The translations under genes and the position numbers were made by a program. Below are positions 1-64,000 of a stretch of DNA of 64,000 bases, piece after piece. This DNA comes from Vicinamibacterales bacterium (GTDB lineage Bacteria > Acidobacteriota > Vicinamibacteria > Vicinamibacterales > UBA823). The stretch lies in assembly GCA_965197385.1 (NCBI GenBank), contig CBDANA010000007.1, forward strand, positions 68,054 to 132,053, written 5' to 3'. The notes under the pieces are model-generated. The model was not told the origin of the DNA. It did no database searches and saw only the letters and a list, made by a program, of their open reading frames with translations. How positions within the stretch are numbered: position 1 is the first letter of the stretch; the number at the start of each line of letters is the position of its first letter.

Positions 1-533
1 GCGCGGCGCGCGGTCGCCCCCTGCCCCGGTGGTTCAGCGAGGGACTGGCCATCACGGTCGAACGGCCCTGGGGGCTTACCGATCGCACACGCCTCATCTG
101 GACGCGAGTCATCGACGGCCGGATGTCACTGGCCACACTCGATCACCGGTTCGGCCAGGGCCGCGTCGCCGCGGAACGCGCCTACGCGATCTCCGGCGCG
201 CTGGTACGTCGGCTGATTCAGGAGTACGGTGCCGAGGCTCCAGGCCAGATCCTGTCCTTGGTCGCCGTCGACCGGTCGTTCGACGCGGCGCTCCGGCTGA
301 CGATCGGCCGATCGATCAGGGCACTCGAACTGGAATTCATGATGAGCCAGTCCGTCGTCGAGCGCTGGCTGCCGTTTATCACCAGCAGCTACACGCTCTG
401 GTCGGCCGTGACGCTGCTCGCCCTGCTGGCAATCTGGACCCATCACCGGAAGCGCCAGGCGCGGCGGCGGCAGTGGGCGGCGGAAGAAGCGGCGCTGTGG
501 GGAGAGGATCGGGATCCTACCGAAACATCCTGA
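1..533 (+). CDS. C-terminal part of a peptidase-MA-like protein (5' end outside window) with C-terminal TM helix
   Basis: The frame of ORF 123..533 stays open back to nt 3 (AARGRPLPRWFSEGLAITVERPWG...). The FSEGLA-type motif and layout resemble the peptidase MA superfamily. A hydrophobic helix (WSAVTLLALLAIW) is followed by a basic tail. Confidence 0.5.
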   Translation, partial: AARGRPLPRWFSEGLAITVERPWGLTDRTRLIWTRVIDGRMSLATLDHRFGQGRVAAERAYAISGALVRRLIQEYGAEAPGQILSLVAVDRSFDAALRLTIGRSIRALELEFMMSQSVVERWLPFITSSYTLWSAVTLLALLAIWTHHRKRQARRRQWAAEEAALWGEDRDPTETS

Positions 534-603
534 GCAACTTCGAGACCGGATCGTAGGGGCGATCGACCACGCGCTCCTTGAGCAGGCGCTCTTTTAACGA
601 GAC

Positions 604-957
604 CTACGCGATGGTCAACAGCGAATACGCCGCTATGATCGTTCCCAGCAGCGCGGCGCCATAGCAGAGAAGGGCAATTGGCTGCTGGGCTCCGTGTTTG
701 ACCTGAAGGAGATCGTAGACCGTGTAACGGAAGCGGTGGGCCCAGTGAAAGAGCGGGAAGAAAATGAAGACGAACAAATACAGCCGCGTGATCGGATGGA
801 TGACCAGACTGCGAAGCGACTCGTAGTCCGGGGCGTCAAGCCACCCCAGGGGAAACGCGAGGCCAATCAAGAGGATGTGGACCGGGAACAGGAGGGCGGA
901 GACCATGCCCCCAGTACCGAACAAGAACCACAGAAACGGTGTGATGCCTCTCGTCAT
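604..957 (-). CDS. frdD: fumarate reductase membrane anchor subunit D
   Basis: 117 aa with three hydrophobic helices. PFLWFLFGTGGMVSALLFPVHILLIG matches the E. coli FrdD N-terminus (VFWGLFGAGGMWSAIIAPV). It is the last gene of an frdABCD-ordered operon. Confidence 0.8.
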   Translation of the reverse strand: MTRGITPFLWFLFGTGGMVSALLFPVHILLIGLAFPLGWLDAPDYESLRSLVIHPITRLYLFVFIFFPLFHWAHRFRYTVYDLLQVKHGAQQPIALLCYGAALLGTIIAAYSLLTIA

Positions 958-1386
958 CTATCTGAGCAACAGAATCCACGCAACGACCGCGGACACCACC
1001 ATCCACCCCACGTAGTGCAAGCCCACGATCACCTGGTCCGGGACGCGCGTCTCGCCGAACCGGATGGCCATCGTCGTAGGAACAGCCTTGAACCACGTGA
1101 CGGCGTGCAAGAGCAGGGCCGCGAGGCCCACCGTGTTGAACAGAATGAAACCTGGCGTCCTCAGCCGACTGATGAACTCCGCGTATGCGTCCGGACCGTC
1201 TGTCAGGGCTCGAATCTGTAAAAGCGTGAGCACGGCAAAGACCCCGACGAAGACGCAGGTCAGCTCGCGCACGATGAAATTGAAGTACGCACGGTTCTGC
1301 AGCCACCACCAGAACGGCATCGGGCGATGGTACAGCCGCGGCGCGCCGAACCGGCTACGAGTCACGTCGCTCACTTCGAACCCCAC
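958..1386 (-). CDS. frdC: fumarate reductase membrane anchor subunit C
   Basis: 142 aa. [28 protein letters not shown] resembles E. coli FrdC ([25 protein letters not shown]). It abuts frdD and overlaps frdB by 16 nt. Confidence 0.8.
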
Positions 1387-2117
1387 GGCAACAACATGGA
1401 CTTGAACCAGTCGGTCGCGCTAGCCATCTTGTACAGCTGGATCGCGCCGGCCGGGTCGACCTTCTTGGGACACACTTCGGTGCACTCACCCACGAACGTG
1501 CAACCCCACATCCCCTCGTGCTCGTTCAAGACGGCCATCCGCTCCGCCGCCCCCTGATCACGCGAATCCAGATTGTAGCGCTGCGCGAGCGCGATCACGG
1601 CCGGCCCCGCGAACTCGGGTTCGAGCCCCACGACGGGGCATGCCGAGTAGCACAGCAAGCAGTTGATGCACATGCTGAACTGCTTGTAGACATCGAGCTC
1701 GGCCGGTGTCTGAAGATATTCGCCCTCGGCAGGCGGCTTCTCGTCGTCCCTGATGATCCACGGCTTGACACTGGAAAGCTTCCCCAGGAAGCTGTTGATG
1801 TCGATAACGAGGTCCCGGACCACGGGGAAGAACTGCAACGGCTCGATCCGAATCTGACCCGACGACACATAGTCGGAGAGCGGAACCGCGCACGTGAGTT
1901 TCGGGGTGCCGTTGACCATCATCCCGCAGCTACCACACACGCCCATCCGGCACGACCAGCGGAACGTCAACGAGCCGTCGAGCTGATCCTTGACGTAGTT
2001 CAGCGCGTCCAGGATCACCCAATCCTTCTTGTACGGCACGTCGTAGGTCTGAAAGGTCGGTTCCGACTCTTCCTCCGGACGGTACCGCGAAACGGTCAGC
2101 GTGATCTTCTCCGCCAT
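1371..2117 (-). CDS. frdB: succinate dehydrogenase/fumarate reductase iron-sulfur subunit
   Basis: 248 aa with 2Fe-2S ([10 protein letters not shown]) and 4Fe-4S/3Fe-4S cysteine clusters ([24 protein letters not shown]). GGAAGG lies upstream of the ATG. Confidence 0.92.
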
Positions 2118-2121
2118 ATCG

Positions 2122-3864
2122 CTACCTTCCGTACACTCGGTCTCCAGGCGGCCATTTCGTGATGGTCACTGGCAAGTACTCGATGCGCGCTGAGCCATCC
2201 GCCGCACGGTGCACCAGGGAATGGGCAAGAAACCGCTCGTCATCCCGGTCAGGATGGTCCGTTCGCTGATGCGCCCCACGCGACTCGGTCCGCTGCGCGG
2301 CAGACCGGAGGATCACCTCGGCCAGATCCAGCATGTAGCCGAGCTCCAGCGCCGAGACCAACTCTGTGTTGAAGGTCAGACTCCGGTCGTCCAGCTTCAG
2401 ACGACAGGCACGCGGACGCAAACGGCCCATCGTCTCCGCGGCCGCGTCAAGGTTGGCCCCGGTACGGTAGATTCCCGCACTCTCCTCCATGGTCGTTTGC
2501 ATTTCGGTCCGCAACGTGGCAATCCGCTCCGTCCCGTCTGTCGCGCCGAGGAAGTCTTCGTGCAGCCGTCGCGCTTCGTCTCGAACCTGAGCCTCCGCGG
2601 ACGTGCCAACCGGCCCTGACTGGTCTGCGAACTCGGCGGCCACCCGGCCGGCCCTAGCGCCAAAGACAAGGCACTCGGTCAGAGAGTTCGAGCCAAGACG
2701 ATTGGCGCCGTTCAAGCTCACACAGGCCACCTCGCCGGCTGCGTACAGTCCGGCGAGAGGCGTCGCGCCGTTGATGTCGGTGTGAACGCCACCCATCATG
2801 TAGTGGACGACCGGTCGGACCGGGATCATTTCCTTGACAGGGTCGAGGTTCGCGTACTTCAGACACAACTCGCGCACAAAGGGGAGTTTCTTGTCGATGA
2901 CCTTCTCACCGACCTGGCGGATATCCAGATTGACATAGTGGCCATACGGACCTTCCAGCGTGTGACCCTTCTCCTGTTCCCTGATGAACGCTTGCGACAA
3001 CCGGTCGCGGGGCCCGAGCTCCATCGACCGCAGCACCGGCTTAGGCTCCGGTGTGCCGAGATCGTAGTCCTGGAGATACCGGTAGCCGTCCTTATTGACC
3101 AACCACCCGCCTTCACTGCGTGCGGCCTCGGTGATCAGGATCCCGGTCGCCGGCAGCCCCGTCGGGTGGTACTGGATGAACTCCATATCCTTGAGCGGCG
3201 CGCCCGCCCGATAGGCGAGCGCCATCCCGTCGCCGTTCTTGATATTCGCGTTGGTTGTAAACGGGAAGATCTTGCCGCAGCCACCGGTGCACAGGATCAC
3301 GGCCTTCGCCGTAATGCTGTGGATCCGCCCGGTGGCTAGCTCGATGGCAACGACGCCCAGGCAACGCCCGTCATCGACAAGCAGCTTGGTGACGAACCAC
3401 TCGTCGAATCGCTTGACAGCTTTGTACTTCAGCGACGTCTGGAACAGCGCGTGGAGCATGTGGAACCCGGTCTTGTCCGTGGCGAACCACGTCCGCTGCA
3501 CCTTCATCCCGCCGAACGAGCGGACAGCGACGCTGCCATCCGGTTCTCGGCTCCAGGGACACCCCCAGTGTTCCAGCTGCACCATTTCACGCGGCGCTTC
3601 CTCGACAAACGCCTCGACTGCATCTTGATCGCTGAGCCAATCACCCCCAGACACGGTGTCGTAGGCATGGGCCTCGGCGCTATCGTCGGGCTTGACGACA
3701 GCCGCAGCGCCGCCTTCGGCCGCAACCGTATGGCTCCGCATCGGATACACCTTGGATACGACCGCGATGTTCAGATCCGGCCTCGCTTCCGCAGCCGCGA
3801 TGCTTGCGCGCAAACCGGCCCCGCCACCACCTACGATGAGCACGTCACAAGAGTGTTCAGCCAT
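2122..3864 (-). CDS. frdA: fumarate reductase/succinate dehydrogenase flavoprotein subunit
   Basis: N-terminal FAD fold [24 protein letters not shown] (covalent-FAD His region), and HYMMGG. The start is set at the internal ATG (MAEHSCDV...); the 17 upstream codons of the ORF track are probably not translated. Confidence 0.92.
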
Positions 3865-3898
3865 TGCTGTTCTGTCGACGCATACGGCTAGGAGCCTG

Positions 3899-3949
3899 CC
3901 CCACGGCGCTCGCAACGCGGCCTACGCGAATACTCGGACGGGCGCCTAG
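3899..3949. repeat. 51-nt dispersed repeat, solo copy (same family as 47030..47080)
   Basis: CCCCACGGCGCTCGCAACGCGGCCTACGCGAATACTCGGACGGGCGCCTAG equals the reverse complement of 47030..47080 with 2 mismatches. It lies between the frdA start and the stop of the next gene. Confidence 0.65.
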
Positions 3950-4386
3950 ACACGCTGATAGTCTGCTTGCCAGTCCTTCACCGCCTGCTTGATCGCCTTC
4001 TGGTCGGCGAGGCTACCCGCCAGCAACTGGCGCACCAGCGCCGGCAACTCCGCGTCGCTCGCGAAGCGAAGCGCCACCAGCTGCGACGTCGTCAAGTCAG
4101 GTATGCGCGCCTTGAGGTCATCCGGCAGCAGTTCGGCCAGCTTCAACCGCATCTCGAGGCGAATCACCCGATCTTGCGCCCACAAGGCGAACAGCCGCGC
4201 GCACAGCGCGACAATGATCAGCGCCAGGGCGACCAGCGCCGCCAGCGCCGTCTCGAACGACAAGCCGGTGGCGGCACGATAGGCGGACCACAGGAAGTTG
4301 ACGGCCAGGATCGGAAGCGCGACGAAGTGAAACGCAGGGACCGATCGGCCGTGATTGGCGTAGGTCTGCGGCTGTGCTTGAGCCAC
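3946..4386 (-). CDS. small integral membrane protein, function unknown (DUF6526-like by recollection)
   Basis: 146 aa with two N-terminal hydrophobic helices followed by a soluble helical tail. The coding-frame codon bias is clear. Confidence 0.6.
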   Translation of the reverse strand: MAQAQPQTYANHGRSVPAFHFVALPILAVNFLWSAYRAATGLSFETALAALVALALIIVALCARLFALWAQDRVIRLEMRLKLAELLPDDLKARIPDLTTSQLVALRFASDAELPALVRQLLAGSLADQKAIKQAVKDWQADYQRV

Positions 4387-4442
4387 GAATTCCTCCTTAG
4401 GTAGGCGTTCAAGACACCAAACGAACAGAGCAGTATAACCCG

Positions 4443-4463
4443 GCGTCGGCCGGGGGCCGACGC
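4443..4463 (-). terminator. possible terminator hairpin downstream of the GcvT-like gene
   Basis: GCGTCGGCC-GGG-GGCCGACGC forms a perfect 9-bp stem starting 14 nt after the stop. It is followed on the minus strand by a weak T-containing tract. Confidence 0.35.
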
Positions 4464-4476
4464 GCGAGGTTAACAG

Positions 4477-5688
4477 TTAGGCCGGACGGCCTGGCGGGGG
4501 CAACTCCACCTTGCGTGGCGGGTTGAAGAACGGCGTGCGGACGACCGTGGTCTCGACCTTGTGGCGCATCGCGTCGATCGTGAACTCGACGCGCAACCGG
4601 CTGCCGACCGCGGCATACTCCCGACTGACTGTGGCCAGCGCAATCAACTTCTTGAGCACCGGCGACCAGGTCATCGAGGTCGCTTTCCCGACCTGATGGC
4701 CGCCCTTGTAGACCGGCACCGCCTCGCGCGAGGCCACCAGCGGCGGCTGCGGCGGTAGGCCGGCCGCCTCGAACAACCGTTGAATCTCCGGCCAGTCGAG
4801 CTCGAGGCTGACAACCCGCCGGGCTGGACCGGTGCGCCGCTTTGCCCGCAGCGCCGCCTGCCCGACGAACCTGGCCTTGTCGAGGCTGACCAGCCGGTCC
4901 AGGCCCATTTCGAACGGCGAGTAGCGCTGCGACGGGATGAGCGCCTTCCGGCTGCTGAAGAAGTCCACCTCGATGAGGAGCAACCCGGCTTCGATCCGCG
5001 CCACGTCGAGCGCCAGCATGCCCGCCGGGCGGAGGCCGTAGTCCTGCCCGCGCTTCATCAGCGCATCCCAGACCTTCACGGCGTCCCGCCACCGCATCCA
5101 GATCTCGTAGCCCAGATCGCCGGTGTAGCCAGTGCGTGAGACATCGACCTGCACGCCCCGGATCGACCCGCTCGTCACATGGAAGTACTTCAGCGTTTCG
5201 ACGTCGAGATCCGCAACCTGCCGCAACAGGTCGGCCGACGTTGGGCCTTGCAGCGCAAGCGCGGCTACCTGCTCCGACACGTCGCGGATCGTCACGTCGA
5301 GGCCACGCGCGTTCTGCTGGAACCAGCGCAGGCTCGGGTTGGCCGCCGTCCAGCGGAAGCGGTCCTCGCCGAGGCGCAAGATCGTGCCGTCGTCGATCAC
5401 CTTGCCGTGCTCGTCGCACCAGGTGGTGTACGCGACCTGGCCGACGGCCAGCTTCGTGGCGTCGCGCGTGATCACGCGGTCCACGAACGCCGTCGCCTCG
5501 GCGCCGGTGATCAAGTACTTGTAGAGAGGCGAGACGTCGATGAGCGCCGCCGAGGTGCGGATGGCGGCGTATTCGTGCTCGTGATGAGTTTCATAGGCGC
5601 TGACGGCATAATAGCCGGACCACTCACGGTAGTTCAGGTTTTCGCAGAGTGCCAGCGTACGCCGGTGCACGGCTGATCCGATCGGCAT
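4477..5688 (-). CDS. aminomethyltransferase (GcvT/DmdA/dimethylglycine-oxidase-type folate-binding) family protein
   Basis: Family features include AALIDVSPLYKYLITG, TWCDEHGKVIDDG, LALQGP and GYTGDLGYEIW. The start is set at the ATG at 5688, preceded by AGGAG 6 nt upstream. Confidence 0.85.
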   Translation of the reverse strand: MPIGSAVHRRTLALCENLNYREWSGYYAVSAYETHHEHEYAAIRTSAALIDVSPLYKYLITGAEATAFVDRVITRDATKLAVGQVAYTTWCDEHGKVIDDGTILRLGEDRFRWTAANPSLRWFQQNARGLDVTIRDVSEQVAALALQGPTSADLLRQVADLDVETLKYFHVTSGSIRGVQVDVSRTGYTGDLGYEIWMRWRDAVKVWDALMKRGQDYGLRPAGMLALDVARIEAGLLLIEVDFFSSRKALIPSQRYSPFEMGLDRLVSLDKARFVGQAALRAKRRTGPARRVVSLELDWPEIQRLFEAAGLPPQPPLVASREAVPVYKGGHQVGKATSMTWSPVLKKLIALATVSREYAAVGSRLRVEFTIDAMRHKVETTVVRTPFFNPPRKVELPPPGRPA

Positions 5689-5718
5689 GGTGACTCCTGA
5701 CGCCCCAGCGTCATTTGG

Positions 5719-5748
5719 ATTATAGGAACCGCCGAGCGGTTCCGACAA
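5719..5748 (-). promoter_or_regulatory. sigma70-like promoter with a palindrome filling the spacer
   Basis: On the minus strand: TTGTCG, an 18-nt spacer, then a perfect TATAAT about 30 nt upstream of the ATG at 5688. The spacer lies entirely within the palindrome GGAACCGC-TCG-GCGGTTCC, whose last base is the first base of the -35 hexamer. Confidence 0.4.
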
Positions 5749-5752
5749 GCCG

Positions 5753-5925
5753 GCAGCCCGTGGTCAACGTCCGGCTGCATTCGACCGCCGATGCGATCCG
5801 CCCCGCGGCGTTACTCGTCGATCAAATGCTCCCGGCATGTTCCCTCCTCGTGCCTAGCCCCGGCCGACCGCGGCTTCGATTCGGCGGGGGGCTCTGTGCG
5901 ACACCTGACGTTGACCACGGGCTGC
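5753..5925. repeat. 19-bp perfect inverted repeat pair in a divergent intergenic region
   Basis: GCAGCCCGTGGTCAACGTC at 5753..5771 has its exact reverse complement at 5907..5925, with a 135-bp spacer. Confidence 0.8.
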
Positions 5926-5950
5926 AGGCGATCGCGTACAATGCGACTTC

Positions 5951-7576
5951 GTGACGCCTCACCGCGAGATGTCACCGCAAGCGATGATCGGCAGATACGA
6001 CGCGATCGTCATCGGCGGCGGGCACAACGGCCTGGTGACTGCGGCGTATCTGGCACGCGCCGGCAGGAAGACGCTGGTGCTGGAACGACGCCACGTCCTG
6101 GGCGGCGCCGCCGTCACGGAAGAAATTTTTCCCGGCTTCAAGTTCTCCGTCTGCTCCTACGTCGTCTCGCTGCTGCGTCCCGAGATCATCCGCGACCTCG
6201 AGCTGCCGCGCCACGGACTCGAAATTCTTCCGCTCGACGGCACGTTCACGCCGATGCCGGACGGCGACTACCTCTGGCGCGTCAACGATTCCGCGAAGAC
6301 CCGCCGGGACATTGCCAGGCATTCCCGCCGCGACGCCGAAGCCTACGAAGAATATGGGCGCGCGATGGTCGACATGGGCCGGTTCGTCAAGCCGATGCTC
6401 GAGATGACGCCGCCCGATCCGACGTCACGTGACCCGCGGGCGCTCATGCAATTGTTGTCAATCAGCAACCGCTTCCGGGCGCTCTCGCGACACGACCAGC
6501 ACACCCAGGTGCAGCTGGCTACGATGAGCGCCGTGGACTTTCTCGAGCAGTGGTTCGAGACCGACGTGCTGAAGGGTACGCTGGCAGCCTCCGGCATCAT
6601 CGGCACGTTCCTGGGCGTGCGGTCGCCCGGCACAGCCTACGTGCTGCTCCATCATTACATGGGGGAGATCGACGGCGCCTACCGGTCGTGGGGGCTGCCG
6701 CGCGGCGGCACCGGTGCCATCTCGAACGCCATCGCCGCGACGGCCCGCGAGGCGGGCGCCGAGATCCACACGGATGCACCGGTCGCGAAGGTCCTGCTCA
6801 ACAAGGAGCGCGCCGCCGGCGTCGTCCTGGAGAACGGCGACTACGTCTTCGCCGACACGATCGCGTCCAGCGTCGATCCCCGGCTGACGTTCCTCAAGAT
6901 GGTCGGCACGGAGCATCTGCCCGATGACTTCGTGGAGGACGTCCGCCGGTACAAGCTGCGCGGCTCGTCCGGAAAGGTCAACCTGGCGCTGGACGGACTG
7001 CCAGATTTCACGAGCCTGCCGGGCGCCGGCCGGCACCTGCGCGGGGCGATCTCGATTTCTCCGAGCGTCGACTACATGGAACGGGCGTACGACGACGCCA
7101 AGTACGGAGCCTTCTCGAAGCGGCCCTACGTGGATATGGTCATTCCGACCTTGAGCGATCCGTCGATGGCCCCACCGGGCAAGCACGTGCTGTCCTGCTT
7201 CGTGCAGTACGCGCCGTATCATCTGAGCGCGGGCAACTGGGACGACGAGCGGGAGCGGTTCGGCGACTGCGTCGTGGACACCATCGCCGAGCACGCGCCC
7301 AACCTGAAGGACCTCATCCTGCACCGGCAGGTCTTGACGCCGCTCGACCTCGAGCGCGAGTTCGGCCTAACCGAGGGCAACATCTTTCAAGGCGAGCTGA
7401 CGCTCGAACAGCTGTTCTTCCTGCGGCCGGTGCCCGGATGGGCGCGCTATCGCACGCCGGTTCGCGGGCTCTACCTGTGCGGCTCGGCGACCCACCCGGG
7501 CGGCGGCATCATGGGTGCCTCGGGCCGCAACGCCGCGAAGCGGATCTTGAAGGACTGGAAGCTTCCCGGCACGTGA
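5951..7576 (+). CDS. NAD(P)/FAD-dependent oxidoreductase, phytoene-desaturase (CrtI)/PYROXD2-like family, paralog 1
   Basis: YDAIVIGGGHNGLVTAAYLARAG dinucleotide fold, with C-terminal LYLCGSATHPGGGIMG. The true start is probably the ATG at 5969 or 5984 rather than the GTG at 5951. Confidence 0.85.
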   Translation: MTPHREMSPQAMIGRYDAIVIGGGHNGLVTAAYLARAGRKTLVLERRHVLGGAAVTEEIFPGFKFSVCSYVVSLLRPEIIRDLELPRHGLEILPLDGTFTPMPDGDYLWRVNDSAKTRRDIARHSRRDAEAYEEYGRAMVDMGRFVKPMLEMTPPDPTSRDPRALMQLLSISNRFRALSRHDQHTQVQLATMSAVDFLEQWFETDVLKGTLAASGIIGTFLGVRSPGTAYVLLHHYMGEIDGAYRSWGLPRGGTGAISNAIAATAREAGAEIHTDAPVAKVLLNKERAAGVVLENGDYVFADTIASSVDPRLTFLKMVGTEHLPDDFVEDVRRYKLRGSSGKVNLALDGLPDFTSLPGAGRHLRGAISISPSVDYMERAYDDAKYGAFSKRPYVDMVIPTLSDPSMAPPGKHVLSCFVQYAPYHLSAGNWDDERERFGDCVVDTIAEHAPNLKDLILHRQVLTPLDLEREFGLTEGNIFQGELTLEQLFFLRPVPGWARYRTPVRGLYLCGSATHPGGGIMGASGRNAAKRILKDWKLPGT

Positions 7577-7592
7577 CGCCATCGGTTCGACC

Positions 7593-9194
7593 GTGAAAGC
7601 CTACGACGCCATCGTCATCGGAGGCGGCCACAACGGACTCGTGACCGCCTGCTATCTGGCGCGCGCCGGCGTCCGGACGCTCGTCTTGGAGCGCCGAGAC
7701 GTCATCGGCGGCGCGGCGGTCACCGGCGAGCTGTGCCCCGGCTTCCGCTGCCCCACGTTGGCCCATGCGGCGGGCCCGCTGCACCCCGACCTCGTGCGGG
7801 ACCTGGCGCTCCACCGGCACGGCGTGCAGCTGACGGAGCCCGATCCGCGGCTCTTCGCCCCGCTACCAGACGGCCACGGCCTGGTGCTGCATGCGCAGGC
7901 GACGCGCGCGGCCGAGGCGATTGCCGCCTTCTCACCGCGAGACGCCGAGCGCTACGTCGAGTTCGACGCCTGCATCATCCAGATCGGCGACGTGCTGCGC
8001 GACCTGCTCTGGCGCTGCCCTCCGTCGGTGGACAACCCGACGCCGAACGACATCTGGCAGCTGCTCAAGTCAGGCCGCCGGTTTCACGGGCTCGGGCGCC
8101 AGAACGGGTTCCGCCTGCTGCGGTGGCTGCCGATGCCGGTCGCCGACCTCGTGAGCGAGTGGTTCGGGGGCGATCTCTTGCAGGCGATCATCGCGGCGCG
8201 CGGCATCTACGGAATGAATCTGGGGCCGCGATCGGCCGGCTCGGGCGCGGCACTCCTCATGCAGCAAGCACTCGGGCAACACGTCCTGGCGTCCGCCACG
8301 AGCGCCAAAGGCGGGCTCGGCGCCCTCACCGCCGGGCTGGCGGCCGCCGCGCGCGCGGCCGGCGTGGAGATTCGGACCGAGGCGGAGGTCGCGCGCATCG
8401 AGGTCCACCAGCGTGCGGCCACCGGCGTGACACTGGGCGACGGCAGCCACATCTCGGCGCGCACCGTCGTCTCCGGCGCCGACCCCAAGCGCACGTTTCT
8501 CGACCTCGTGGACCCGGCCGATCTTGATCCGTCGTTCGCCCTCGCGGTGCAGCGCTATCGCGCGTCCGGCACCGTGGCGAAAGTCAACCTTGCGCTCGAC
8601 GGCCTGCCGCAGTTCGCCGCCCTCGAATCGGCCAGCGCGAGCGAGCGCACGGCCGCGCTTGGCGGACGGATTCACATTGGACCGGACCTCGACTATCTGG
8701 AGCGCGCGTACGACGCAAGCAAGTACGGCGCCTACTCGGAGCATCCTTACCTCGACGTGATGATTCCGACGGTGACCGATCCGACGCTCGCACCGGACGG
8801 ACAGCACGTGATGTCGATCTGCGCGCAGTTCGCGCCGTTCGCGCTCCGCGACGGCAAGTGGCGGACGGCGCGCAACGGCCTGGGTGACGCGATCATCCGC
8901 GAACTGGCCGTCTACGCGCCAGGCCTCGAGGACCGCATCCTGCACCGGCAGGTCCTGACCCCGGCCGATCTGGAAACAACCTACGGACTAACCGGCGGTC
9001 ACATCTTCCACGGTGAGCACGCGCTGGACCAGCTGTTCACGATGCGGCCGGTGTTGGGATGGGCACGGTACCGGACGCCGATCGCGGGGCTGTATCTGTG
9101 CGGCGCGGGCACGCACCCGGGCGGCGGGGTGACCGGCGCCTGCGGACTGAACGCCAGCCGGGAAATTCTGAATGATCTGGGCAAGGAGAGGTAG
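7593..9194 (+). CDS. NAD(P)/FAD-dependent oxidoreductase, CrtI/PYROXD2-like family, paralog 2
   Basis: 533 aa, colinear with the preceding gene (MKAYDAIVIGGGHNGLVTACYLARAG ... LYLCGAGTHPGGGVTG). Only a 16-nt gap separates the two. Confidence 0.85.
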   Translation: MKAYDAIVIGGGHNGLVTACYLARAGVRTLVLERRDVIGGAAVTGELCPGFRCPTLAHAAGPLHPDLVRDLALHRHGVQLTEPDPRLFAPLPDGHGLVLHAQATRAAEAIAAFSPRDAERYVEFDACIIQIGDVLRDLLWRCPPSVDNPTPNDIWQLLKSGRRFHGLGRQNGFRLLRWLPMPVADLVSEWFGGDLLQAIIAARGIYGMNLGPRSAGSGAALLMQQALGQHVLASATSAKGGLGALTAGLAAAARAAGVEIRTEAEVARIEVHQRAATGVTLGDGSHISARTVVSGADPKRTFLDLVDPADLDPSFALAVQRYRASGTVAKVNLALDGLPQFAALESASASERTAALGGRIHIGPDLDYLERAYDASKYGAYSEHPYLDVMIPTVTDPTLAPDGQHVMSICAQFAPFALRDGKWRTARNGLGDAIIRELAVYAPGLEDRILHRQVLTPADLETTYGLTGGHIFHGEHALDQLFTMRPVLGWARYRTPIAGLYLCGAGTHPGGGVTGACGLNASREILNDLGKER

Positions 9195-9214
9195 GCCGCG
9201 TAGCATCAGGTACT

Positions 9215-9252
9215 CCCTCTCCCTCCGGGAGAGGACCGGGGTGAGGGCGAGG
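9215..9252 (+). repeat. REP-like hairpin repeat CCCTCTCCCTCCGGGAGAGG...GGGGTGAGGG
   Basis: CCCTCTCC / GGAGAGG(G) form a stem around CTCCG, followed by GGGGTGAGGGCG. A second copy is at 55657..55694. The GGGGTGAGGGCG 12-mer also occurs at 16472 (+) and 18726 (-). Confidence 0.55.
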
Positions 9253-9256
9253 CACC

Positions 9257-10831
9257 ATGACAGAGGAGATGAAGATCACCTACGCGACGATGAGCGCCGA
9301 CCAGATGGACGAGCTCCATCGTGGCATCGACCAGGCGATCGAGCAGATCGCGCCGCAGATCGGCCAGACCTATCCGATGTACATCGACGGCGAGCCGATC
9401 GAGTCAGCGGAGCAGTTCGACGATCTGAGCCCGATCGACACCCGCACGGCCTTGGCGCGGTTCCAGACAGGCACCGCCAACCACGTGCGGGACGCGGTCC
9501 GCGCCGCCCGCGTGGCGGCGCCCGGCTGGAGCGCGCGCCCGTGGTCCGAGCGCGTCGCCATCGTTCGCAAGATCGGCGACGGCATCCGCGCGCGTCGCTG
9601 GGAGCTGGCCGCCTGGATGGGACACGAGACCGGCAAGAACCGACTCGAGTGCGTCGGTGACATCGAAGAAGCCGCGGATTTTATGTCGTACTACTGCGAT
9701 CAGATGGAGGCGCACGCCGGCTTCAGCCAGACGATGAACGCGCTGGGACCGAACGAGGAAAACACCAGCGTGATGCGGCCCCACGGTGTCTGGGCGGTCA
9801 TTTCCCCGTTCAACTTCCCGATGGCGCTGGCAGCCGGGCCGGCAGGTGGCGCGCTAGTTGCGGGCAATACCGTCGTGCTCAAACCGGCCACCGACACGCC
9901 GTGGCTCGGCGTCCGGCTCTACGACATCGTCACCGCAGCGGGTGTGCCGCCCGGTGTTTTCAACGTCGTCACCGGGCCGGGCGCTACGGTCGGCCAGGAG
10001 ATTGCCGAGCATCGGGGCATCGACGGCATCGTCTTCACCGGGTCGAAGGAGGTCGGCATGATGCTGCTCCGCGAGAACGGCAGCCGGCCGGCGCCGCGCC
10101 CGGTCATCACCGAGATGGGCGGCAAGAATCCCGCGCTGGTGATGCGCTCGGCGAACCTCGACAAGGCGACTGAGGGAGTTTGGCGCTCGGCATTCGGCGC
10201 GCAGGGTCAGAAGTGCTCCGCCTGCTCCCGCGTGTACGTCGCCTCGGAGATCCGCGACCAGTTCGTCGAGATGCTGGTCGAGAAGACCAAACGGATCAAG
10301 GTCGGAAACCCGATGGAACGGGACGTCTGGATGGGGCCGGTCATCAATGCGGCGGCCGTGAAGACCTACGAGCGCGCGATCGCTGAAGTGAAGCGCGACG
10401 GCGGACGCATCCTGACCGGCGGGCGCCGGATGATGGAGGAGCCGTTCCGCCACGGCTACTTCCTGGAGCCGACCGTCATCGACGGCCTGCCGAAAGACCA
10501 TCGGCTGTTCGTCGACGAGCTGTTCGTCCCGATCACCATCGTCGGCGACATCGACTCGTTCGACGAGGCGATCACGTTCGCCAACGACACCGAATATGGC
10601 CTGACCGCCGGTATCTTCACGGAGGACGATGACGAGATCGCCGCGTTCTTCGACCGGATCCAGGCGGGCGTCGTCTACGCCAATCGCCAGGCCGGCGCAA
10701 CAACCGGCGCCTGGCCCGGCATCAATCCCTTCGGCGGCTGGAAGGCCAGCGGCTCCTCCGGCCGAGGCGCCGGCGGCCCGCACTACGTCCAGCAGTTCCT
10801 GAGAGAACAGAGCCGGGTGCGGATCTCCTAG
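9257..10831 (+). CDS. aldehyde dehydrogenase family protein (1-pyrroline-5-carboxylate dehydrogenase-like)
   Basis: 524 aa with EMGGKNP and the catalytic-Cys motif FGAQGQKCSACSRVYV, typical of the P5CDH-type ALDH subfamily. Confidence 0.9.
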   Translation: MTEEMKITYATMSADQMDELHRGIDQAIEQIAPQIGQTYPMYIDGEPIESAEQFDDLSPIDTRTALARFQTGTANHVRDAVRAARVAAPGWSARPWSERVAIVRKIGDGIRARRWELAAWMGHETGKNRLECVGDIEEAADFMSYYCDQMEAHAGFSQTMNALGPNEENTSVMRPHGVWAVISPFNFPMALAAGPAGGALVAGNTVVLKPATDTPWLGVRLYDIVTAAGVPPGVFNVVTGPGATVGQEIAEHRGIDGIVFTGSKEVGMMLLRENGSRPAPRPVITEMGGKNPALVMRSANLDKATEGVWRSAFGAQGQKCSACSRVYVASEIRDQFVEMLVEKTKRIKVGNPMERDVWMGPVINAAAVKTYERAIAEVKRDGGRILTGGRRMMEEPFRHGYFLEPTVIDGLPKDHRLFVDELFVPITIVGDIDSFDEAITFANDTEYGLTAGIFTEDDDEIAAFFDRIQAGVVYANRQAGATTGAWPGINPFGGWKASGSSGRGAGGPHYVQQFLREQSRVRIS

Positions 10832-11138
10832 GCTCTGGGCTCTGGGCTCTGGGCTCTGGGCTCTGGGCTCTGGGCTCCGGGCTCCGGGCTCTGGGCTCTG
10901 GGCTCCGGGCTCCGGGCTCTGGGCTCTGGGCTCTGGGCTCTGGGCTCTGGGCTCTGGGCTCTGGGCTCTGGGCTCTGGGCTCTGGGCTCTGGGCTCTGGG
11001 CTCTGGGCTCTGGGCTCCGGGCTCCGGGCTCCGGGCTCCGGGCTCCGGGCTCCGGGCTCTGGGCTCTGGGCTCTGGGCTCCGGGCTCCGGGCTCCGGGCT
11101 CCGGGCTCTGGGCTCCGGGCTCTGGGCTCCGGGCTCTG
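10831..11138. repeat. tandem heptanucleotide array, 44 perfect units GGCTC[T/C]G
   Basis: Counted by hand; the phase is constant over 308 nt. Variant order is T6 C2 T2 C2 T14 C6 T3 C4 T C T C T. The first G is the last base of the ALDH TAG stop. Two degenerate units (GGCTTTC, GGCTCTT) follow. Confidence 0.95.
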
Positions 11139-11177
11139 GGCTTTCGGCTCTTGACCTCGGAGCCGTCATCTTCGTGC

Positions 11178-11198
11178 GAGAGCCGAGAGCCGAGAGCC
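11178..11198. repeat. inverted partner block (GAGAGCC)x3
   Basis: GAGAGCC GAGAGCC GAGAGCC is the near reverse complement of GGCTCTG (one mismatch per unit). It lies 39 nt after the main array and 13 nt before the LOG stop. Confidence 0.7.
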
Positions 11199-11211
11199 TC
11201 TACGCCCTCAG

Positions 11212-11790
11212 TCAGCCTTCCAGCTCGATCAGCTTCTCCACGACAGGCGGCGTGTAGGCGGCGAATCGATCGAGGAGCTGGCCGGGGTCGGCGCTTACGA
11301 GCAGCACGTCCCGGTGCTCGGACTGTAGGAAGCGCTCGGCGGCCGCGTGATCGAGAAACGCAAGCAGCCGGTCGAAATATCCACGCACGTTGAGCAGCCC
11401 GCACGGCTTGCGGTGCAGCCCGAGCTGGCCCCACGTCAGCGCCTCGCACAACTCGTCGAGGGTGCCGAACCCGCCGGGCATGGCGACGAAGCCGTCGGCG
11501 AGCTCGGCCAGGACCGCCTTGCGCTCGTGCATCGATTCCACGACGCGCAGGTCGGTCAGGCCGTTGTGCGCCGCCTCCTTTTCGACGAGCGCTCGAGGGA
11601 TCACGCCGACGACCTCCCCGCCCCGGGCCAGTACCTCGTCGGCCATCGCGCCCATCAGCCCAATCCGGGCGCCACCGTAGACCAGACCCAGCTTGCGGCG
11701 TACGATCGCGTTACCCATCGTGCGGGCCGTGTCCAGATACGCCCCATCGCCCCCAGAGCTCGAGCCGCAGAACACGCAAATGCGTTTCAT
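11212..11790 (-). CDS. LOG family protein (TIGR00730; cytokinin riboside 5'-monophosphate phosphoribohydrolase-like)
   Basis: 192 aa with ICVFCGSS, VYGGARIGLMG and the PGGFGTLDE motif. Confidence 0.9.
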   Translation of the reverse strand: MKRICVFCGSSSGGDGAYLDTARTMGNAIVRRKLGLVYGGARIGLMGAMADEVLARGGEVVGVIPRALVEKEAAHNGLTDLRVVESMHERKAVLAELADGFVAMPGGFGTLDELCEALTWGQLGLHRKPCGLLNVRGYFDRLLAFLDHAAAERFLQSEHRDVLLVSADPGQLLDRFAAYTPPVVEKLIELEG

Positions 11791-11792
11791 GG

Positions 11793-11834
11793 CCTCCTCT
11801 ACCTCCTACCTCCTGTCGCCTGCCTCCTGCCTCC
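11793..11834. repeat. heptamer repeat T[A/G]CCTCC (about 6 units)
   Basis: CCTCCTC TACCTCC TACCTCC TGTCGCC TGCCTCC TGCCTCC. On the minus strand these read as tandem GGAGG motifs directly upstream of the LOG ATG. Confidence 0.6.
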
Positions 11835-11849
11835 TATATTGTTACGTCA

Positions 11850-12974
11850 ATGTACCTGATCGATCTTCCCACCCCGCAGGTTCTCGTCGATCGCGCACGG
11901 CTCATGGCGAACATCGACCGGATGCAGGCAGCCGCGACGGCTGGCGGCATGGCGCTACGGCCGCACACGAAGACGCACAAAAGCCCGCGGATCGCCCGGT
12001 GGCAGCTCGAACGCGGCGCCGTCGGCCTCTGCTGCGCCAAGATTGGCGAGGCCGAGGTGTTCGCCGACGCCGGCATCACCGACATCCGCGTGCCCTACCC
12101 CATCAACCCGTCCAATGCCGCGCGGGTGCTCGCGCTGATGGATCGCGTCCAACTCTCGATCATCGTCGACCACGCCGAGGTTGCCGAGCAGTGGTCCGAG
12201 GCTATGACGACCGCCGGCACGCGGCTCGACGTCCTCGTCAAAGTGGACGTCGGCTACCACCGGTGCGGAATCTGGCCAGGCCCGACCAACGCCGTTCCAT
12301 TCCTCTCACGGGTCGCCGACCTGCCCGGCCTGCGCTTCCGCGGCCTGCTCAGCCATGCGGGACAGAGTTACGACGTGAAATCGAAGCCCGAGCTGATCGC
12401 CGTGGCCCGGGAGGAAGCTCGGATGCTCCGGGATCTCGCCGACGCGGCGCGGCACGCGGGCGTGGCCGTCGAAGAGATCAGCGTCGGTTCGACGGCGACG
12501 GCGCTCCTGAGTGCCGCCGAGCCGGGTCTCACCGAGCTGCGGCCGGGCAACTACGTCTACTACGACCGCAGCCAGGTGGCGATCGGATCGGCCGACGTGG
12601 ATGATTGCGCGCTTTCCGTCATGGCAACCGTTGTGAGCAAGCCGGCAACCGACCGGATCATCCTGGACTGCGGGAGCAAGACGCTCACCTCCGACACCGG
12701 CCGGGGCATGGTCCGCCCGAAGGGCTACGGCGCGGTCTTCGCCTCCCTCGACGCGGTCACCCCGGACGATTCGCTGGTGATCGAACGGTTGTCCGAGGAG
12801 CATGGCGTCGTGCAGGTGGAAAGCGGCGCGACGAGACTCGAGCCTGGCGATCGGGTCCGCGTCCTGCCGAATCACGCTTGCGTCGTGTCGAATCTGGTGG
12901 ATACGGTCTGTCTCGTGGAAGGTGAGACAATTGTCGAGCAGCTGCCGATCGAGGCGAGGGGGAAGATTACCTAG
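11850..12974 (+). CDS. alanine-racemase-fold PLP enzyme, D-threonine aldolase / D-serine dehydratase-like (DSD1) family
   Basis: 374 aa. The LRPHTKTHKSP motif (PLP lysine) is typical of the D-TA/DSD1 family. Confidence 0.8.
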   Translation: MYLIDLPTPQVLVDRARLMANIDRMQAAATAGGMALRPHTKTHKSPRIARWQLERGAVGLCCAKIGEAEVFADAGITDIRVPYPINPSNAARVLALMDRVQLSIIVDHAEVAEQWSEAMTTAGTRLDVLVKVDVGYHRCGIWPGPTNAVPFLSRVADLPGLRFRGLLSHAGQSYDVKSKPELIAVAREEARMLRDLADAARHAGVAVEEISVGSTATALLSAAEPGLTELRPGNYVYYDRSQVAIGSADVDDCALSVMATVVSKPATDRIILDCGSKTLTSDTGRGMVRPKGYGAVFASLDAVTPDDSLVIERLSEEHGVVQVESGATRLEPGDRVRVLPNHACVVSNLVDTVCLVEGETIVEQLPIEARGKIT

Positions 12975-13470
12975 CCGAACCTGCCTTCGCCTTGGTCGCC
13001 GCGGCGCGCTTCTTGGGACGTTTCGCGCGGGCGCGCGAGCTGAGCTCCTTTAGCCCCTCCCCTTCGCCGAGGACCAGCAGGGGCTGGCTTGGCGCGCGTA
13101 GCAGGTTGTAGAACTCTCCCTTGGCCGTCCGTGCGTAGACCTCCCGGCCGTCGGTGAGCAGCGTGACGGCGCCGCCGCCGCGAATTGCGTCGTAGAGTCG
13201 GACGCCGAACCGCCGTTTCAACGTCTTGAGCAGCACCCGGATCTTGTGGACCGAGAATCCGCGGCGGCGCAGATCGGCCAGGACCAGCAGCTCGTACAAC
13301 TCGACCGGCGAGTACCGGCGCTCCGTGAAGCCGCCCGCGTCGGTGCGGTGGGATGCAACGATCGAGGTCAGCAGCTTATGCGCGTCCCACCACTGGAGCT
13401 GGCGGGCTGACAACCCGGTCAGCGCGGCGACCTCGCGCGAGCTATAGGTCTTCTTGAGCCGCACCGCCAT
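12967..13470 (-). CDS. MerR-family HTH transcriptional regulator
   Basis: The N-terminal YSSREVAALTGLSARQLQWWDAHKLL is MerR-type HTH. The C-terminal tail is lysine/alanine-rich and basic. Confidence 0.7.
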   Translation of the reverse strand: MAVRLKKTYSSREVAALTGLSARQLQWWDAHKLLTSIVASHRTDAGGFTERRYSPVELYELLVLADLRRRGFSVHKIRVLLKTLKRRFGVRLYDAIRGGGAVTLLTDGREVYARTAKGEFYNLLRAPSQPLLVLGEGEGLKELSSRARAKRPKKRAAATKAKAGSAR

Positions 13471-13477
13471 CAGACCC

Positions 13478-14071
13478 TCACCGCGCGGCGACGGATCGCT
13501 CCGCCGGTCGGCGCGGCGCGGGGTCCCAGGTGTCCGGACGTCGTTGTCCGCCCCACCCCCAGTACACCGCCGGCGGCAGCGGCGCGACGGGCTTGGTCAC
13601 CCGCGACGGTGCGAAGAACGGGTCGACGCCGCAGGCGAACGGACGCAGAGACTGCGCCTTCGGCTCACCGTGCCGACGCCTCCCCAACCTGACAGGCGAA
13701 CGCACGACAGTCTGGAACACGGGCCATATGGTCAGCGCGGGCGCCGGCCAATCCATCATCGTCCGCGCCGGCCGCGCCGGACCGGACACCGGCGGCACGG
13801 GCGTGACGACGGGAGGCGCCGACCGCCCGCTGCGCAGCATCGCCGCGAGCACACGCTCGCTGACACCGGCGTTCTTCAACTCCAGCACCCGCTGGGCGTC
13901 CAGATCGTACTGGACCGGATCGATGTCGATCAGGACCAGGATAACCTCGTCGCCGAGGCCGGCACGGGACAGCTCGACGATGTCGCGCACACTGACCGCA
14001 CCCAGTTGGACCGCGGTCGAGATCCACAGCAGCACGCCGACGACGAGCACTCGAGTGCGCATGGCGTTCAC
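13478..14071 (-). CDS. secreted hypothetical protein
   Basis: Signal-peptide-like N-terminus (RTRVLVVGVLLWISTAVQLGA). Two short helical repeats (SRAGLGDEVILVLI / KNAGVSERVLAAML) are followed by a Pro/Arg-rich tail. Confidence 0.5.
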   Translation of the reverse strand: MNAMRTRVLVVGVLLWISTAVQLGAVSVRDIVELSRAGLGDEVILVLIDIDPVQYDLDAQRVLELKNAGVSERVLAAMLRSGRSAPPVVTPVPPVSGPARPARTMMDWPAPALTIWPVFQTVVRSPVRLGRRRHGEPKAQSLRPFACGVDPFFAPSRVTKPVAPLPPAVYWGWGGQRRPDTWDPAPRRPAERSVAAR

Positions 14072-14084
14072 CTCCGCTCATCCA

Positions 14085-15575
14085 TCATCCCCCAAACCCA
14101 GAATCCAGCAGCGCGAACCGGAGCCCGTAGTAGAAGGCGATCGACAGGCCGGCGCCCACCGGGATCGTCACCGCCCAGCTTACAACGATGTCGCGCATCA
14201 CGCGAAGGTTCAGCGAGCCGATGCCTCTGGCCAGGCCGACGCCGATGACCGCGCCCACGAGGGTATGGGTCGTCGAGACCGGCAGGCCCAACGGCAGAAT
14301 CGACGCCAGCAAGATCGTGATGGCTGCGGCAAACTCGGCGCAGAATCCACGGCTTGGCGTCAGCTCCGTGATTCGCCGGCCGACGGTCTCGATGACACGC
14401 CATCCCCAGGTCGCGAGGCCGACCACGATGCCCGCGCCGCCGAGGGCGAGGGTCCAGCCTGGCACCGCGGCCTGGAGCGCAACCTCGCCCGTGACGACCG
14501 CCTGATACGCGGCCGACATCGGGCCGATGGCGTTCGCCACGTCGTTCGATCCGTGCGCGAAGGCGACGAAGCTTGCCGTGAGAATCTGGAGGTACACGAA
14601 GATCTTTTCCACGTGCTGCAGCTGGGTCGAGTCGGTGCCGAACCTCAACTGGGTCCGAGCGCTGTTCTGCAGATCTTCGATGTTCTTGACCAGCGTGGCG
14701 ACCTGATCGTTCGTCCGGCCGTCGGTCACATGCTGGACCCGCTGCAGATGGGCGGTCGCCTTGTCCAGCGCGCGTGAGAGCTCGGCGTAGCGGACCGGGT
14801 TGGGTGTGCCGACCTCGCTTTCGGGGATGACCCGCACCATCCGGCGTGTCGTCGCCATCCCCCCGAATCCCGCGACGCCGGCCACCACGATGATCAGCAG
14901 CATGATCCGGGGGTCGAACGGATCAATGCTCAGGCGTGCCCACAGCGGGTTCAGGCCCTTGAACGTCGCCACGCCGATCAGGACGATCAAGACGAGGAAC
15001 ACGAGGTATGGCGCCAGCTGTTTGGCGGCCGCCACCGGGTTGTCCTTGAAGAACACTCTGCGCAAGATCGTCCGGAAGAGCACGTAGGCGATGGTGCCGG
15101 ACAGGAGCGGTGAGACGATCCAGCCCACCGTGATCAGGCCGACCTGCGGCCAGTCCACGTTGCCGAACCCCACGCCCACGCAGCCGAAGCCGACCACCGC
15201 GCCGACAATCGAGTGGGTCGTCGACACCGGCCGGCGGAAGTAAGACGCCCACATCAGCCAGGTTCCGCTGGCCAGGAGCGCCGCGATCATCCCCAGCGCC
15301 AGGATCACCGCCGCTTGATCGCCGTGGATGCCCGGCAGCAGCCCCGGGTCGAACAGCTTCTTCCGCACCGTTTCGGACACGTTCGCGCCGACGAGAAACG
15401 CACCCAAGAACTCGAAGATGCCGGCTACGATCACCGCTTGCTTCAAGGTCAGGGCGCCTGACCCGACGGACGTGCCCATCGCGTTCGCCACGTCGTTCGC
15501 CCCGATGTTCCACGCCGTGTAGAACCCGACAATCAGGACGAGGGCGATCAAGGCGCCTTCGATGCCGGTCATCAC
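14085..15575 (-). CDS. inorganic phosphate transporter, PiT (PHO4) family
   Basis: 496 aa, polytopic. The GANDVANAMGTSVGS signature is repeated in the C-terminal half (GSNDVANAIGP). Confidence 0.92.
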   Translation of the reverse strand: MMTGIEGALIALVLIVGFYTAWNIGANDVANAMGTSVGSGALTLKQAVIVAGIFEFLGAFLVGANVSETVRKKLFDPGLLPGIHGDQAAVILALGMIAALLASGTWLMWASYFRRPVSTTHSIVGAVVGFGCVGVGFGNVDWPQVGLITVGWIVSPLLSGTIAYVLFRTILRRVFFKDNPVAAAKQLAPYLVFLVLIVLIGVATFKGLNPLWARLSIDPFDPRIMLLIIVVAGVAGFGGMATTRRMVRVIPESEVGTPNPVRYAELSRALDKATAHLQRVQHVTDGRTNDQVATLVKNIEDLQNSARTQLRFGTDSTQLQHVEKIFVYLQILTASFVAFAHGSNDVANAIGPMSAAYQAVVTGEVALQAAVPGWTLALGGAGIVVGLATWGWRVIETVGRRITELTPSRGFCAEFAAAITILLASILPLGLPVSTTHTLVGAVIGVGLARGIGSLNLRVMRDIVVSWAVTIPVGAGLSIAFYYGLRFALLDSGFGG

Positions 15576-15620
15576 CGTCTCCGCGTGCCGTTGCCTCTAG
15601 GAGAGAACGCGCGAGGAAGC

Positions 15621-16298
15621 TTACTTGGACTCGAGGATGGCCAGCGTGCGATTCGCCAGGTTCTCGGACCCGTTGGACAGGCTCGCGAGCTGGCGAATCA
15701 GCTGCATCCACAGATACAGATCGCCGGAGGACAGTTCCGTTTCCAGGGCGAAGAAGTCTTTCAACAGTTTTCGCTGGATCAGATCGACCTCATGCTCCGC
15801 GTAGGCCACGTCGTGGACCATCGTGCGGATCTTGTCGGCGGCCACGCCGCCGAAGCCTGTTTCGACCAGCTCGTCGAACTGATCGATGATCTTCTCGACC
15901 AGGTTGACCGCCTTGATGTTCACGTCGCGAAACTCCCGGAACTGGTCGGCGATACTCGGGAGGATCTTCAGCCGCTTGATGGTCAGCAGCACGGCGACGT
16001 CTTCCGCGCGATCGGCCAGACTGTCCTGGAGCGCCAGGATCTCCAGCACGCGTCCCCGGTCGATCGGCAGGAACAATCGTCTGGTCAGGTTGCCGCGGAT
16101 CTCGTCCTTGATCTTGTCGGCCACGTGTTCCATCCGCGAGATCTCCTCCGCCGCCGATTCGACGTCCGCCCAGGACTCTCGTTCGAACGCGTCGAGCGCT
16201 TCGCACATCTTGGCGACACAGGTCGCCACCTGTCCCATGTGTTGCTGGAGGAGGCGGAATGGCGACCATCCGAACAGTTTTCCAAGCGCATTCGTCAT
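15621..16298 (-). CDS. DUF47/TIGR00153 family phosphate-transport regulator (PhoU-like)
   Basis: 225 aa helical protein directly upstream of PiT, which is the canonical pairing. It contains EHxAD-type motifs (MEHVADKIKDEI, AEHEVDLIQ). Confidence 0.88.
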   Translation of the reverse strand: MTNALGKLFGWSPFRLLQQHMGQVATCVAKMCEALDAFERESWADVESAAEEISRMEHVADKIKDEIRGNLTRRLFLPIDRGRVLEILALQDSLADRAEDVAVLLTIKRLKILPSIADQFREFRDVNIKAVNLVEKIIDQFDELVETGFGGVAADKIRTMVHDVAYAEHEVDLIQRKLLKDFFALETELSSGDLYLWMQLIRQLASLSNGSENLANRTLAILESK

Positions 16299-16491
16299 AC
16301 GGATGCCCTCCTTGTATTAGAGCCGCGCACGCTCAACACGACCGCGGGTCGGTGTCGGCTTCTCAACCGGCACGTCGAACGCCATGAGCGGCACGGACGA
16401 CCGGACGCGGGTCGGTTGAGGAAGCACCAGCGACGTCGTTCATCGGACGAGTAGGTCTGCAACGACGACGGGGGGTGAGGGCGAGCCGGCG

Positions 16492-16533
16492 TCAGTCCTC
16501 AGTCCTCAGTCCTCAGTCATCAGTCGTCAGTGG
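16492..16533. repeat. heptamer repeat TCAGTCN x6
   Basis: TCAGTCC x3, TCAGTCA, TCAGTCG, TCAGTGG. The last unit contains the TGA stop of ORF 16527..16961. On the minus strand, TGA recurs every 7 nt and so falls in all three frames. Confidence 0.75.
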
Positions 16534-16961
16534 GTTCCCGGCGCGACCACGAGCGGCTGGCCGTTGACCGACAGGGACTGGACCGGCGTCGTCAGGAGCT
16601 CGCGGCCCGGCACCAGCAGCACCATCCGGAAGCCGAGCAGAATCCAGCCGAGCTTCACCAGCGTGCCCCGGCCCGACAACGTCGCGCCCAGGACGTGCAT
16701 GGCGGACTCTTCGGTGACGTGCTTGCCGTCGCTGGTGCCAATCCCAGCACACTTGGTGGGATTTTCCAGCCGCAGGGTATATGCCGTGTTACGGGTGCGC
16801 ATGACGAGCGTGTCCCCTGGCTGTAGTTGACGCGCGTCGATGCCTGGCGCAGCATCGCCATGCCCGATCAGGTCGTTGATGTCGAGATGATGGAGCGTCC
16901 GGACCGATCGACGTCGCGGAGGTACGAGCGAAATCTTGGCAATGGAAGTTGTCAACGGCAA
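16527..16961 (-). CDS. hypothetical protein
   Basis: 144-aa ORF with coding-like composition. No family recognised. Confidence 0.45.
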   Translation of the reverse strand: MPLTTSIAKISLVPPRRRSVRTLHHLDINDLIGHGDAAPGIDARQLQPGDTLVMRTRNTAYTLRLENPTKCAGIGTSDGKHVTEESAMHVLGATLSGRGTLVKLGWILLGFRMVLLVPGRELLTTPVQSLSVNGQPLVVAPGTH

Positions 16962-17162
16962 CCTCGTGGTTAACCCTGAGCGAGTTGACGCGTATTGTCA
17001 AGCGACTGGCGATCAGGGTCGGCTCGGCGCGACGGTTGCCTCTGAGCCGGTCCCCGGGACAGGACAGGTGTCATCCTGGCGCGACGGCGGGTCGTGAAGG
17101 ACGGTCTGGTAAACTGTTGATACGAAGGATGTTCCATGGAGACATCCTGAACGATAATAGGC

Positions 17163-18356
17163 ATGGCAATTGCTGTAGCCTTAGCTGAAGGAGTCGTTGC
17201 GATGCTGTCTAAACCTCTTGCCCTCGGCGCCCTGGTCCTGGCCGCACTGGTTGCGGTGGGCACAGGCGCCTACCTAGGCGTTCGCCAGAACGATGCCAAT
17301 CTGCAGTTTGCGGCGAAGGTCAGCCCGGAGCGCCCAGCCGATGACGAAACGGCCGAGCCGCTGGCCATCGTCGAAGAAACGGAAACGGTGATCGACGAGT
17401 CCCCGGTGGAGATCGAACCGAAACCGGCCGCGCCTGTGGCGAGGGCCGAGCCGGCGCCGCCGGCCGTTGCCGTGTCAGAACCGGAACCGCTCCCGGCTGA
17501 GCCAGTCGAACCGGCCCCGTCGGTTGCGGTGCCGGCACCGAGACCCGAACTAGTTCAAGCACCAGTCGAAGCCCCAGTCGAGGCAATCGACCGGGGCTTC
17601 GAGGTCGACCAAATTTTCGAAGAAGACGAGATCGGCGGCGTAGCCTCCGTCGAGCCGATTTCCAGCCCGGCGCCGGCGGACGACGCGAACCCGTGGCGGC
17701 AACTCGAGGCGCCGTGGCCCTCTGATGACGATGATGATGATACTGATGCCGGGACCGTCGTCCAGCGAGCGCCGGCTGACACCGATGCCCCGTGGTCGAA
17801 CGTGGCGGACGGCGCCGAACCGGAGCTGCGGTTCGACGAGCTCGTCGTCGCCGCCGATTCGGTGATCGGCCTGCAAATCGAGACACGTGTGAGCAGCGAG
17901 GATGCGCGCGTCGAGGATTCGGTCGACGCCCGGGTGACGCGCGATGTCCTGGTCGACGACCGGGTCGCCGTGCCCGCGGGCGCTCGGCTGCATGGCTCGG
18001 TCGTGCTGGTCGAGCGCGGCGGCCGGATGAGCAAGGGGGCGAGAATCGGCGTCCGGTTCCACACGCTGGTGATGGCGGACAGCACCGAATTGGCGATCGT
18101 CACCGAGACGATCTACCGCGAGGGTGAGGGCCAGGGCGGCCGAAGAGCCAAGGCGATCGGCGGGGCGGCGGTGACTGGCGCCATTCTCGGCGCCATCTTC
18201 GGCGGCAGGCGCGGTGCCGTCCTCGGCGGAAGCGTGGGCGCCGCCGGGAGCACGGCGGGCGTCATAACCGGCGACCGGAACCGCACGACGCTGCTGCCCG
18301 GCATGACGTTCACGATGCGTCTGCTACAGCCTGTCACCGTGCTCGTCGATTGGTAG
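17163..18356 (+). CDS. membrane-anchored hypothetical protein with Pro/Glu-rich linker and C-terminal beta domain plus glycine-zipper segment
   Basis: N-terminal TM helix (LALGALVLAALVAVGTGAYL), a PE/PA-rich linker and a DDDDDD run. The C-terminal region is loosely reminiscent of TrbI/VirB10-type beta domains. A GxxxG-rich stretch follows (GGAAVTGAILGAIFGGRRGAVLGGSVGAAG). An alternative start is at 17202. Confidence 0.6.
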   Translation: MAIAVALAEGVVAMLSKPLALGALVLAALVAVGTGAYLGVRQNDANLQFAAKVSPERPADDETAEPLAIVEETETVIDESPVEIEPKPAAPVARAEPAPPAVAVSEPEPLPAEPVEPAPSVAVPAPRPELVQAPVEAPVEAIDRGFEVDQIFEEDEIGGVASVEPISSPAPADDANPWRQLEAPWPSDDDDDDTDAGTVVQRAPADTDAPWSNVADGAEPELRFDELVVAADSVIGLQIETRVSSEDARVEDSVDARVTRDVLVDDRVAVPAGARLHGSVVLVERGGRMSKGARIGVRFHTLVMADSTELAIVTETIYREGEGQGGRRAKAIGGAAVTGAILGAIFGGRRGAVLGGSVGAAGSTAGVITGDRNRTTLLPGMTFTMRLLQPVTVLVDW

Positions 18357-18385
18357 TGACCTGCCCCCCAGGGTTGTGCCACTGC

Positions 18386-18698
18386 TTATGAGAGAGCTGG
18401 ACTCATTTCTGAGCTCCCAAGCGCTGCCGGCATGATCGCGTCCGGGGCCGGTGGGCGGTAGCCCCGCGCACGGTGCGGCCGCACCGTGTTGTCCTGCCGC
18501 CGCCATCGCTCGATCAAGATCCTGGCTTCCGTCAGGGGATAGAAGATCTCACGGTCCAGGAGTTCGTCGCGGAACTGGCCGTTAAACGATTCGATGTACC
18601 CATTCTCCCATGGGCTCCCCGGCTCGATGAACAGCGTCTGCACCTGTAGGGCCGCGAGCCAGAGTCGGATGAGCTCGGCCGTGAACTCCGGGCCGTTG
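18386..18698 (-). pseudogene. IS3-family transposase, C-terminal (integrase-core) fragment
   Basis: DNGPEFTAELIRLWLAALQVQTLFIEPGSPWENGYIESFNGQFRDELLDREIFY...RWRRQDNTVRPH is the classic rve-domain C-terminus. Confidence 0.88.
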
Positions 18699-18784
18699 TC
18701 GAGGATATGGAGATGACAGGAAGGGCGCCCTCACCCCATCTCCGCATAGTCTCCGTGCAATCACGACAAAGCAGGGAGGCCAGC

Positions 18785-20041
18785 ATGAGACAGGATGAGA
18801 GGCACCACACGTTGGACGACATCTTCGTGGGCATCGATCTGGCGACCCGTCAGCACCAGGTGGTCGTCCTCGATGGGCAGGGACACCGCCTCACGAGCTT
18901 CAAGGTTTCGCATTCTCGAGAGGGGCTGCGCGAGCTCGTGGAGCGCTGCTCGGCCCGTCGAGTCGGCCGGGGACGAGGTACGGTGCACTTCGCGTTCGAG
19001 GCCACCGGACACGTGTGGGAGGCGGTTGGTGCATTCTTTGAGCAGCGCGCGCTTCGGTATCACGTCGTCAATCCGCTCGCGACCTTCCGGGTGCGCGAGG
19101 CTCGGCAGATGGGACGCGACAAGCGAGACCTGACCGACGCAGAGCAGATCGCGCAGCTGCTGCGCACGGGGGTCGTGACCAAGTGCCAGCTCTTGCCCGC
19201 TCGATACATGCAACTGCGGCGAGCCTGGGGCGAGTATCAGCGTCTACGCTGCGAGCGCGCCCGCCTCAAGACCCTGCTCGTGCATCAGCTCTACGGCGTG
19301 TTTCCGGAAATCGTCGGCGAGTGGAAAACCGTCACGGCGCCTGGGTGCCTCGCGGTGCTGCGGGCGGGCTTGCCCCCGCAGGACATCGCGATGCTGACGA
19401 AGCCGGCCTTCATCCGAGTCGTGCAAGAGCACCGGCGGGGACGGCGGATGTGGCGCTTCAAGATTGAGCAAGTCTGGGAGAAGGCCGGGAGGACGGTGGC
19501 GGCGCTCCATGGGCATGAGGCCGCCATGCGTGAAGTGACTCGGCTGGTCGAGCGTCTCGACTTCGTCGGCGACCAACTCGATCGCGTCGCGGGCGAGCTC
19601 CAGACCGACCTCGAGGGGTTTGAGGAGCCGACGTATCTCGCGCCGTTGCCGGGGACCGGGTGGGTCACGATCGCCGGGCTACTCGCCGAGATCGGCCCCT
19701 TTCACCGATTCCGGCACGGCCGGCAGTTAGTGAAGCTCGCCGGCCTGCAGCCGTCGAGACGGGAAAGCGGCCAGCACGCGGGCCGCACGCCGATCAGCAA
19801 GCGCGGCCGGGCGCAGCTGCGCGCCGTGGTCTACATGGCCACGCTGTCGTCCATACGCCATACCCGGCGCCTGAGAGCCCACTACGAGCGCCTCACGCAG
19901 CGCGTCACGCGGCCCCTGCCCCCCATGCAAGCGATCGGGGCCTGCATGACCAAGCTGCTGCACTACGCGTTCGCCGTCGTCCACAACCAAACGGCGTTCG
20001 ACGTCAACCACGTGTGGAGGGATGATCCGATCGCCGCCTAG
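18785..20041 (+). CDS. IS110-family transposase/recombinase (element A; short 5' end, long 3' tail, IS1111-like layout)
   Basis: FVGIDLA...FEATGHVW...DLTDAEQIA DEDD-type N-domain, with C-terminal LPGTGWVTIAGLLAEIG...SGQHAGRTPISKRGRAQLR. The ATG at 18785 is preceded by AGGGAGG. Confidence 0.9.
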   Translation: MRQDERHHTLDDIFVGIDLATRQHQVVVLDGQGHRLTSFKVSHSREGLRELVERCSARRVGRGRGTVHFAFEATGHVWEAVGAFFEQRALRYHVVNPLATFRVREARQMGRDKRDLTDAEQIAQLLRTGVVTKCQLLPARYMQLRRAWGEYQRLRCERARLKTLLVHQLYGVFPEIVGEWKTVTAPGCLAVLRAGLPPQDIAMLTKPAFIRVVQEHRRGRRMWRFKIEQVWEKAGRTVAALHGHEAAMREVTRLVERLDFVGDQLDRVAGELQTDLEGFEEPTYLAPLPGTGWVTIAGLLAEIGPFHRFRHGRQLVKLAGLQPSRRESGQHAGRTPISKRGRAQLRAVVYMATLSSIRHTRRLRAHYERLTQRVTRPLPPMQAIGACMTKLLHYAFAVVHNQTAFDVNHVWRDDPIAA

Positions 20042-20274
20042 AGACCTGAGGCTCCGGCTCCGGCCGGAGAGGAGGCCATGCCGACCGTTGTCCTGCGCCC
20101 TTCGAGTCGAAGACAGCTCGACGCCCGTCCGCCAGGCACCCTCCGCTCCTCGGGTATGAGTCCGGATGACGCACGATGGGCCGGCTCCAGCGAGCCCGTG
20201 CCCGTATCTGTCCCTCGATTGGACAGCCCAACGGCGCCGAGAGCCTTGACGCCCCTATATGTCAAGACGGTCGT
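20042..20274. ncRNA. candidate IS110/IS1111-type non-coding RNA (bridge/seek RNA) region; also holds the junction of the two elements
   Basis: This 233-bp tract between two convergent recombinase genes has no credible ORF. It contains GC-rich palindromes such as CTCCGGCCGGAG. The assignment rests on the known family architecture only. Confidence 0.3.
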
Positions 20275-21360
20275 TCAGGCCGCCAAGTCTGCGGCTTGGC
20301 GCGCTCGGTAGTCTGCCATCACGCGCTGAAAGATCTCGCGGGCGAGAAAGCGTTTAAGACAGCGGATGATCTCCCGTTTGGGCCGCCCTTCAGCGGTGCG
20401 TCGTTCGACGTAGTTGAGGGTTGGTGTGTGGAACCGCATCCGCACGATGACGGCCCGGTGGAGCGCGGCGTTGGCCTGGCGATGACCGCCGCGGTAGAGG
20501 CGGTGGCGCCCCGTCGTCATCCCGGACGAAGCCGGGATGGGGCAGGCCCCGCAAAGCTTGGCGAAGGCGGCTTCAGAATGAATCCGATCGGGGGTGTCGC
20601 CAAAGATGATCAGCAGTTCGGCGGCGGTGTCGGCACCGATGCCGAAGCCCTCACGCAGCGTCGGTGAGGTCTGGGTGGTGAGTCGACTCACGTGACGGTC
20701 GTGGTCCACGATTTCGACGGAGAGAGCGAACCAGCGACGGGCGAGCGCCCGGAGGGTATGTTTCGCCGAGGCGGTCGGCGTATCGATCGTGCCGCAGCGC
20801 CATCCGCGGCAGCGTTTGAGGAGCGCCTGGTCGGCGAGCGGGTTGAGGGTCTCTCGCAGCGCGGGCGGCGCGGTGACGACGATCTGCTTCAGCGTGATCA
20901 TCGCCGAGGTGCGGGCTTTGACCGCCGTCCGGCGCGCGACTTTGAGGTGGCGCATCATCTCGACCGCTCCGTCCGCGGTCTTCGGGATGGCGGTCGATTG
21001 GCCCGCCAGAACCGACCGCGCGGCGGTCTCGGCATCCACGGGGTCGGACTTCCCGGCGATTCGACGTGTGCGCCGGTCGCCTCGGTTCACTTCGAGCACC
21101 TGGTGCCCGGCTCGCCGGACCGCGCGAGTGAGTCCCGCCCCGTAGCTGCCGGTGCCCTCGATGCCGAACGCGGCGATGCGGCCGTGACGCTCGGCCCAGG
21201 TGATCAGCTGTTGGTAGCCGTCTGAGTCGGCGGCACACGATCGATCGTCGAGGCGGACCCCCCTCGTGTCGATCGCCACGGCCACGTGGACGTGCTTGTG
21301 GGTGTCCACGCCGACGATCACCTTCCGCGCGTCAGGCTGGATAGTCCTGTGGTTCGTCAC
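20275..21360 (-). CDS. IS110-family transposase/recombinase (element B; long 5' non-coding end, IS110-like layout)
   Basis: VIVGVDTHKHVHVAVAID...FGIEGTGSYGAGL...KSDPVDAE N-domain, with C-terminal SSGMTTGRHRLYRGGHRQANAALH. The GTG start is preceded by GAGGAGG. Confidence 0.9.
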   Translation of the reverse strand: MTNHRTIQPDARKVIVGVDTHKHVHVAVAIDTRGVRLDDRSCAADSDGYQQLITWAERHGRIAAFGIEGTGSYGAGLTRAVRRAGHQVLEVNRGDRRTRRIAGKSDPVDAETAARSVLAGQSTAIPKTADGAVEMMRHLKVARRTAVKARTSAMITLKQIVVTAPPALRETLNPLADQALLKRCRGWRCGTIDTPTASAKHTLRALARRWFALSVEIVDHDRHVSRLTTQTSPTLREGFGIGADTAAELLIIFGDTPDRIHSEAAFAKLCGACPIPASSGMTTGRHRLYRGGHRQANAALHRAVIVRMRFHTPTLNYVERRTAEGRPKREIIRCLKRFLAREIFQRVMADYRARQAADLAA

Positions 21361-21636
21361 CGGGTGGCCTCCTCGGGTGCTGGTGCGTCGGCCGGATGGG
21401 CGGACAGGACTGTGATGGGTCGACGTTGCAGCAGGCCCCTATTGGGTCACGGCCCATCCGGTCAGACGGGTTGCCGTGTCAATCGCCGACGGACGATGAC
21501 CGACAGTTCAGTAGCCAGGACCGTAGGTCAGTCAACTTGTGGGTCAGGCCAGCGCCCACCGGCACCCACCGGTGTCACTGAGCAACCCCGACAGGCAGGG
21601 GAATCATGCTCACAGACAACTTGGTCATAGCACGCG
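21361..21636 (-). ncRNA. candidate bridge-RNA-encoding left end of IS110 element B
   Basis: 276-bp non-coding tract between the recombinase start and the IS3 junction. It contains a perfect 10-bp long-range pairing, CCGGATGGGC (21392..21401) with GCCCATCCGG (21452..21461). Confidence 0.35.
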
Positions 21637-22462
21637 GACCGCAGGTGCGCCGGGACGCCGTGGGTGACGAAACGCTGGGCCAGCGTCTCGAGTACCTCCA
21701 TCGATCGCACCCACCGGGCGACCACGATTGCCAAGCATTCCCGCGAATACTCCTCGACGATGGTGAGGATCTTCAGCGGCCGGCCGGCCTGCGTCCGGTC
21801 CGCCACGAAGTCATACGCCCAGACGTGGTGGCGATACGCGGGGCGGCGGCGAATGCACGAGCCATCCGCGAGCCACCGCCGGCCCCGGTTCGGCTGTTGC
21901 TGCGGCACTTTCAGCCCCTGCTCGTCGCCACAGCCGCTCCACGCGCTTGTGATGCACCGCCCACCCGTCCCCACGTAAGCGCCCGGTGATGCGCCGAGAG
22001 CCATACCGCCCATCCCGCGTCGCCAATGCGATCATCCGAGCCCCCAGGCGCGGCTCGTCCACCGGCACCATGGCCTGATCCCGAGGGGTCGACCGCGCGT
22101 GGCCGATCACGCGACACGCCCGCCTCTCCGACACGCGCAACTGGCGGCGGACGTGCGCCCCCGCCTGCCGGCGTCGGGGCGGGCTCAGAAGTTTCCCGAG
22201 GGCACCTCTTTGAGAATCGCGTGGTCGAGCGCCTGGTCCCCACCAGCTTCTTCAGCTGGGTATTCTCTCGCTCGAGGGCCTGCAGCCGCTTGGCCTGGTC
22301 GAGCCGCAAGCCGCCGTATTCCTTCCGCCCCCGAGAGTACGTCTGCTCGCTGATCCCGAGCGTCTTACAAACCTGCGGCGTCCGCAGGCCTCGGCCCAGC
22401 TCCACTGCCGCCTGCCGAAGCTTCGTGATGATCTGTGCCGTGCTGGACCGCTTTCTGGGCAT
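21637..22462 (-). pseudogene. IS3-family transposase, OrfA and N-terminal OrfB fragment, multiply frameshifted
   Basis: MPRKRSSTAQIITKLRQAAVELG...ISEQTYSRGRKEYGGLRLDQAKRLQALERENTQLKKLV is the OrfA HTH/leucine zipper. OrfB pieces (RVSERRACRVIGHARST; LKVPQQQPNRGRRWLADGS...VWAYDFV...ECLAIVV) lie in three frames, which implies at least two non-programmed frameshifts. Confidence 0.85.
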
Positions 22463-22558
22463 CTTGCCGCCTGCTGCAGCGCCCGAATGCTAACGCTCGG
22501 GCTGGTTCAGTTCCAGGGGGCAAGGTCACTAGCCGGGAGGTCAGGAACCCGTCTCCCG

Positions 22559-23023
22559 TCAGTCTTCGACGATGTCTGCCGTGATCGCAATCTTTATACA
22601 GCCGCGCACGCTGGTCGCGGCGGGGCACTTGCTCTCGTGCGTCGCGAGCGCCCGCTCAGCGGCAGCCCGGGTCCCGGCCGGGATCTTCAAGGCGTAGCGC
22701 ACCCGGATCTCCGTGATCCGCAGCACGCGGTCCACGGCCGCGATGTCGCCTTCCACGGCGGCCGTCAGGCGGCCGCCCTCGGATGGAATCTGGCGCACCT
22801 CCAGTGCGCCGGCGAGGGTGCCGAGCAGTCAACCACCGACGGCGGCAATGATGTGGTCGAGCGTCGCCGGCAGGTCCTCCTCCGGCTCCACGCCGTAGAA
22901 ACGCTTGATTCCACCATGGACGCCGAAGCGAATCGGCGTCTCGAAACTCTCGATGTACGCGTGACGGATGGGCCCCTTGATTTTTTCCAGCCGTATCCGA
23001 CTGGTGTGGATAATTTCAGCCAC
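22559..23023 (-). CDS. OsmC/Ohr-family peroxiredoxin-like protein interrupted by one in-frame UGA (candidate selenocysteine codon; alternatively a nonsense pseudogene)
   Basis: ORFs 22829..23023 and 22559..22798 share a frame and are separated only by the TGA at 22829..22831. Together they give 154 codons, a full OsmC length. The motif is IIAAVGG-[UGA]-LLGTLAGAL, and the second conserved Cys is in HESKCPAATSV. The GTG start is preceded by AGGAGGG. Confidence 0.6.
22776..22818 (-). promoter_or_regulatory. SECIS-like stem-loop downstream of the in-frame UGA
   Basis: In the mRNA sense: CCCUCG-CC-GGCGCAC-UGGAG-GUGCGCC-AGAUUCCAUC-CGAGGG. The upper stem is 7 perfect bp (22792..22810) and starts 18 nt after the UGA. 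The apical loop contains GG. Confidence 0.4.
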
Positions 23024-23053
23024 AGCACCCTCCTAGCGCTATAATTCTGCGCC

Positions 23054-23236
23054 ATGCGAACCCCACACGTCACACATTTGTTGATCCCGGCGCTCGTCCT
23101 CGTGGCCACCACTGCCGTCAGTGCGCAGGAACTGACGAAGGACGGCTGGGATGTCGAGCGGGCGACGGCGGAAGCGGAAGCGATCGGCCTGCGGTCGCCG
23201 GTCCTGAAGGAGTTCGCGCTCGACTTTGTCCGATAG
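23054..23236 (+). CDS. small signal-peptide ORF, possibly the N-terminal remnant of a secreted hydrolase
   Basis: 60 aa starting MRTPHVTHLLIPALVLVATTAVSAQE. A perfect TATAAT sits at 23040..23045, 8 nt before the ATG, giving a leaderless-type layout. No family recognised. Confidence 0.25.
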   Translation: MRTPHVTHLLIPALVLVATTAVSAQELTKDGWDVERATAEAEAIGLRSPVLKEFALDFVR

Positions 23237-23282
23237 CCGCCGGAACGCAGCACCGTCTGGCACCGGCGCGCCGCTCGGTGAC

Positions 23283-24719
23283 ATGGACGCCGAGTCGTTT
23301 CGGCGTCACGGACGACGCGCGCTCGAGTGGATCGCCGGATACCTCGAGCATTCCGAACGCTATCCCGTCCTGTCGCGGGTCTCGCCCGGGGAGGTGCGAT
23401 CGCAGCTCCCCGCCAGCCCGCCTGAACAGGGCGAGTCGCTCGACGCGATTCTCGATGACTTCGAGCAGATCATCGCGCCCGGCTTGACCCACTGGAACCA
23501 CCCCGGCTTCTTCGCCTATTTCGCCATCTCCGGCAGCGCGCCCGGGGTGATTGGCGAGTTTCTGACCGCGACCCTCAACGTGCAGGCGATGCTCTGGCGG
23601 ACCTCACCCGCGGCGACGGAATTGGAGGAGCTGACGCTCGACTGGCTGCGACAGCTCGTCGGCCTGCCCGAGGGATTCGACGGGGTGATCTACGACACCG
23701 CGTCGGTGTCCACGCTTCACGCGCTGGCCGCCGCGCGCGAAGTGGCGCTGCCGGACGTTCGTGACCAGGGGCTCGTGGGACGCAGCGAACTGTCCGGCGT
23801 CCGGGTCTATGCCTCGGAGCACACCCACTCGTCGATCGAGAAGTCGGTGATGCTGCTCGGTCTGGGCCGGCGCGCGCTCCGGTGCATTCCAGCCGACGCG
23901 GAGTATCGCATGCGGCCCGACGCACTGGCGGCCGCCGTTGCGGAAGACCGGGCGGCCGGACTCGTGCCGATCGCCGCCGTCGCCACGGTCGGCACCACCT
24001 CCTCGACGAGCGTCGATCCGGTGCCGGCCATCGCGCGGATCTGCAACGCCGAGGGGATCTGGCTGCACGTCGACGCCGCCTACGCCGGCGTCGCCGCCAT
24101 GGTGCCGGAGTGCGCCCACGTGCTCGACGGCTGCGAGCGCGCCGATTCGGTCGTCATCAACCCGCACAAGTGGCTGTTCACGCCGTTCGACCTCAGCGCG
24201 CTGTTCTCGACGCGCATGGACGCCGTGCGGTCCGTGTTCGCCTTGACGCCGGAATACCTCCGGACCTCAGACGCCGGCCAGGTCAGGAACCTGATGGACA
24301 CCGGCATTCAGCTCGGCCGCCGGTTTCGGGCGCTGAAACTGTGGATGGTGCTTCGCCACTTCGGCGCCGAGGGCCTCCGACGGCGGCTGGCCGAGCACAT
24401 GCGCCTGGCTCGGCTATTCGCGGGCTGGGTGGATGCCGACGCTGATTTCGAACGCCTCGCGCCCGTCCCGTTCAGCGTCGTCTGCTTTCGGGCCAAGCCG
24501 ACCGGCCGCTCCTGGAGCGAAGCTGACCTGGAGCGCTTGAACGCGTCGATCATCGACGCGCTGAATGCCTCGGGTGACGTGTTTCTCGGACATACGAAAT
24601 TAGACGACCGGTATGCGATCCGCCTGGCCATCGGGCACATTCGTACGACCCAGCGGCACGTCACACACGCCTGGGAGCTGGTGCGGCAGCACACACGCGC
24701 GTTGACCGAACGCCAATAA
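23283..24719 (+). CDS. pyridoxal-dependent (group II) aromatic-L-amino-acid/L-tryptophan decarboxylase family
   Basis: THWNHPGFFAYF, TSSTSVDP and the PLP-lysine motif NPHKWLFTPFD. The start is set at the ATG (MDAESFRRHG...) rather than the upstream TTG. Confidence 0.9.
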   Translation: MDAESFRRHGRRALEWIAGYLEHSERYPVLSRVSPGEVRSQLPASPPEQGESLDAILDDFEQIIAPGLTHWNHPGFFAYFAISGSAPGVIGEFLTATLNVQAMLWRTSPAATELEELTLDWLRQLVGLPEGFDGVIYDTASVSTLHALAAAREVALPDVRDQGLVGRSELSGVRVYASEHTHSSIEKSVMLLGLGRRALRCIPADAEYRMRPDALAAAVAEDRAAGLVPIAAVATVGTTSSTSVDPVPAIARICNAEGIWLHVDAAYAGVAAMVPECAHVLDGCERADSVVINPHKWLFTPFDLSALFSTRMDAVRSVFALTPEYLRTSDAGQVRNLMDTGIQLGRRFRALKLWMVLRHFGAEGLRRRLAEHMRLARLFAGWVDADADFERLAPVPFSVVCFRAKPTGRSWSEADLERLNASIIDALNASGDVFLGHTKLDDRYAIRLAIGHIRTTQRHVTHAWELVRQHTRALTERQ

Positions 24720-24765
24720 TAATGAAGACCGAAGTCGGCGCCCGATGGCCCGAGCAACCGGATAT

Positions 24766-24807
24766 TGAAATTTGAAATTTGAAATTTGAGAATTGAGACG
24801 GGAGACC
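24766..24807. repeat. AT-rich heptamer repeat TTGAAAT x3 plus 3 degenerate units
   Basis: TTGAAAT TTGAAAT TTGAAAT TTGAGAA TTGAGAC GGGAGAC, ending 2 nt before the ATG of the OMP gene. Confidence 0.7.
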
Positions 24808-24809
24808 AC

Positions 24810-25343
24810 ATGCAGATCAGACGGTGGGTAGTGGGCGTGATTCTCTTCGGCTGCCTGACCCCGGCGACCGCATTGGCCGACGGGATGTTCACGACGTTTA
24901 TCGGCGGCGCGATGAGCGAGAGGACCTACGGGCTGTCGATCGCCGCCATGGGGCAGGAAACCATCGGGTTCGAGTTCGACCTTGGCTTCACGCCGGACTT
25001 CTTCGCCCAGACCGATCCTGACACCAAGAACAATCTGCTGACGGTGATGGGCAATCTGATCGTCGGTGTGCCGATCGGCCCCGTCCGGCCCTATGCCGTG
25101 GGTGGCATCGGGATCATGCGCAGCCGCATCACCGGCGTCTCCGACATCATCGACGTGAACCGGAACGACTTCGGCATCGATTTCGGCGCCGGTATCATGG
25201 GCTTCTTCAACGACAGCGTCGGCATTCGGGGCGAGTTCCGGTACTTCCGCAGCCTGGAGGACCAGGTGGGCGGCTTCCCCGACTTCGACCTCAGCGAATT
25301 CGACTTCTGGCGGGGGTCGGTCGGCGTGGTGTTCCGATTCTAG
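24810..25343 (+). CDS. small outer-membrane beta-barrel protein
   Basis: Signal peptide (WVVGVILFGCLTPATALA), alternating hydrophobic beta-strand pattern, and a C-terminal ...GVVFRF aromatic terminus. Confidence 0.8.
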   Translation: MQIRRWVVGVILFGCLTPATALADGMFTTFIGGAMSERTYGLSIAAMGQETIGFEFDLGFTPDFFAQTDPDTKNNLLTVMGNLIVGVPIGPVRPYAVGGIGIMRSRITGVSDIIDVNRNDFGIDFGAGIMGFFNDSVGIRGEFRYFRSLEDQVGGFPDFDLSEFDFWRGSVGVVFRF

Positions 25344-25442
25344 ATCGCCCGTGCGAGGTCGACGACGCGACGGCCCGGCACTGATGAGGAACTCGAAGCG
25401 GACGCCGTGCTCGACGACGAGTCCTAGCAGCTAGCCACCCTG

Positions 25443-26159
25443 CTAGCCTGGAGAATCCAGCCCACCGGTATCCGCGGCGGCCGCCAGAACCTTCTCGGCG
25501 GGGCCGGCGGCCGTCACCCGACCGCGCTCGAGGTGAATCACCCAGTCGGCGATCGCCCGCACCTCGTCGGCATGATGCGACACATACAGCATCGGCACGC
25601 GCAGGTCGTCGCGCACCCGCACGAGATAGGGCAACACCCGCGCGCGCAGCTCGACGTCGAGGGCGCTCAGCGGCTCGTCCAGGAGCAACAAGTCAGGCGC
25701 CGCCATGAGTGCGCGCGCAATCGCCACACGCTGGCGCTCGCCGCCCGACAACTGCCCGACACGGCGATCGAGGAACAGCGCGAGATCGAGGAGGTCGAGC
25801 ACGTGCTCGAGCATGTTCGAGGTCGACCGCCCCGCGCCGTACATCACGTTGCGCCGGACGTCCATGTGGGGAAAGAGCGTGACGTCCTGCGGTACGTACC
25901 CCACCCGACGATGGCGCGCCGGAAGATCGACGTGAGCCTTGGAATCGAACAGCACGTGGTCGCCCGTCTGGATGCGACCGCGATGCGGCCGGCGCAGCCC
26001 GGCGACCGTGTCGAGGACCATTGTCTTACCGGCACCCGACCGACCGTAGAGCGCCACGGCCCGATCCGCAACCTGCTCGTGCATCTCGAGGACAAAGTCG
26101 TCTTGCCGCAGGACGAAGTCGAGGGTCAGGGCAAACGACATGTCAGCACGGTCTGTCAT
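25443..26159 (-). CDS. modC: molybdate ABC transporter ATP-binding protein (short form without TOBE domain)
   Basis: Walker A GRSGAGKT, signature LSGGERQRVAIARAL, Walker B LLLLDEP. The ATG overlaps the modB stop (ATGA). The rest of the 534-aa ORF in the track is an out-of-frame artefact. Confidence 0.88.
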   Translation of the reverse strand: MTDRADMSFALTLDFVLRQDDFVLEMHEQVADRAVALYGRSGAGKTMVLDTVAGLRRPHRGRIQTGDHVLFDSKAHVDLPARHRRVGYVPQDVTLFPHMDVRRNVMYGAGRSTSNMLEHVLDLLDLALFLDRRVGQLSGGERQRVAIARALMAAPDLLLLDEPLSALDVELRARVLPYLVRVRDDLRVPMLYVSHHADEVRAIADWVIHLERGRVTAAGPAEKVLAAAADTGGLDSPG

Positions 26160-26812
26160 GATTGCGCGAGACGATTCGACACCCATAAGGCGCCGAAGGC
26201 GATGCAGACCGAGACCAAGAGCAGCCCGGCGGCGGCTGCGTCGTTGCCGACCTCGGTATAGCTGTAGATGCCGGCCGCAATCGTCCGCGTGCTGCCCGGG
26301 ATGCTGCCCGCCACCATGACCGTGGCGCCAAACTCCCCGAGCGCACGGGAGAACGCCAGGAGCGTTCCGGCCATCAACCCGCGGCCGGCCAGCGGCAAGC
26401 TGACGGTCATGAAGACCCTGAGCGGTCCCGCGCCCAGTGTCGCCGCCATCTGTTCGTACCGCCGGTCGACCTGCTCGAACGCGACCCGGCCGGCGCGGAC
26501 GAGTAGCGGCAGCCCCATGACCGCCATGGCCAGCACGACCGCCTTCCAGGTGAAGATCACGTCGACACCAGTTGCCGCGAGCAGACGTCCGAGCGCACCG
26601 CGCCGGCCGAACAGGTTGAGCAAGATGAGTCCGGTCGCCACCGGCGGGATTACGAGCGGTAGGGCGACCAGCGTCTCGAGCGCGGTCCGCCCGAGGAAGC
26701 GATGCCGCGCGAACAACCAGGCCAGCCCGATGCCAGGGGGCAGCATCACAATGGTCGCCACCCCTGCGACGGTCACGGTGAACCAGGCTACCTGCCAGAC
26801 GTCGGTCGTCAT
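26156..26812 (-). CDS. modB: molybdate ABC transporter permease
   Basis: 218 aa with 5 TM helices and an EAA-like loop (FSRALGEFGATVMVAG). Lies between modA and modC. Confidence 0.92.
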   Translation of the reverse strand: MTTDVWQVAWFTVTVAGVATIVMLPPGIGLAWLFARHRFLGRTALETLVALPLVIPPVATGLILLNLFGRRGALGRLLAATGVDVIFTWKAVVLAMAVMGLPLLVRAGRVAFEQVDRRYEQMAATLGAGPLRVFMTVSLPLAGRGLMAGTLLAFSRALGEFGATVMVAGSIPGSTRTIAAGIYSYTEVGNDAAAAGLLLVSVCIAFGALWVSNRLAQS

Positions 26813-27621
26813 GGCACGATCGCGCTCCCGCGCGAGGCGAGCACGATGAAGCCCGCCCGCTCGAAGACGGTCTTGGCGGATGCGCTCCGCAGAAACCGGA
26901 GAAACGCGGCGGCGGCGGTTCCGTTCGGGCTGCCCTCGATGAGGGCGATAGGATAGACGATGGCCGGCGCCTCGGCCAACGGGATCTCGAACGCGACGAC
27001 GGCGCGCGGCGCGATGGCGGCGTCGGTCCGATAGACAAACGCCGCATCGACGTTGCCCGTCTCGACCGCCGACAGCGCCGCCCTCACCGAACTCGTCGGA
27101 ACGAACTTCCCTGCCAGATCGTCCCAGATTACCCGGGCCTCGAGATATTGACGCGCGTAGATCCCGGCCGGCACGGCGGCCGGGTCACCAATGGCAATCC
27201 GACGCACGGCCGCCGCTCGCAGATCGTCGAGCTGGCGCGGCGGCGCCGGCTGATCGTCTGGGGTCACGACGACGAGCTGATTCGACAGGAGCGCATCCCA
27301 GCTGTTCGCCCGCACTCGACCGACCACCTCCAGCCGTCGCATCTCGTCGACATTGGCGCTCAGGAAGAGATCGACCGGCGCGCCGGCGATGATTTGCCGC
27401 GCCAGCGTGTTCGACCCCGCGAGATTGAGCTCGACCCGGACGGCGGCTTCCGTCTCCTCGTAGAGGTCGACGAGCTGGGTCAGAACGTCGGTCAGACTGC
27501 TGGCCGCTGAGACGACGACGCGCACCGACTGCCGCGCGCCGGCCGATGCCGGAATCGCCGTCAGCAGCAGGACCAACCCGAACCAGCCGCCCAGCCGCCA
27601 CGGAAGAATTCGTCTTAGCAT
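26809..27621 (-). CDS. modA: molybdate ABC transporter substrate-binding protein
   Basis: 270 aa with a signal peptide. VSAASSLTD...FLSAN...GDPAAVPAGIYA is the ModA signature pattern. Overlaps modB by 4 nt. Confidence 0.9.
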   Translation of the reverse strand: MLRRILPWRLGGWFGLVLLLTAIPASAGARQSVRVVVSAASSLTDVLTQLVDLYEETEAAVRVELNLAGSNTLARQIIAGAPVDLFLSANVDEMRRLEVVGRVRANSWDALLSNQLVVVTPDDQPAPPRQLDDLRAAAVRRIAIGDPAAVPAGIYARQYLEARVIWDDLAGKFVPTSSVRAALSAVETGNVDAAFVYRTDAAIAPRAVVAFEIPLAEAPAIVYPIALIEGSPNGTAAAAFLRFLRSASAKTVFERAGFIVLASRGSAIVP

Positions 27622-27684
27622 CTGGAAAGATATATTTTAGTATGATATTGACCTATTTACCATACGATTCAAGGTGATTTCAAC
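27622..27684. promoter_or_regulatory. AT-rich divergent promoter/operator region of modABC and the HTH-TOBE regulator
   Basis: 63 bp, strikingly AT-rich for this sequence (AGATATATTTTAGTATGATATTGACCTATTTACCATACGAT). It holds TATAT/ATATA-type half-sites reminiscent of ModE Mo-boxes. Exact sites are not defined. Confidence 0.35.
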
Positions 27685-28134
27685 ATGCTATTGACCGTTC
27701 GGGAGGCGGCGACGCGGCTCGGCGTCAGCTATTCGACGCTGAAACAGTGGATTTTCAAGGGCAGCGTCCGGACGACCCGGACCGACGGCGGCCACCACCG
27801 GATTGCCGAGACGGAGGTGGATCGGCTGCTGGCTCGCCAGGGCGCGCTACCCGCCGCCCGCCGCGCCGGTGCAGACGACCACGGCGTCCTCGTCTCGATC
27901 AGCGGCCGCAATCAGCTCAGGGGGGTGATCGACGAGGTCCGCATGGAGGGGCTGCTGGCGCAGGTCCGGCTGCGCGTCGGCAATCAGACCTTGACCGCCG
28001 TCATCACGCGCGACGCCGTATCGGCGCTCAAGCTGAAGCGGGGCAGTCCGGCCATGGCGATCATCAAGTCCACCGAGGTCATGATCGCGACGGAGGCCGA
28101 ACCGGCGCCTCCACGGCGCCGGAAGGGATCTTAG
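27685..28134 (+). CDS. HTH (excisionase/MerR-type) plus TOBE/Mop domain protein; probable molybdate-responsive regulator
   Basis: The N-terminal LLTVREAATRLGVSYSTLKQWIFKG is HTH. The C-terminal SGRNQLRGVIDEV...LAQVRLRVGNQTLTAVITRDAVSALKLKRGSPAMAIIKSTEVMI is a TOBE/Mop fold pattern. Confidence 0.8.
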   Translation: MLLTVREAATRLGVSYSTLKQWIFKGSVRTTRTDGGHHRIAETEVDRLLARQGALPAARRAGADDHGVLVSISGRNQLRGVIDEVRMEGLLAQVRLRVGNQTLTAVITRDAVSALKLKRGSPAMAIIKSTEVMIATEAEPAPPRRRKGS

Positions 28135-28548
28135 CTACCGCGCCGGCGTCGTCTCGCCGCGGTGGCAGGTGTTGCAGGTCAGCCGCCGCCCAGCCTCGGC
28201 GCTCATCGGCGCCGGCAGCAGGTCATTATTGATCGCCCTGACCATCTTGATCATCTGCCGGGCGATCCCTTTGTGCTCGTGCTCGTCCAACGCGAACTCG
28301 AAATCAGCTAAGCTGTTGATGTCGCCGTTGTTGATGTGACAGTGGTTGCAGCGCACGCCCAACGCCTGCGTCACCGACTTCATCAGCCCGATCAGGTCTT
28401 CTTGCGCGATGTCCTGCGGCAACACCTGGAGATTCGCGAACTCGTCCGGAATCTGCGCCGACGCCTGGGTAGGGGTCATCAGCAGCACTGCCAGTCCGAG
28501 CCCACACGCAAATGCCACCGTCCGTCCGATCGACCGTCGTTGCTTCAT
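28135..28548 (-). CDS. dihaem c-type cytochrome (reaction-centre cytochrome c subunit-like family)
   Basis: Signal peptide and two CXXCH motifs (CNHCH, CNTCH). Confidence 0.8.
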   Translation of the reverse strand: MKQRRSIGRTVAFACGLGLAVLLMTPTQASAQIPDEFANLQVLPQDIAQEDLIGLMKSVTQALGVRCNHCHINNGDINSLADFEFALDEHEHKGIARQMIKMVRAINNDLLPAPMSAEAGRRLTCNTCHRGETTPAR

Positions 28549-28671
28549 GCCTGCCCCTTTCGGCGCCCGTCAGCCCCATACGCCCTCATGATTTCTGACG
28601 ATGAATGTCATTGGCATTGCGACCCGCAATCTCGGCCATCGCAAGCGACGGCCCGGCCGAAGCTTCAAGAC

Positions 28672-30297
28672 TCAGTACTGCCACCACGGCGTTGTCACGC
28701 CGTCCGGCTTCTTGCGCATGATGTGCTGTGCCATCTCGCGCAGCCGCTCCGCCCGCGTCACCGGGCCCCGGAAGCAGTGCCCCTTGCCGTCGCCGTACAT
28801 AAAGAACCCCTCGTAGTGCGGGTTCTCTGTCGTCTTCATCCACTGCTCGAGCTCTCGGGTCGAATTGTTCAGGTAGAAGTTGTCCATCGTCCCAGTGTAG
28901 ATGCGGAGCTTGTCGACCAGCTTCGGTCCGACCTCGGTCCAGTTTCGGCGCAGATAGTGCAGCAGGTCGTAGTGCTCGCGCCAGTAGGCCGAGACCTCGG
29001 CATTCATCGCGCCGGTCCGCTTGTCGAACAGGGGCTCGAAGTAGCCGTCGTCGCCGATCGGCCCGAAGACGGCCGACCAGATGTCGAGCTACTGGCCCGA
29101 CCGCCCCTTCGTGCCGCTGACCAGCTCGAAATAATTCCGTTGACGTGATGTCAGCCGCACCTCGCCGGTCACTTCCCGGGTATTGGCGGTCGGCACGCGC
29201 CGCCACTCGTGCTGCTTGTAGAAGGCATTGACGTCCGCGTAAACGTTGATGCCCTCGACATCGGTGAAGGTCACCGGGTCGGGACAGTAGGACCAGGTGC
29301 CGCCGAAGAAGTCGGGGTGGTAGACCTGCAGGGCCAGCGACTCCCATCCGCCGGTCGACCCGCCCGACAGCACCCGGGCGTAAGGCTCCCGAATGACGCG
29401 GAATCGCTGTTCGATCTCCGGAATCAGTTCCTGCATGATCGCGTCGCCGTACGGCCCGAGGTTGACCGAATTGACGGCGTACGAATCATCGAAATACGGA
29501 TTCGAGTGCTGGAACGTGACCTGGATCATCCTCGGGAAATCGTCCTTGATCCACTCGCGATACAGATCGTCGCCCACCTGGAATCGATCCGGCGCGGCCA
29601 ACGAGAAGTGTCCCTGGATGTAATTGGCCGGATAGCCGATCGTCGTGCTGGCGTAGTCGCGCGGCAGCAGGACGGTCGCGCCAACGTAGATCGGACGCCC
29701 CCCCAACTGGGTGAGCATCGGACTCTGAAACTTAAATCGGCGCACCCACTCGGTATCGGGCGGTATCTCGATCGGCGGAATCACGTTCGACGCGCTCAGG
29801 GCAATTACCCCGTCGGCGTCAGGGTCGAGCCGCATCAGCTCGACGTCGCTGTGGAGGTTCCTTGGCGACCGGTTCCAGTGCTGCCCTTCCCACTGGTCGT
29901 CGTGCATCCAGACGACGTGGCCGTCCGCGCGCCTGAACTCGGAGTAGACGTTCACGAAGCTCTGCACGTAGTAGTAGCCGGCTGGAATGTCCGCGAGGCT
30001 CGCGACCGGCGAGCCGAGATCGGTCGCGTCGATGACGCCCGCCTCGCCGGGCGCCAACTGCTCGACGTCACGCCCGAAGAACGGGACGCCAGTACGGCCA
30101 ATTTGCAGCCTTGGCTCGCGGTCGTTCGTCCGCGAGACCATCATGTAGATCCGGCCGGTCACCGGCTCGGCGTGCACCGACGCAGGAAAGGACAGTTCGA
30201 AGCGCTGCTCGGCGGTGGCCGGTGCCGAGCCGCCCAGCGCGGCGGCTCCGACGAAGACCGCGACCGCGACCGCTCCGATGGACAACTCGACTCGCAT
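28672..30297 (-). pseudogene. secreted esterase (enterochelin-esterase-like alpha/beta hydrolase) with a single in-frame TAG
   Basis: ORFs 29089..30297 and 28672..29007 are in the same frame. Homology-like sequence continues straight across the TAG at 29089..29091 (...GTKGRSGQ*LDIWSAVFGPIGDDGYFEPLFDKRTGAMNAEV...). The hydrolase core is GGSTGGWESL. Confidence 0.75.
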
Positions 30298-30349
30298 AAT
30301 TCCCTCCTCTCAATCGGTGGGAGACGCCGACCGCCGGCTTCCTCGTCGT

Positions 30350-30379
30350 GGTAGTGGTCAAGTAAACTTGACCACTACC
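30350..30379. promoter_or_regulatory. 30-bp perfect palindrome, candidate operator upstream of the esterase gene
   Basis: GGTAGTGGTCAAGT-AA-ACTTGACCACTACC, with 14-bp arms, lies 53-82 nt upstream of the esterase start. Confidence 0.5.
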
Positions 30380-30505
30380 CTCATCGTTGACAGGGCCGAC
30401 GGCAGCTGGGGTCACCCCCGCACCACGCAACACTCGGTTCCGGCTGGTGCCTACCCTTTGCCGGGACAGGACTTTCACCTGCTGGGTTCCTCTAGAAAGT
30501 TTCCG

Positions 30506-31077
30506 TCATGTCGTGCGTGCTACATGGCTTCCCTTTCTCCAAGCTTCGCCTGGCGTAATTTCCGCGGAAATGCGGAGGCCCTCCAGTGCCGCCTGGCCGG
30601 CCGGTTCGTCCACGGCGTCCCCGGTCAGGACGCTCTTGTCCACGTGGACGACGACCTGGTAGCGATCGCCCGCTATACCTCGGTCCAAGTCAGCTGCCAG
30701 CGCGCTCTCGGCCACCAGCCCCATCGCGTCGGCCCGCCGCTGGCCGGCGGACATCTCGGCACCGTCGTCGGCGTCCTCTGTCGCCGCCCGGGCCTCCTGG
30801 TGGAGGCGGTCGGCCGCCGCCTCGAGCGCGCGCCGCACGACCGCCCCTACCTCCGGTGACAGCCGGCCGCGAATCACCACCATCCCGTCGTCATCACCCA
30901 GGTTTCGAGATGGCGCCGTTCATGCCGGCGCTGGTCGTCGGCCGCCTCGGCCACCCGGTCGACCCGCCGCCAGGCCCGGCGGATCAACATCTCCGGAGCC
31001 GGCCGGGCTGCTGGGAACGCCACGGGTCGCGGGGAATTGTGGAAGGGTGGCGGGAGTGACAGAGCTCTCAGACGCAT
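30506..31077 (-). pseudogene. DUF222/HNH-endonuclease-family remnant (frameshifted, 3'-truncated)
   Basis: GRLSPEVGAVVRRALEAAADRL...SAGQRRADAMGLVAE...YQVVVHVDKSVLTG...LEGLRISAE resembles the DUF222 region of 13E12-type HNH endonucleases. The upstream piece (...RRHERRHLETWV) is in another frame, consistent with a 1-nt loss at TGGGTG(G)ATGAC. No HNH domain follows. Confidence 0.55.
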
Positions 31078-31336
31078 GGGTTACGACAGGCATGCGCCTA
31101 TCATAACCCCTTATTTTTCAGGGCTTTGACAGCCGTCGAGCGCAACGACTGGAGCCTAAATGTTCGTTTTTGTCTCGCCTCTCGAGAAATCGTCGCTGGC
31201 GGCCCGCTGAGAGGCTCACAGGGGCGGTTCTGCAGCGGTCCGGGACCCCGGGGAATCTGCCACCAGAAAGCTGTCAAGCGGAAAATGTCATGCGGCGCGA
31301 GCGCAACCGACCCGACTCTTCCGGTAGGCTCTCGGG

Positions 31337-33658
31337 ATGGGACCGCAGTCCCTCGCCGGGCCGCTCGTCGGCATCGCCCTGGTCGTTTCCGTCGGATGCG
31401 GTGCGCCGAGCGAGGTCTCGGTCTCGAACGCGCGCGCCCACCTGACGATGCTGGCCGAGGAGATCGGCCGACGGCCACTCGGCACCGACGCCAACGCATC
31501 GGCGCGCGCGTATCTCATCGCCGAGCTCGAGCGTAGCGGTTTCTCGGTCCGGGTGCAGCAGGCGCGGGTCACCCATCCGGTCACGGGCCTTTCGGCCCAG
31601 GTGTTCAACATCATCGCAGTAGCCCCCGGCGAGACTACCGACGCGCTCGGCTTGATGGCGCACTACGACTCGGTCCCGGATGGGCCGGGCGCCGCTGACG
31701 ACGCATTCGGCGCGGCGGTCGCTGTGGAAGCGGCGCGCGTTCTCGCCGCCCGGCCCAACCGACGGCACACACTGCTCGTGCTGTTGACCGACGGCGAGGA
31801 GGTTGGCTTGCTGGGCGCGAGGGCGTTGCTCGACGCGCCAGAGGTCGCCGACCGCCTCCGCGCCTACCTGAACCTCGAAGCGATCGGCACCGGTGGACCG
31901 GCCTTCCTCTTCGAGGCCGGTCCCGGGCACGGCGGGCCGTTGCACGCCTGGGCGCGCCACGCGCCGTATCCGCGCGGCGCGTCTTTTGCGCTGGAAATCT
32001 ACCGGCGCCTGCCTCGCGATACCGACTTCTCGATCTTTCGGGAGGCCGGCATCCCAGGCTTGAACTTCGCCCTCGTCGGCGAAAGCTACGGGTATCACAC
32101 CGACCGCGACACCGCCGGTCGTATTGTCGACCGTGTGCTTCGACGCACAGGCGAGAACGTCGTCGCGACGCTCGCCGCGCTGGACCAGACCGACTGGACC
32201 GTTCCGCCGCCGCCCGACACGAGCTACTTCGACCTGCTCGGCCTGGCTGGCGTGAGCTACGGCGACACGGCCGGCCGGGTCGTCGCCGTGATGGCCGTGC
32301 TCGCGGCGATCGCTGCCTGGTGGCGAATCATCATACAGGCCATGATGGTGATCGGCATCCGGCGGATGCTGATGGCCCTGCTGTGGATCGTCTTCGGCAG
32401 CGCAGCGGTCGTGGGCAGCATGATTGCGGCGGCCTGGCTGCTGCGAACGCTGCGGGAGGTCTACCACCCGTGGTACGCCCACCCGGGCCGGCTGCTCGCC
32501 TGGCTGCTCGGCGCGTCGTCCGTCGCCGCGTGCGGCGTCTCCCGGCTGGCGAGCTCGATTGGCGCACCCGCCTCGCCGCACCCGGCGGCCATCTGGTGCT
32601 TCACCCTGCCGGTCTGGATGGCCCTGGCCGGATTGACCGAGTGGCTCGCGCCGGCCGCCGCCTTTCTCTGGACGGTGCCGCTGCTCGCCGCCGGGTTGGC
32701 GCTGCTCGGCCTGGCTCGCGGAGACGCCGCGTCGTACCGCGTCGCCTCCGCCGCGATCTTGCTCGTGGTCGGCGTGCTATGGCTGCGTGACGGCTGGCTG
32801 CTCCTCGAATTCCTCGTCACGGTGCTCGGTCGGCAGCCGATCGTCACCCCGCTCTGGCTCCTGCCCGCGTTCGTCACTGTCGTGGCCATGATGGTCGTCC
32901 CGCCGCTGGCCGCTTTGTGGGACTACGAGCGCCCGTGGTTGACGCCAGCCACCGCGACTGCAAGTGCCACCGTGCTCTGCGCTGGAGCGCTGGTTGCGGC
33001 GTACGTCGCACCGGCCTACACGGCGGACCGCCCGTTGCGCGCCACCGCCCGCTACCTGCAGCATGCCGGGACGGATGAGGCCGTGTGGGAGCTCGGGAGC
33101 AACGAACCGATGCTCGCGATAGTGATCGACGGACGCGCACTGGAATGGCGGCCGGCCGTGGATGCCTGGACACCGGCCGGTCAATGGATCGGTGCGCTGC
33201 CGCATCCGTTCGTCCTGCGCGCAATCGATCCGCGTCACCACGCCGTACCCGCGGCGATCTCGGCGTCGTTGGCGCGCCGTGGGAGTGATGGGCGATTTCG
33301 GCTCATCGTGGTCCCGGAGCACGAAGGCACGACGGTGGCAATCGTCTTCCCGCCGGACGTCGTCCCACGTGACGCGACGCTTCCCGGCATCGTCGGAGCC
33401 GACGGCCGATGGCGCGCCGGGCAGCTCGCGGTATCGGGCACGGGTATGGCGTTCGAGGCGACGCTCACCGACGCCGCCGCGGACCTCCTTCACCAGAGCT
33501 TAGTGATCATCGAAACCTCGCGATTACCCGACGCGCCGGCGAACGGGCAGCCTACGTGGCTGCGTACGGAGCACATTGCCTGGCGAACCACCGCCAGCTA
33601 CGTCCAACCGCTCGCCGGGCTGATCGCAGAGGGAAATCCGCCAGGCTCCGCACGCTGA
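31337..33658 (+). CDS. M28-family metallopeptidase fused to a large polytopic membrane domain
   Basis: MAHYDSVPDGPGAADDAFGAAVAVEAARVLA...LLTDGEEVGLLGA are M28 zinc-ligand motifs. At least 8 hydrophobic helices follow, then a C-terminal soluble domain. Confidence 0.85.
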   Translation: MGPQSLAGPLVGIALVVSVGCGAPSEVSVSNARAHLTMLAEEIGRRPLGTDANASARAYLIAELERSGFSVRVQQARVTHPVTGLSAQVFNIIAVAPGETTDALGLMAHYDSVPDGPGAADDAFGAAVAVEAARVLAARPNRRHTLLVLLTDGEEVGLLGARALLDAPEVADRLRAYLNLEAIGTGGPAFLFEAGPGHGGPLHAWARHAPYPRGASFALEIYRRLPRDTDFSIFREAGIPGLNFALVGESYGYHTDRDTAGRIVDRVLRRTGENVVATLAALDQTDWTVPPPPDTSYFDLLGLAGVSYGDTAGRVVAVMAVLAAIAAWWRIIIQAMMVIGIRRMLMALLWIVFGSAAVVGSMIAAAWLLRTLREVYHPWYAHPGRLLAWLLGASSVAACGVSRLASSIGAPASPHPAAIWCFTLPVWMALAGLTEWLAPAAAFLWTVPLLAAGLALLGLARGDAASYRVASAAILLVVGVLWLRDGWLLLEFLVTVLGRQPIVTPLWLLPAFVTVVAMMVVPPLAALWDYERPWLTPATATASATVLCAGALVAAYVAPAYTADRPLRATARYLQHAGTDEAVWELGSNEPMLAIVIDGRALEWRPAVDAWTPAGQWIGALPHPFVLRAIDPRHHAVPAAISASLARRGSDGRFRLIVVPEHEGTTVAIVFPPDVVPRDATLPGIVGADGRWRAGQLAVSGTGMAFEATLTDAAADLLHQSLVIIETSRLPDAPANGQPTWLRTEHIAWRTTASYVQPLAGLIAEGNPPGSAR

Positions 33659-33689
33659 GATCTGGTACGATCCCAAACACAATCACCCG

Positions 33690-34247
33690 ATGACCTGGAC
33701 GAACGCGGAAACACGTCTGGTGCGCCGCTGGATTGCGGTCGCGGTCCTGCTCGCGGCGATCGTGCGGCTCGACGCGCTCATGCAGTCGTCGATCCGTGGA
33801 CTCGAGCCACACCTTGAGGTCCTGTTCCCGCAGGCGACACGGTTCACCGGCAAGACCGGTACGCCGGCGCACATCAAGGTCTACCAGGATGACGCGGGTA
33901 CCGAGCAGTTGATCGGCTTCGTCTTTTCGACGATCGACATTGAGCCGCTCGAGCGCGGCTACGAAGGGCCGATCGAGATGCTCGTCGGCATGAACACGGG
34001 GGGCACGCTGCAGGGCGTCCGGATGATCGCGCACCGCGAGCCGTACGGCTACTTCTCGATCGAGCCGCCGGAATTCGCCGAGCAGTTCGTCGGCAAGAGC
34101 GTCCTCGAACGATTTCGTGTCGGCGACGACGTCGATGCGGTGACCACCGCGACGATCACGGTATCCAGCGCGACCCGGGTCATTCGAAAGGCGGCGCGCC
34201 GGGTCGCCCGGGAGTATCTCACCGGCGCCGAGAACGACCGCCCGTGA
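33690..34247 (+). CDS. FMN-binding domain protein (NosR/RnfG-type FMN_bind)
   Basis: N-terminal TM helix. ...IEMLVGMNTGGTLQGVRMIAHREPYGY...VDAVTTATITVSSATRVIRKA includes the covalent-FMN Thr/Ser motif region. Confidence 0.75.
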   Translation: MTWTNAETRLVRRWIAVAVLLAAIVRLDALMQSSIRGLEPHLEVLFPQATRFTGKTGTPAHIKVYQDDAGTEQLIGFVFSTIDIEPLERGYEGPIEMLVGMNTGGTLQGVRMIAHREPYGYFSIEPPEFAEQFVGKSVLERFRVGDDVDAVTTATITVSSATRVIRKAARRVAREYLTGAENDRP

Positions 34248-34813
34248 CGACCTGGTTTGCCTCCTCGCGCGGGGCGCTGGCCCCGCTGGCCGCTGCGGTC
34301 CTGCTGCTGGCAGCCGGCGGCCGGCCGGCGCGGGCGCAGTGCCCGACCTGGGACGATCTGCGAGCGGCTGAACTTCTCATCGATCTCACGATCGCCGATC
34401 CGAACATGGCCGGTCTTCGGCTGTGGCTGGTGTACATCAGCCCGGAGACGCTGGGACGGTGCACGCTCGGCGACGCGCGCTTCGAAACGTTGACGCCGGC
34501 GCTCTCCGCCGGCGACAACCGCCACCTGTTCTGGATCGGCGCCAAAGGTCCGGCGCTTCATCTGTTTCGGCTGGAACGGATCTACATGATCCAGTCGGAC
34601 CGCCGACTCGACGTTGTGGAGAGCGTCGAACTCGACACCCCGGCAGCGACCCTGCAGGGTATTCCGCCGCTGACAGCGGAGGCGATCGTCGCGGTCGAGG
34701 GCATCCTGGACTTCGCCGAGCCAGCCACGATTTTCTACGAGGGCATCATGGGCGCGGTGCCGGGTGAATACTGGTTCGATGGCCTCCTGCCGACTGATGA
34801 CCCCGGCCGCTGA
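34244..34813 (+). CDS. secreted hypothetical protein
   Basis: Signal peptide (LAPLAAAVLLLAAGGRPARAQC). A 4-nt overlap with the FMN-binding gene suggests co-translation. No family recognised. Confidence 0.5.
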   Translation: MTTWFASSRGALAPLAAAVLLLAAGGRPARAQCPTWDDLRAAELLIDLTIADPNMAGLRLWLVYISPETLGRCTLGDARFETLTPALSAGDNRHLFWIGAKGPALHLFRLERIYMIQSDRRLDVVESVELDTPAATLQGIPPLTAEAIVAVEGILDFAEPATIFYEGIMGAVPGEYWFDGLLPTDDPGR

Positions 34814-34920
34814 ACGTCCCGGCGGTTCGGTTCGTATTGTGAGTACCTGGGACCGTGGACGCGCGGCGCGTGGTGCGCCGCTGAAGCCACGCGCCCCCAG
34901 CCCTGACGGAGGCTGCACCG

Positions 34921-35859
34921 ATGAAGATCGTGATTCCCGGAGGATCGGGGTTTCTTGGCCGGGCGCTCTGTGACGCGCTCCTGCAGGACGGGTACGAGGT
35001 CGTCATCCTGACCCGGGCCCTGGACCCCGGCGTCGTCGTCCACGAAGCGGGGACCGGCTTGCCTGGGCTCAGCAACGCTGGCTGGAAGCCGGACGGCACC
35101 GACGGCGTGGGCCTGTGGGCCAAGTTGCTCGACGGCGCCGACGCGATCGTGAACCTCGCAGGCGAGCCGATCGTCGCGCGGCGCTGGTCGGCCGCCCAGA
35201 AAACGAGAATTCGCGACAGCCGTGTGCTCGGGACCCGGTCGATCGTCGGCGCCATCCAGGCCGTGACACATTCGCCAGCTGTCCTCGTCAACGCGTCGGC
35301 GATCGGCATCTACGGCGACCGCGGAGACGAAGAACTGACGGAGGCCTCGGCCGCCGGCGACGACTTCTTGGCCCAGACCTGTCTCGACTGGGAGGCCGAA
35401 GCGCGGGAGGCGGAGGCACACGTGGGGCGCCTCGCCATTCTGCGATGCGGGATCGCCCTCGAGGCAGACGGCGGAGCCCTGGTGAAGATGCTGCCGCCGT
35501 TCAAGGCTTTCGTCGGCGGGCCGCTGGGCACCGGCCAACAGTACATGTCGTGGATCCACCGGGCCGACTGGGTGGACCTGATGCGATGGGTCCTCGCCAC
35601 GAAAACGGCGTCCGGCATCTTCAACGCCACGGCGCCGGCTCCGGTGACGAACGCCGCGTTCTCGAAGGCGCTTGGCCGGGCGCTCGGCCGCCCGAGCCTG
35701 CTGCCGGCGCCGGCGTTCGCGTTGCGCCTGGCGCTGGGCGAAATGGCCGACGCATTGCTCCTGGGTGGACAGCGGGTGCTACCCTCCCGTGCGCAGGAGC
35801 TCGGGTTCAACTTTCGGTTCTCGACGATCGACCACGCGCTCGTCTCGATCCTGCATTGA
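34921..35859 (+). CDS. TIGR01777-family (YfcH-like) NAD-dependent epimerase/dehydratase with DUF1731 C-terminus
   Basis: MKIVIPGGSGFLGRAL Rossmann N-terminus and a C-terminal ...LLGGQRVLPSRAQELGFNFRF tail typical of the family. Confidence 0.88.
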   Translation: MKIVIPGGSGFLGRALCDALLQDGYEVVILTRALDPGVVVHEAGTGLPGLSNAGWKPDGTDGVGLWAKLLDGADAIVNLAGEPIVARRWSAAQKTRIRDSRVLGTRSIVGAIQAVTHSPAVLVNASAIGIYGDRGDEELTEASAAGDDFLAQTCLDWEAEAREAEAHVGRLAILRCGIALEADGGALVKMLPPFKAFVGGPLGTGQQYMSWIHRADWVDLMRWVLATKTASGIFNATAPAPVTNAAFSKALGRALGRPSLLPAPAFALRLALGEMADALLLGGQRVLPSRAQELGFNFRFSTIDHALVSILH

Positions 35860-35865
35860 GGAACA

Positions 35866-35893
35866 GGCGTTCGGCCCTCGGCTTTCGGCTGAG
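35866..35893. repeat. heptamer block GGCNNTN x4 after a stop codon
   Basis: GGCGTTC GGCCCTC GGCTTTC GGCTGAG, starting 7 nt after the TGA of the TIGR01777 gene. Confidence 0.55.
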
Positions 35894-35951
35894 AATTGCT
35901 AGCTGAGTCAAGACGGCCAGTCAATACGCCGGTGAGAATCCGAGATCGTGC

Positions 35952-35972
35952 CAGAGCCGAACGCCGAGAGTC
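35952..35972. repeat. inverted heptamer block (CAGAGCC GAACGCC GAGAGTC)
   Basis: Its reverse complement is GACTCTC GGCGTTC GGCTCTG, the same family as 35866..35893 and as the 10831 array. It ends 2 nt before the stop of the convergent PIG-L gene. Confidence 0.55.
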
Positions 35973-35974
35973 TT

Positions 35975-38634
35975 TTATGGCGCATCCGCCACGCTGATGA
36001 GATTCGCGAGCAGCCGGTAGGCGCCCTCCGTGCCGGCCGGTAGCTGGCGCCAGAGTCCCAGCGCCACGTAGAGCCACCGGCCCTGGCCAACGCGCGCTTC
36101 GACGAGCGCGCCGTGCTTCACGCCGCGGTTGTATTCGAACGGATCCTCCATCGCCAGCAGATCGACGTACTGCGGATCGCGCTCGCCGAGGAAATACAAG
36201 CCCCGCTCCTGCACCCACCCGTCCCAGACCGTGGCATCGAGCGCATTCGGTTCGTTGAACAGCGGGTGATTCGGCACGAGCACCTCGACCGGCGCGGCCT
36301 CGTCCGTGATTCGGTTCCGGCTCACTCGCGCCGGATACGGCCCGTACTGCGCGTCGTTGAAGCCGGATTTGTTGTACTGGACGATGACCGTCCCGCCGTC
36401 CTCGACGTAGCGCATCAACCGATCGTTGTGGGCCCTGAGATCGGCGTCGAGCTCGTAGGCGCGCTCGCCCGTGATGATGATGTCGTAGCGCCTCAGGTCG
36501 CCCCACACAAGATCGTCGCCGCTGAGCCGCTCGACACGGCCGCCTAGTTGTTCGATCGCGGTCGGCATCTGGTCGCCCGCCCCCATCACATACCCGACCA
36601 GGACGTCGGGCGCCACGACGACGTCGATGACCTTGATGCGTGTCGCCGCCGTCGTCGTCAGGTGACGCGGCTGAGTGTGCGGATACTCCACGACCTGATA
36701 GCCGCGATCGAACGTCGCACCGTCGCTCGTCACGCGCGCCCTGACCACGTACTCGCCGGGCGATGTCCCGGCGGAAGGCGTCACTAAGAAGTGCACGGCG
36801 CGCTTCTCGTCCTCGCAGTCGAACCGCACCGCCGCGGCGGACGGCTCCACCTGCCAGCCAGCCGGCACCTCCAGCCGCACGTCCGCCTCCGCCGGCTCCG
36901 GCGCCCGATTCGACACGAGCACGCGCAGCTCCCGAGGGGCGGCCTCACCACCGAACGTCGGCGCCACCGCGATCTCAGGTGACATCTCGACAACCAGCCG
37001 CGGCACGACGTGCAGCTCCATCCGCTTCTCGCCGCTGAAGATCTCCTGTTCGTACCGGTGCTGCACCGGCACCTGCACGGTGACCCGTTCACGCGTGAAC
37101 TCGATGGCGAAGCTCGCCACGAAGGGCGTCGGCTCGAACGGCAACCCGAACGGCGCATCGCCGTCGAAAGCGTAGCGCGCCACATCGGCCAATCGTGCAA
37201 AGTAGGGTGTCGTCGAATCGGCGTCCTGGGGAATCACCAGGTTGCTGTCACAGGTGTAGACGCCGCCGGCCGCGACCACGTCGGCGCCGCATCCGAGCGC
37301 CGCCCCGTCGAACCCGTCGAAGGTGACGCGCCGGACCGCGATGTCCACCGTTCCGCGGTTGGCGACCAACGCCGACACACGCACCGGTTGGCCGGGAGTG
37401 ACAACGTCATCGCCGGCGAGCGCCTCGACCCGCACGCCGTGCGCCAGGATCACCGCCCGTTCGTACTGCCGCTCCTTGGTCTCGAGCTTGAAGTCGATCT
37501 CGTACACCGCGTCGTCGCTCAAGCCGATCCTGCGCAGCCGCCCACGAAGGTTCCGGACCGCGGCCAGCCCCGCGATCAGCGACGGCCGGGTGGCATCCAT
37601 GCCGCCCTGCGCGAATCGTCGCTGCGCCTCCTGGGCGTGCCGTTCGAGACCGGTCAGCGCAAGCGTGAGGTCGCGCGGCGCGGTGGCCCCAGCATACTGG
37701 ATGAGCCCGCTGAGGCTGCTGTCGATGCCGTCGAACAGCGGCGCGTCGCCGGCGCCGTCGCGATGCTCGATGGCCGTGTCGGCCAGCACGTAGCGCGCCC
37801 GCGAATCGCCCGGCAGGCGAAGCAGTTGCGGCATGCCCTGACACTTGTGCATACTGCGGGCTTCGCTGCCGATCTGGGCATAGGTCCGGCCGAGCAGCGG
37901 GTCGAAGCCGCTCAGATCGATCGACTCGAAGTCGCCGTCATCGTCGGTCCCGCCGAGAAATCGGAAGCCGGTGCTGAAGTAGAACTTCTTCGCCTGCCAC
38001 GGATGCAGGCCCTCGGCCAACTGCTCGGGAAACCGCGTGGGATCCGCCGCCGCGCGAAACGCTTCCCGCGCCAGGACCGCCGACGCTTGATGATGCTGGC
38101 CGCCGCCCTGGCCGGTCGGCCGCAGTCCGGTAATCACGTCGGGCCGCAGCGTGCGGATCATCCTGACGAAGTCGCCGAGGATCTCCTCGCGGCCCCATCG
38201 CTCGAAGGTCTCCTCGATGCTGAACGAATAGCCGAAGTCGACGGCGCGCGTGAAATACTGCTCGGCCCCGTCGAACCGGTGGGCCGCCAGCAGTTCCTCA
38301 GTGCGCAACACAGCGAGCGCGTCGAACAACTCGGCCCCAATCTCGTTCTGCCCACCATCGCCACGGGTGGCCGAGACGAGCGCGGTGCGGATCCCTTTCC
38401 CGTGGCTCAGCAATGCGAGCAACGCGTTGTTCTCGTCATCGGGATGCGCCGTCGCCATCATGAAGGTGCCCACCGTGTCGAGCTTCCGCAGCATCAACCC
38501 GAGACCGGCGTGGCCCTCTTCGTCGGCCACCGGCCGGACCTGCATCTGGGCAGCGACGGACGGCGCCGCCAGCCAGGCCGCCGCCAGCATCACCGAGAGT
38601 CTTCGGATCATCATAGGAATCCTTCGGCTATACC

Positions 38635-38638
<4 letters not shown>
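35975..38638 (-). CDS. large secreted PIG-L/LmbE-family deacetylase domain protein (887 aa)
   Basis: Signal peptide and the PIG-L motif MMATAHPDDENNALLALL...ATRGDGGQNEIG. The long C-terminal region ends in a GATase1/ThuA-like segment (YDIIITGERAY...GGTVIVQYNK). Confidence 0.85.
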
Positions 38639-39779
<1,141 letters not shown>

Positions 39780-39783
<4 letters not shown>

Positions 39784-40493
39784 GCACCCGCCTCATCGAC
39801 TCGCAGGAGCCCGGCACGCACGATCGGCTCGGTGACGACCAGCCCCTCACCGAACGACACGCCCAGCCTCGCGCCGAACTGCTCGTCGCGGGATTCCACC
39901 AGGCGGAGGAACGCGGCTGAGGTCAGCCGGGTCGGGACCGCGCCGTCCGAGGGCGCCTCGAACTGGGAGCGATGGCACCGCAGTGCGCGCCGCTTGATCT
40001 CATACTGCGCCGACACGTCGACGACGAACGATGCCGGGCCGCTGTCGTTGATGAAGTAGTAGCAGACCCAGTCGGGCCGAAAGGGCTCGCCCTCCAAGTC
40101 CGCCCGCCGAAGTCCAGCGCGAAATGCCGCCGCCGTCACGAGGCGGCTGGCCCCGACATGGTCCGGGTGGCGGTCCTCCCAGTAGGGCCCGGCCACGGTC
40201 CGCGGCCGGGCCAGACGGATCAGCTCCGCCACGGCGCGCACCTGATCCGGCTCGTCTCTCAGCCCGCCGTCGGGTAACCCGAGGTTCTCGCGCCAGGTGG
40301 CACCGAGCACCTGTAGGGCGGCGTCCGCTTCGGCGCGCCGCTGCTCGACCGTGCCGTTGCTGCCCAGCTCACCTCGCGTCAGGTCGCACAATCCCACCTG
40401 CTGTCCCGCCTGGACGTGCTTGGCGAGCGTGCCGCCGATACCGATCTCGATGTCGTCCGGATGCGGCCCGAAGGCCAGCAGGTCGACCTGCAT
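39780..40493 (-). CDS. bshB1: bacillithiol biosynthesis deacetylase
   Basis: LLAFGPHPDDIEIGIGGTLAKH...GLCDLTRGELGSNGT...YWEDRHPDH matches BshB1. It sits directly upstream of bshA with a 4-nt overlap, as in Firmicutes. Confidence 0.88.
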
Positions 40494-40508
40494 GGGGTGA
40501 GCGGTCGG

Positions 40509-41732
40509 CTAGCGTGTGAAGCCGAGCAGCTCGTCTCCTTTGACCGACTCGCCCAGGTAGTGCCGCAGCAGTACGCGCGACGCCAGGAATCCCTGCGCCA
40601 GCCCGTTGCCACCGAAGCCGAGCGCAAAAAGATGACGCGGGTAGTTGCGGTGCGGCCCCACGTAGGGCAGGCCGTCGGCCGTGCCGACCGAGGGTCCGGT
40701 CCAGGCATACTCCGGCTGGATGCCGGAGATGACGGGATACAGCACCGACAGTTCGTACATCAGCTGGCCGGTACGCTGCACGAGCGTCTTCTCGCGCCGC
40801 TGCCGATGGGGTGGCGGCTGATCGCCGCCGCCGAAGATGATCCGGTCGTCGCGTGTCCACCGCAGGTAGTGGTACGGGTCAGCGGTATCCCACAGCATGG
40901 CCCGGCGCCGCCCGAGCTCGGCGCGAATCCTGGCGCCCAGCGGCGGCGTGGCAACGGCGTAGGTGTCGAAGGCACGGAAATGCCGTGCCAGCGGCTTGAG
41001 CAGCGCACCCGGATGTCCGGTCGCGATCACGACGTGGTCCGCCGCGACCGTGCTGCCAGCCGTCCGCAGCTCGACCGTCGAACGCCCAACCGCGATCCGA
41101 TCCACCGGCGACCGCTCGAACACCGCCGCGCCGCGCTTGACGGCAGCCGTCGCCAGGCCCAGGCAGGCGCGGAACGGGTCGATCTGGGTGTTGCCTGCCA
41201 TCCGGATAGCACCCTCGGCACGCAGGTTCGTCTCTCGACGCATCTGCTCGGCCGTCAGCCAGCGGACGTCGAGACCGGCCTTCCGCCGCGCGTCGTACTC
41301 GCGGCGCAGCCGCTTCACCGTGTTCGGATCGGTCGTGAAGTAGATCGAGTCCTGCGCCTCGAGCTGACACTGAATCTTGAGCCGGCGCAGCATCGCGCCC
41401 AGATCGAGCGCCGCGCGGCGCGTCATCTGCCAGACGGCCCGGGCGGCGCGCAACCCGTGCGCGGCCAGCAGCGGCTGGAAGTCGACCTCCGGCTCCTGCA
41501 TCACCAGCGCCGTGCTCGAGCCGATCGCGCCCTGTCCCACCTGCGTCGCCTCGAGCAGCGCGACCCGGGCGCCGGCCGCAGACAGGGCGTAGGCCGTCGC
41601 ACACCCGGCCATTCCGCCGCCCACGATCGCGACCTCGACCTCGAGGCGGCCACGCTGTCTCGGATAGGCCGTGCGGCGGCGCCGCGGCAGGCGATCAACC
41701 CAGTACGACAGGCCGTAACGGATCTTCGGCAT
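40509..41732 (-). CDS. FAD-dependent oxidoreductase (DAO family)
   Basis: VAIVGGGMAGCATAYALSAAGARVALLE dinucleotide fold; about 400 aa with the DAO-like layout. Confidence 0.85.
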   Translation of the reverse strand: MPKIRYGLSYWVDRLPRRRRTAYPRQRGRLEVEVAIVGGGMAGCATAYALSAAGARVALLEATQVGQGAIGSSTALVMQEPEVDFQPLLAAHGLRAARAVWQMTRRAALDLGAMLRRLKIQCQLEAQDSIYFTTDPNTVKRLRREYDARRKAGLDVRWLTAEQMRRETNLRAEGAIRMAGNTQIDPFRACLGLATAAVKRGAAVFERSPVDRIAVGRSTVELRTAGSTVAADHVVIATGHPGALLKPLARHFRAFDTYAVATPPLGARIRAELGRRRAMLWDTADPYHYLRWTRDDRIIFGGGDQPPPHRQRREKTLVQRTGQLMYELSVLYPVISGIQPEYAWTGPSVGTADGLPYVGPHRNYPRHLFALGFGGNGLAQGFLASRVLLRHYLGESVKGDELLGFTR

Positions 41733-41809
41733 TGGCGTCAGCAGTTCATTGTATATGCGAACCAGCTGGCCCGGTGACCGGCGCTATACTGGTGGCGGGC
41801 CCCATTCAC

Positions 41810-42730
41810 ATGCACGTGCCGTGGTCGACCGGGATCGGGCAAGCCCTCACCGGGCTGTCGATGGGGTGTGCCGTCTCGATCGCCGGGAGCGGCTTAGCAG
41901 CCCAGGAAGACCGACCGTTACCGGACGCCGAGTCGTTCCTGAAAGAGGTGCGGGCGAATCTCCAGCTCGACAACGACATCCTCGACGGCTACACCTACCT
42001 CGAACGCCGCACCGACGCCGACATCGGCTTCTTCGGCGGCGTGGGCACCAAGCCCCCGAAGCTCTATCGTGTCTACCGATCCCGCGAGGTCGACATGTTC
42101 TACCGGCGACTGCTCGAAGTGGATGGTGAGCCGATCAGCGACGAGGAGCTCATCCTGCAAGATCGCCGGCACCGGGCGGAGCAGTTCAAGGCGGCGCGCG
42201 AGCGGGCGCGCGAGAGCGAAAAAGATCGCGCCAAGCGTCTCAACAAGGCGGCCGAAGCGGCAAAAGAACGCCGCGACATGATGACGGAGGTCCTGGGACT
42301 GTTCGACTACCGGCTCGAACACCGGGAGCAGCTCGATGGTCGACCGACGATCGTCGTCAGCTTCACGCCGCGCGCCAACGTCGATCCGAAGACCCGGCCG
42401 GGCAAGATCCTCGCGAAGTCGGCGGGACGAGCCTGGGTGGCCGAGGACGACCGTCAGATGATCCGGGTCGAGGCCAAGGCAACAAGCGACATCACGATCG
42501 GCTTCGGCCTCATCGCCCGGCTGCACAAGGGCAGCCGTATTGACGTCAGACGCACGCAGGTCCGCAACCACTGGCTCCCGGCCGGCTTCGACTTCACCGG
42601 CAGCGGGCGGACGCTCCTCTTCCGGACGTTCCAGGTCGACGTCAACGCCGCCTATTCCGACTACGAGCCGTTCACGGCCGACATGCTGCCCTACGAGCCG
42701 GTCGACGCGAGGGAGACACAATCGCGGTGA
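41810..42730 (+). CDS. secreted hypothetical protein (distant paralog of 47328..48182)
   Basis: The start is set at MHVPWSTGIGQALTGLSMGCAVSIAGSGLAAQ (signal peptide). It shares ordered motifs with 47328..48182 (EVDGEP, GRPT-V, GR-W-, W-P). Confidence 0.6.
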   Translation: MHVPWSTGIGQALTGLSMGCAVSIAGSGLAAQEDRPLPDAESFLKEVRANLQLDNDILDGYTYLERRTDADIGFFGGVGTKPPKLYRVYRSREVDMFYRRLLEVDGEPISDEELILQDRRHRAEQFKAARERARESEKDRAKRLNKAAEAAKERRDMMTEVLGLFDYRLEHREQLDGRPTIVVSFTPRANVDPKTRPGKILAKSAGRAWVAEDDRQMIRVEAKATSDITIGFGLIARLHKGSRIDVRRTQVRNHWLPAGFDFTGSGRTLLFRTFQVDVNAAYSDYEPFTADMLPYEPVDARETQSR

Positions 42731-42778
42731 GCGCTCCGGCTCAGGTTTTCCTGTCCGGTTTGTTCGAACGCGGTACCG

Positions 42779-44944
42779 TCAGCGCTCGAGAATCTCGATC
42801 GTCTCGATCACAGCCCCTTCGAGGATCGCATCCACGGCGTCCATGCCGCGCGTGACCCGCGCGAACACCGTGTAGTTGTGGTCGAGACGAGGATTATCAG
42901 CGAGGTCGATGAAGATCTGCGCATCCCCGGTGTCGCGGCCGCGCGTGGAGATGCCGACGGAGCCGCGCAGGTGCGGGCGCAGGCTGAGCTCGTCGCGCAT
43001 GTAGGGGCCGTCTCCCATGAACTCGTTGGCGCCCGGGCTGCCGCCCTGGATGACGAAGTTCGGGACGACCCGATGAAACGTGAGACCATCGTAGTAGCCG
43101 TCGCGCGCGAGGCGCGCGAAGCGGGCCACGGTGGCGGGCGTCTCTTCAGGGAATAGGTCCATCTCGAACACCGAGCCGCTTGCCATCCGAACGCGCGCGC
43201 CAGTCAGACCGAGGAGCGCGGCGAGCGACGGCGCGGCTCCCGACCGCATGCGCTCGGTCACCGCTTCAGCCGGACGTCCGGTCCACTCGGTCAGCGCCGC
43301 GGCAGCGGCGGCGGCCACGCGTGGATCGACATCTTCCAGATACGACCGAAGAACGCCGGCGTTGCGGCGGGAGCCGAGCTCCCGGAGCCGCGTGAGAATC
43401 GCCACGCGCGGATCTCGCGACGTATCGCGATCGGCTTCGGTGAGTCGGGCCAGGACGGCGAGTAGCACCGTCGGGGCGCGCCGATCGGGGCTGCCCTCGA
43501 GTAACCCGGCGACCGAGCGGAGCAGGCCGTAATCATCACTGGCCATCGCCTCGAGGAGCTGCCCGTCGGCGGCGTGCCCTTCGATCTCCACGAGGCCGTG
43601 CAGTGCGGCCGCTCGGACGTTGGCGTTCGGATCATCGGCCAGCGCGTGCAGCGCCTCGACGGCAGGGTCGCCCAGCGCGCCGGCCGCCCGGGCCGCGTAC
43701 ATACGAGCCTGCCAGACTAGGTGGTCGACGAACCGCGACAGGAGCGTCGCAGCTCGATCGGGGTCGAGCCGGGCCAAGGCCACAATCGCGTGGGCTGGCC
43801 GATGCCAGTCGTCGCCGCCATCGGATCCGGCATCCACGAACCGCCCGGCCGCCCGCGCCACGAGGCTGGCCGCTGACGCGCCGTCCCGACAACCCGCACC
43901 GAGCAGATCCATCGCCCGCAAAGCGACGTGCGCGTTTGAATCGTCTCCGGCCGAGACCAGTGGAGCGCAGCTCTGCACCCGGCCGTACTCCGCGAATGCT
44001 CCCAGTGCGTCATAGCGGACCATCGGCGACTCGTCCGCCAGCGCTCGGCCGATGAGCGCGTCACGCGCGTCGATCTCGTCGGCGTCACGTAGGGCCAGCA
44101 CCGCCAATCGGCGCACCTGTGGATCGTTGTCGTCGAGCGCGGCGCCCACGGTCGCCTGGTCCGCACCGCCGCTGGCGATCAGGGCCGACAACGCCAGCCG
44201 CCGCGTCCGCCCGGCCACCTCTCCCGTCCCCGGTGCACGCGCAGCCGCCCGTAGGCGCTCGAGCGTCTCGGCAGTCAAGGGCCCTCGCTCACGCTGCAGA
44301 CGAGCCAGCGATTCCAAGCCGTTGACCGCGCCCAACCGAACCTCCAGCTCAGCCGCATCCGTCAGACTCGCCAGCGCGGCTTCGACCTCGTGCACCCTGT
44401 CCGTATCCTGATACGGCAGTCGGCCGAGCGTCTCGGCGACGACACCGCGCACGTAGGGATCGGCCTCGGCGTCAGCGCCGTCTGCGTCTTCAAGGCGTCC
44501 GATCAGCGTCGTGACGTGCGCCCCGAGCTCACCGCCGCGCTGCACGCTCTGGCCGAGCGCGTTCACCGCCTCGGCCCTGACTGCCCGTGGGGCGTCGTCG
44601 ATGAGCTGGACAATGCGGTCGCTCAGGTCGGCGCGCTCGAGGCGGCCGAGTGCCCGGACGGCCAGACGGCGAATCTCCGGGTCAGGGCTCTCGAGGCCGG
44701 CCAGCAGCGTCGCGAGGCCGGCCGGATCCGCCCCGCGAGAATCCTCCGCTTCGAACATCGACTGACGGAACGCCAGGTCGCCCCCGCCGCCGGCCGACTG
44801 CCGCTGTACAACCGAGGAAACGGACAGGCCGCCGGCAATAGAGACGACAGACGCGACGGAGACGATGAGGGTTAGGGCCGCCGTCACGGGCGCGCAGAAC
44901 TTACGCGCGCATTGCGATACGTCGCGTCGAACCAGGGGCATCAT
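42779..44944 (-). CDS. membrane-anchored HEAT-repeat protein fused to a C-terminal cyclophilin-type peptidyl-prolyl isomerase
   Basis: The start is MMPLVRRD... at 44944, followed by a TM helix (VTAALTLIVSVASVVSIAG). Repeated D/E-P-x-V-R-x-x-A HEAT-like units follow. The C-terminus is FHRVVPNFVIQGGSPG...TVFARVTRGMDAVDAI (cyclophilin). Confidence 0.85.
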   Translation of the reverse strand: MMPLVRRDVSQCARKFCAPVTAALTLIVSVASVVSIAGGLSVSSVVQRQSAGGGGDLAFRQSMFEAEDSRGADPAGLATLLAGLESPDPEIRRLAVRALGRLERADLSDRIVQLIDDAPRAVRAEAVNALGQSVQRGGELGAHVTTLIGRLEDADGADAEADPYVRGVVAETLGRLPYQDTDRVHEVEAALASLTDAAELEVRLGAVNGLESLARLQRERGPLTAETLERLRAAARAPGTGEVAGRTRRLALSALIASGGADQATVGAALDDNDPQVRRLAVLALRDADEIDARDALIGRALADESPMVRYDALGAFAEYGRVQSCAPLVSAGDDSNAHVALRAMDLLGAGCRDGASAASLVARAAGRFVDAGSDGGDDWHRPAHAIVALARLDPDRAATLLSRFVDHLVWQARMYAARAAGALGDPAVEALHALADDPNANVRAAALHGLVEIEGHAADGQLLEAMASDDYGLLRSVAGLLEGSPDRRAPTVLLAVLARLTEADRDTSRDPRVAILTRLRELGSRRNAGVLRSYLEDVDPRVAAAAAAALTEWTGRPAEAVTERMRSGAAPSLAALLGLTGARVRMASGSVFEMDLFPEETPATVARFARLARDGYYDGLTFHRVVPNFVIQGGSPGANEFMGDGPYMRDELSLRPHLRGSVGISTRGRDTGDAQIFIDLADNPRLDHNYTVFARVTRGMDAVDAILEGAVIETIEILER

Positions 44945-44970
44945 CGGCGGAGGCTCCGCGGCGCGCCGTC

Positions 44971-46998
44971 TCACGGCTGGAGGTTGCCAGAGTAGTCGAG
45001 CATCTGCGTCATGAGGTCCTGCGGATAGGAAATGGTCACGTCCGTGATCGTGCCGTCGGCGGCCCGCACCGCGTCGAGCGTCGGCTGGACGAAGCCAGAG
45101 TACGAGGGTAGGTTCAGCACGTCCACACGCTCGACCACCTGGTCGCGCAGCACCGGATCGAAGTGAATACCGTACGACTCGAACAACTGCTTCGCAGCGT
45201 CGTAGTCTCCTTCCGACTTGATCCGCTGCACGTCCGCGAGCAGCCGGCCAACGCCCTCCCTGAACGCTGCGACGTCGGTCATGACGTAGAAGGTCTTGCC
45301 GTCGCGATTGCGCTCCTCGATCGCGCTGGTGTTGTCCATCAGCCAGTGCACGATCATCTGACGGTTGCGCATGTGGTCTTCTTCGAGCTGCGAACCCTCG
45401 CGGACCCGGCGCAGCTGGACGAGGGCGTTGCGGGCGTAGCCCTCGTACTCGGCCAGCACGATGTCCGCGTGGCTCTCGGCTGGCACGACTCCAAGCTCGA
45501 CGAGCTTGGGGTCCGGCAGGAAGTACAGCGCCACCAGATCGGCGCGACCCTCCTCGAGCGCCGAGTACTGCTCCTGCAGTGCCGCCTGCGGGTTGCCGCC
45601 CAGATGGTCGGCCAGTTGGCCCGACGCATGTCCGATCACCTCGTGCATATTGGTCGTGAGCTCCCCGGCGAGGGTGCTCCAGCGCTCGGCCCGGGCGACC
45701 TCCTCCGGGGTCCACGCGAACTCGGTGCGGAAGCCGGACGGCGTCGAGCGGTCGTAGGCCTCCACGACGTTCGACAACGAGATCGACTTGCTCCCGTGCT
45801 GCTCGCGAACACTCTGGTCGTTGGGAAGGTTGATGCCGACCGGCGACACCGGCCCGGACTCACCCGTCTCGATCACCACGTCGATCGCGTTGGCCGTGAT
45901 CCCGCGCACGCCGTCTTTGCGGTACTTCGGATCCCATGGCATCCGGTCCTCGAACCACTGCGCGCTGGCGGCCAGCGACTGGATCCCCTCGGTCTTCACC
46001 GGGTTCACGTAGTAGACGAGCGCCTCCCACGCTCCCTTCGCGCCGCGCGCGTCCATATAGACCTCGATGAAACCGTTGATTGTGTCCACGGGCGACGCGG
46101 TGTCCTGCACCCAGGCGATGTCGTAGGCCTCCCGGTCGGCATCCTCGCCCGTCCGGTAGAAGCGAGCCAATGCCTCCAGCGCCTTGGCCATCGGCTCGGT
46201 GGCGTAGGGAATCGCGGCTTCCAGGTGGCTCACGATCTCCGCAATCGGCTCGCCGTACTTGCCATCGATCGAGTACACCTCCTCAACGAGCCGGCCGTCG
46301 CGCTTCACCAGGCGCGAGTTGAGCGCGTACTGCTCCGTAAAGCCCTCGAGATCGGCCATCGTCACGTCGACATAGAGGTTGTTGGCGCTCGCGGCGAGCA
46401 TGTCCTCATCCGGGCCTGGCGTCTTGGTCGTCACGCTCGGGTCCACCGACGCGTCGAAGAACAGCGGCTCCATCCGCGCGAGCATCGCGTCGAGCGTCTC
46501 GTCGCCGCGTGTCGGAAACACGGCGCCCGCATCGGCTGCCTGCCTCGCCGCGGCGGCGAACGCCTCCGGCGGGCCGGTCAGCACGAATTTGCGCGCCGTC
46601 AAGTTGTTATAGGGACCGGTATTGATCCAGAACAGCTTGGTGTAGCGTTCAATCTCGCGTCGTGTCGCGGCCTCCACACCATCGGCATGCGTGAGGATCT
46701 GCTCGAGCACCTCGCGCATCTCAAGATTGTGCGCGTAGCGCTGATCGTAGAAGATGTCCCGCCCGGCCAACGCGGCGCGATACAAATGATACACGAGGGT
46801 CTTCTGGTCCAACGGCAGCGCCTCGAAGCCGTCGGCGTACAGCTGCACGACCGCTGCTTCGCCCACCCGCTCGAGCAGGTACTTCCGCTCGGTGGCCGTC
46901 TCCGTCCCGGCAACCGCTGGGCCATCGTCCGCCGGCTCGCCCCCACCCGGTCCGCATGCCACCGCCCCGCCCACCGCCAATCCGAGCATAGTCATCAT
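44971..46998 (-). CDS. M49 (dipeptidyl-peptidase III) family metallopeptidase lipoprotein
   Basis: HEVIGH zinc motif plus a second EEGRAD motif. The start is set at MMTMLGLAVGGAVAC (lipobox) and is preceded by GAGGAG. Confidence 0.85.
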   Translation of the reverse strand: MMTMLGLAVGGAVACGPGGGEPADDGPAVAGTETATERKYLLERVGEAAVVQLYADGFEALPLDQKTLVYHLYRAALAGRDIFYDQRYAHNLEMREVLEQILTHADGVEAATRREIERYTKLFWINTGPYNNLTARKFVLTGPPEAFAAAARQAADAGAVFPTRGDETLDAMLARMEPLFFDASVDPSVTTKTPGPDEDMLAASANNLYVDVTMADLEGFTEQYALNSRLVKRDGRLVEEVYSIDGKYGEPIAEIVSHLEAAIPYATEPMAKALEALARFYRTGEDADREAYDIAWVQDTASPVDTINGFIEVYMDARGAKGAWEALVYYVNPVKTEGIQSLAASAQWFEDRMPWDPKYRKDGVRGITANAIDVVIETGESGPVSPVGINLPNDQSVREQHGSKSISLSNVVEAYDRSTPSGFRTEFAWTPEEVARAERWSTLAGELTTNMHEVIGHASGQLADHLGGNPQAALQEQYSALEEGRADLVALYFLPDPKLVELGVVPAESHADIVLAEYEGYARNALVQLRRVREGSQLEEDHMRNRQMIVHWLMDNTSAIEERNRDGKTFYVMTDVAAFREGVGRLLADVQRIKSEGDYDAAKQLFESYGIHFDPVLRDQVVERVDVLNLPSYSGFVQPTLDAVRAADGTITDVTISYPQDLMTQMLDYSGNLQP

Positions 46999-47029
46999 CG
47001 CTCCTCGCGTGAACGTCGCCTGCCGCCCT

Positions 47030-47309
47030 CTAGGCGCCCGTCCGAGTATTCGCGTAGACCGCGTTGTGAGCGCCGTGGGGCCAAATGCGAGGCGCGCCGA
47101 CGAGGCGATGCCCCGGCGCATCGTCGAGGAGGCGCAACGCAGCAGATGGCCCAACGCCGCCGCAACCCGAAGGGCACGTGGGGGTTGCGGCCGCATCCAG
47201 CGTCGCCCGTCGTCGCCGATGCACACCGGCATCGACTCGCCGCGCTTCTTGTCTGCAGCTCGCAAGACCCACGCGCACGGCCCACGCGAATACTCGGACG
47301 GGCACCTAG
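47030..47309. mobile_element. MITE-like / paired-REP element, 280 bp, with 26-nt terminal inverted repeats
   Basis: CTAGGCGCCCGTCCGAGTATTCGCGT at the left end, and the reverse complement of ACGCGAATACTCGGACGGGCACCTAG at the right end (1 mismatch). The left 51 nt recur at 3899..3949. TA or CTAG is present at both outer edges. Confidence 0.5.
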
Positions 47310-47327
47310 TATTCGGATCCATGGCTC

Positions 47328-48182
47328 TCATCGCGGCATGCTCACCGATTCCTCGGTCTGCACGTCAAACTGCCTGAAGTTCAAATAGGTGGCCCTCGCC
47401 TCGATCGTGTCGGCCGCCTGGTCCCGGGGCTGCTCGTAGAGTTCGTGCATGAACTCGGGCACCCACAAATTCAGCGAAGCATCCTCCTGATAGTCGACGG
47501 AGATCGTCGTGCGCACATCGCTGTGACGGGAGCCGAGAATCAGCTCACTCCGCAGTGTCTCGCCGCTTTCGACATCCAGCCAGAACCTGCCGCGTGAGAA
47601 CACGTCAACACCTGCCATCTGCACGAATGTCGGCCGCGCTTGCTCGCTGTACTCGATCACCCAGGTCGGGCGGCCGTGCAGCACTTCCTCGCCGACATGC
47701 TCGAAGAAGAACCGGTGCTGGTTCAACGTGTGGAGAAACGCGAGGGCCACGGTCGGCAGATTGACGGTGCGCACCACGCGGCCGATGTTGTAGCGGGCGC
47801 TCTCCCTGGCGATCGTAATGGCCTGCTCGAACGCGGGCCGCGTCTCGGCGAGAAACAACTCCTGCAGCCGTGCGTCGCGGTCACGTACCGGTTCGCCGTC
47901 CACCTCGAAGACGTCGCGGAAGCCAAGCCAGGCCGTGGCACCCGGCAGCTGCACCAGCAGCATGTCGGAGCGAAGACGCCGCTCGACCTTCGCTTCCCCT
48001 CCGGGCGACACGATCCGTTGGACGTACTGCTCCTCGACGACGGCATTCGAGAGCACCTGCTCGTACGCCACGACCGACTCGTTGGCCCGGAACAGCAGCT
48101 CGCCGAGCGTTAAGGTCGGCGTCTGCGCCATCGCCGTGGCCACCGCCCACGCAACGGCGAAGCCCGTCAGCAAAGCTTTCAT
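47328..48182 (-). CDS. secreted hypothetical protein (distant paralog of 41810..42730)
   Basis: Signal peptide MKALLTGFAVAWAVATAMAQ. Motifs FEVDGEPVRDRD, HGRPTWVIEY, GRFWLDVESG and LWVPEF parallel the other copy. Confidence 0.65.
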   Translation of the reverse strand: MKALLTGFAVAWAVATAMAQTPTLTLGELLFRANESVVAYEQVLSNAVVEEQYVQRIVSPGGEAKVERRLRSDMLLVQLPGATAWLGFRDVFEVDGEPVRDRDARLQELFLAETRPAFEQAITIARESARYNIGRVVRTVNLPTVALAFLHTLNQHRFFFEHVGEEVLHGRPTWVIEYSEQARPTFVQMAGVDVFSRGRFWLDVESGETLRSELILGSRHSDVRTTISVDYQEDASLNLWVPEFMHELYEQPRDQAADTIEARATYLNFRQFDVQTEESVSMPR

Positions 48183-48205
48183 ATCCGCAGGAAAAATGTA
48201 TCAGA

Positions 48206-49150
48206 TCAGGCGAACAGATTCACCTGCCCGCCAGTGTGCCAGAAAAGGACCGTCGCGTCGTCCCGAAACCGACCCGCGCGCAGATAGGCGATGAGCGCCG
48301 CCATCGCCTTGGCGGTGTAGGTCGGATCCAACAGCACCGCGTCCCGCCGCGCCAGCAGGTCGATCGCCTCTCGAGAGGCCGGGGTCGAAATGCCGTAGCC
48401 CTCACCAACGAACCGGTCGTCCACCTCGATCGGAGGACCGGCCGACAGTGACCCGGGCGCCATTCGCAGGATCGTCTCGACGCCGCCGATCAGCGTCTCC
48501 ACCGTGCGGTGCAGCTGGTCGGTTGGATCGTCCGGACTGACGCCGATGACTCGCGTGCGCAGGGCATACAGCCGACAGCCCGCGACGAGACCGGCCTGGG
48601 TCCCGCCCGACGAGCTGGCATGGACGATGACGTCCGGCGCCGACATCTGGTCAATCAGCTCGGCGACTGCGCGTACGTAGCCCAGCGCGCCGAGTGGCGT
48701 GGAGGCGCCGACCGGAATCACGTAAGGACGCCGGCCTTCGGCCATCAGGCGCGCCGCGGCCGCCGCCATCGCGGGGGAGCGGTCCTCGCGCGAAAGGACG
48801 TATTCGACCTCGGCGCCGAACAAACCGTCGAGCAGCCCATTTGCCGTCGGTTTCTCCGGCGGAGTACCGTTGGCCACCAGCACACACCGCAGCCCGTGAC
48901 GCGCGGCAACGGCGGCCGTCACACGCGCGTGATTCGACTGGATGCCGCCGGCGGTGACGAGCGTATCGGCCCCTTCGGCGAGCGCCCGGGCGCCCACGAG
49001 CTCCAGCTTGCGGACCTTGTTGCCACCGAATCCGAAGGCGATCGCATCGTCTCGCTTGATGAGCAGACGCGGCCCGCCGGCCACGGCCGCACGCAGGCCG
49101 GGCAGCGTCTCGACCGGCGTCGGGTAATGGCCCAGCGACAGTGCCGGCAC
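48206..49150 (-). CDS. D-cysteine desulfhydrase / ACC deaminase family PLP enzyme
   Basis: YPTPVETL...LLIKRDD...GGNKVRKLE (PLP Lys)...GGIQSNHARVTA. The start is set at the GTG giving MPALSLGHYPTPV. A GTG at 49210 is an alternative. Confidence 0.85.
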   Translation of the reverse strand: MPALSLGHYPTPVETLPGLRAAVAGGPRLLIKRDDAIAFGFGGNKVRKLELVGARALAEGADTLVTAGGIQSNHARVTAAVAARHGLRCVLVANGTPPEKPTANGLLDGLFGAEVEYVLSREDRSPAMAAAAARLMAEGRRPYVIPVGASTPLGALGYVRAVAELIDQMSAPDVIVHASSSGGTQAGLVAGCRLYALRTRVIGVSPDDPTDQLHRTVETLIGGVETILRMAPGSLSAGPPIEVDDRFVGEGYGISTPASREAIDLLARRDAVLLDPTYTAKAMAALIAYLRAGRFRDDATVLFWHTGGQVNLFA

Positions 49151-49178
49151 CTCGCGGAGCGCCGGAATCGATCGGTGC

Positions 49179-49796
49179 TCATCGGGTGGGCAGCGGCCGG
49201 CCCCAGACACCGGCGTGCGCGAACTCGGCCACGGTCCGGCGCGTGCGTGGCGCCGTCTCCATCTCCCGCACGCTGCCGTCGAGCAGATCGGCCGGTCCGG
49301 CATACCCCACCGCCACAGCCGCGACCGCCTCATAGCCGTCAGGAATTCCCAGCGCGTCCTTCGCGCCGGCGACGTCGAAGCCGCCCATCTGATGGACCGC
49401 GAGGCCCAGCGCGGTCGCCTGCACCAACAAATTCCCCATCGCCAGTCCCACGTCGTGGAAGCCATGGCGATTCGGCTTCTGGTTTCGATCGAACGTCAGT
49501 TTCGCCGCGGTGATCATTAGGACGGCGGCCCGGCGCGCCCAGGTGCGATTGGCGTCGACCAGACACCCGAGCAGCCGGTCGAACGCCTCGGTGTCCTCGC
49601 GGTGCGCGACGACGAATGCCCAGGGCTGCTCGTTGAAGCAGGAGGGGGCCCACCGTGCGGCCTCAAGCAGGCTCGCCATGACCTCCGGCGAGATCGCACG
49701 CTCGGAGAACGCGCGCGGGCTCCAACGGCGCCGCAGCAGCTCGTGGATGTCGTGATCCGGCTGCGCCAATTTCGTGTTCACGCCGTCGGCCATCAT
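49179..49796 (-). CDS. nitroreductase family protein
   Basis: LLRRRWSPRAFSERAISPEVMASLLEAARWAPSCFNEQPW is typical of nitroreductases. The start MMADGVN is preceded by GGGGAGG. Confidence 0.85.
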   Translation of the reverse strand: MMADGVNTKLAQPDHDIHELLRRRWSPRAFSERAISPEVMASLLEAARWAPSCFNEQPWAFVVAHREDTEAFDRLLGCLVDANRTWARRAAVLMITAAKLTFDRNQKPNRHGFHDVGLAMGNLLVQATALGLAVHQMGGFDVAGAKDALGIPDGYEAVAAVAVGYAGPADLLDGSVREMETAPRTRRTVAEFAHAGVWGRPLPTR

Positions 49797-49843
49797 TGTG
49801 TTCCTCCCCGCCAACGACTCACCGCCCCGGCACGGCCCGCCCC

Positions 49844-49930
49844 AAGGACCCGGGTGGGAATACGTGTGCCACTCTGGTCGCCGATGCATCCCGCCCAGAG
49901 GTGATCATACGTATTCCCACCCGGGTCCTT
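49844..49930. repeat. 87-nt hairpin-forming element with 22-bp perfect inverted repeat in a divergent promoter region
   Basis: AAGGACCCGGGTGGGAATACGT (49844..49865) has its exact reverse complement at 49909..49930. Inner pairing continues (CAC-TCTGG / CCAGA-G-GTG). The apical loop contains the palindrome GATGCATC. Confidence 0.8.
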
Positions 49931-49969
49931 AGCGTTGCGAAGACGGTGCTGCTATGCCACGCTGTGCCG

Positions 49970-51154
49970 ATGGGCCGCTACCTCGACTCCATTCCATTCT
50001 CCGGCATTATGCGCATTCGCGACATGATGTTCGGGATCGACAACCCGTACCGTCTCGACCAGGGGGACGTCGGCTTCAACGCGCCAAACGCCGTCAAGGA
50101 GGCGATGCGTCGGGCTATCACCGAGAACAAGACACACTACGTGCAGACGGTCGGCATTCCTCGGCTGCGCGAGCTCATCATCGACAAGCTGAGCCGCCGG
50201 AACGAGATCCCAGTGGAGTCGATCGACGACGTCATGGTCACCAACGGCGGCATCCACGGCCTCTACGTCGTGTTCCACGGACTGCTCGAGCCGGGCGATG
50301 AGGTACTGTGCGCTGACCCGATGTGGCCGTCCTCACGGGGGACGATTTTGTCGGCGCACGGCGTCCCGGTGGACTGCCCGCTGTATGAATCGCGCAGCTG
50401 GCGCCCCGACCTAGACGAGCTGGAATCGAAGATCACAACCCAGACGCGGGCCATCCTGCTAAATTCGCCGCAAAACCCGACCGGCGGCGTTCTCACCCGG
50501 GCCGACCTCGAACGGATTGCCGCGATCGCCCTCCAATGCGATCTCTGGGTCGTCTCGGACGAGGCCTACGAAGACGTCGTCTTCGACGGCGAGCGCCACG
50601 TGAGCATCGCGTCGCTTCCCGGCATGTACGACCGGACGATTCCAGTCTATACGTTTAGCAAGTCCTACGCGATGACCGGCCTGCGCCTCGGCTACCTCGC
50701 CATCAAGGATCCGGCGGTCCGCGACCGCGTCAAGAAAGTGCTCTACTACACGTCGAGCAACATCGGCACGGTCGTCCAGTGGGGTGGCGTCGGCGGCCTC
50801 GAAGGCGCCCAGGACCAGGTGGAAGCCTACCGCGTCGAGCTGCAGGCCCGCCGGGATCTCTTCTACCGCGGGCTGGACGACGTCGGCTCCGACGTGCTGA
50901 TGGGCCAGCCGCCGTCTGGCGCGTTCTATGCGTTCCTGAAGATCAATCCAAAGTGGCGGCCGGCCGGCACGACCGGCACCCCGGAATCGCTCTCGTGGGC
51001 GCTCGTCGAGTACCTGATCACACACGGCCGCATCGGGTGCGTGCCCGGCGTCGAATTCGGCTTGCACGGCGAAGGTTACGTCAGGCTGTGCTTCGCGAAG
51101 ACGCGTCCGGAACTGACCGGGGCGCTGGAGTCGCTGCGGACCCTGCTCGGCTAG
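49970..51154 (+). CDS. class I/II pyridoxal-phosphate aminotransferase (aspartate/aromatic/kynurenine aminotransferase-like)
   Basis: NSPQNPTGGV, VSDEAYEDVVFDG and YTFSKSYAMTGLRLGY (PLP Lys). The start is set at MGRYLDSIPFSGIM. Confidence 0.9.
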   Translation: MGRYLDSIPFSGIMRIRDMMFGIDNPYRLDQGDVGFNAPNAVKEAMRRAITENKTHYVQTVGIPRLRELIIDKLSRRNEIPVESIDDVMVTNGGIHGLYVVFHGLLEPGDEVLCADPMWPSSRGTILSAHGVPVDCPLYESRSWRPDLDELESKITTQTRAILLNSPQNPTGGVLTRADLERIAAIALQCDLWVVSDEAYEDVVFDGERHVSIASLPGMYDRTIPVYTFSKSYAMTGLRLGYLAIKDPAVRDRVKKVLYYTSSNIGTVVQWGGVGGLEGAQDQVEAYRVELQARRDLFYRGLDDVGSDVLMGQPPSGAFYAFLKINPKWRPAGTTGTPESLSWALVEYLITHGRIGCVPGVEFGLHGEGYVRLCFAKTRPELTGALESLRTLLG

Positions 51155-51175
51155 ACACTAAGCGAGCTAACCACG

Positions 51176-51916
51176 TCAGCGCAGGTGGCGGCCGCCATCC
51201 ACCCGTACGGTCTCGCCGGTCACGAAATCCGATTCGACCAGCGCCAGGACCGCCTTGACGATCTCCTCGTCACCTCCCCACCGGCCGAGCGGCGTCGCCC
51301 GTGCCACACTGTCACGCGACGCGTCGTCGAGGTCGTCCGGCGCCCGGACCGGCCCCGGCGCCACGGCGTTTACCAGGATGTGATCGGCCGCCAGCTCGAA
51401 CGCGAGCGACTCTGCCAGCGCTACCGCGCCCGCTTTCGCGACGTAATACGGCACGTAGCCGGTGTAGGTCGGCCGGCCGCTTCGCGCCGTCCAATCCGAG
51501 AAGAACACGATCCGGCCGCCGCCCACGGCGCGCATGTGCGGCGCGGCAGCCCGCGCGCACACGAACGCCGCGCGCAGATCGATCGCCAGGGCGCGGTCCC
51601 AGTCGTCCACCGTCAACTCGCTGAACGGCTTCTTCACGTACAGCGACGCCATGTGCACAAGGATGTCGAGCCGGCCAAATGCCGAGGCCGCCTGCCGAAC
51701 GAGCTCGTCGCAGGACGACGCCTCGGCGAAATCCGCCCGCACGGCGACTGCCCGTCGCCCGTGGCCGCGCACCGCCGCTGCCGTCAGCTCGGCCTCCTCC
51801 CGCGAACGATTGAACGACAGCGCGACGTCTGCGCCGCGCGCCGCGAGCGCCTCGGCCACCGTCGCACCGATCCGTTTGCCGCCGGTCACGAGCGCAGCGC
51901 GGTCCTTCAACTGCAT
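51176..51916 (-). CDS. SDR-family oxidoreductase
   Basis: ALVTGGKRIGATVAEALAARGADV and YxxxK (YYVAKAG). The start is set at MQLKDRAALVTGG. Confidence 0.9.
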   Translation of the reverse strand: MQLKDRAALVTGGKRIGATVAEALAARGADVALSFNRSREEAELTAAAVRGHGRRAVAVRADFAEASSCDELVRQAASAFGRLDILVHMASLYVKKPFSELTVDDWDRALAIDLRAAFVCARAAAPHMRAVGGGRIVFFSDWTARSGRPTYTGYVPYYVAKAGAVALAESLAFELAADHILVNAVAPGPVRAPDDLDDASRDSVARATPLGRWGGDEEIVKAVLALVESDFVTGETVRVDGGRHLR

Positions 51917-51950
51917 GGAGTGTTGGCGGGGTAGCCAGGTGGGTGGAATG

Positions 51951-52421
51951 CTAGACCTTGCTCCGGCGGAGTCGCGCTCGAGCGGCCGCGGCCGCCTCGG
52001 CCACGTGCGCTCGATATCCGTCGATCGACAGCGCGCCGGGGCCCGCAAAAATCAGGCAGCACAGCGCAGCCATCAGCACAAGCGCATACTCGTAGCCGTG
52101 CTGCACGTCGGGCTCAAGCGCCAGGCTGAGAAAGAAGCCATTCGACCAGTGCACCTTCCAGATGGCCACCCCCTTGTCGATGACCAGCGGGATCGCGACG
52201 AGACGCGTAAACACGCCCAGGAACAGCGCGACGCCGCCCAGCAGCTCGACGACGCCGACGGCGAGCACTAAGATGAGCGCCGGCTGCAACCCGACGGCTT
52301 CGAACATGGCGGCAGTCCGGGCGGGGCTGGCGCCCCAGATCGGCAAGAGTTTTGGGAGCCCGTGCGCAACGAACACCAGGCCGACGACTAGCCGCAGCAC
52401 CGTGATGCCCCACGCCTGCAT
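51951..52421 (-). CDS. DoxX family membrane protein
   Basis: 156 aa with 4 TM helices. LRLVVGLVFVAHGLPKL...ELLGGVALFLGVFTR is the DoxX pattern. Confidence 0.85.
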   Translation of the reverse strand: MQAWGITVLRLVVGLVFVAHGLPKLLPIWGASPARTAAMFEAVGLQPALILVLAVGVVELLGGVALFLGVFTRLVAIPLVIDKGVAIWKVHWSNGFFLSLALEPDVQHGYEYALVLMAALCCLIFAGPGALSIDGYRAHVAEAAAAARARLRRSKV

Positions 52422-52636
52422 TGCGCGCTCTCCTCCGCTCGCTCGGCGTCGTCGCGCGTGGTGTCAGACTACTCGAGCAGCATACGCGGCTCACCCAGCA
52501 CACGCGCGACGAACGTGCCAATTGTGCCACCGATTGGACTATACTTCGCGGAGATTTTCACCCCTCGTCGAGCGATTCCACCCGCGCGGCACTGGGGTTG
52601 AGAAGGGGCTCACCACTCAGCGATTCTTATTCATCA

Positions 52637-53341
52637 ATGGGCGACGGCGAACCGATCCTTCCAGGCCGCGGCGAAAGCGACTACGAGCGCTATCCGCGCA
52701 CCGACGAGCTGCTCGCGCTACAGAAGTGGCCGGCGGAGATGACCTCGCGCGACGAACTGCTCTTCCAGACAGTGCACCAGGCCGCCGAGCTGTGGAGGAA
52801 GCTCGCCTGCTTCGAGCTGGAGGAAGCGACCGTCCTCGTCGAGCGCCAGGATCTCGCGCCGGCGCTCAGGCTGCTTCGCCGCGCCGTCACCTGCCTCGTC
52901 TACATCACGAATCAACTGCACATTCTCGAACACATGTCGCCCTGGGAGTACCACGACGTGCGGAAGGCACTCGGCCACGGCAGCGGGTTCGACTCGCCGG
53001 GTTTCACCCGGCTCGGGCAGAGCTCGCCGAAGCTCGGTGTGGCCTTCCAACGAACGCTGGAAGCGCGCGGCCTCGATCTCGTGACGTTCTACCATCGCGG
53101 CCGGGAGTTCGAGGAGCTCTATCAATTGGCCGAGCTGCTCGTGGACTGGGACGAGCAGGTCATCCTTTTCCTGCGGCACCACCTGAAGGTGCTCGAACGG
53201 ATCATCGGCGGCCACGTCGTCGGCACGCAGGGTACGCCGGTCGAGGTGCTCGCCGAGCGCGTCGATCACCAGTTCTTTCCGGAGCTCTGGAAGGTGCGGA
53301 ACGAGCTGACGGCCCAAGCGGACGAGCGAGAAGGGCTCTAG
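52637..53341 (+). CDS. tryptophan 2,3-dioxygenase family protein (short form)
   Basis: DYERY..TDELLALQK, HQAAELW and GHGSGFDSPGF (compare GSGFQS) are TDO-like motifs. The start is set at MGDGEPIL. Confidence 0.75.
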   Translation: MGDGEPILPGRGESDYERYPRTDELLALQKWPAEMTSRDELLFQTVHQAAELWRKLACFELEEATVLVERQDLAPALRLLRRAVTCLVYITNQLHILEHMSPWEYHDVRKALGHGSGFDSPGFTRLGQSSPKLGVAFQRTLEARGLDLVTFYHRGREFEELYQLAELLVDWDEQVILFLRHHLKVLERIIGGHVVGTQGTPVEVLAERVDHQFFPELWKVRNELTAQADEREGL

Positions 53342-53354
53342 GCTCTGGGCTAGC
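53334..53354. repeat. heptamer block GGCTCTA GGCTCTG GGCTAGC spanning a TAG stop codon
   Basis: Same unit and same stop-codon register (cTAG|GCTCTGGGCT) as at the ALDH stop at 10829..10831. Confidence 0.6.
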
Positions 53355-53440
53355 TTGCGGGGTGGGCGCCTCGGCGGTCTCGGTGCCACGCTGGGTTTTC
53401 ACCACGGGCTGCTTTGCGCCGCCGGCTCCAGTTGCTGTTA

Positions 53441-53468
53441 GAGAAGCGAGAGCCAAGAGCCGAGAGAC
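53441..53468. repeat. inverted heptamer block GAGAAGC GAGAGCC AAGAGCC GAGAGAC
   Basis: Same family and orientation as 11178..11198. It lies 21 nt before the stop of the convergent thioesterase gene. Confidence 0.6.
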
Positions 53469-53489
53469 AGCGCACGCCGACCGCGCGCG

Positions 53490-53960
53490 CTACGCCCAGC
53501 CGGCGGCGCGCTGGCTCTTGTCCTGCTGTTGCGCCTTGACGAGCTCCTCCACCCGCTTGAAGAGCCCACGGAGTTTCGGCGGGAACTCAGTCGCCTTGAA
53601 GGTCTCCTGGCTGACGCAGGCGACGCGGTACGCCCCTTCACACACGATCCGGCGGGTGTCCCGCTCGCGCGCCTGGAACCGATAGGCGATCCGCCAATCG
53701 GTGATCGACTCGACGGCAATGCCAATCTCCAGCACCTCCTCGGCCCGCACCGGCGCGCGGAACCGGCAGGACGCTTCGACCCGCGGCATCAGGATCCCGA
53801 AGTCCGCGATGAGCTCCATCCGCGTGCGGCCGAGCGCCCGGAACAGCTCGTCCTCTGCCTCTTCGAAGAACCGCAGGAAATTCCCGAACCAGACGACGCC
53901 CGCGGCGTCGGTGTCGGCCCAGTGGACTCGAACGTTGACACGATAGAAGAGATCAGACAC
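53490..53960 (-). CDS. acyl-CoA thioesterase, 4HBT/YbgC-like hotdog fold
   Basis: VRVHWADTDAAGVVWFGNFLRFFEEAEDELFRALG is the canonical 4HBT N-terminus (catalytic Asp). Confidence 0.88.
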   Translation of the reverse strand: MSDLFYRVNVRVHWADTDAAGVVWFGNFLRFFEEAEDELFRALGRTRMELIADFGILMPRVEASCRFRAPVRAEEVLEIGIAVESITDWRIAYRFQARERDTRRIVCEGAYRVACVSQETFKATEFPPKLRGLFKRVEELVKAQQQDKSQRAAGWA

Positions 53961-54003
53961 GCCGTAGCGCTCCCCGTATGGCGACCCCTTAGACCGAATC
54001 CGA

Positions 54004-54022
54004 AAAGGGGTTTGACCCCTTT
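54004..54022. terminator. AT-flanked hairpin, possible bidirectional terminator
   Basis: AAAGGGGT-TTG-ACCCCTTT forms a perfect 8-bp stem. It is followed by TATATCTTTATAT on the plus strand and TCGGATTCGG on the minus strand, in an unusually AT-rich patch. Confidence 0.35.
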
Positions 54023-54051
54023 ATATCTTTATATCCTCGTATGACGACCCC

Positions 54052-54734
54052 TCAGACCGAGCGGTCGTAGGCGGCGATGAATGCCGGATCGCGCTTGCGC
54101 AGCTTCTCACGATCGATTCGCCCGCTCCGGGTCATTGCTTCGTAGGCGAACGGCAGCGGGGACAGATGCATGTAGTCCGCCATGTGCTTGAACCAGATCA
54201 GGCTCGACTGCGCCGCGTTCTGCAGCCGGTCCACCACCGGCTTGCGCGCTCGAATGCCGGCAGCGCCGACGCCGATTTGCCTTCAGCCTTGAACGCCTGG
54301 CCCAGCGCGATGGCATCCTCGACGGCCAGCTTGGTGCCTGAGCCGACGCCGGAGTAAAGATAGCTGTGCAAGCCGCGGATGCCGGCGCGCTCCTGCTCCG
54401 GCGTGACCGTCCCACCGTCCCGGCGGCTGCCGCCGCCGCGCAGATGGACGTGCATGTCCATCAGGCCGGGCACCAGGTACTCGTCGCGTGCATCAATCAG
54501 CACCGCGCCGGCCGGCGCCGACAGTGAGGCGTCGCCGACCGCCGCGATCCGGCCGCCGTCAATGACAACCGTCGCGTCACCGACCGGCTCACCGCCGTTA
54601 CCGTCGATGAGCGTGGCACCGCGAATGACGATGACGGGGGCGAGTGGTTGCGCCGCGGCCGTCCCGGCGATTTCAAGGACGGCGATCAGACACCCGAGCA
54701 GCCCGTGGTGACCTTCCAGTATCTTTTTCTTCAC
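54052..54734 (-). pseudogene. chimeric remnant: 5' third of a secreted amidohydrolase fused to the 3' end of an FAD monooxygenase (salicylyl-CoA-hydroxylase-like), itself frameshifted
   Basis: Residues 1-130 (...VPGLMDMHVHL...LHSYLYSGV) are amidohydrolase-like. From about 54344 the sequence switches to GSGTKLAVEDAIALGQAF, the FAD monooxygenase GD-motif region. After a frameshift near 54240 it reads RARKPVVDRLQNAAQSSLIWFKHM...AYEAMTRSGRIDREKLRKRDPAF. Confidence 0.65.
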
Positions 54735-54737
54735 GCG

Positions 54738-55601
54738 CTACGACCGTGGCACGAGGGCGATCACGCGAACCGGGCTGCCCGAGCCGCGCTCAATCTTGAG
54801 CGGTGTCGCAATGACCACTGCGCCCGTCTCTGGCAGCTGATCGACGTTGGCGAGCTGGGTCAGACCGTACTTGCCGGCGCCGTGCATCGTGAAGTGGTTC
54901 GGAAACGCCGGATCGGCGGTCGCACCCACCGCCGCGTCGCTCCCGACCGCCTCGGTGCCGACGCCGAGGATGTCCCGCTTAGTCGTGAGGAAGGTGGCCG
55001 ACTCGAGGCCGAAGCCGGGGTAGTGCGGCCCGCCCGTGTCGTCGACGTTGAAGAACGCCGCGGCATCATTCGCGCGCGAGCCCCAGCCGGTTCTGAGGAT
55101 CACCCAGGCGCCGTCCGGAATCCGGCCATGCTCCGCTTCCCAGCTCTCGATCGTGTCCTGCGTCGCCACGAAGTCGGCATTCTCCGCCACGGCGGCGGTC
55201 ACGTCGATCACGACGGCCGGCCCGATGAACTGGTCGGCGTCGAGTGCGTCCACGCACGGCAGGTCACGGCCGGAGATCCAGTGGCAGGGTGCGTCGAAAT
55301 GCGTGCCTACATGCTCGCCGACCTCCATCCAGTTCCAGTACCAGGCCGGCCCGTCGTCGTCAAACTCAGAAATTGGATGCGGCGTGAACCCCGGCGTATT
55401 GGCCAGCGGTGGCGGCAGCTGGATGACCGGCGTCTCGGTGTTGAGCGGCTGCGTCAGATCGACGACCTCCACCGCGCCCGACGCCAGCCCCTCGACCAGA
55501 CCCACCAGCGGCTCGGGCGGCGGCGCCGGCTCGGACGCCGGTGGCTGGCCGCAGGCCGCGAACGTCGCGGCAAGAACGATCGCCGTGAAGACCGTACGCA
55601 T
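54738..55601 (-). CDS. cyclase-family protein (kynurenine formamidase-like fold), lipoprotein
   Basis: The GEHVGTHFDAPCHW metal motif is typical of PF04199 cyclases. The start MRTVFTAIVLAATFAACG (lipobox) is preceded by AAGGAG. Confidence 0.85.
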   Translation of the reverse strand: MRTVFTAIVLAATFAACGQPPASEPAPPPEPLVGLVEGLASGAVEVVDLTQPLNTETPVIQLPPPLANTPGFTPHPISEFDDDGPAWYWNWMEVGEHVGTHFDAPCHWISGRDLPCVDALDADQFIGPAVVIDVTAAVAENADFVATQDTIESWEAEHGRIPDGAWVILRTGWGSRANDAAAFFNVDDTGGPHYPGFGLESATFLTTKRDILGVGTEAVGSDAAVGATADPAFPNHFTMHGAGKYGLTQLANVDQLPETGAVVIATPLKIERGSGSPVRVIALVPRS

Positions 55602-55656
55602 GTGGACGCTCCTTTCAGGCGGAAACAAGCGGATCATACTCGATGCGACAAGCGTT

Positions 55657-55694
55657 CCCCTCTCCCTCCGGGAGAGGGTCGGGATGAGGGGTCG
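55657..55694 (+). repeat. REP-like hairpin repeat, second copy
   Basis: CCCCTCTCCCTCCGGGAGAGGGTCGGGATGAGGGGTCG; compare 9215..9252. Confidence 0.55.
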
Positions 55695-55735
55695 TTGGAA
55701 AGGCAGCTCCAACGGCCGAGCCGGTTGCGCCACGC

Positions 55736-56110
55736 TCACCGTTTGGTCACGTACTTGACGGCGGGCACACCCTCGAAGTCGCCATCCTGGGTCCACAACG
55801 TCGCCTTCCACGCACGTGCGGTCGCGAGGATGACGGCGTCAGCCATCGGCAGGCCAAGGTCGAGGCTGACCCGGGCTGCAGCCAGGGCGATGGGGCCAGA
55901 AAGCTCGACGACGCGCCCCTGCTGCATGAGGGCGACCGCCTGAAGGGCATCGCCTTCGCCGCGCTGCTGCAGAACCCGCTTGAAAACTTCGAACAGGCTC
56001 AATGTTGGAACGATGAGCTCGGACGTCTTCTCGATCGCCTTCGCGAAGAATCCTGTGTTCGAACCGCCGGCGAAGTACTCGAGCCAGCCGGACGAGTCGA
56101 TGACGTTCAT
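55736..56110 (-). CDS. vapC: type II toxin-antitoxin system VapC-family PIN-domain toxin
   Basis: 124 aa. MNVIDSSGWLEYF... carries the first acidic PIN residue, with further ...LATARAWKATLWTQDGDF. Overlaps the antitoxin gene by 4 nt. Confidence 0.9.
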   Translation of the reverse strand: MNVIDSSGWLEYFAGGSNTGFFAKAIEKTSELIVPTLSLFEVFKRVLQQRGEGDALQAVALMQQGRVVELSGPIALAAARVSLDLGLPMADAVILATARAWKATLWTQDGDFEGVPAVKYVTKR

Positions 56111-56313
56111 ACGCGGTCACCCTCGCGAGGAACGGCCGTATCGATGCCTCGGAGAAACCCCTTCATCTTTCGAATCGGACGAACTGGCACCAGTTCGATG
56201 CGATCGTCGTACAGGATGGCCTGCACCTTCTGACCGGGCCGCAGCTTCAAGTGGTCACGAATTCCCTTAGGAATGACGACCTGGAATTTCGGGGAAATCG
56301 TTACGGTCTCCAT
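56107..56313 (-). CDS. vapB: AbrB/MazE/SpoVT-family antitoxin (VapB)
   Basis: 68 aa. ISPKFQVVIPKGIRDHLKLRPGQKV is the swapped-hairpin AbrB motif. AGGAGG lies upstream. Confidence 0.88.
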   Translation of the reverse strand: METVTISPKFQVVIPKGIRDHLKLRPGQKVQAILYDDRIELVPVRPIRKMKGFLRGIDTAVPREGDRV

Positions 56314-56320
56314 GGGCCTC

Positions 56321-56361
56321 CTATCGATAGCAGAATAGTATTACGAGTAGTCTATCGATAG
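56321..56361. promoter_or_regulatory. two identical 10-bp palindromes CTATCGATAG, candidate VapB operator
   Basis: Located at 56321..56330 (adjacent to the vapB Shine-Dalgarno sequence) and 56352..56361, with a 21-bp AT-rich spacer. Confidence 0.55.
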
Positions 56362-56900
56362 AAACTCGACCTTGCAAATCGGGAACCGCTAGCGGTGTCG
56401 AGTTCCGAGTATCGATCGGGCAGTTTCGAGGCGTGCAGGTGGACGATCCGACAGACCCCGTCACGCTTCGCCAGGACGAACGTCCGCCTGGACAGTGACG
56501 GATCGTTCTCGAGATGAAAGGTCGCGACCGCGGCGTCGGTGAAGACCTCCACCTCCAGATCACGCGGCTCCAGCGTCGCGTATGGTGGGCCGGGCCGGCT
56601 GCTGCGCCACTCGGCTACGACGTCACGCATCTGCGGATCGAGGCCGCGCGCCCGGCGATAGGCTGCCCGCCTGATCGGCCCGGTGGGCTCGCCGCCCATG
56701 ATCGCGCGCGGAAAGACGGTGGCCCCGGCGAATGCGGCCTCCATGGCGTTGATCTCGCCGTTCTCGAATGCGCGGCGGAAGTCGCTCAGGACCGCCCTGA
56801 CCTCCTGCTCCGCCGCCCCCGACGCCGGTTGCGCAACACTTCCAGTCTGCCAAACCGCGGCCAAAACGACGGCGCCCACAAGCACCTGAACACACCGCAT
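56352..56900 (-). CDS. secreted NTF2-like (SnoaL/DUF4440-type) protein
   Basis: Signal peptide MRCVQVLVGAVVLAAVWQTGSVAQ. VRAVLSDFRRAFENGEINAMEAAF is typical of DUF4440/SnoaL-like folds. Confidence 0.6.
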   Translation of the reverse strand: MRCVQVLVGAVVLAAVWQTGSVAQPASGAAEQEVRAVLSDFRRAFENGEINAMEAAFAGATVFPRAIMGGEPTGPIRRAAYRRARGLDPQMRDVVAEWRSSRPGPPYATLEPRDLEVEVFTDAAVATFHLENDPSLSRRTFVLAKRDGVCRIVHLHASKLPDRYSELDTASGSRFARSSFYR

Positions 56901-56956
56901 CGACCTATCCTCCAGAAATGGGAATCGTGGCGCCGGGAAAGTATAGGGGCGATCCT

Positions 56957-57005
56957 CCGTTCCTTTCTCCTGCCTCCTGCCTCCTAACTCCTGATTTCTG
57001 TATTC
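56957..57005. repeat. heptamer repeat family TGCCTCC (degenerate, about 7 units)
   Basis: CCGTTCC TTTCTCC TGCCTCC TGCCTCC TAACTCC TGATTTC TGTATTC, with the same core unit as 11793..11834. Confidence 0.5.
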
Positions 57006-57012
57006 TTACGCC

Positions 57013-57123
57013 ATGTTCGGACTCCCCTGGTCCAGTCTGCTCGTCCTCATCGTGATCCCACTGGCGATCATCGGCTACCAGTACTACGTCTGCTGGCAGA
57101 TCAAGACGGGCCGGCGCCTGTAG
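57013..57123 (+). CDS. possible 36-aa single-TM small protein upstream of the SSS transporter
   Basis: MFGLPWSSLLVLIVIPLAIIGYQYYVCWQIKTGRRL, below the ORF-track cutoff. It ends 10 nt before the symporter ATG. Small TM partners of SSS transporters are known (DUF3311/DUF4212 types). Confidence 0.35.
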   Translation: MFGLPWSSLLVLIVIPLAIIGYQYYVCWQIKTGRRL

Positions 57124-57133
57124 GCAGCAGCGG

Positions 57134-58618
57134 ATGACGCCGTCCACCATCGGCCTGTCCGTCTTCGCGGCCTATCTCATCGTCGTCGTCATCATCGGAA
57201 TCGCGGCTGGCCGCCAACAGCGGAGCGAGGCGGACCTGTGGGTCGCCGGGCGCCGGTTCGGCACCGTCGTCATGACGCTCGGCATGATGGCGGCGGTGAT
57301 GCACGGCGGCTCGGTGCTGAGCGGTGTGGCCTTCGCCGGCGCGTTCGGCGGCGTGGCGATCCTGCCGCTCATGAGCTTCGCGCTCGGCTTTCTCGTCATT
57401 CTCGTCTTTTTTGCGCGGAAGCTGCGTGAGATCGGCGCGTTCACGCTGCCCGATTACATGGGTGACCGGTTCGACAGCCATGCCCTGCGGGCGTTCAGCG
57501 CCTTCGTCGTCGCGGCCTCCAGCATCGTGTACCTCATCGCACAGATTCGAGGCATGGGGTTGATCTTGGAGGGCCTGCTCGGCTTCCCGCTCATCCCGTC
57601 GATGGTGCTCGGCACGGCGCTGTTTATCTTTTATGTGGCGTTGGGCGGCATGCTGGCCGTCATCTGGACAAACATTCTGCAGTTCGTCTTCATGTGGGTT
57701 GGCCTCATGATCATGATGCCGGCCGTGTACGCGGCGGCCGGGGGCCTGGCGACAGTGATGCAGCGCGCCGAGAGTGTGGCGCCCGGGTGGACATCGGTCA
57801 CCGGCACGTCGTGGAGCTGGGGCTACCTGCTGTCCTGGTGGCTCGTCTGGTTCGTCGCCTACGCCACGCGCCTGGAGCTCCTGACGAAGGTGTTCATCGC
57901 GCGTGATTCGAACGTGGCGCGCTATGCGCTGCCGACCACTTGTTTGCTCATCAGCATCTTCATGCTCTACGGCAACCTCTATCTGGGCGGGGCCGCGAGG
58001 ATCCTCGTCTGGGACCAGATCGACCTTTCCGATCAGGCCTTTGCCGCACTCGCGGCCAGCGTCCTCGGTCCGATCGCCTCGGCGATTGCCCTGACCGGCA
58101 TCGCCGCTGCCGCGATGTCCACCACTGACTCGCTACTGCTGCTCTCGGGGGCTGCCGTCGCGCACGATTTCCTGCGCAAGTCGATCCACGAGCCGCGCGG
58201 CACGGCGCGAACCGAGCGCTATTACCTGCGTATCTCGCGTCTGACCTTCGTGGCGATCGGAACCGTCGCACTCGTCGCCGCGCTGAACACGCCCGCGCTG
58301 ATCCTAGCGATCGTCTCCTATGCGGTCGCGATGGTCGGGGCCACCTTCTTCTTCCCGCTGCTGTTCGGCCTGGCCTCGCCGCGCACGACACCGGCGGCGG
58401 CGACCGCCTCGGCGGTTGGCGGCTTCCTGATCACTGCCGCCTGGACCGGCCTCACTCTGGCCGAGGTCTCCTGGGCGGTCGCCATCCACCCGATCGTGCC
58501 CGGCATGGCGCTCAGCCTCGCGCTCATTCTCGGCCTGACACCGGTCACGACACCCGCGCCGGCGCCCGCGCTGGAAAGATTCTTCGGAAAAGCTTCAGCT
58601 ACTATTGCTCCGCAATGA
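57134..58618 (+). CDS. sodium:solute symporter (SSS) family transporter
   Basis: 494 aa with about 13 TM helices. The N-terminal region ...DLWVAGRRFG...GGSVLSGVAFAGAFG...TLPDYMGDRF is typical of the SSS family. Confidence 0.9.
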   Translation: MTPSTIGLSVFAAYLIVVVIIGIAAGRQQRSEADLWVAGRRFGTVVMTLGMMAAVMHGGSVLSGVAFAGAFGGVAILPLMSFALGFLVILVFFARKLREIGAFTLPDYMGDRFDSHALRAFSAFVVAASSIVYLIAQIRGMGLILEGLLGFPLIPSMVLGTALFIFYVALGGMLAVIWTNILQFVFMWVGLMIMMPAVYAAAGGLATVMQRAESVAPGWTSVTGTSWSWGYLLSWWLVWFVAYATRLELLTKVFIARDSNVARYALPTTCLLISIFMLYGNLYLGGAARILVWDQIDLSDQAFAALAASVLGPIASAIALTGIAAAAMSTTDSLLLLSGAAVAHDFLRKSIHEPRGTARTERYYLRISRLTFVAIGTVALVAALNTPALILAIVSYAVAMVGATFFFPLLFGLASPRTTPAAATASAVGGFLITAAWTGLTLAEVSWAVAIHPIVPGMALSLALILGLTPVTTPAPAPALERFFGKASATIAPQ

Positions 58619-59971
58619 CTTCCGCCCTCGCCCTGCGCCGGCAACTCGGGCTCTCGGCCGTCGCCGCGATCGTCATTGGTGACATCCTCGGCTCCGGCAT
58701 CTTCTTTACGCCGGGCGAGCTGGCCGCCGTCGCCGAGACGCGATGGCAGGTCTATTTTTCTGGGCGCTGTGCGGCGCCATCACCCTGTGCGGCGCGCTGA
58801 CGCTAGCCTAACTGACGACACTGCTCCCGAAGCCGGGGGCGACGTATCACATCATTCGCGAGGGCTACGGTCCATTCTGGGGCTTCCTCAAGGTCTGGAT
58901 GGAGATGTGGGTTAGCGGTCCGGCTCGGTCGCCGGGGTGGCGACCGTGTTCGGCGAGTTCGTCGTGCAGTTGCTCAGCGCCGGAGGGCTGCCGGCGTCCG
59001 TGTGGGGTATCGCCGCCATCGGCGTCTTCGCGGCGATCAATCTGCGCGGCGTGCAGTGGGGCGGCGGCACGCAGGTGCTGCTGACCGCCGCCAAGATCTT
59101 CGGCCTGCTCTGCCCGGTCGGCGGCAGCCTGTTGTTCACCGACGCGGTCGCGCCCACGCCGATCCCAGCCGGCAGCTCCGGAGGCTAGCTCGGATTCTTG
59201 CACCTCGTCAGCCTGGGTGTGGCGGCGGTCCTGTTCACCTACGACGGCTGGCTGGACGTGACGCACGTCGCCGGTGAAGTGGACGCGCCGCGGCGCAGCC
59301 TGCCGCTCGGCCTGGCGCTGGGCGTGGGCGGCATCACCGTGCTGTACCTCGTCGTCAACTACGCGTTCCTACAGGTGATCCCGCTCGACGCCATGCGCGC
59401 CGAGCCGACGACAATCGGCGCTACGATCGCCACATTAGCGTTTGGCGTCACCGGCGGCCGGTTCGTCACCGGCCTGATGACCGTCTCGATCTTCGGTGCC
59501 CTGGGCGGACTCGTGATGACGCTGCCCCGCATCTTCCACACGGTGGCCGCCCAGCACGCACCGCAGGGCGAGCGCACGCCGCTGGCCGGGTTCTTCCGCG
59601 GACTCTCGGCTGTGTCGCCCAGGACCGGGGTCCCGGCCGGCGCGATCATCTTTACGGCGGTGCTCTCGTCGATTGCGCTGCTCGTCTTCGGGTCGTTCGG
59701 GCGGCTGGTGACCTTCTTGCTCGTGCCGCTGCAACTGGCGAACATCCTCCTGGTGTCGGCCGTCTTTCCGCTCCGGCGGCGCCGTCGGGCAGATGCCGAC
59801 GCCTACCGCACCCCTGGGTTCCCGGTCGTGCCGCTCATCTTCATGGGGGTCATGGCGATGTTTCTCGTGAGTGCCGTCATCTACAACCCGTTCGACACGC
59901 TGATCGGCCTGCTGCTCACCGCGACCGGCATCCCGATGTACTTCTGGATCTCCAGGTCGGCGGCCGCATGA
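58615..59971 (+). pseudogene. APC-family amino-acid permease, disrupted by 2 frameshifts and 2 in-frame stops
   Basis: Pieces in three frames read colinearly as an APC permease: LSAVAAIVIGDILGSGIFFTPG / FWALCGAITLCGALTLA*LTTLLPKPGATYHIIREGYGPFWGFL / SGSVAGVATVFGEFV...GG*LGFLHLVSLGVAAVLFTYDGW.... The TAA at 58809 replaces the conserved Glu of AEL. There is a TAG at 59186. The frameshifts lie at a T-run (about 58755) and next to a short GG step (about 58925). Confidence 0.8.
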
Positions 59972-60912
59972 GCGCCTTCGGGGTCCGGTCGGCCTACGGC
60001 ACGCTCGAGCGCGTCATCATGCATCGGCCCGGTGTCGAGCTCGACCTCGTCACACCACAGTCCCTGCGTGAGTTCAACTTCGATCGACCGGTCGACCGCG
60101 ACGCCTTCGTGCGCGACTACGACACGATGCTCGGCCTGTTCCACCGGGACGGGGTGGAGATGATCTTCCTGAGCGAGCTCTTGCGGGACGACGCCGACAC
60201 CATTGCGACACTCGGCCGCCGTCCCAACGCGACCTATACACGCGACCTCGCCGTCGTGTTCTCGCACGGCGCCGTCCTGATGAGCCCCCACCTCCGCGGA
60301 CGCTTGGGCGATCAAGGGCTGATGGGTCGCGCGTTCCAGAAGCTGGGCGTGCCGGTCCTCGGCGCCATCGAGCCGCCCGGCTATCTGGAAGGGGGCGGCG
60401 TGACGATGATCGGCGAGGATACCGTCGTCGCCTCGATCTGCGACCGCGCCACTCAGGAGGGAACGGCCGCATTGCGATCGCTCGTCCTCGGCCGCGAGGT
60501 GCATTACTTCGTCGAGGTGCCGCTGCCGTTCGGCTACATCCACATCGACGGCATCTTCATGGTGCTGGACGACAAGCTCTGCCTGATCTTCGAGGAGGCG
60601 TTCCGCACGTTTCCGTGCTGGCTGTACGAAGCGGGGCGGGCAGAGCCGCGGCACGTGATGTTCGAGCAATTCCTGGCGGAGCGTGGGGTCGCGCGGCTGC
60701 CGATCTCCGACGAGGAGCGCCGCGGCGGACATCTGAACGTCGTCGTCACGCAGCGGGGACGGCGTGCGATCGGCTTCGCGCAGGCGACCGGCATCGCCGC
60801 ACGCCTGGGCGCCCTCGGCTTGGAGCTCTCGACCTTTCCCTCGGAAGAGCTGTTCGCCGGCAACGGCGGCGCGCACTGCATGACCTGTCCGCTGCTGGTC
60901 GGTTCGACGTAA
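59968..60912 (+). CDS. amidinotransferase/arginine-deiminase-fold enzyme (dimethylarginine dimethylaminohydrolase-like)
   Basis: 314 aa with the C-terminal catalytic motif GNGGAHCMTCPL and HIDGIFMVL. Confidence 0.85.
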   Translation: MSAFGVRSAYGTLERVIMHRPGVELDLVTPQSLREFNFDRPVDRDAFVRDYDTMLGLFHRDGVEMIFLSELLRDDADTIATLGRRPNATYTRDLAVVFSHGAVLMSPHLRGRLGDQGLMGRAFQKLGVPVLGAIEPPGYLEGGGVTMIGEDTVVASICDRATQEGTAALRSLVLGREVHYFVEVPLPFGYIHIDGIFMVLDDKLCLIFEEAFRTFPCWLYEAGRAEPRHVMFEQFLAERGVARLPISDEERRGGHLNVVVTQRGRRAIGFAQATGIAARLGALGLELSTFPSEELFAGNGGAHCMTCPLLVGST

Positions 60913-60924
60913 CAACGCGCCGTT

Positions 60925-61737
60925 TCAGAACGCGCCGACCCGTTGAATCGACTCGGCGGCAACGCGGGCATCGGCGGCCAGGCTGGCCGGCACGTCGCGC
61001 GAGGTGCAGTACTCCTGCAGGAAGCCGGCGGCAAAGACGTCGCCGGCACCGGTCGTGTCGACGATCTGATCGACGGTAAGCGCTGGCTGCGCCCACCGTC
61101 GGGCACCGCCCACGGCCAAGCTGCCGTCGAGCCCCAAGGTGACGACGAAGAGTTTGCCCCGCCGGCGGGCGAGCTGCTCCAGGGCGGCGGTCAGCGCCCG
61201 ATCGGCGACCTGCAGCCCGAAGAAGCCGATGTCGAACCAATCGCCGTAGCGCTCGACGACGTCGACGCTCCGCTCGAAGTCGGCGAGATCCGAGAAATCG
61301 ACAGCGCGAAGACCGGCCGAGGGCGCCGCGATCTCCGAGTCGAAAAAATCATGAATCTCGGCGTAGAGCGGGGTGACGAGCAGGTCGCAGGCGGCGATGC
61401 GCGTCCGTGCGTCGGCATCGATGCGATGGCCCCCCAGCACGCCCTGGTCGTAGCGCAGGAAGATCTTCTCACCCGACGGCGCGCGGTCGATGTACTGAAT
61501 GGACGTCCGGCCGGGGCGCCGGCTGACACTGCCCGACAGGCCGTGCCGCGCGAGCGCTTCGCTGACCAGGGCGGCCTCGGTGTCGGTGCCCAAGACGGTG
61601 ACGACCTCGACCCGACCGTCTGGGTCGAAGAGCCGCCGAGCCGTCACGGCGGTGTTGAGCGTCTTGCCGCCCGGCCGATCGACGCCGAGGTCGACGTAGC
61701 GATCGACGCCGCAGTCGCCGGCACAGACGACCTTCAC
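60925..61737 (-). CDS. PfkB-family carbohydrate kinase
   Basis: 270 aa with the C-terminal VDTTGAGDVFAAGFL motif. Confidence 0.85.
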   Translation of the reverse strand: MKVVCAGDCGVDRYVDLGVDRPGGKTLNTAVTARRLFDPDGRVEVVTVLGTDTEAALVSEALARHGLSGSVSRRPGRTSIQYIDRAPSGEKIFLRYDQGVLGGHRIDADARTRIAACDLLVTPLYAEIHDFFDSEIAAPSAGLRAVDFSDLADFERSVDVVERYGDWFDIGFFGLQVADRALTAALEQLARRRGKLFVVTLGLDGSLAVGGARRWAQPALTVDQIVDTTGAGDVFAAGFLQEYCTSRDVPASLAADARVAAESIQRVGAF

Positions 61738-62531
61738 GCGCTACCGAGCCCACGGACGATCCCCATCAGCGCACCGACCTTCGAGGCGTCCACGTAGGCT
61801 CCGCTCTTGAGGCTCGTGCCAACGATCGCGCCGTCAGCGGCGCGTAGCAGCTCGGCCGCATTCGACGCGTCGAGCCCGCTGCCGATCAGCACCGGACAAT
61901 GACCGGTGCCGCGTTTCGCCTCGACGACCGCGGCCGCGGGCGGCGGCTCACCGGTGACCGCGCCGGTCACGATGATCGCGTCCGCCGCACAGTCGGTCGC
62001 TTGCGCAGCCGATTCGGCCAGCGGTCGCGTGTCGATCATCTGGGCGTACTTGACCTGGATGTCGGCCAGGATCAGTTCGTTACGCGCGCCGATGCTCGCG
62101 CGGTACTCGAGGAGGCGCTGCGGATCGATCTCCATCGGCCCGAACTCCGGCCGCTCCATCGGATCGACGAAGTAGTCGGTTCGGATGAACGACGCGCCCG
62201 CCATGTGCGCCGGCGCCAGCGAAGCCTCCGGATCGTTCAGCAGGATCTGCGCGCCGATTGTCGGACCGCTGGACGCCAGGACGAGCTCGCGCGTCACGCG
62301 GGTCAGTGTCGAGATAGTCTCGGGGCCCGCCTTCAACCGCCTCGGCTCATCTTCGTCGTTGACGACCAGCACGCCGTGGACGCCGCCGTGCTCGAGGGCC
62401 GAAAAGTCCCGGAGCGCCTTCTTGAGAATCTCGCCGAGGCCGGGAGAATTTCCAGAACCGGGCAACGCCGGCAGGTGGATGACGCCGATGATCGGCTTGG
62501 GAGCTGGAAAGCGATCGGTGAAGCGTGTCAT
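61734..62531 (-). CDS. BtpA/SgcQ-family TIM-barrel protein
   Basis: KPIIGVIHLPALPGS...HGVLVVNDED...FIRTDYF is the BtpA family pattern. The start ATG shares a base with the glpK stop (TGATG). Confidence 0.85.
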   Translation of the reverse strand: MTRFTDRFPAPKPIIGVIHLPALPGSGNSPGLGEILKKALRDFSALEHGGVHGVLVVNDEDEPRRLKAGPETISTLTRVTRELVLASSGPTIGAQILLNDPEASLAPAHMAGASFIRTDYFVDPMERPEFGPMEIDPQRLLEYRASIGARNELILADIQVKYAQMIDTRPLAESAAQATDCAADAIIVTGAVTGEPPPAAAVVEAKRGTGHCPVLIGSGLDASNAAELLRAADGAIVGTSLKSGAYVDASKVGALMGIVRGLGSA

Positions 62532-64000
62532 CAAGAGTCGTCCGCCGCGGCCGCGCGGACGTGACGGACGGCCCGGACCCACGCCGCGTACAGCCGGTTG
62601 CGCTCACGCGGCGGCATCGCCGGCCGGAATAGCCGATCGCGCCGTCGTACGCCGCGCAGCGCCTCTGGGCTATCCCAGAACCCGACGCCCAGACCTGCCA
62701 GGAACGCCGCCCCGGACGCGGTCGTTTCCAGCGTCGTCGGCCGGTCCACCGGCACCCCCAACACATCCGCCTGAAACTGCATCAGAAAACTGTTGGCCGC
62801 GGCGCCACCGTCGACCCGAAGTTCCTGGAGGGGCGCCCCGGAAGCCGCCATGGCGTCGACGACGTCGCGCGTCTGGTAGGCCAGGCTTTCCAGTGTGGCC
62901 CGCACGATGTGGTTGCGGCCGGCGCCGCGGGTAAGTCCGACGATCGCGCCGCGCGCGTTCATGTCCCAATGCGGGGCGCCGAGACCGGTGAACGCGGGCA
63001 CGACAGTCACGCCGAGCGTGTCGGGCACGCTAGCCGCGACCGCCTCGGTGTCGGCCGCCGTTTCGATGAGGCCCAGCTCGTCGCGCAGCCACTGAATGGC
63101 TGCGCCCGCGACGAAGATCGACCCTTCCAAGGCGTACACCGCCTGCCCGGTCGCGTCGCAGCACAGCGTGGTCAGCAGCCCCTCACGCACCGGCGGCCGC
63201 TGGGGGCCCATGTTCATCACGATGAAGCAGCCGGTGCCGTAGGTGTTCTTCGCCATCCCCGGCTCCCAGCATCCTTGGCCGTAGAGCGCCGCCTGCTGGT
63301 CGCCCGCCATCCCGGCTACCGGCACGCCGCCCGGCACGCTGTCATGCTGGCAGGTCTCGCCGAACACACCGCTGCTCGGCTTGACGTCCGGCAGCATCGT
63401 GCCAGGGACGTCGAGCATCTCCAGCAGCAGGGGGTCCCACCGTCGATCGTGGATGTTGTAGAGGAGGGTCCGGGAGGCGTTGGTCGGCTCGGTCGCCCAC
63501 ACGCCGCCGGTCAGCTTCCACAGCAGCCAGGTATCGATCGTCCCGAATAGCAGCTCGCCGTCCTGCGCTTTCGATCGCGCGTCAGGATAGCGGTCGAGGA
63601 TCCACTTGATCTTCGTGCCGGAGAAGTAGGCGTCGATGACCAGGCCGGTGCGCTCTCGCACCGTTTCGGTCTGGCCGTCGGCAATCAGGCGCTCGCAGAT
63701 ATCGGCCGTCTGGCGGCTCTGCCAGACGATCGCGCGATGGATCGGGCGGCCCGTCCGGCGGTCCCAGATGACCGTCGTCTCGCGCTGGTTCGTGATCCCG
63801 ATCCCCTTGAGGTCGCGCGGCTGCGCGCCGGCGGCCGCCAGCGCCTCGCCCATGACACGCTGGCTCACCTGCCAAATCTCGTCCGGGTCGTGTTCGACCC
63901 AGCCGGCTTGCGGGTAGTGCTGGGTGAATTCCGAGTAGGCCCGGCCGACGATCAGACCGTCGTCCGAGAAGACGAGCGCCGTGCTACCAGTCGTGCCCTG
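62531..64000 (-). CDS. glpK: glycerol kinase (N-terminus beyond window end)
   Basis: [12 protein letters not shown]..., [45 protein letters not shown] and GLGAPHWD are FGGY/GlpK signatures. The ORF stays open to nt 64000. Confidence 0.92.

Follow-up and report, generated by a model that had tools for sequence, protein, structure and literature searches.

A copy-number-variable heptanucleotide array between convergent acidobacterial genes as the probable expanded arm of a stop-proximal hairpin element

Why does a bacterial genome carry dozens of exact heptanucleotide copies between two convergent genes, one for an aldehyde dehydrogenase (ALDH) and one of the LOG family? Analysis of this locus and of the window around it (the whole stretch of DNA that was analysed, 64 kb; Table 1) led us to read the array as a hypermutable heptanucleotide repeat, expanded by slippage from the left arm of a 3'-end hairpin that has no U-tract, and we put the probability of this reading at roughly 0.6. 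The ALDH is named 1-pyrroline-5-carboxylate dehydrogenase in the source records, and among its relatives with names the nearest are Acidobacteria/Vicinamibacterales MAGs. The window belongs to a genome of the Acidobacteriota, probably a Vicinamibacteria-like one. Neither for LOG nor for the gene at 34921-35859 was an exact protein match on record.

Table 1 Coordinates of the features discussed, as positions in the window.
Feature	Position	Strand	Remarks
ALDH gene	9257..10831	+	ORF, PF00171; TAG stop 10829-10831
GGCTC[T/C]G array	10831..11138	+	44 exact units; probable expanded, copy-number-variable outer left arm
Two degenerate units GGCTTTC, GGCTCTT	11139..11152	+	Inner, stable left arm; pair with right arm in predicted hairpin
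Spacer, loop region, 25 nt	11153..11177		Small 5-bp stem in every predicted fold
Right arm (GAGAGCC)x3	11178..11198	-	Reads (GGCTCTC)x3 in LOG sense; starts 13 nt past LOG stop
Convergent LOG-family gene	11212..11790	-	Lysine_decarbox PF03641; stop TCA (+ strand) 11212-11214
Heptamer VNTR, LOG 5' leader	11799..11836	-	Reads (AGGAGGC/AGGAGGT)n; Shine-Dalgarno core per unit
Heptamer VNTR (GGACTGA)n	16490..16531	-	Starts on TGA stop of gene 16527-16961
Heptamer VNTR (TTGAAAT)x4	24764..24791	+	Just upstream of gene start
Second element member	35866..35972		Convergent junction; left arm 35866-35893, right arm 35952-35972
Third element member	53334..53468		Convergent junction; left arm 53334-53354, right arm 53448-53468

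One 7-nt phase was kept through all 44 consecutive GGCTCTG/GGCTCCG units, with the two variants arranged in runs (T6 C2 T2 C2 T14 C6 T3 C4 T C T C T), so that the copy number, phase and run pattern given by an earlier, sequence-only reading of this DNA were reproduced exactly. With its 44 exact units the array is a heptanucleotide SSR/VNTR in the sense of head-to-tail, near-perfect units of 1-9 nt; TRF reported 45.9 copies with 95% matches and a score of 516, and the alternative phase reads (GGGCTCY)n. A search of the window with GGCTCTNGGCTCTNGGCTC, allowing up to three mismatches, gave 51 matches compared with 0.41 expected from shuffles; the occurrence of the array is far beyond chance. The ALDH TAG stop and unit 1 share base 10831, which closes the stop and supplies the first G of the unit, as that reading had also noted; the stop sits inside the palindrome CCTAGG, so TAG can be read on both strands. 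The 39-nt spacer previously placed after the two degenerate units needs correction, since positions 11139-11177 include both units (14 nt) and leave a true spacer of 25 nt. The inverted (GAGAGCC)x3 block described before the LOG stop does occupy the position expected, 13 nt away; its unit, however, is the complement of GGCTCTC and not of GGCTCTG, matching the array unit at six of seven positions. The array region is free of stop codons on both strands and, as had been noted, gives rise to long artefactual ORFs on the minus strand, one of 113 aa (10828-11169) and one of 531 aa (9854-11449). An Rfam search at a permissive E-value over 10300-12300 returned chance-level matches only, with mir-769 falling on the repeat itself.

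Comparison of four same-species assemblies, which come from different samples and have ~99% identical flanks, revealed array alleles of 44 (window), 14, ~8 and ~6 units, in agreement with the earlier suspicion of a hypervariable locus; the 44-unit copy number was taken from a single assembly. Anchor-to-anchor lengths of these alleles were 369, 159, 119 and 108 nt, respectively. The alleles share the 5' T-run and close, on the 3' side, with C T followed by GGCTTTC GGCTCTT, the latter two units being identical in all four strains. Across ~21 kb aligned to one sister strain, four of the five small indels were whole-unit changes at heptamer arrays, and all four heptamer arrays shared in that alignment differed. 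Because alleles differ among ~99% identical assemblies and other comparable heptamer arrays differ by whole units, the locus is a multi-allelic heptanucleotide VNTR, in which the copy-number differences between close genomes are of whole units apart from one irregular unit in each of two alleles (one of 5 nt, one of 9 nt). The right arm also varied among strains (3 versus 4 units), and the four units in the strain of locus L132 shift the pairing register. At the 53334 element, copy number was identical in two other strains, and these short arms were stable.

These alleles bear on a group of explanations with next to no probability, namely that the array is an assembly artefact, a SPEPRAQ protein-coding repeat or a phase-variation switch for ALDH or LOG. 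Assemblies are prone to error at long tandem arrays, many of the GTDB arrays described below, among the matches listed, sit at contig ends, and the 5-nt and 9-nt units could be taken as errors; nevertheless, an array occupies this position in four independent assemblies, and its end patterns are common to them. For a coding repeat one can cite a weak Pfam match of the 113-aa minus-strand ORF, yet this sole match (28.8 bits, cut-off 26.4) concerns a low-complexity region of a herpesvirus glycoprotein and the four allele lengths break a single reading frame, and we rejected this ORF as a coding sequence. A contingency locus has its SSR in the ORF, promoter or 5' leader of the switched gene, whereas this array lies downstream of both genes, so its length changes neither shift a frame nor alter promoter spacing.

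The comparison was extended to more distant orthologous intergenic regions, which had been proposed as a check. The array was absent from the junction of a relative with 98% identical ALDH (L123/L124), where an unrelated spacer carries a different hairpin, and array and hairpin were both absent in an 88% relative (L125); the junctions of 84% and 79% relatives contained other heptamer arrays instead. The element is thus not conserved at the ALDH/LOG junction, and any function it has must be replaceable. Heptamer arrays with unrelated units within the window were just as variable in copy number as the GGCTC[T/C]G array: among strains, the array in the LOG leader had 2, 3 or 4 CCTGCCT units, the one at 16490-16531 had 2 to 4 perfect units, and (TTGAAAT)x4 at 24764-24791 was two units longer than in the sister strain. 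Among window arrays of period 7-12, only period 7 occurred, and eight of the nine period-7 arrays were intergenic, though 90% of the window is coding. When the target arrays were masked in the Acidobacteriota and Gemmatimonadota loci, 14 and 11 period-7 arrays remained, respectively, compared with at most six for any other period. Fast turnover, with no such array in close relatives at this junction, and equal variability of unrelated units both favour a purely neutral microsatellite family without any function, in which arrays and their inverted partners would result from a replication or repair bias of the lineage (slippage and hairpin-templated strand switching) and be found near stops since promoters, ribosome-binding sites and coding sequence are intolerant of it. 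We consider this alternative possible, if rather on the unlikely side, in view of the placement and pairing data given below.

The basic element consists of ~3 GGCTCTN units, a short non-conserved spacer and ~3 inverted NAGAGCC units, and the window contains three such elements, each of them at a convergent junction and with its arms at a distance of 0-23 nt from stops; the earlier claim of a dispersed repeat family to which the array belongs as an expanded member was thereby borne out, the sites cited at 35866 and 53334 being real short members. Three of the four convergent spacers longer than 100 nt carry an element, and the fourth has a weak version. In the 35866 element, the left arm (GGCGTTC GGCCCTC GGCTTTC GGCTGAG) follows the TGA of gene 34921-35859 at a distance of 6 nt, and 2 nt separate the end of the right arm (CAGAGCC GAACGCC GAGAGTC) from the stop codon of gene 35975-38638(-). 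In the 53334 element, the TAG of the tryptophan dioxygenase gene (53339-53341) spans the junction of units 1 and 2 of the left arm (GGCTCTA GGCTCTG GGCTAGC), and between the end of the right arm (GAGAGCC AAGAGCC GAGAGAC) and the stop codon of the 4HBT gene 53490-53960(-) there are 21 nt. The array is best regarded as the expanded outer part of a hairpin element's left arm.

REP/BIME elements and bidirectional hairpin terminators are imperfect palindromes in 3' intergenic DNA that occur at many junctions and can fold from either strand. As a palindromic 3' intergenic element, present at three such sites in 64 kb (window only), the GGCTCTN element resembles them, and they may serve as a model for its proposed function; it differs in that its arms are variable-number tandem heptamers, its spacers are unrelated between copies and it has no U-tract. 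That the same arms recur within one genome, as imperfect palindromes at several junctions and in intergenic DNA 3' of genes, could also suggest a REP/MITE-like mobile palindrome, with the arms as terminal inverted repeats for a transposase (e.g. RAYT). We hold this to be highly improbable, because not only the spacers but also arm length and unit variant change between copies, there is no sign of a conserved REP-type 5' tetranucleotide or of a target duplication, and the transposases noted are IS110 and rve only.

Folding of the array against the inverted block, as had been suggested, yielded a predicted terminal hairpin in all four alleles (z -3.4 to -5.3) with a stem of ~22 bp. This inner hairpin was kept while the outer array varied, which argues against neutrality. 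Opposite GGCTTTC, the three sister strains have GAAAGCC (A-U) and the window has GAGAGCC (G.U). Predicted folds of the 35866 and 53334 elements were no better than those of shuffles (z -1.5 and +0.1, respectively), so that two of the three window elements speak for the neutral alternative. A G+C-rich predicted hairpin shortly after a stop is shared with intrinsic terminators, and a U run directly after the stem is missing; a promoter/terminator consensus scan of 10300-12300 found no site, and the arms in the window have no T-run after them, which sets the element apart from canonical intrinsic terminators. Among the metagenome matches listed (see below), 27 of 240 arm flanks had at least four T in 8 nt. 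If transcripts do end at these U-tract-less hairpins, the elements would contribute to an understanding of termination in high-GC phyla, in which canonical terminators are scarce.

The G-rich array strand was predicted to self-fold as RNA (-218 kcal/mol), and when eight units were folded as DNA, the G-rich strand reached -8.9 kcal/mol (z -5.9) compared with -1.2 for the C-rich strand. Such a strand might alternatively form G-quadruplexes (and i-motifs), at which RNA or DNA polymerases could stall in the space between the two genes, like the heptamers of Xanthomonas and Nostoc. The phase (GGGCTCY)44 fits G3N4, providing at least four G3 tracts with short loops, and the placement (near stops on the sense strand, rare at divergent ORFs, inverted pairs, length variation) is that of G4-forming heptamers (PMC4692102). 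Against this, position 7 is variable, being C in the right arm of this very locus, and most other members, among the matches listed, have C, T or A there, so that they have GG tracts only and G3 is not conserved in the family; in addition, the minimum-energy fold predicted by ViennaRNA remained a hairpin with the G-quadruplex option on. A quadruplex repeat is accordingly very unlikely.

Searches beyond the window revealed how widely the unit and its placement recur. At a scan threshold of four units, GGCTCYG arrays (x>=4) were found at no fewer than 120 loci in GTDB species genomes, belonging to Actinomycetota, Acidobacteriota, Gemmatimonadota, Chloroflexota, Myxococcota and Pseudomonadota. 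Among the matches listed, these arrays had 4-106 units and ~80% were intergenic; none of the listed loci had the flanks of the window array. With gene contexts in these foreign loci assigned by a crude custom GC3-based gene finder, 26 convergent, 39 tandem and 3 divergent contexts were counted among the matches listed (p=2e-4 against 1:2:1). The 47 listed arrays whose 5' gene lies on the G-rich strand start a median of 22 nt past its stop, and at the listed co-directional junctions arrays lie a median of 16 nt after the stop compared with 120 nt before the next start. Array orientation at convergent GTDB junctions showed no bias (15 versus 11 among the matches listed). Copy numbers of the listed arrays decay roughly geometrically from four units, with a long tail and no preferred length; this decay, as well as the confinement of array depletion to promoter-bearing places, is in line with neutral evolution.

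The complete inverted element was recovered from metagenomes in at least 122 examples. Here, with gene contexts assigned by the same gene finder, 7 of the 64 elements that could be classified among the matches listed lay between divergent genes. For the 41 listed elements in tandem context, the median distance was 5 nt from the stop of the upstream gene and 27 nt from the start of the following one, with 34 nearer the stop and 5 nearer the start. Tolerance alone fails to predict a position ~5 nt from a stop when at least 27 nt are free elsewhere (34 versus 5, among the matches listed), nor does the neutral alternative predict the reuse of GGCTCTN at several junctions per genome and across phyla. 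Strong complementarity of the arms at variable positions is not predicted by it either. Arm position 7 was complementary to position 1 of the partner unit in 76 of the 122 listed elements, compared with 33.5 expected by permutation (maximum 50 in 10,000), and positions 6 and 2 were complementary in 111 of 122, compared with 78 expected. All four Watson-Crick combinations occurred at positions 7/1, while position 7 of the metagenome units, among the matches listed, was mostly C or T. The complementarity of the arms could nevertheless stem from palindrome-generating mutation (template switching) rather than selection.

In the expanded-arm reading, the two arms would pair into a ~22-bp hairpin within a few bases of the upstream gene's stop or, at convergent junctions, of both stops, and this hairpin may act in RNA as a 3'-end element independent of a U-tract, through transcription termination or a block to 3' exonucleases. 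Because each arm is itself a tandem repeat, we infer that it is prone to slipped-strand mispairing; because the G-rich GGCTCYG strand is quasi-self-complementary, the slipped loops would be stabilised. By this route one arm may have run away to 44 copies in the window strain, where the relatives have ~6 to 14. We think it most likely that the 30 or more additional copies are a by-product, neutral or almost so, and no functional device. A terminator or insulator role of the element is plausible but unproven, as stop-adjacent placement, rarity between divergent genes and complementary arms favour it and the lack of a T-run counts against it. A broader proposal, which we regard as doubtful, is that GGCTCTN hairpins form an as yet unnamed cross-phylum class of stop-proximal 3'-end elements in high-GC soil bacteria, serving as U-tract-independent terminators or RNA-stability barriers whose strength is tunable by slippage and, together with the Shine-Dalgarno-bearing arrays, as genome-wide copy-number 'rheostats' of Acidobacteriota. 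In that case the terminating ribosome might partly unwind hairpins that begin ~5 nt after the stop.

The sequence-only reading had taken heptamer arrays for a peculiarity of cyanobacteria without a description in high-GC phyla, which does not agree with the literature or with the GTDB loci. Rehm et al. 2015 (PMC4692102) described GGGAATC arrays in high-GC Xanthomonas that vary in length, are depleted at divergent ORFs and also occur as inverted pairs, and a 2007 survey cited in that paper found an excess of heptamer SSRs in many bacteria, with longer runs in large genomes of >60% G+C. Heptamer excess, inverted pairs and length variation have thus already been described for Xanthomonas and Nostoc. 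A literature search with the unit sequence returned mammalian primers only and no description of a GGCTCYG unit, and a search for intergenic heptamer tandem repeats in Acidobacteria found no paper. What the present data add is the extension of the phenomenon to Acidobacteriota and Gemmatimonadota with a different unit whose arms co-vary. The locus also offers a multi-allelic marker by which strains of an uncultured soil lineage of Acidobacteriota can be typed, and arrays of this kind create false ORFs and break short-read assemblies.

Like the cyanobacterial STRR and the TAACTGA repeats (MacGregor 2015, PMC4679880), the arrays are intergenic tandem heptamers at many loci with up to tens of copies, and several unit types coexist in one genome. 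TAACTGA repeats occur in Beggiatoaceae, Cyanobacteria and Bacteroidetes, mostly just upstream of start codons (PMC4679880), whereas GGCTCTN elements lie just after stop codons and as inverted pairs, and sequences and taxa differ. The array does not belong to the STRR, its unit being GGCTCYG and its host related to Acidobacteriota/Vicinamibacterales MAGs. The heptanucleotide SSR of Haemophilus influenzae hmw1A/hmw2A lies between promoter and start and tunes expression in the manner of a rheostat (PMC8262952, PMC12721329); it shares the 7-nt unit and slippage copy-number change between close strains, but the present array lies downstream of both genes, and the Shine-Dalgarno-bearing arrays are the closer comparison.

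A close match is to the heptamers of Rehm et al., with which the present family shares intergenic bias, divergent depletion, inverted pairs and length variation, as judged against PMC4692102. Like Xanthomonas GGGAATC and Nostoc GGGGAYT, the array is built of 7-nt units that meet at a G tract (PMC4692102); in both groups the repeats are dispersed, mostly intergenic, near stops on the sense strand and seldom found where ORFs diverge, and their length varies between close relatives. Inverted ('convergent') pairs, of which Xanthomonas has 70-75 per genome (PMC4692102), occur here too. The differences lie in the unit, GGCTCTN, in which a G3 tract is not a constant feature of the family; in the hosts, which are Acidobacteriota and Gemmatimonadota, with the bare unit also present in many Actinomycetota; and in the predicted structure, a hairpin instead of a quadruplex. 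Length differs as well, the array having 44 units (and up to 106 among the GTDB matches listed) compared with a maximum of 26 in PMC4692102.

The array downstream of ALDH consists of 44 exact GGCTCTG/GGCTCCG units in a single phase (10831–11138), arranged in the variant runs T6 C2 T2 C2 T14 C6 T3 C4 T C T C T, exactly as the sequence-only reading had it, and TRF assigned it 45.9 copies with a score of 516. The claim that its first G is the last base of the ALDH stop was also borne out. The degenerate units and the inverted block were found as described, but the reported 39-nt spacer already counts the two units, and the spacer proper is shorter (Table). GAGAGCC, the complement of GGCTCTC, fits the array unit at six of seven positions. 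A three-unit pattern with ≤3 mismatches had 51 matches in the window (G+C, 67%) versus 0.41 expected. Neither strand of the array contains a stop codon, and the artefactual ORFs expected there were present, two of them (113 and 531 aa) crossing the array on the minus strand. The ALDH stop lies within the palindrome CCTAGG (10826–10831), closing frames on both strands at the array edge; because CCTAGG reads TAG on both strands, the 113-aa ORF ends exactly there. ALDH is called 1-pyrroline-5-carboxylate dehydrogenase in several sources and has its closest named relatives in Acidobacteria and Vicinamibacterales MAGs; the LOG product carries PF03641. Coding, phase-switch and artefact readings of the array were rejected or considered unlikely.

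Table. Repeats and neighbouring features in the window and, where a locus is named, in relatives (L123, L126, L127, L128).
Feature	Position	Strand	Remarks
ALDH ORF end, TAG	10829–10831		ORF ends at 10831; last G common to unit 1
GGCTTTC + GGCTCTT, degenerate units	11139–11152		directly after the 44 exact units
Spacer, 25 nt	11153–11177
GAGAGCC x3, inverted block	11178–11198		13 nt ahead of LOG stop
LOG stop	11212–11214
(AGGAGGC/AGGAGGT)n	11799–11836		directly before LOG ATG; 2, 3 or 4 CCTGCCT units among strains
(GGACTGA)n	16490–16531	-	starts on TGA stop of gene 16527–16961; 2–4 perfect units (TCAGTCC) among strains
rve_3 integrase fragment	18386–18643	-	inside segment 18357–22529
IS110-family transposase gene	18785–20041	+	inside segment 18357–22529
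IS110-family transposase gene	20275–21360	-	convergent with 18785–20041
(TTGAAAT)x4	24764–24791		just 5' of a gene start; two units more than sister strain
Second element, arms	35866–35893 / 35952–35972		between convergent genes
Third element, arms	53334–53354 / 53448–53468		between convergent genes
(GGAGGCA)n	56966–56986		65 nt before start of gene 56352–56900
(AGGAGTT/AGGAGCA)n	L126 2953–2990; L123 5318–5337		SD-bearing 5' leader arrays; directly before a relative's ALDH ATG
(TAGTCGT-like)x5.6	L126 4582–4623; also L127		begins on ALDH TAG; no LOG there
(CAGCNNT)x4.4	L128 4595–4625		begins about 10 nt past TAG

Exact-protein look-ups retrieved sister loci from three other metagenome assemblies, with flanks about 99% identical to the window. 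The array comprised 44 units in the window (one assembly's value), 14 in L122/L131 (T7 C T2 C T C T), about 8 in L133 (one unit of 9 nt) and about 6 in L132 (one unit of 5 nt, with four units in the right arm); this allele series directly supports the earlier suggestion of a hypervariable locus. All four alleles begin with a T-run at the 5' side, end alike at the 3' side and contain the inner hairpin. Comparison of the window with L122 over about 21 kb of alignment revealed five small indels, among them 30 units in the ALDH–LOG array, one CCTGCCT unit at 11819, two TCAGTCC units at 16492 and two TTGAAAT units at 24764; all heptamer arrays common to the two thus differ in length, and the CCTGCCT and TCAGTCC arrays were multi-allelic with more strains. 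The short 53334 element was identical in two other strains. The sole small indel outside heptamer arrays was 3 nt (GAC at 17733), in a GAT/GAC run in the coding part of gene 17202–18356.

In each of the four alleles a stem of about 22 bp is predicted (z -3.4 to -5.3), with the GAGAGCC block on one side and the last array units plus GGCTTTC GGCTCTT on the other. The unit facing GGCTTTC is GAAAGCC (A-U) in the three sister strains and GAGAGCC (G.U) in the window. The array forms one arm of a recurring hairpin element: its proposed status as an expanded member of a repeat family gained support from two more elements built in the same way at the cited positions 35866 and 53334. Each of their arms follows a gene, at a distance of 0–23 nt from its stop, and in the window elements the arm after a stop always reads GGCTCTN in the sense of that gene. 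Of the four spacers in the window that separate convergent genes and exceed 100 nt, three are occupied by elements; the remaining one, flanked by two IS110 transposase genes, contains a weak GGCTCCG...GAGAGCC pair. The 4.17-kb segment surrounding these transposase genes (18357–22529) is missing from L122. The elements at 35866 and 53334 fold no better than shuffles, in favor of a serious alternative, namely that the repeat family is wholly neutral.

Fast turnover at junctions also argues for neutrality. The ALDH–LOG spacers of relatives with 98% (L123/L124, 4576–4716) and 88% (L125, 4585–4807) identical ALDH contained no heptamer array and were unrelated to that of the window up to both stops, and relatives with 84% and 79% identical ALDH carried other heptamer arrays at the junction. 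The hairpin in the L123 spacer is of another sequence, GCGCAGGCC-TTGA-GGCCTGCG, and this locus has transposase genes upstream of ALDH.

A metagenome scan for the inverted arm architecture yielded at least 122 elements. In the 122 listed, arms were mostly of 2–4 units and spacers of 2–42 nt were mutually unrelated, which leaves the idea of a mobile family of REP or MITE type unsupported. Left-arm base 7 was complementary to right-arm base 1 in 76 of these 122 versus 33.5 expected from permutation (maximum 50 in 10,000), with all four Watson-Crick combinations seen, and positions 6/2 were complementary in 111 versus 78 expected. Among the matches listed, contexts were 41 tandem, 16 convergent and 7 divergent; tandem elements lay a median of 5 nt past the upstream stop and 27 nt ahead of the next start, and were nearer the stop in 34 cases versus nearer the start in 5. 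No T-run was found after the arms of the listed elements. A terminator role of the hairpin element is plausible: in RNA, the basic hairpin would serve as a U-tract-less terminator or a 3'-exonuclease barrier, by analogy with REP elements or bidirectional terminators.

A scan of GTDB, one genome per species, for GGCTCYG x4 returned at least 120 loci, and hosts among the matches listed included Streptomyces, Nonomuraea, Actinoplanes, Curtobacterium, Vicinamibacteria, other Acidobacteriota, Gemmatimonadales, Thermomicrobiales, Myxococcales, Lysobacteraceae, Burkholderia and a Pseudomonas. Listed arrays ranged from 4 to 106 units, with frequency dropping steadily with length, a geometric spectrum that again fits a neutral family. 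According to a crude GC3-based gene finder, which reproduces the called genes of the window, about 80% of the listed arrays were intergenic; they adjoined stops, not starts, and contexts were 26 convergent, 39 tandem and 3 divergent (p=2e-4 versus 1:2:1). The stop directly 5' of a sense-oriented array was TAG in 13 of 23 listed cases versus 30% of called genes (post-hoc test, p=0.007), and the reverse arrangement, with NAGAGCC first, was rarer (2 versus 7 among matches listed). A single G-to-A change converts CTGGGC to CTAGGC, as exemplified at 53339–53341 of the window. Many arrays in short-read assemblies reach to within a few bases of the end of their contig (L014, L055, L063, L065, L066, L090, L111), and one low-coverage long-read contig, L134, breaks off within LOG some 100 nt short of the array. 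Repeats of this type are a probable cause of assembly breaks, and the copy numbers at contig ends are lower bounds. An inverted (GTGGGCC)n...(CATGGCC)n pair occurs beside the GGCTCTG array of a Gemmatimonadales MAG (L116, about 5860–6120), and an Acidobacteriota MAG (L076, about 4840–4990) has a long array mixing GGCTCTC/GGCTCTG.

Expansion of the array may be driven by slipped-strand mispairing, aided by a hairpin in the slipped G-rich strand. As RNA, the G-rich strand of the array is predicted to self-fold at -218 kcal/mol via G-C and G.U pairs; eight units as DNA gave -8.9 kcal/mol (z -5.9) for the G-rich strand and -1.2 for the C-rich strand. A G-quadruplex role would fit the array, which matches G3N4; it does not suit the family at large, in which position 7 of the unit is usually C or T, and the predicted fold remains a hairpin. 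Since the TCAGTCC and CCTGCCT arrays, unable to self-pair, also vary, hairpin formation is not needed for length variation; it may explain why the GGCTCYG unit reaches the largest sizes. The surplus copies in the window strain are probably a neutral by-product.

That heptamer arrays are undescribed for high-GC bacteria, as earlier supposed, was overstated. According to a 2007 survey cited by Rehm et al. 2015 (PMC4692102), many bacteria have an excess of heptamer SSRs, and repeat runs are longer in large, high-GC genomes; Rehm et al. also record a suggestion that links the 7-nt size with the stretch of DNA occupying the active site of the polymerase. The Xanthomonas GGGAATC repeats of that paper, to which no function could be assigned, show an intergenic bias, lie near ORF ends, are depleted between divergent ORFs, form 70–75 inverted pairs per genome and differ in length between species. 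TAACTGA heptamer arrays lie mostly just upstream of start codons (MacGregor 2015, PMC4679880). The ALDH–LOG array is thus of a known kind, differing in unit and phyla, and we found no description in the literature of heptamer repeats with this unit or for these phyla; added here are the series of alleles, the covariation between arms and the closeness to stops (5 nt).

All arrays in the window with a period of 7 to 12 had period 7, and eight of nine heptamer arrays were intergenic in a window that is 90% coding. With target arrays masked, the listed loci contained 14 (Acidobacteriota) and 11 (Gemmatimonadota) period-7 arrays versus ≤6 for any other period, a comparison biased by the choice of loci for having a heptamer array; period 7 was not dominant in the remaining, mostly actinomycete loci listed. 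The TTGAAAT array, in surroundings of 67% G+C, is predicted to self-pair as DNA. The (GGACTGA)n array places TGA in every frame, and its unit agrees at five of seven positions with TAACTGA, the repeat found in Beggiatoaceae and cyanobacteria. Other heptamers carry a Shine-Dalgarno core (GGAGG) in 5' leaders, one core per unit, and the LOG leader array, varying in length by strain, could tune translation.

What the first reader, a model, noticed from the sequence alone, without database searches (positions are those of the whole stretch)
18357..22528. Nested insertion: degenerate IS3-family element split cleanly by a tail-to-tail pair of different IS110-family elements
What the sequence shows:
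- TG...CA imperfect inverted repeats at 18357 and 22528 bracket an IS3-type OrfA/OrfB gene on the minus strand.
- The integrase-core reading frame breaks at 21637 (...VPAHLRS) and resumes at 18698 (DNGPEFTAELI...).
- Deleting 18699..21636 (2938 bp) restores HLRS|DNGPEF in frame with no target duplication longer than 1 nt.
- The inserted block holds two dissimilar IS110-type recombinase genes in convergent orientation.
- One has a short 5' end and a long 3' tail. The other has a 276-bp 5' non-coding end.
- The IS3 gene also has at least two non-programmed frameshifts.
- The composite sits immediately after the stop codon of gene 17163..18356.

Established knowledge: IS110-family elements lack classical inverted repeats, usually make no direct repeats, and often target other repeats or IS ends.

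Inference: either two sequential site-specific insertions occurred (one element targeting the end of the other), or both share a hot spot.
Basis: partly seen in the sequence, partly recalled or inferred. Interest (0 to 1): 0.6.

Follow-up and report, generated by a model that had tools for sequence, protein, structure and literature searches.

The report
Three-deep nest of insertion sequences
A dead IS3-type jumping gene is split at its catalytic aspartate codon by an RNA-guided IS110-type element, and that element carries a second, unrelated IS110-type element in its own right end. It is a clear example of known targeting behaviour, not a new kind of system.

Summary
A frameshifted IS3-family element (18357..22528, minus strand) is split at the second catalytic D codon by a 2,935-bp block (18701..21635) holding two convergent IS110-family genes.

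The block is not two elements lying tail to tail. It is a nest.
- Element A (1,568 bp, plus strand) sits in the IS3 gene.
- Element B (1,367 bp, 20248..21614, minus strand) sits inside A, 21 bp from A's right tip.
- Solo B copies, and A copies with an uninterrupted tail, prove this.

Both elements carry guide-RNA-like non-coding regions.
- A's 3' region contains CCGUUGUCC, identical to the DNA left of A in relatives from several phyla. These relatives almost always sit antisense in the S/T-D-N-G codons of rve transposase genes.
- B is 42% identical to ISEc21. Its 5' guide CAAGUUGAC matches A's end at 8 of 9 bases. Guide and flank covary across 58 relatives.

An IS110 element that targets the IS3 D codon is already published (ISEc21). 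These are new members of a known kind. A's lineage is unnamed and reaches the same site by a different route.

The parts
18357..22528 (-). IS3-family insertion sequence. It is a pseudo-element of 1,237 bp once the insert is removed. It has OrfA/OrfB, two non-programmed frameshifts and TG...CA imperfect inverted repeats.
   Evidence: Related full copies are in L005 and L006.
18357..18700 (-). 3' part of the IS3 element. It runs from the second catalytic D codon (GAC, 18698-18700) through DNGPEF... and the rve_3 region to the right inverted repeat.
   Evidence: plus manual indexing.
21636..22528 (-). 5' part of the IS3 element: left inverted repeat, OrfA (HTH_Tnp_1), and the start of OrfB up to ...VPAHLRS.
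18701..21635 (+). Element A, outer limits. It is an IS110-family element of 1,568 bp of its own sequence (18701..20247 plus 21615..21635), antisense to the IS3 gene. CG is present at both junctions.
   Evidence: Ends were defined against L125 (99% identical), L004-L008 and L010-L012.
18785..20041 (+). Element A recombinase gene, 418 aa.
   Evidence: Pfam PF01548 plus PF02371. NCBIfam NF033542 at 198 bits, cut-off 140. The identical protein is encoded in L003.
20042..20247 (+). Element A 3' non-coding region, a predicted two-domain bridge/seek RNA. Domain 1 carries the left target guide CCGUUGUCC at 20085..20093. Domain 2 carries the right donor guide CCUCG at 20213..20217.
   Evidence: Conserved fold and guide in relatives down to 53% protein identity. 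RDG covaries with the third base of the left end. L122 carries a retargeted guide.
21615..21635 (+). Displaced right tip of element A (GACAACTTGGTCATAGCACGC). Together with TT at 20246-47 it forms the conserved TTGACA box, which B splits.
20248..21614 (-). Element B, an ISEc21-like IS110-family element of 1,367 bp (TGTGAGC...GGGGCGTC on its own strand). The junction is ambiguous by the 3 nt GAC (20248-50 and 21615-17).
   Evidence: Solo copies L001 (100% identical), L002 (99.9%) and L017 (95.8%). The empty site is seen in L125.
20275..21360 (-). Element B recombinase gene, 361 aa, GTG start.
   Evidence: Pfam and NCBIfam hits. 42% identical to ISEc21 Tnp (E = 6e-88) and 46.5% to ISBli6.
21361..21614 (-). 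Element B 5' non-coding region, a predicted seek/bridge RNA. The left target guide CAAGUUGAC is at 21539..21531 and the right target guide CUACUGA at 21514..21508. They sit on the two sides of an internal loop closed by a long covarying stem.
   Evidence: The layout is homologous to the ISEc21 left end.

Best explanation
This is a three-level nest made by two successive RNA-guided, site-specific insertions.

Step 1. Element A is an unnamed IS110-family lineage with a 418-aa recombinase and its structured non-coding RNA downstream of the gene. It inserted antisense into an IS3-family transposase gene, between the S and D codons of HLRS|DNGPEF. [quoted passage not shown] A's RNA carries CCGUUGUCC. 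This is the same sense as the DNA left of the insertion (CCGTTGTC-G), so it can pair with the opposite strand. This is how the left target guide of an IS110 bridge RNA works.

Step 2. Element B is an ISEc21-cluster IS110 element with its guide RNA upstream of the gene. It inserted into A's right end, 21 bp from the tip. Its guide CAAGUUGAC matches the site at 8 of 9 bases (CAAGTTGTC|AAGG). The right-hand side of the site matches poorly. The site is therefore near-cognate and not B's preferred target (CAA[C/G]TTGAC|A[G/A]T).

Consequences.
- B splits the conserved TTGACA box that lies 17 nt from A's tip. This box is probably the -35 of the promoter formed when A circularises.
- B moves A's right tip 1.37 kb away.
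- A's gene, both RNA domains and both A ends remain intact.
- The IS3 host is dead: catalytic codon split, plus two frameshifts.

Shown: the anatomy, the element boundaries, the empty sites, the guide-flank identities and the covariation.
Inferred: that the RNAs are made and guide the recombinases, the promoter role of TTGACA, and the order of events beyond A before B at this locus or in its ancestor.
For: Boundaries:
- Solo B copies L001, L002 and L017.
- Uninterrupted A tails in L125 (99% identical) and L004-L008.

Target of element A:
- Relatives down to 53% identity sit at CCRTTGTC|GG and all keep CCGUUGUC in the 3' non-coding region. They come from Acidobacteriota, Planctomycetota, Eisenbacteria and Methylomirabilota MAGs, one NCBI assembly whose protein a source labels Gemmatimonadota, and metagenome contigs of unknown organism. 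Most lie between an rve_3 and an rve gene fragment on the opposite strand.
- Two relatives sit in non-transposase genes at the same DNA motif...WS|DNGGFF (L004) and histidine-kinase VT|DNGPGF (L008). Recognition is therefore of DNA sequence, not of gene type.
- L122 sits in a DQG-type gene (flank CCCTGATCC). Its guide has changed to CCUUGGUCC, which pairs 9 of 9 if wobble pairs are allowed.
- The donor guide NCUCG covaries with the third base of the left end: AGG, AGT or AGA.

Element B:
- 42% identical to ISEc21 Tnp.
- ISEc21 DNA shows the same layout. Its left guide CACAGCGAU equals its left flank, and its right guide CCCUGGA is the reverse complement of TC|CAGGG.
- Across 58 relatives the left guide matches its own flank at 6.7 of 9 bases, against a permuted mean of 4.95 and a maximum of 5.67 in 2,000 permutations. 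The right guide matches at 5.03 of 7, against 4.23 and a maximum of 4.69.
- 14 of 25 pairs of the enclosing stem show compensatory changes.

Literature:
- ISEc21 targets the codons around the second D of IS3-family transposases and needs its non-coding-region RNA (PMC11187229).
- Guide polarity rules for IS110 bridge RNAs (PMC11208160).
Against: - No RNA, circle-junction or transposition data exist for these elements.
- No Rfam family matched either non-coding region.
- A's right target guide could not be identified convincingly.
- A's left guide and its target are nearly invariant, so covariation support for it rests mainly on one relative (L122).
- B's right-hand match at this site is poor, only 1 base beyond the junction.
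- The second composite, L003, means the A-B junction in the window may not have formed at this locus.
Confidence: 0.85

Rival explanations
1. The 2.9-kb block arrived here as one unit. B entered A at some other locus. The composite A-with-B was then mobilised by A's recombinase and guide RNA and inserted into this IS3 copy, with B as passive cargo.
For: - L003 carries the same A/B junction, with A 99.9% identical, inside a different IS3-family element that is about 70% identical.
- In the window A's gene, both RNA domains and both A termini are intact.
- Cargo flanked by IS ends can be moved by such systems (PMC11187229, abstract).
Against: - B is site-specific, so two independent hits at the same A position would give the same junction.
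- L125 shows the L003-type IS3 carrying A without B, so B could have entered afterwards.
- B splits A's putative junction-promoter -35 box.
- The B copy in L003 is full of deletions, so its history or its assembly is unclear.
Confidence: 0.35
2. Two IS110 elements inserted independently into the same IS3 hot spot, or one at the exact outer end of the other, and they lie tail to tail with a boundary somewhere in 20042..20274.
For: - The genes are convergent.
- No IS3 sequence lies between them.
Against: - The 21 bp at 21615..21635, next to B's 5' end, is absent from solo B copies.
- It is the conserved right tip of A-type elements.
- A's tail reads continuously across the B site in seven independent loci.
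Confidence: 0.02
3. The arrangement is an assembly chimera of repeated IS copies and not a real genomic structure.
For: - The source appears to be a metagenome-derived assembly rich in IS copies.
- L003 shows a suspicious pattern of deletions without substitutions.
Against: - Every junction in the window is exact to the base against independent contigs from other samples and genomes (L001, L002, L125, L005).
- Removing B and then A restores A's tail and the IS3 reading frame precisely.
Confidence: 0.03

Closest known systems
ISEc21 (IS110 family; Siddiquee et al. 2024, PMC11187229)
   Same: - For B: homologous recombinase (42% identity), non-coding region upstream of the gene, homologous right end (TTGAC..TAGRRGGGCGTC), and the same guide layout of left guide, small hairpin, right guide and CUGUCGG.
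- For A: the same class of target, the codons at the second D of IS3-family transposases.
   Different: - B's guide is retargeted to CAAGTTGAC instead of the IS3 sequence CACAGCGAT.
- Its more distant relatives (57-76% identity) hit another IS3 site...GD(S/C)(Y/F/W)D|NA.
- A is unrelated to ISEc21 beyond family level (about 25% identity).
- A has its non-coding region downstream of the gene.
- A inserts antisense, one codon upstream (S|D), whereas ISEc21 inserts in sense orientation after the D codon (HSD|QG).
IS621 bridge RNA system (Durrant et al. 2024, PMC11208160; Hiraizumi et al. 2024, PMC11208158)
   Same: - A DEDD recombinase paired with a structured non-coding RNA.
- An internal loop that carries a left guide of the same sense as the left target and a right guide complementary to the right target.
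- A separate donor-binding part.
- A promoter split across the element ends.
   Different: - The junction or core bases differ from IS621's CT.
- A places the RNA in the right end.
- Nothing here was tested biochemically.
- A is 27-37% identical to IS621 over two local segments only, and B about 24% over most of its length.
IS1111-group elements with a downstream seekRNA (ISEc11, ISPa11, ISKpn4; also IS4321/IS5075, which target transposon inverted repeats)
   Same: - A has a short left end and a long right end that holds the RNA.
- A has short sub-terminal inverted repeats (TATGxx) that covary between its two ends in relatives.
- Like IS4321/IS5075, A preys on another mobile element.
   Different: - A's recombinase is 418 aa, against 330-350 aa for IS1111-type.
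- A's repeats are about 6 bp, against the 7-17 bp that defines the group.
- No phylogeny was run.
- The best hit in the partial ISfinder set I read is IS650 at 27%.

Membership tests
IS3 family (host element) | DDE (rve) transposase that matches the family model above its cut-off | tested here: met
   The joined and frame-repaired OrfB scores 184.5 bits against NF033516, cut-off 160. The intact L005 relative scores 216 bits.
IS3 family (host element) | Two overlapping ORFs (OrfA with HTH, OrfB with rve) and terminal inverted repeats ending TG...CA | tested here: met
   HTH_Tnp_1 in OrfA. A -1 frame relation between OrfA and OrfB in L005. TGACC.../...GGTCA termini shared by three copies.
IS3 family (host element) | Short direct repeats of the target at both ends (usually 3-5 bp) | tested here: not met
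   No direct repeat in the window, L005 or L006. This does not affect the main finding.
IS110 family (elements A and B) | DEDD/RuvC-like N-terminal domain plus Transposase_20 C-terminal domain | tested here: met
   Both have PF01548 and PF02371. NF033542 scores 198 bits (A) and 159 bits (B), cut-off 140.
IS110 family (elements A and B) | No classical terminal inverted repeats, site-specific insertion, little or no target duplication | tested here: met
   Exact empty sites are known for both. There are only 2-3 nt of junction identity: CG for A, GAC for B.
IS110 family (elements A and B) | Bridge/seek RNA in the long non-coding end whose loops match the target and donor flanks | tested here: met
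   This is met at sequence and covariation level only.
- B.
- A.
Expression and function were not tested.
IS110 family (elements A and B) | Circular intermediate with a promoter assembled across the abutted ends | not testable with these tools
   Only the sequence is suggestive.
- A: TTGACA, 17 nt, GAGGAT across the right-end/left-end join.
- B: TTGACA, 18 nt, CATGAT.
These spacings were counted by hand.
ISEc21 cluster of the IS110 family (element B) | Recombinase of 345-385 aa related to TnpEc21, non-coding region upstream, homologous seekRNA | tested here: met
   361 aa. 42% identical to TnpEc21 and 46.5% to ISBli6. The left-end guide region aligns with that of ISEc21.
ISEc21 cluster of the IS110 family (element B) | Target is the second-D codon region of IS3-family transposase genes | tested here: not met
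   B and its relatives of at least 74% identity sit at CAA(C/G)TTGAC|A.. and not in IS3 genes. More distant relatives sit at the YD|NA site of IS3 genes.
IS1111 group (element A, considered) | Long non-coding region downstream of the recombinase gene | tested here: met
   A has 84 bp upstream and 227 bp downstream of the gene.
IS1111 group (element A, considered) | Sub-terminal inverted repeats of 7-17 bp | tested here: inconclusive
   Only a TATGxx repeat of about 6 bp near both ends. It covaries in L010, L012 and L118 (by eye).
IS1111 group (element A, considered) | Recombinase of 330-350 aa that clusters with IS1111 transposases | tested here: inconclusive
   A's recombinase is 418 aa. No tree was built. 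Of 12 reference proteins compared, IS650 is best at 27% over the full length. No IS1111 sequence was in the set.

The most novel reading that the evidence does not exclude
Element A represents a widespread, unnamed IS110-family lineage found in several phyla.
- Its bridge RNA lies downstream of the gene.
- Its left guide has stayed fixed on the antisense strand of the (S/T)-D-N-G codons of rve-type transposases (IS3 and IS481 families). It would thus be a dedicated parasite of other insertion sequences that inactivates them.
- It reached the same catalytic codon as ISEc21 independently.
- The 2.9-kb A-with-B composite would still be mobile, which would make it a natural case of an IS110 element carrying another complete IS110 element as cargo.
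Probability: 0.3. Interest if true: 0.5.

Novelty: new member of a known kind. Interest (0 to 1): 0.33.

Why it matters
- It gives two natural, sequence-defined guide and target pairs for RNA-guided IS110 recombinases.
- One pair comes from a lineage absent from the part of the ISfinder reference set examined here. Motif searches of the whole set found nothing, and 12 proteins were compared directly.
- Two unrelated IS110 lineages have converged on the same invariant catalytic codon of IS3-type transposases. Such codons are dependable landing pads because the host IS cannot mutate them away.
- The family alignment documents natural retargeting of guides: B's lineage from the IS3 YD|NA site to CAAGTTGAC, and L122 from DNG-type to DQG-type targets.
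- This is useful background for engineering bridge recombinases and for annotating IS-rich soil genomes. It does not change the current understanding of the mechanism.

Tried and rejected
- Rfam scans found no bridge or seek RNA family. I scanned 17.5-23.5 kb at E up to 1 and the whole window at gathering score. The only hit was a sub-threshold sar match inside ORF 17163..18356. No tRNA was found.
- Neither element has another copy in the window.
- I searched the ISfinder protein set in the supplement of PMC11187229 for A-specific motifs and found none. Of 12 references compared, the best hit was IS650 at 27%.
- I tried to find A's right target guide. The candidates GUCCG and CCUCCGCUCC do not track the right flanks across relatives, and the second is more likely a stem strand.
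- I tried to identify what B's preferred target TCAACTTGAC|AGTGCC is. The flanks are non-coding and partly repeated, with no conserved ORF.
- I looked for direct repeats around the IS3 element and found none.
- Window-wide counts of near matches to either target 12-mer are not above chance. The argument therefore rests on junction anatomy and family comparison, not on motif enrichment.
- I considered and rejected the tail-to-tail, shared-hot-spot model and an assembly chimera.

Full report
**Observation**

The stretch 18357..22528 is an IS3-family insertion sequence on the minus strand.
- It begins TGACCTGCCCCC and ends GGGGCAAGGTCA. These are imperfect inverted repeats.
- The same termini bound two related copies in other genomic contexts, L005 and L006.
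- The pieces hit HTH_Tnp_1, rve and rve_3.
- Reading the minus strand, HLRS ends at 21636 and DNGPEF starts at 18700.
- Removing 18701..21635 (2,935 bp) restores HLRSDNGPEF.
- CG is present at both junctions.
- The joined, frame-repaired OrfB passes the NCBIfam IS3 model at 184.5 bits, cut-off 160.
- Comparison with the intact L005 relative confirms two non-programmed frameshifts. One is in OrfA after LKKLV and one in OrfB after ERLWRRAG.
- The IS3 end directly follows the TAG stop of ORF 17163..18356. That ORF has no family match.

**Anatomy of the insert**

Both inserted genes are IS110-family recombinases. They are only about 25% identical to each other.

Looking up the exact proteins found other copies in an ENA metagenome assembly.
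- Element B occurs alone in L001 and L002, at 100% and 99.9% identity. A 95.8% copy is in L017.
- These copies share exactly TGTGAGC...GGGGCGTC, which corresponds to window 20248..21614.
- The 21 bp between B's 5' end and the IS3 sequence (21615..21635) is therefore not part of B.

A scan of reference genomes with protein A gave relatives in Vicinamibacterales MAGs.
- Their tails read without a break...GGCGCCGAGAGCCTTGACAACTTGTTCATAGCACGCG followed by flank.
- A 99%-identical copy, L125, reads ...GAGAGCCTTGACAACTTGGTCATAGCACGCG. That is exactly the window sequence with B removed.

The structure is therefore IS3 containing A containing B. Element A is 18701..20247 plus 21615..21635 (1,568 bp). 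Element B is a 1,367-bp insert, with its junction ambiguous by 3 nt.

**What element A recognises**

In the window and in most related loci, A-type elements lie antisense inside rve-type transposase genes. An rve_3 fragment lies upstream and an rve or HTH fragment downstream, both on the opposite strand. These loci are L003, L005-L007, L009-L012, L114-L122 and L125. Their sources are Acidobacteriota, Planctomycetota, Eisenbacteria and Methylomirabilota MAGs, one NCBI assembly whose protein a source labels Gemmatimonadota, and metagenome contigs of unknown organism.
- The left flank is always CC(G/A)TT(G/A)TC, and the element follows.
- Two relatives sit in unrelated genes at the same DNA motif. 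L004 sits at ...WS|DNGGFF. L008 sits in a histidine-kinase ATPase box at VT|DNGPGF. The recognition is therefore of DNA sequence.
- Every relative keeps CCGUUGUC in the region downstream of the gene. It lies on the 5' side of an internal loop closed by GGAGAGGAGG/CCUCCGCUCC.
- By the published polarity rule, a left target guide has the sense of the left target (PMC11208160). This segment fits that role.
- L122 lies in a DQG-type gene (flank CCCTGATCC). Its guide is CCUUGGUCC, which pairs fully if wobble pairs are allowed.
- A second domain (GUCCGG...UUGGAC) holds NCUCG, which tracks the third base of the left end: AGG, AGT or AGA. This is what a right donor guide would do.
- I could not pin down a right target guide.

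**What element B recognises**

B's recombinase is 42% identical to that of ISEc21 (E = 6e-88) and 46.5% to ISBli6. The ISEc21 DNA from plasmid pMAR2 gives a reference layout.
- ISEc21 sits at HSD|QG of an IS3-family gene.
- Its left-end segment CACAGCGAU equals its left flank.
- Its segment CCCUGGA is the reverse complement of TC|CAGGG.
- Its right end resembles B's.

A metagenome scan gave 80 B relatives.
- In the aligned left ends, the segment homologous to B's CAAGUUGAC matches each element's own left flank at 6.7 of 9 bases. The permuted mean is 4.95 and the maximum over 2,000 permutations is 5.67.
- The right guide matches at 5.03 of 7 bases, against 4.23 and a maximum of 4.69.
- A long stem with 14 of 25 compensatory pairs encloses the order left guide, small hairpin, right guide.
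- Relatives at 57-76% identity sit in IS3-family genes after ...GD(S/C)(Y/F/W)D|NA.
- The subclade that holds B sits at CAA(C/G)TTGAC|A(G/A)T.
- In the window the site is CAAGTTGTC|AAGG. That is 8 of 9 for the left guide and almost no match for the right guide, so the site is near-cognate.

**Consequences**

- B lies 3' of both RNA domains of A.
- B splits a TTGACA box that sits 17 nt from the right tip in most A relatives.
- Junction promoters are described for ISEc21 and IS621. By analogy I infer this box is the -35 of A's circle-junction promoter.
- A's gene, RNA domains and termini are intact.
- The IS3 host is inactivated.

**History**

L003 carries the same A/B junction inside a different IS3-family element (about 70% identical). 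A there is 99.9% identical, and B is riddled with deletions. L125 shows that IS3 type carrying A without B. Either the composite moved as a unit or B struck A twice. I cannot decide between these. I give the first option about one chance in three for the window copy.

**Comparison with what is known**

- Siddiquee et al. 2024 already report an IS110-family element whose RNA directs it to the second-D codon of IS3-family transposases (ISEc21; PMC11187229).
- Bridge RNAs are established for the family (PMC11208160).
- B is a retargeted member of the ISEc21 cluster.
- A is a new, unnamed lineage. Its best match among the 12 reference proteins compared is IS650 at 27%. Motif searches of the full ISfinder supplement found nothing. 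Family models name it only as an IS110-family transposase. The protein search shows it is widespread (190 clusters), and the only family-level name any source gives is 'IS110 family transposase'.
- A has an IS1111-like layout and hits the same codon region from the opposite strand.

**Verdict**

The interpretation needs correcting from 'tail-to-tail pair' to 'nested'. The mechanism is the known RNA-guided one, and novelty is modest.

Noticed in passing
window 17564..17629 (-): An Rfam match to sar RNA (RF00262) at 39.1 bits, below the gathering score of 43 (E = 2e-5). It lies inside ORF 17163..18356 and is probably chance.
   Followed up: no
window 17163..18356 (+): A 397-aa ORF with no Pfam or NCBIfam match. 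It has an N-terminal hydrophobic segment, a Pro/Glu/Asp-rich low-complexity middle and a Gly-rich C-terminus. Its stop codon abuts the IS3 end.
   Followed up: partly
L003 7734..8462: In the second IS3-A-B composite, B shows about a dozen deletions of 1-50 bp and almost no substitutions, while the adjacent A is 99.9% identical. This could be real decay or long-read assembly error.
   Followed up: partly
L045-L113 (for example L055 1235, L084 1247): Most B relatives at 57-76% identity are inserted in IS3-family transposase genes right after ...GD(S/C)(Y/F/W)D, before NA of the YDNA motif. This is a second conserved IS3 landing site, distinct from the ISEc21 site.
   Followed up: partly
L004 about 2914 and L008 about 2914: A-type elements are inserted in non-transposase genes at the same DNA motif. 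One is an unknown gene (...WS|DNGGFF). The other is a histidine-kinase ATPase box (VT|DNGPGF).
   Followed up: yes
L034-L049, L017, L001 (flanks): The preferred target of the B subclade is TCAACTTGAC|A(G/A)TGCC. It lies in non-coding flanks, some of them repeated, of unknown nature.
   Followed up: partly
L038 1750..1790: The right flank of a B-like element contains a second right-end remnant followed by the start of a left end (GTCTTGACATATAGGGGCGTC|TGTG). This suggests tandem or nested B-type copies.
   Followed up: no
L009, L013, L015, L019 (Vicinamibacterales MAGs): Further truncated or interrupted combinations of A-like and B-like elements. Examples are A interrupted by 1.2 kb in L009, and a B-like left end fused to the middle of A in L015. 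These genomes hold dense IS-in-IS debris.
   Followed up: no
window 18357 and 22528; L005; L006: No target-site direct repeats flank this IS3-family element in any of three copies.
   Followed up: partly

Follow-up and report, generated by a model that had tools for sequence, protein, structure and literature searches.

An OsmC-like gene on the minus strand of a Vicinamibacterales contig is interrupted by a single in-frame UGA codon, which raises the question of whether this codon encodes selenocysteine (Sec), marks a broken gene, or separates two genes. The window is the whole stretch of DNA that was analyzed (64,000 nucleotides). We found that the locus is very probably one intact OsmC-family gene in which the catalytic cysteine is replaced by a UGA-encoded selenocysteine, with a hairpin downstream of the codon. 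This reading agrees with the initial annotation, which had proposed a Sec-containing OsmC and not a dead gene, and it draws on the TGA found in 160 sequences, the conservation past the UGA, and the covarying hairpin.

Structure of the interrupted gene

The initial annotation had joined the open reading frames 22829..23023 and 22559..22798. Both are in the same frame of the minus strand and are split by one TGA (22831..22829), which is codon 65. The joined product has 154 amino acids, with the context IIAAVGG-*-LLGTLAGAL around the UGA, and contains the motif HESKCPAATSV, whose cysteine is Cys133 (22627..22625). On re-reading, all coordinates and sequence statements of that annotation were correct. 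The codon-65 TGA is the sole in-frame stop of the gene, and there are zero frameshifts. The features of the gene are as follows.

23029..23034, minus strand: AGGAGG, Shine-Dalgarno-like, 5 nt before the GTG start (read from the sequence)
23023..23021, minus strand: GTG start codon of the OsmC-like gene (read from the sequence)
22559..23023, minus strand: complete gene, probable selenoprotein, 154 codons plus stop; predicted OsmC fold with Sec65, Cys133, and Cys142
22829..22831, minus strand: internal UGA, codon 65, probably read as selenocysteine, at the position of the first conserved (peroxidatic) cysteine
22625..22627, minus strand: TGC codon of Cys133 in KCPAA, putative resolving cysteine, invariant in the family alignments and aligned with GCPV of 1ukk and 1qwi
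22598..22600, minus strand: TGT codon of Cys142 in VRGCI, the third cysteine, Cys in 80/80 clade genes
22561..22559, minus strand: TGA, true stop of the OsmC-like gene (read from the sequence)

The UGA codon in homologous genes

A scan covering 185,579 species genomes yielded 80 orthologous loci, each from a different species. The orthologs are 61-81% identical and collinear over all 154 codons. Their hosts are nearly all Vicinamibacterales/Acidobacteriota MAGs, including closed chromosomes, and one is an Acidimicrobiia. Codon 65 is TGA in 80 of 80 orthologs, or in 81 of 81 clade genes with the window gene. An extra TAG is present in one ortholog (L042). A second set of 80 further loci came from a metagenome scan that started from a divergent member; 79 of them have TGA at the column, and the other one has no recognizable motif. 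These TGA loci form at least four sequence subgroups (AGVAG-U-LTGT, AATAG-U-MMGT, AAVAG-U-MTGT, and AAVGG-U-LTGT). Orthologs and divergent relatives amount to about 160 independent sequences with TGA at the codon, which rules out a sequencing error, a concern of the initial annotation.

The genes without TGA show what the column holds otherwise. Five Cys-type control loci, all more distant than the closest Cys form (P0001), have TGC or TGT at the column; the DNA of P0001 and P0031 was left out of this control. A search of 5.8 billion proteins gave 101 matches, including 37 full-length homologs with Cys at the column, 7 proteins with Trp, and 29 N-terminal fragments, all 29 of which stop one residue short of it. 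The UGA column had been expected to be that of a conserved cysteine, and the Cys homologs and the fragments ending just before it bear this out. The 64-aa N-terminal ORF was also searched with HMMER against 1.84 billion cluster representatives (421 matches). Among the best 150 of these, 94 terminate exactly at the column, 7 continue across it with Cys, and 1 does so with Trp. The equivalent of Cys142 is missing in most Cys-type homologs.

A conserved hairpin downstream of the UGA

The region directly past the UGA contains two features.

22811..22828, minus strand: 18-nt spacer between the UGA and the hairpin, with synonymous sites that are also unusually constrained
22792..22810, minus strand: SECIS-type hairpin GGCGCAC/GUGCGCC with loop UGGAG, 7-bp stem, 18 nt past the UGA

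The perfect 7-bp stem with a 5-nt loop described in the initial annotation is present exactly 18 nt past the TGA, at 22810..22792. It consists of GGCGCAC (22810..22804), UGGAG (22803..22799), and GUGCGCC (22798..22792), and can alternatively be drawn with 8 bp and a GGA triloop. The 31-nt hairpin has a folding energy of -14.5 kcal/mol (z=-2.31), a level that 5 of 200 shuffled sequences also reach. The z-score was -0.71 for folding of the 76-nt region and -0.95 when the hairpin was compared with the gene's other 34-nt windows. By itself, the hairpin energy is mildly unusual at most and is a weak criterion in a gene of 67% GC, so folding energy was left out as main evidence for the hairpin.

The comparative data indicate that the hairpin is highly non-random. 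The UGA-bearing orthologs keep it, as had been anticipated: across 65 distinct clade sequences, 98.7% of the cells for the 7 stem pairs are paired, with covariation. In these sequences the basal pair 25-43 is C-G in 48, G-C in 12, and C-A in 5, a switch that changes the encoded residue between Gly and Arg on one arm and among Gln, Asp, and Glu on the opposite arm. Three stem pairs vary only by wobble-preserving changes. When the divergent clades with the same register are included (91 distinct sequences), 94.5% of cells are paired, and sliding the 3' arm by 1-3 nt lowers the pairing to 9-63%. Of the 91 sequences, 61 have G-C and 21 have C-G at pair 26-42, and pair 30-38 is A-U in 73, G-C in 14, and G-U in 4. 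At pair 30-38, the 5' base is a synonymous one, the third of an Ala codon (GCA/GCG), and the 3' base sets Val/Ala. The choice of the Ala codon here follows RNA pairing, not the protein. The loop opens with UGG in all 91 sequences. The additional 6-bp lower stem proposed in the initial annotation (CCCUCG/CGAGGG, 22818..22813 with 22781..22776) did not hold up, being paired in only 29.5% of cells in 65 orthologs.

Codon usage around the hairpin is constrained. The synonymous codon entropy of four- and six-fold residues is 0.47 in codons 64-78 versus 1.35 elsewhere (Mann-Whitney p=1.9e-6). Rare codons are fixed near the hairpin (GGT for Gly64 in 64/66, GCA for Ala73 in 77/80), and the spacer of the 80 orthologs uses CTG in 79, CTC in 69, GGC in 74, and ACC in 70.

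Other branches of the family have other hairpins. The MMGT clade has the hairpin CUGGCCR-CGNNGC-UGGCCRG, which starts 15 nt after the U of the UGA, about 6 nt nearer to the UGA than the window-type hairpin; none of its 7 pairs is formed in fewer than 36 of 39 sequences. Two small subgroups have yet other variants. The five Cys-type genes retain an in-register stem with 1-4 mismatches, near-complete in two members, and UGG is missing in 4 of the 5, even with an identical peptide (GALEVRQ in L081). This control set is small (n=5), and the comparison is only suggestive. Rfam searches of the whole window at the gathering threshold and of 22700..22900 under permissive settings gave no SECIS family and chance matches only.

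Fold and catalytic residues of the protein

With Cys placed at the stop, the protein matches the Pfam OsmC family (PF02566) over residues 54-147 with 41.5 bits, compared with a gathering cutoff of 27.5. A profile of 34 full-length Cys homologs matches the OsmC proteins of T. thermophilus (1ukk, E=1.5e-6) and E. coli (1qwi, E=5.8e-5). In the profile alignment, the UGA column falls on the helix cysteine of IGAAHAAC (Cys59 of 1qwi) and on the helix cysteine of 1ukk, and KCPA aligns with GCPV of both structures; a single-sequence alignment was also made. The UGA had been assigned to the first redox cysteine of OsmC/Ohr proteins and the KCPA cysteine to the second, and the family profile places both accordingly. 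In OsmC/Ohr enzymes, Cys59 (E. coli numbering) is the peroxidatic cysteine and the CP-motif cysteine is the resolving one.

The AlphaFold model of P0001, which is 69% identical, stood in for the window protein. In this model (pLDDT 96.1), residue 65 is in helix 54-76, and residue 133 lies between helices 119-132 and 134-138. The best PDB match of the model in Foldseek is the OsmC-like protein 2onf (E=1.4e-10, TM 0.77-0.84). There are 63 PDB matches at E<=1e-3, and the 50 matches listed are all of the OsmC/Ohr type, led by the uncharacterized OsmC-like proteins 2onf, 6mjn, 4mh4, and 1lql. The window protein is predicted from this model to have the OsmC fold.

Genetic code and the decoding of codon 65

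In principle, one of the standard amino acids Trp, Cys, or Gly could be inserted at the UGA, either under a reassigned code or by hairpin-stimulated near-cognate read-through without selenium. We consider this very improbable. It would fit the W at the column in the deposited proteins P0002, P0003, and P0006, and sel genes were not seen in the 64-kb window. However, the contig of P0006 (L082) has TGA at the column, and the deposited protein is not reproduced under table 11. The 'Trp' forms are apparently UGA codons translated under another code, as checked for one of them (P0006/L082). The homologs without TGA have only Cys at the column, never a TGG-encoded Trp.

TGA is also in regular use as a terminator. 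The terminal stops of the 81 clade genes are TAG in 39, TGA in 35 (including the window gene), and TAA in 7, and TGA terminates 14 of the 27 Pfam-supported genes of the window. Global reassignment of UGA is therefore excluded, and since TGA is an ordinary stop in these genomes, the reading of UGA at codon 65 has to depend on its context. In its position and in the G of its loop, the hairpin matches bacterial SECIS elements, which argues for Sec over a standard amino acid as the product of this reading.

Genomic neighborhood and selenocysteine machinery

The gene is flanked by a divergent decarboxylase gene and by a cluster of insertion sequences (IS).

23226..24719, plus strand: PLP-dependent decarboxylase, divergent, Pfam PF00282 (E=5e-97), with a shared promoter region
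18357..22529, no strand assigned: IS cluster inserted 29 nt past the stop codon, with Pfam matches, marking the 3' boundary
21528..22462: truncated IS3-like element, part of the IS cluster (Pfam)
20275..21360, minus strand: IS110-family transposase gene (Pfam)
18707..20041, plus strand: IS110-family transposase gene (Pfam)

The same decarboxylase lies upstream in 67 of the 80 genomes (68% identical by tblastn). The IS cluster is no part of the selenoprotein system. In the metagenome contig L120, which is 97% identical and has the same TGA, the sequence of window position 22530 is joined directly to that of 18356, which identifies 18357..22529 as a recent insertion of 4.2 kb that left the gene intact. 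In 55 of the 80 genomes, the selenoprotein gene is followed immediately by a gene for a protein of about 504 aa (DUF255 thioredoxin-like plus GlcNAc-2-epimerase-like) and then by a transketolase-like gene. Both of these genes are absent from the 64-kb window. L120 is free of the IS cluster and also has no DUF255 neighbor, so the loss of DUF255 predates the IS insertion.

The Sec machinery was sought in the same DNA. Among 30 Pfam-scanned ORFs of the window, no selA, selB, or selD was found, in agreement with the initial annotation, and neither the 64-kb window nor any of 166 fetched loci contained a tRNA-Sec. A SECIS-pattern scan (in-frame TGA plus GG-loop hairpin) for a second selenoprotein in about 1.9 Mb of loci and window gave one chance match. 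A third-position GC screen for other interrupted genes of the window was uninformative because antisense frames look coding at 67% GC. Acidobacteria have been reported to include Sec users (PMC1794560, PMC12013277), one of which is Occallatibacter riparius (PMC12013277). Our literature search on Sec use found nothing specific to Vicinamibacterales.

These surroundings bear on whether the gene, a selenoprotein gene by descent, might be silent or non-functional in this genome, through loss of the Sec machinery or through disturbance of its expression or 3' context by the IS. The recent insertion immediately 3' of the gene, the missing DUF255 gene, which is the next gene in most of the related genomes, and the window without sel genes would be compatible with such silencing. 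Nevertheless, the coding sequence, ribosome-binding site, UGA, and hairpin are all intact and the gene is 97% identical to that of the IS-free L120. The promoter region common with the divergent decarboxylase is untouched, and the DUF255 gene was lost before the IS arrived. We regard a silent gene as very unlikely.

Selection on both halves of the gene

A pseudogene would have arisen by a nonsense mutation of TGC or TGT to TGA in a Cys-type OsmC gene, perhaps tied to the nearby IS activity. The IS cluster close to the stop codon and the additional TAG in L042 could be taken in its favor, but the same-codon TGA in 160 independent sequences, including the IS-free relative L120, argues against it, and the window gene has no other stop or frameshift. 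Within the 80-species clade, pairwise amino acid identity averages 78% upstream of the UGA and 74% downstream of it, and Cys133 and Cys142 are invariant. Both halves of the gene are under purifying selection, as judged from these alignments, and the pseudogene reading is effectively refuted.

Two separate genes, one for an N-terminal protein of 64 aa and one for an OsmC-like C-terminal protein of 79 aa, correspond to the public annotation (NCBI/JGI records contain 85-93-aa 'OsmC family protein' and 84-115-aa hypothetical proteins), but this reading is refuted by the full-length Cys-type homologs, which are single proteins of 152-157 aa spanning both halves, while the fold model requires both halves (strands 10-33 plus helix 54-76) and 25 annotated C-terminal fragments start 1-16 residues past the column at varying, non-conserved start codons.

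Proposed mechanism

We propose the following scheme for the UGA-encoded selenocysteine. The hairpin at 22810..22792, with its G-rich apical loop UGGAG, would act as a bacterial SECIS and, on the model of E. coli fdhF, bring the SelB-GTP-Sec-tRNA(Sec) complex to the ribosome as the UGA enters the A site, so that decoding would depend on SelB. Sec, and with it selenium, would be inserted at codon 65, and translation would run on to the TGA at 22561..22559. Sec65 would be located near the N-terminal part of the long central helix, the site of the peroxidatic cysteine in OsmC/Ohr. There it may attack a hydroperoxide to form a selenenic acid, which Cys133 of KCPA may resolve to a selenenylsulfide. 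Reduction by a thiol reductant would return the enzyme to its starting state, completing a selenol peroxidase cycle on an OsmC fold.

Relation to known selenoproteins

The selenoprotein family 'OsmC-like protein' (COG1765, motif UxxT) dates from a 2005 survey of the Sargasso Sea, which described it on three sequences (PMC1088965); later catalogues have retained it (PMC9312934, PMC13188914). The statement of the initial annotation that OsmC-like selenoproteins are known from metagenomes is consistent with this family. The Sargasso/GOS proteins share with the window gene the OsmC fold (PF02566), Sec in place of the first redox cysteine, a bacterial SECIS directly past the UGA, environmental hosts, and the existence of Cys homologs. 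Their published description reads differently at the motif: UxxT has T at +3, whereas the window gene has U-L-L-G-T with T at +4, and its relatives have U-L-T-G-T or U-M-M-G-T with T at +4 (or +2). The Sargasso family comes from marine plankton, whereas the window clade comes mostly from soil and sediment Vicinamibacterales. The representatives MBR72571.1 and MCS5647933.1 given in a review were not among the cluster members that we looked up.

The curated NCBIfam model NF041052, 'OsmC_like_Se' (OsmC-related (seleno)protein), has Sec members and shows weak local similarity to the window protein (model positions 38-139). The window protein scores 17.8 bits against its cutoff of 95, and eight relatives score 12.6-27.2 bits or have no match. 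The window protein also misses the cutoffs of TIGR03562 (OsmC; 14.4 bits, cutoff 85.8) and TIGR03563 (SACOL1771; 16.2 bits, cutoff 166) and has no match to TIGR03561 (Ohr). The eight relatives reach at most 31 bits for any NCBIfam OsmC/Ohr subfamily model tried. Scores this far below the NF041052 cutoff indicate that the window family is a different subfamily, which also explains why NCBI records contain fragments only. For example, HYU77818.1, HUE88312.1, HZU16857.1, and HLH70193.1 are C-terminal halves named 'OsmC family protein'. The JGI label of the full-length homologs is 'uncharacterized OsmC-like protein'. The window protein has the same fold and the same two redox positions as the two-Cys peroxidases OsmC (1qwi, 1nye, 1ukk) and Ohr, but these enzymes use Cys where it would use Sec, and the identity is only 10-20%. 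Structurally closest to the P0001 model are the uncharacterized OsmC-like proteins 2onf (Ta0195), 1lql (MPN625), 2egt (AQ1549), and 1ml8.

The Sec type of OsmC is an already known kind of protein, and the subfamily of the window gene is effectively unannotated and possibly uncatalogued. We tentatively suggest, as a possibility somewhat less likely than not, that it could be a distinct, Sec-dominant OsmC-like subfamily with the N-terminal signature HTSRIRxEK...FGVHGGIKxFY. Such a subfamily would be the norm in Vicinamibacterales and several uncultured lineages (about 94 Sec versus 7 Cys among the best 150 representatives). In most Vicinamibacterales it might form a two-gene module with the DUF255 thioredoxin-like/six-hairpin protein as its dedicated reductant, and the SECIS may have been rebuilt at another distance from the UGA in one clade.

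Since database records show C-terminal fragments or Trp in place of the UGA, a selenoenzyme of this kind is invisible to current pipelines. In abundant soil Acidobacteria, this would be a common antioxidant selenoenzyme that goes unrecorded, and hundreds of records could be corrected with a family model of its own. The gene would imply Sec use by Vicinamibacterales, in which case their peroxide defense may depend on the availability of selenium in soil. This locus leaves the understanding of the Sec decoding mechanism unchanged; it is of use for annotation and for the study of selenium in soil Acidobacteria. The family is also a clean natural data set for SECIS rules: it comprises about 160 sequences and two hairpin architectures, and its covariation overrides amino acid choice. 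The window hairpin resembles the SECIS of E. coli fdhF in being a stem-loop within the coding region just 3' of the UGA, with a small G loop and a constrained position. It differs from it in its unrelated sequence, in the 18 nt to the stem, and in the presence of a second architecture within the family.

Conserved features and variants of the OsmC-like selenoprotein family

Besides the UGA position and the CP-motif Cys, the OsmC-like selenoprotein gene encodes a third cysteine:

22598..22600, Cys142 codon in a VRGCI context, nine residues C-terminal of the CP-motif Cys

Cys142 is invariant among the clade genes (80/80) and is also common in other UGA-type clades; most Cys-type homologs are without it. 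In the MMGT clade (metagenome relatives L115-L166), we found a second SECIS architecture, CUGGCCR-CGNNGC-UGGCCRG, at 15-34 nt past the UGA, which, inside one and the same protein family, is about 6 nt nearer the UGA than the hairpin of the window's clade. Small subgroups (L112/L126/L128/L155 and L114/L116) have yet other hairpins. One ortholog, L042 (Vicinamibacterales MAG, contig CBDAMZ010000009.1), contains, in addition to the TGA, an in-frame TAG at codon 21, a Gln/His position; it probably reflects either pseudogenization or an error in the long-read assembly.

The public protein records concerned are P0045, P0057, P0093 and P0261, and P0002, P0003 and P0006. In these, the name 'OsmC family protein' is given to the C-terminal 85-93 aa alone, or a hypothetical protein is recorded for the N-terminal part, or the UGA is rendered as Trp. 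The Dormibacteraeota fragment HZU16857.1 begins immediately past the UGA column, suggesting that Sec forms exist beyond Acidobacteriota.

Genes 3' of the selenoprotein gene

In 55 of the 80 Vicinamibacterales genomes, a protein of about 504 aa is encoded directly 3' of the selenoprotein gene:

about +370 to +1900 from the UGA (loci L001-L080, e.g. L031), DUF255 thioredoxin-like + GlcNAc-2-epimerase-like gene

This thioredoxin-like protein is possibly a dedicated redox partner of the OsmC selenoprotein. Its gene was found neither in the window nor in L120, a metagenome contig 97% identical to the window. Comparison of the two showed that L120 is without the 4.2-kb IS cluster at 18357..22529, window position 22530 being joined directly to 18356. 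The insertion starts 29 nt past the stop codon of the selenoprotein gene and includes:

21528..22462, truncated IS3-like element
20275..21360 (-), IS110-family transposase gene
18707..20041 (+), IS110-family transposase gene

Other ORFs of the window

Four long ORFs showed no Pfam match at E<=1e-5, and the high GC content may have given rise to some of them as antisense artefacts:

17163..18356 (+)
41732..42730 (+)
47328..48182 (-)
52162..53685 (+)

Another two long ORFs share an overlap of about 745 nt:

42779..45715 (-), HEAT repeats and cyclophilin (Pfam)
44971..47331 (-), peptidase M49

The Pfam matches listed for the former are all at residue 336 or beyond, so the extension on its N-terminal side is probably spurious. 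This overlapping pair may be the "other genes" to which the initial annotation attributed in-frame stops.
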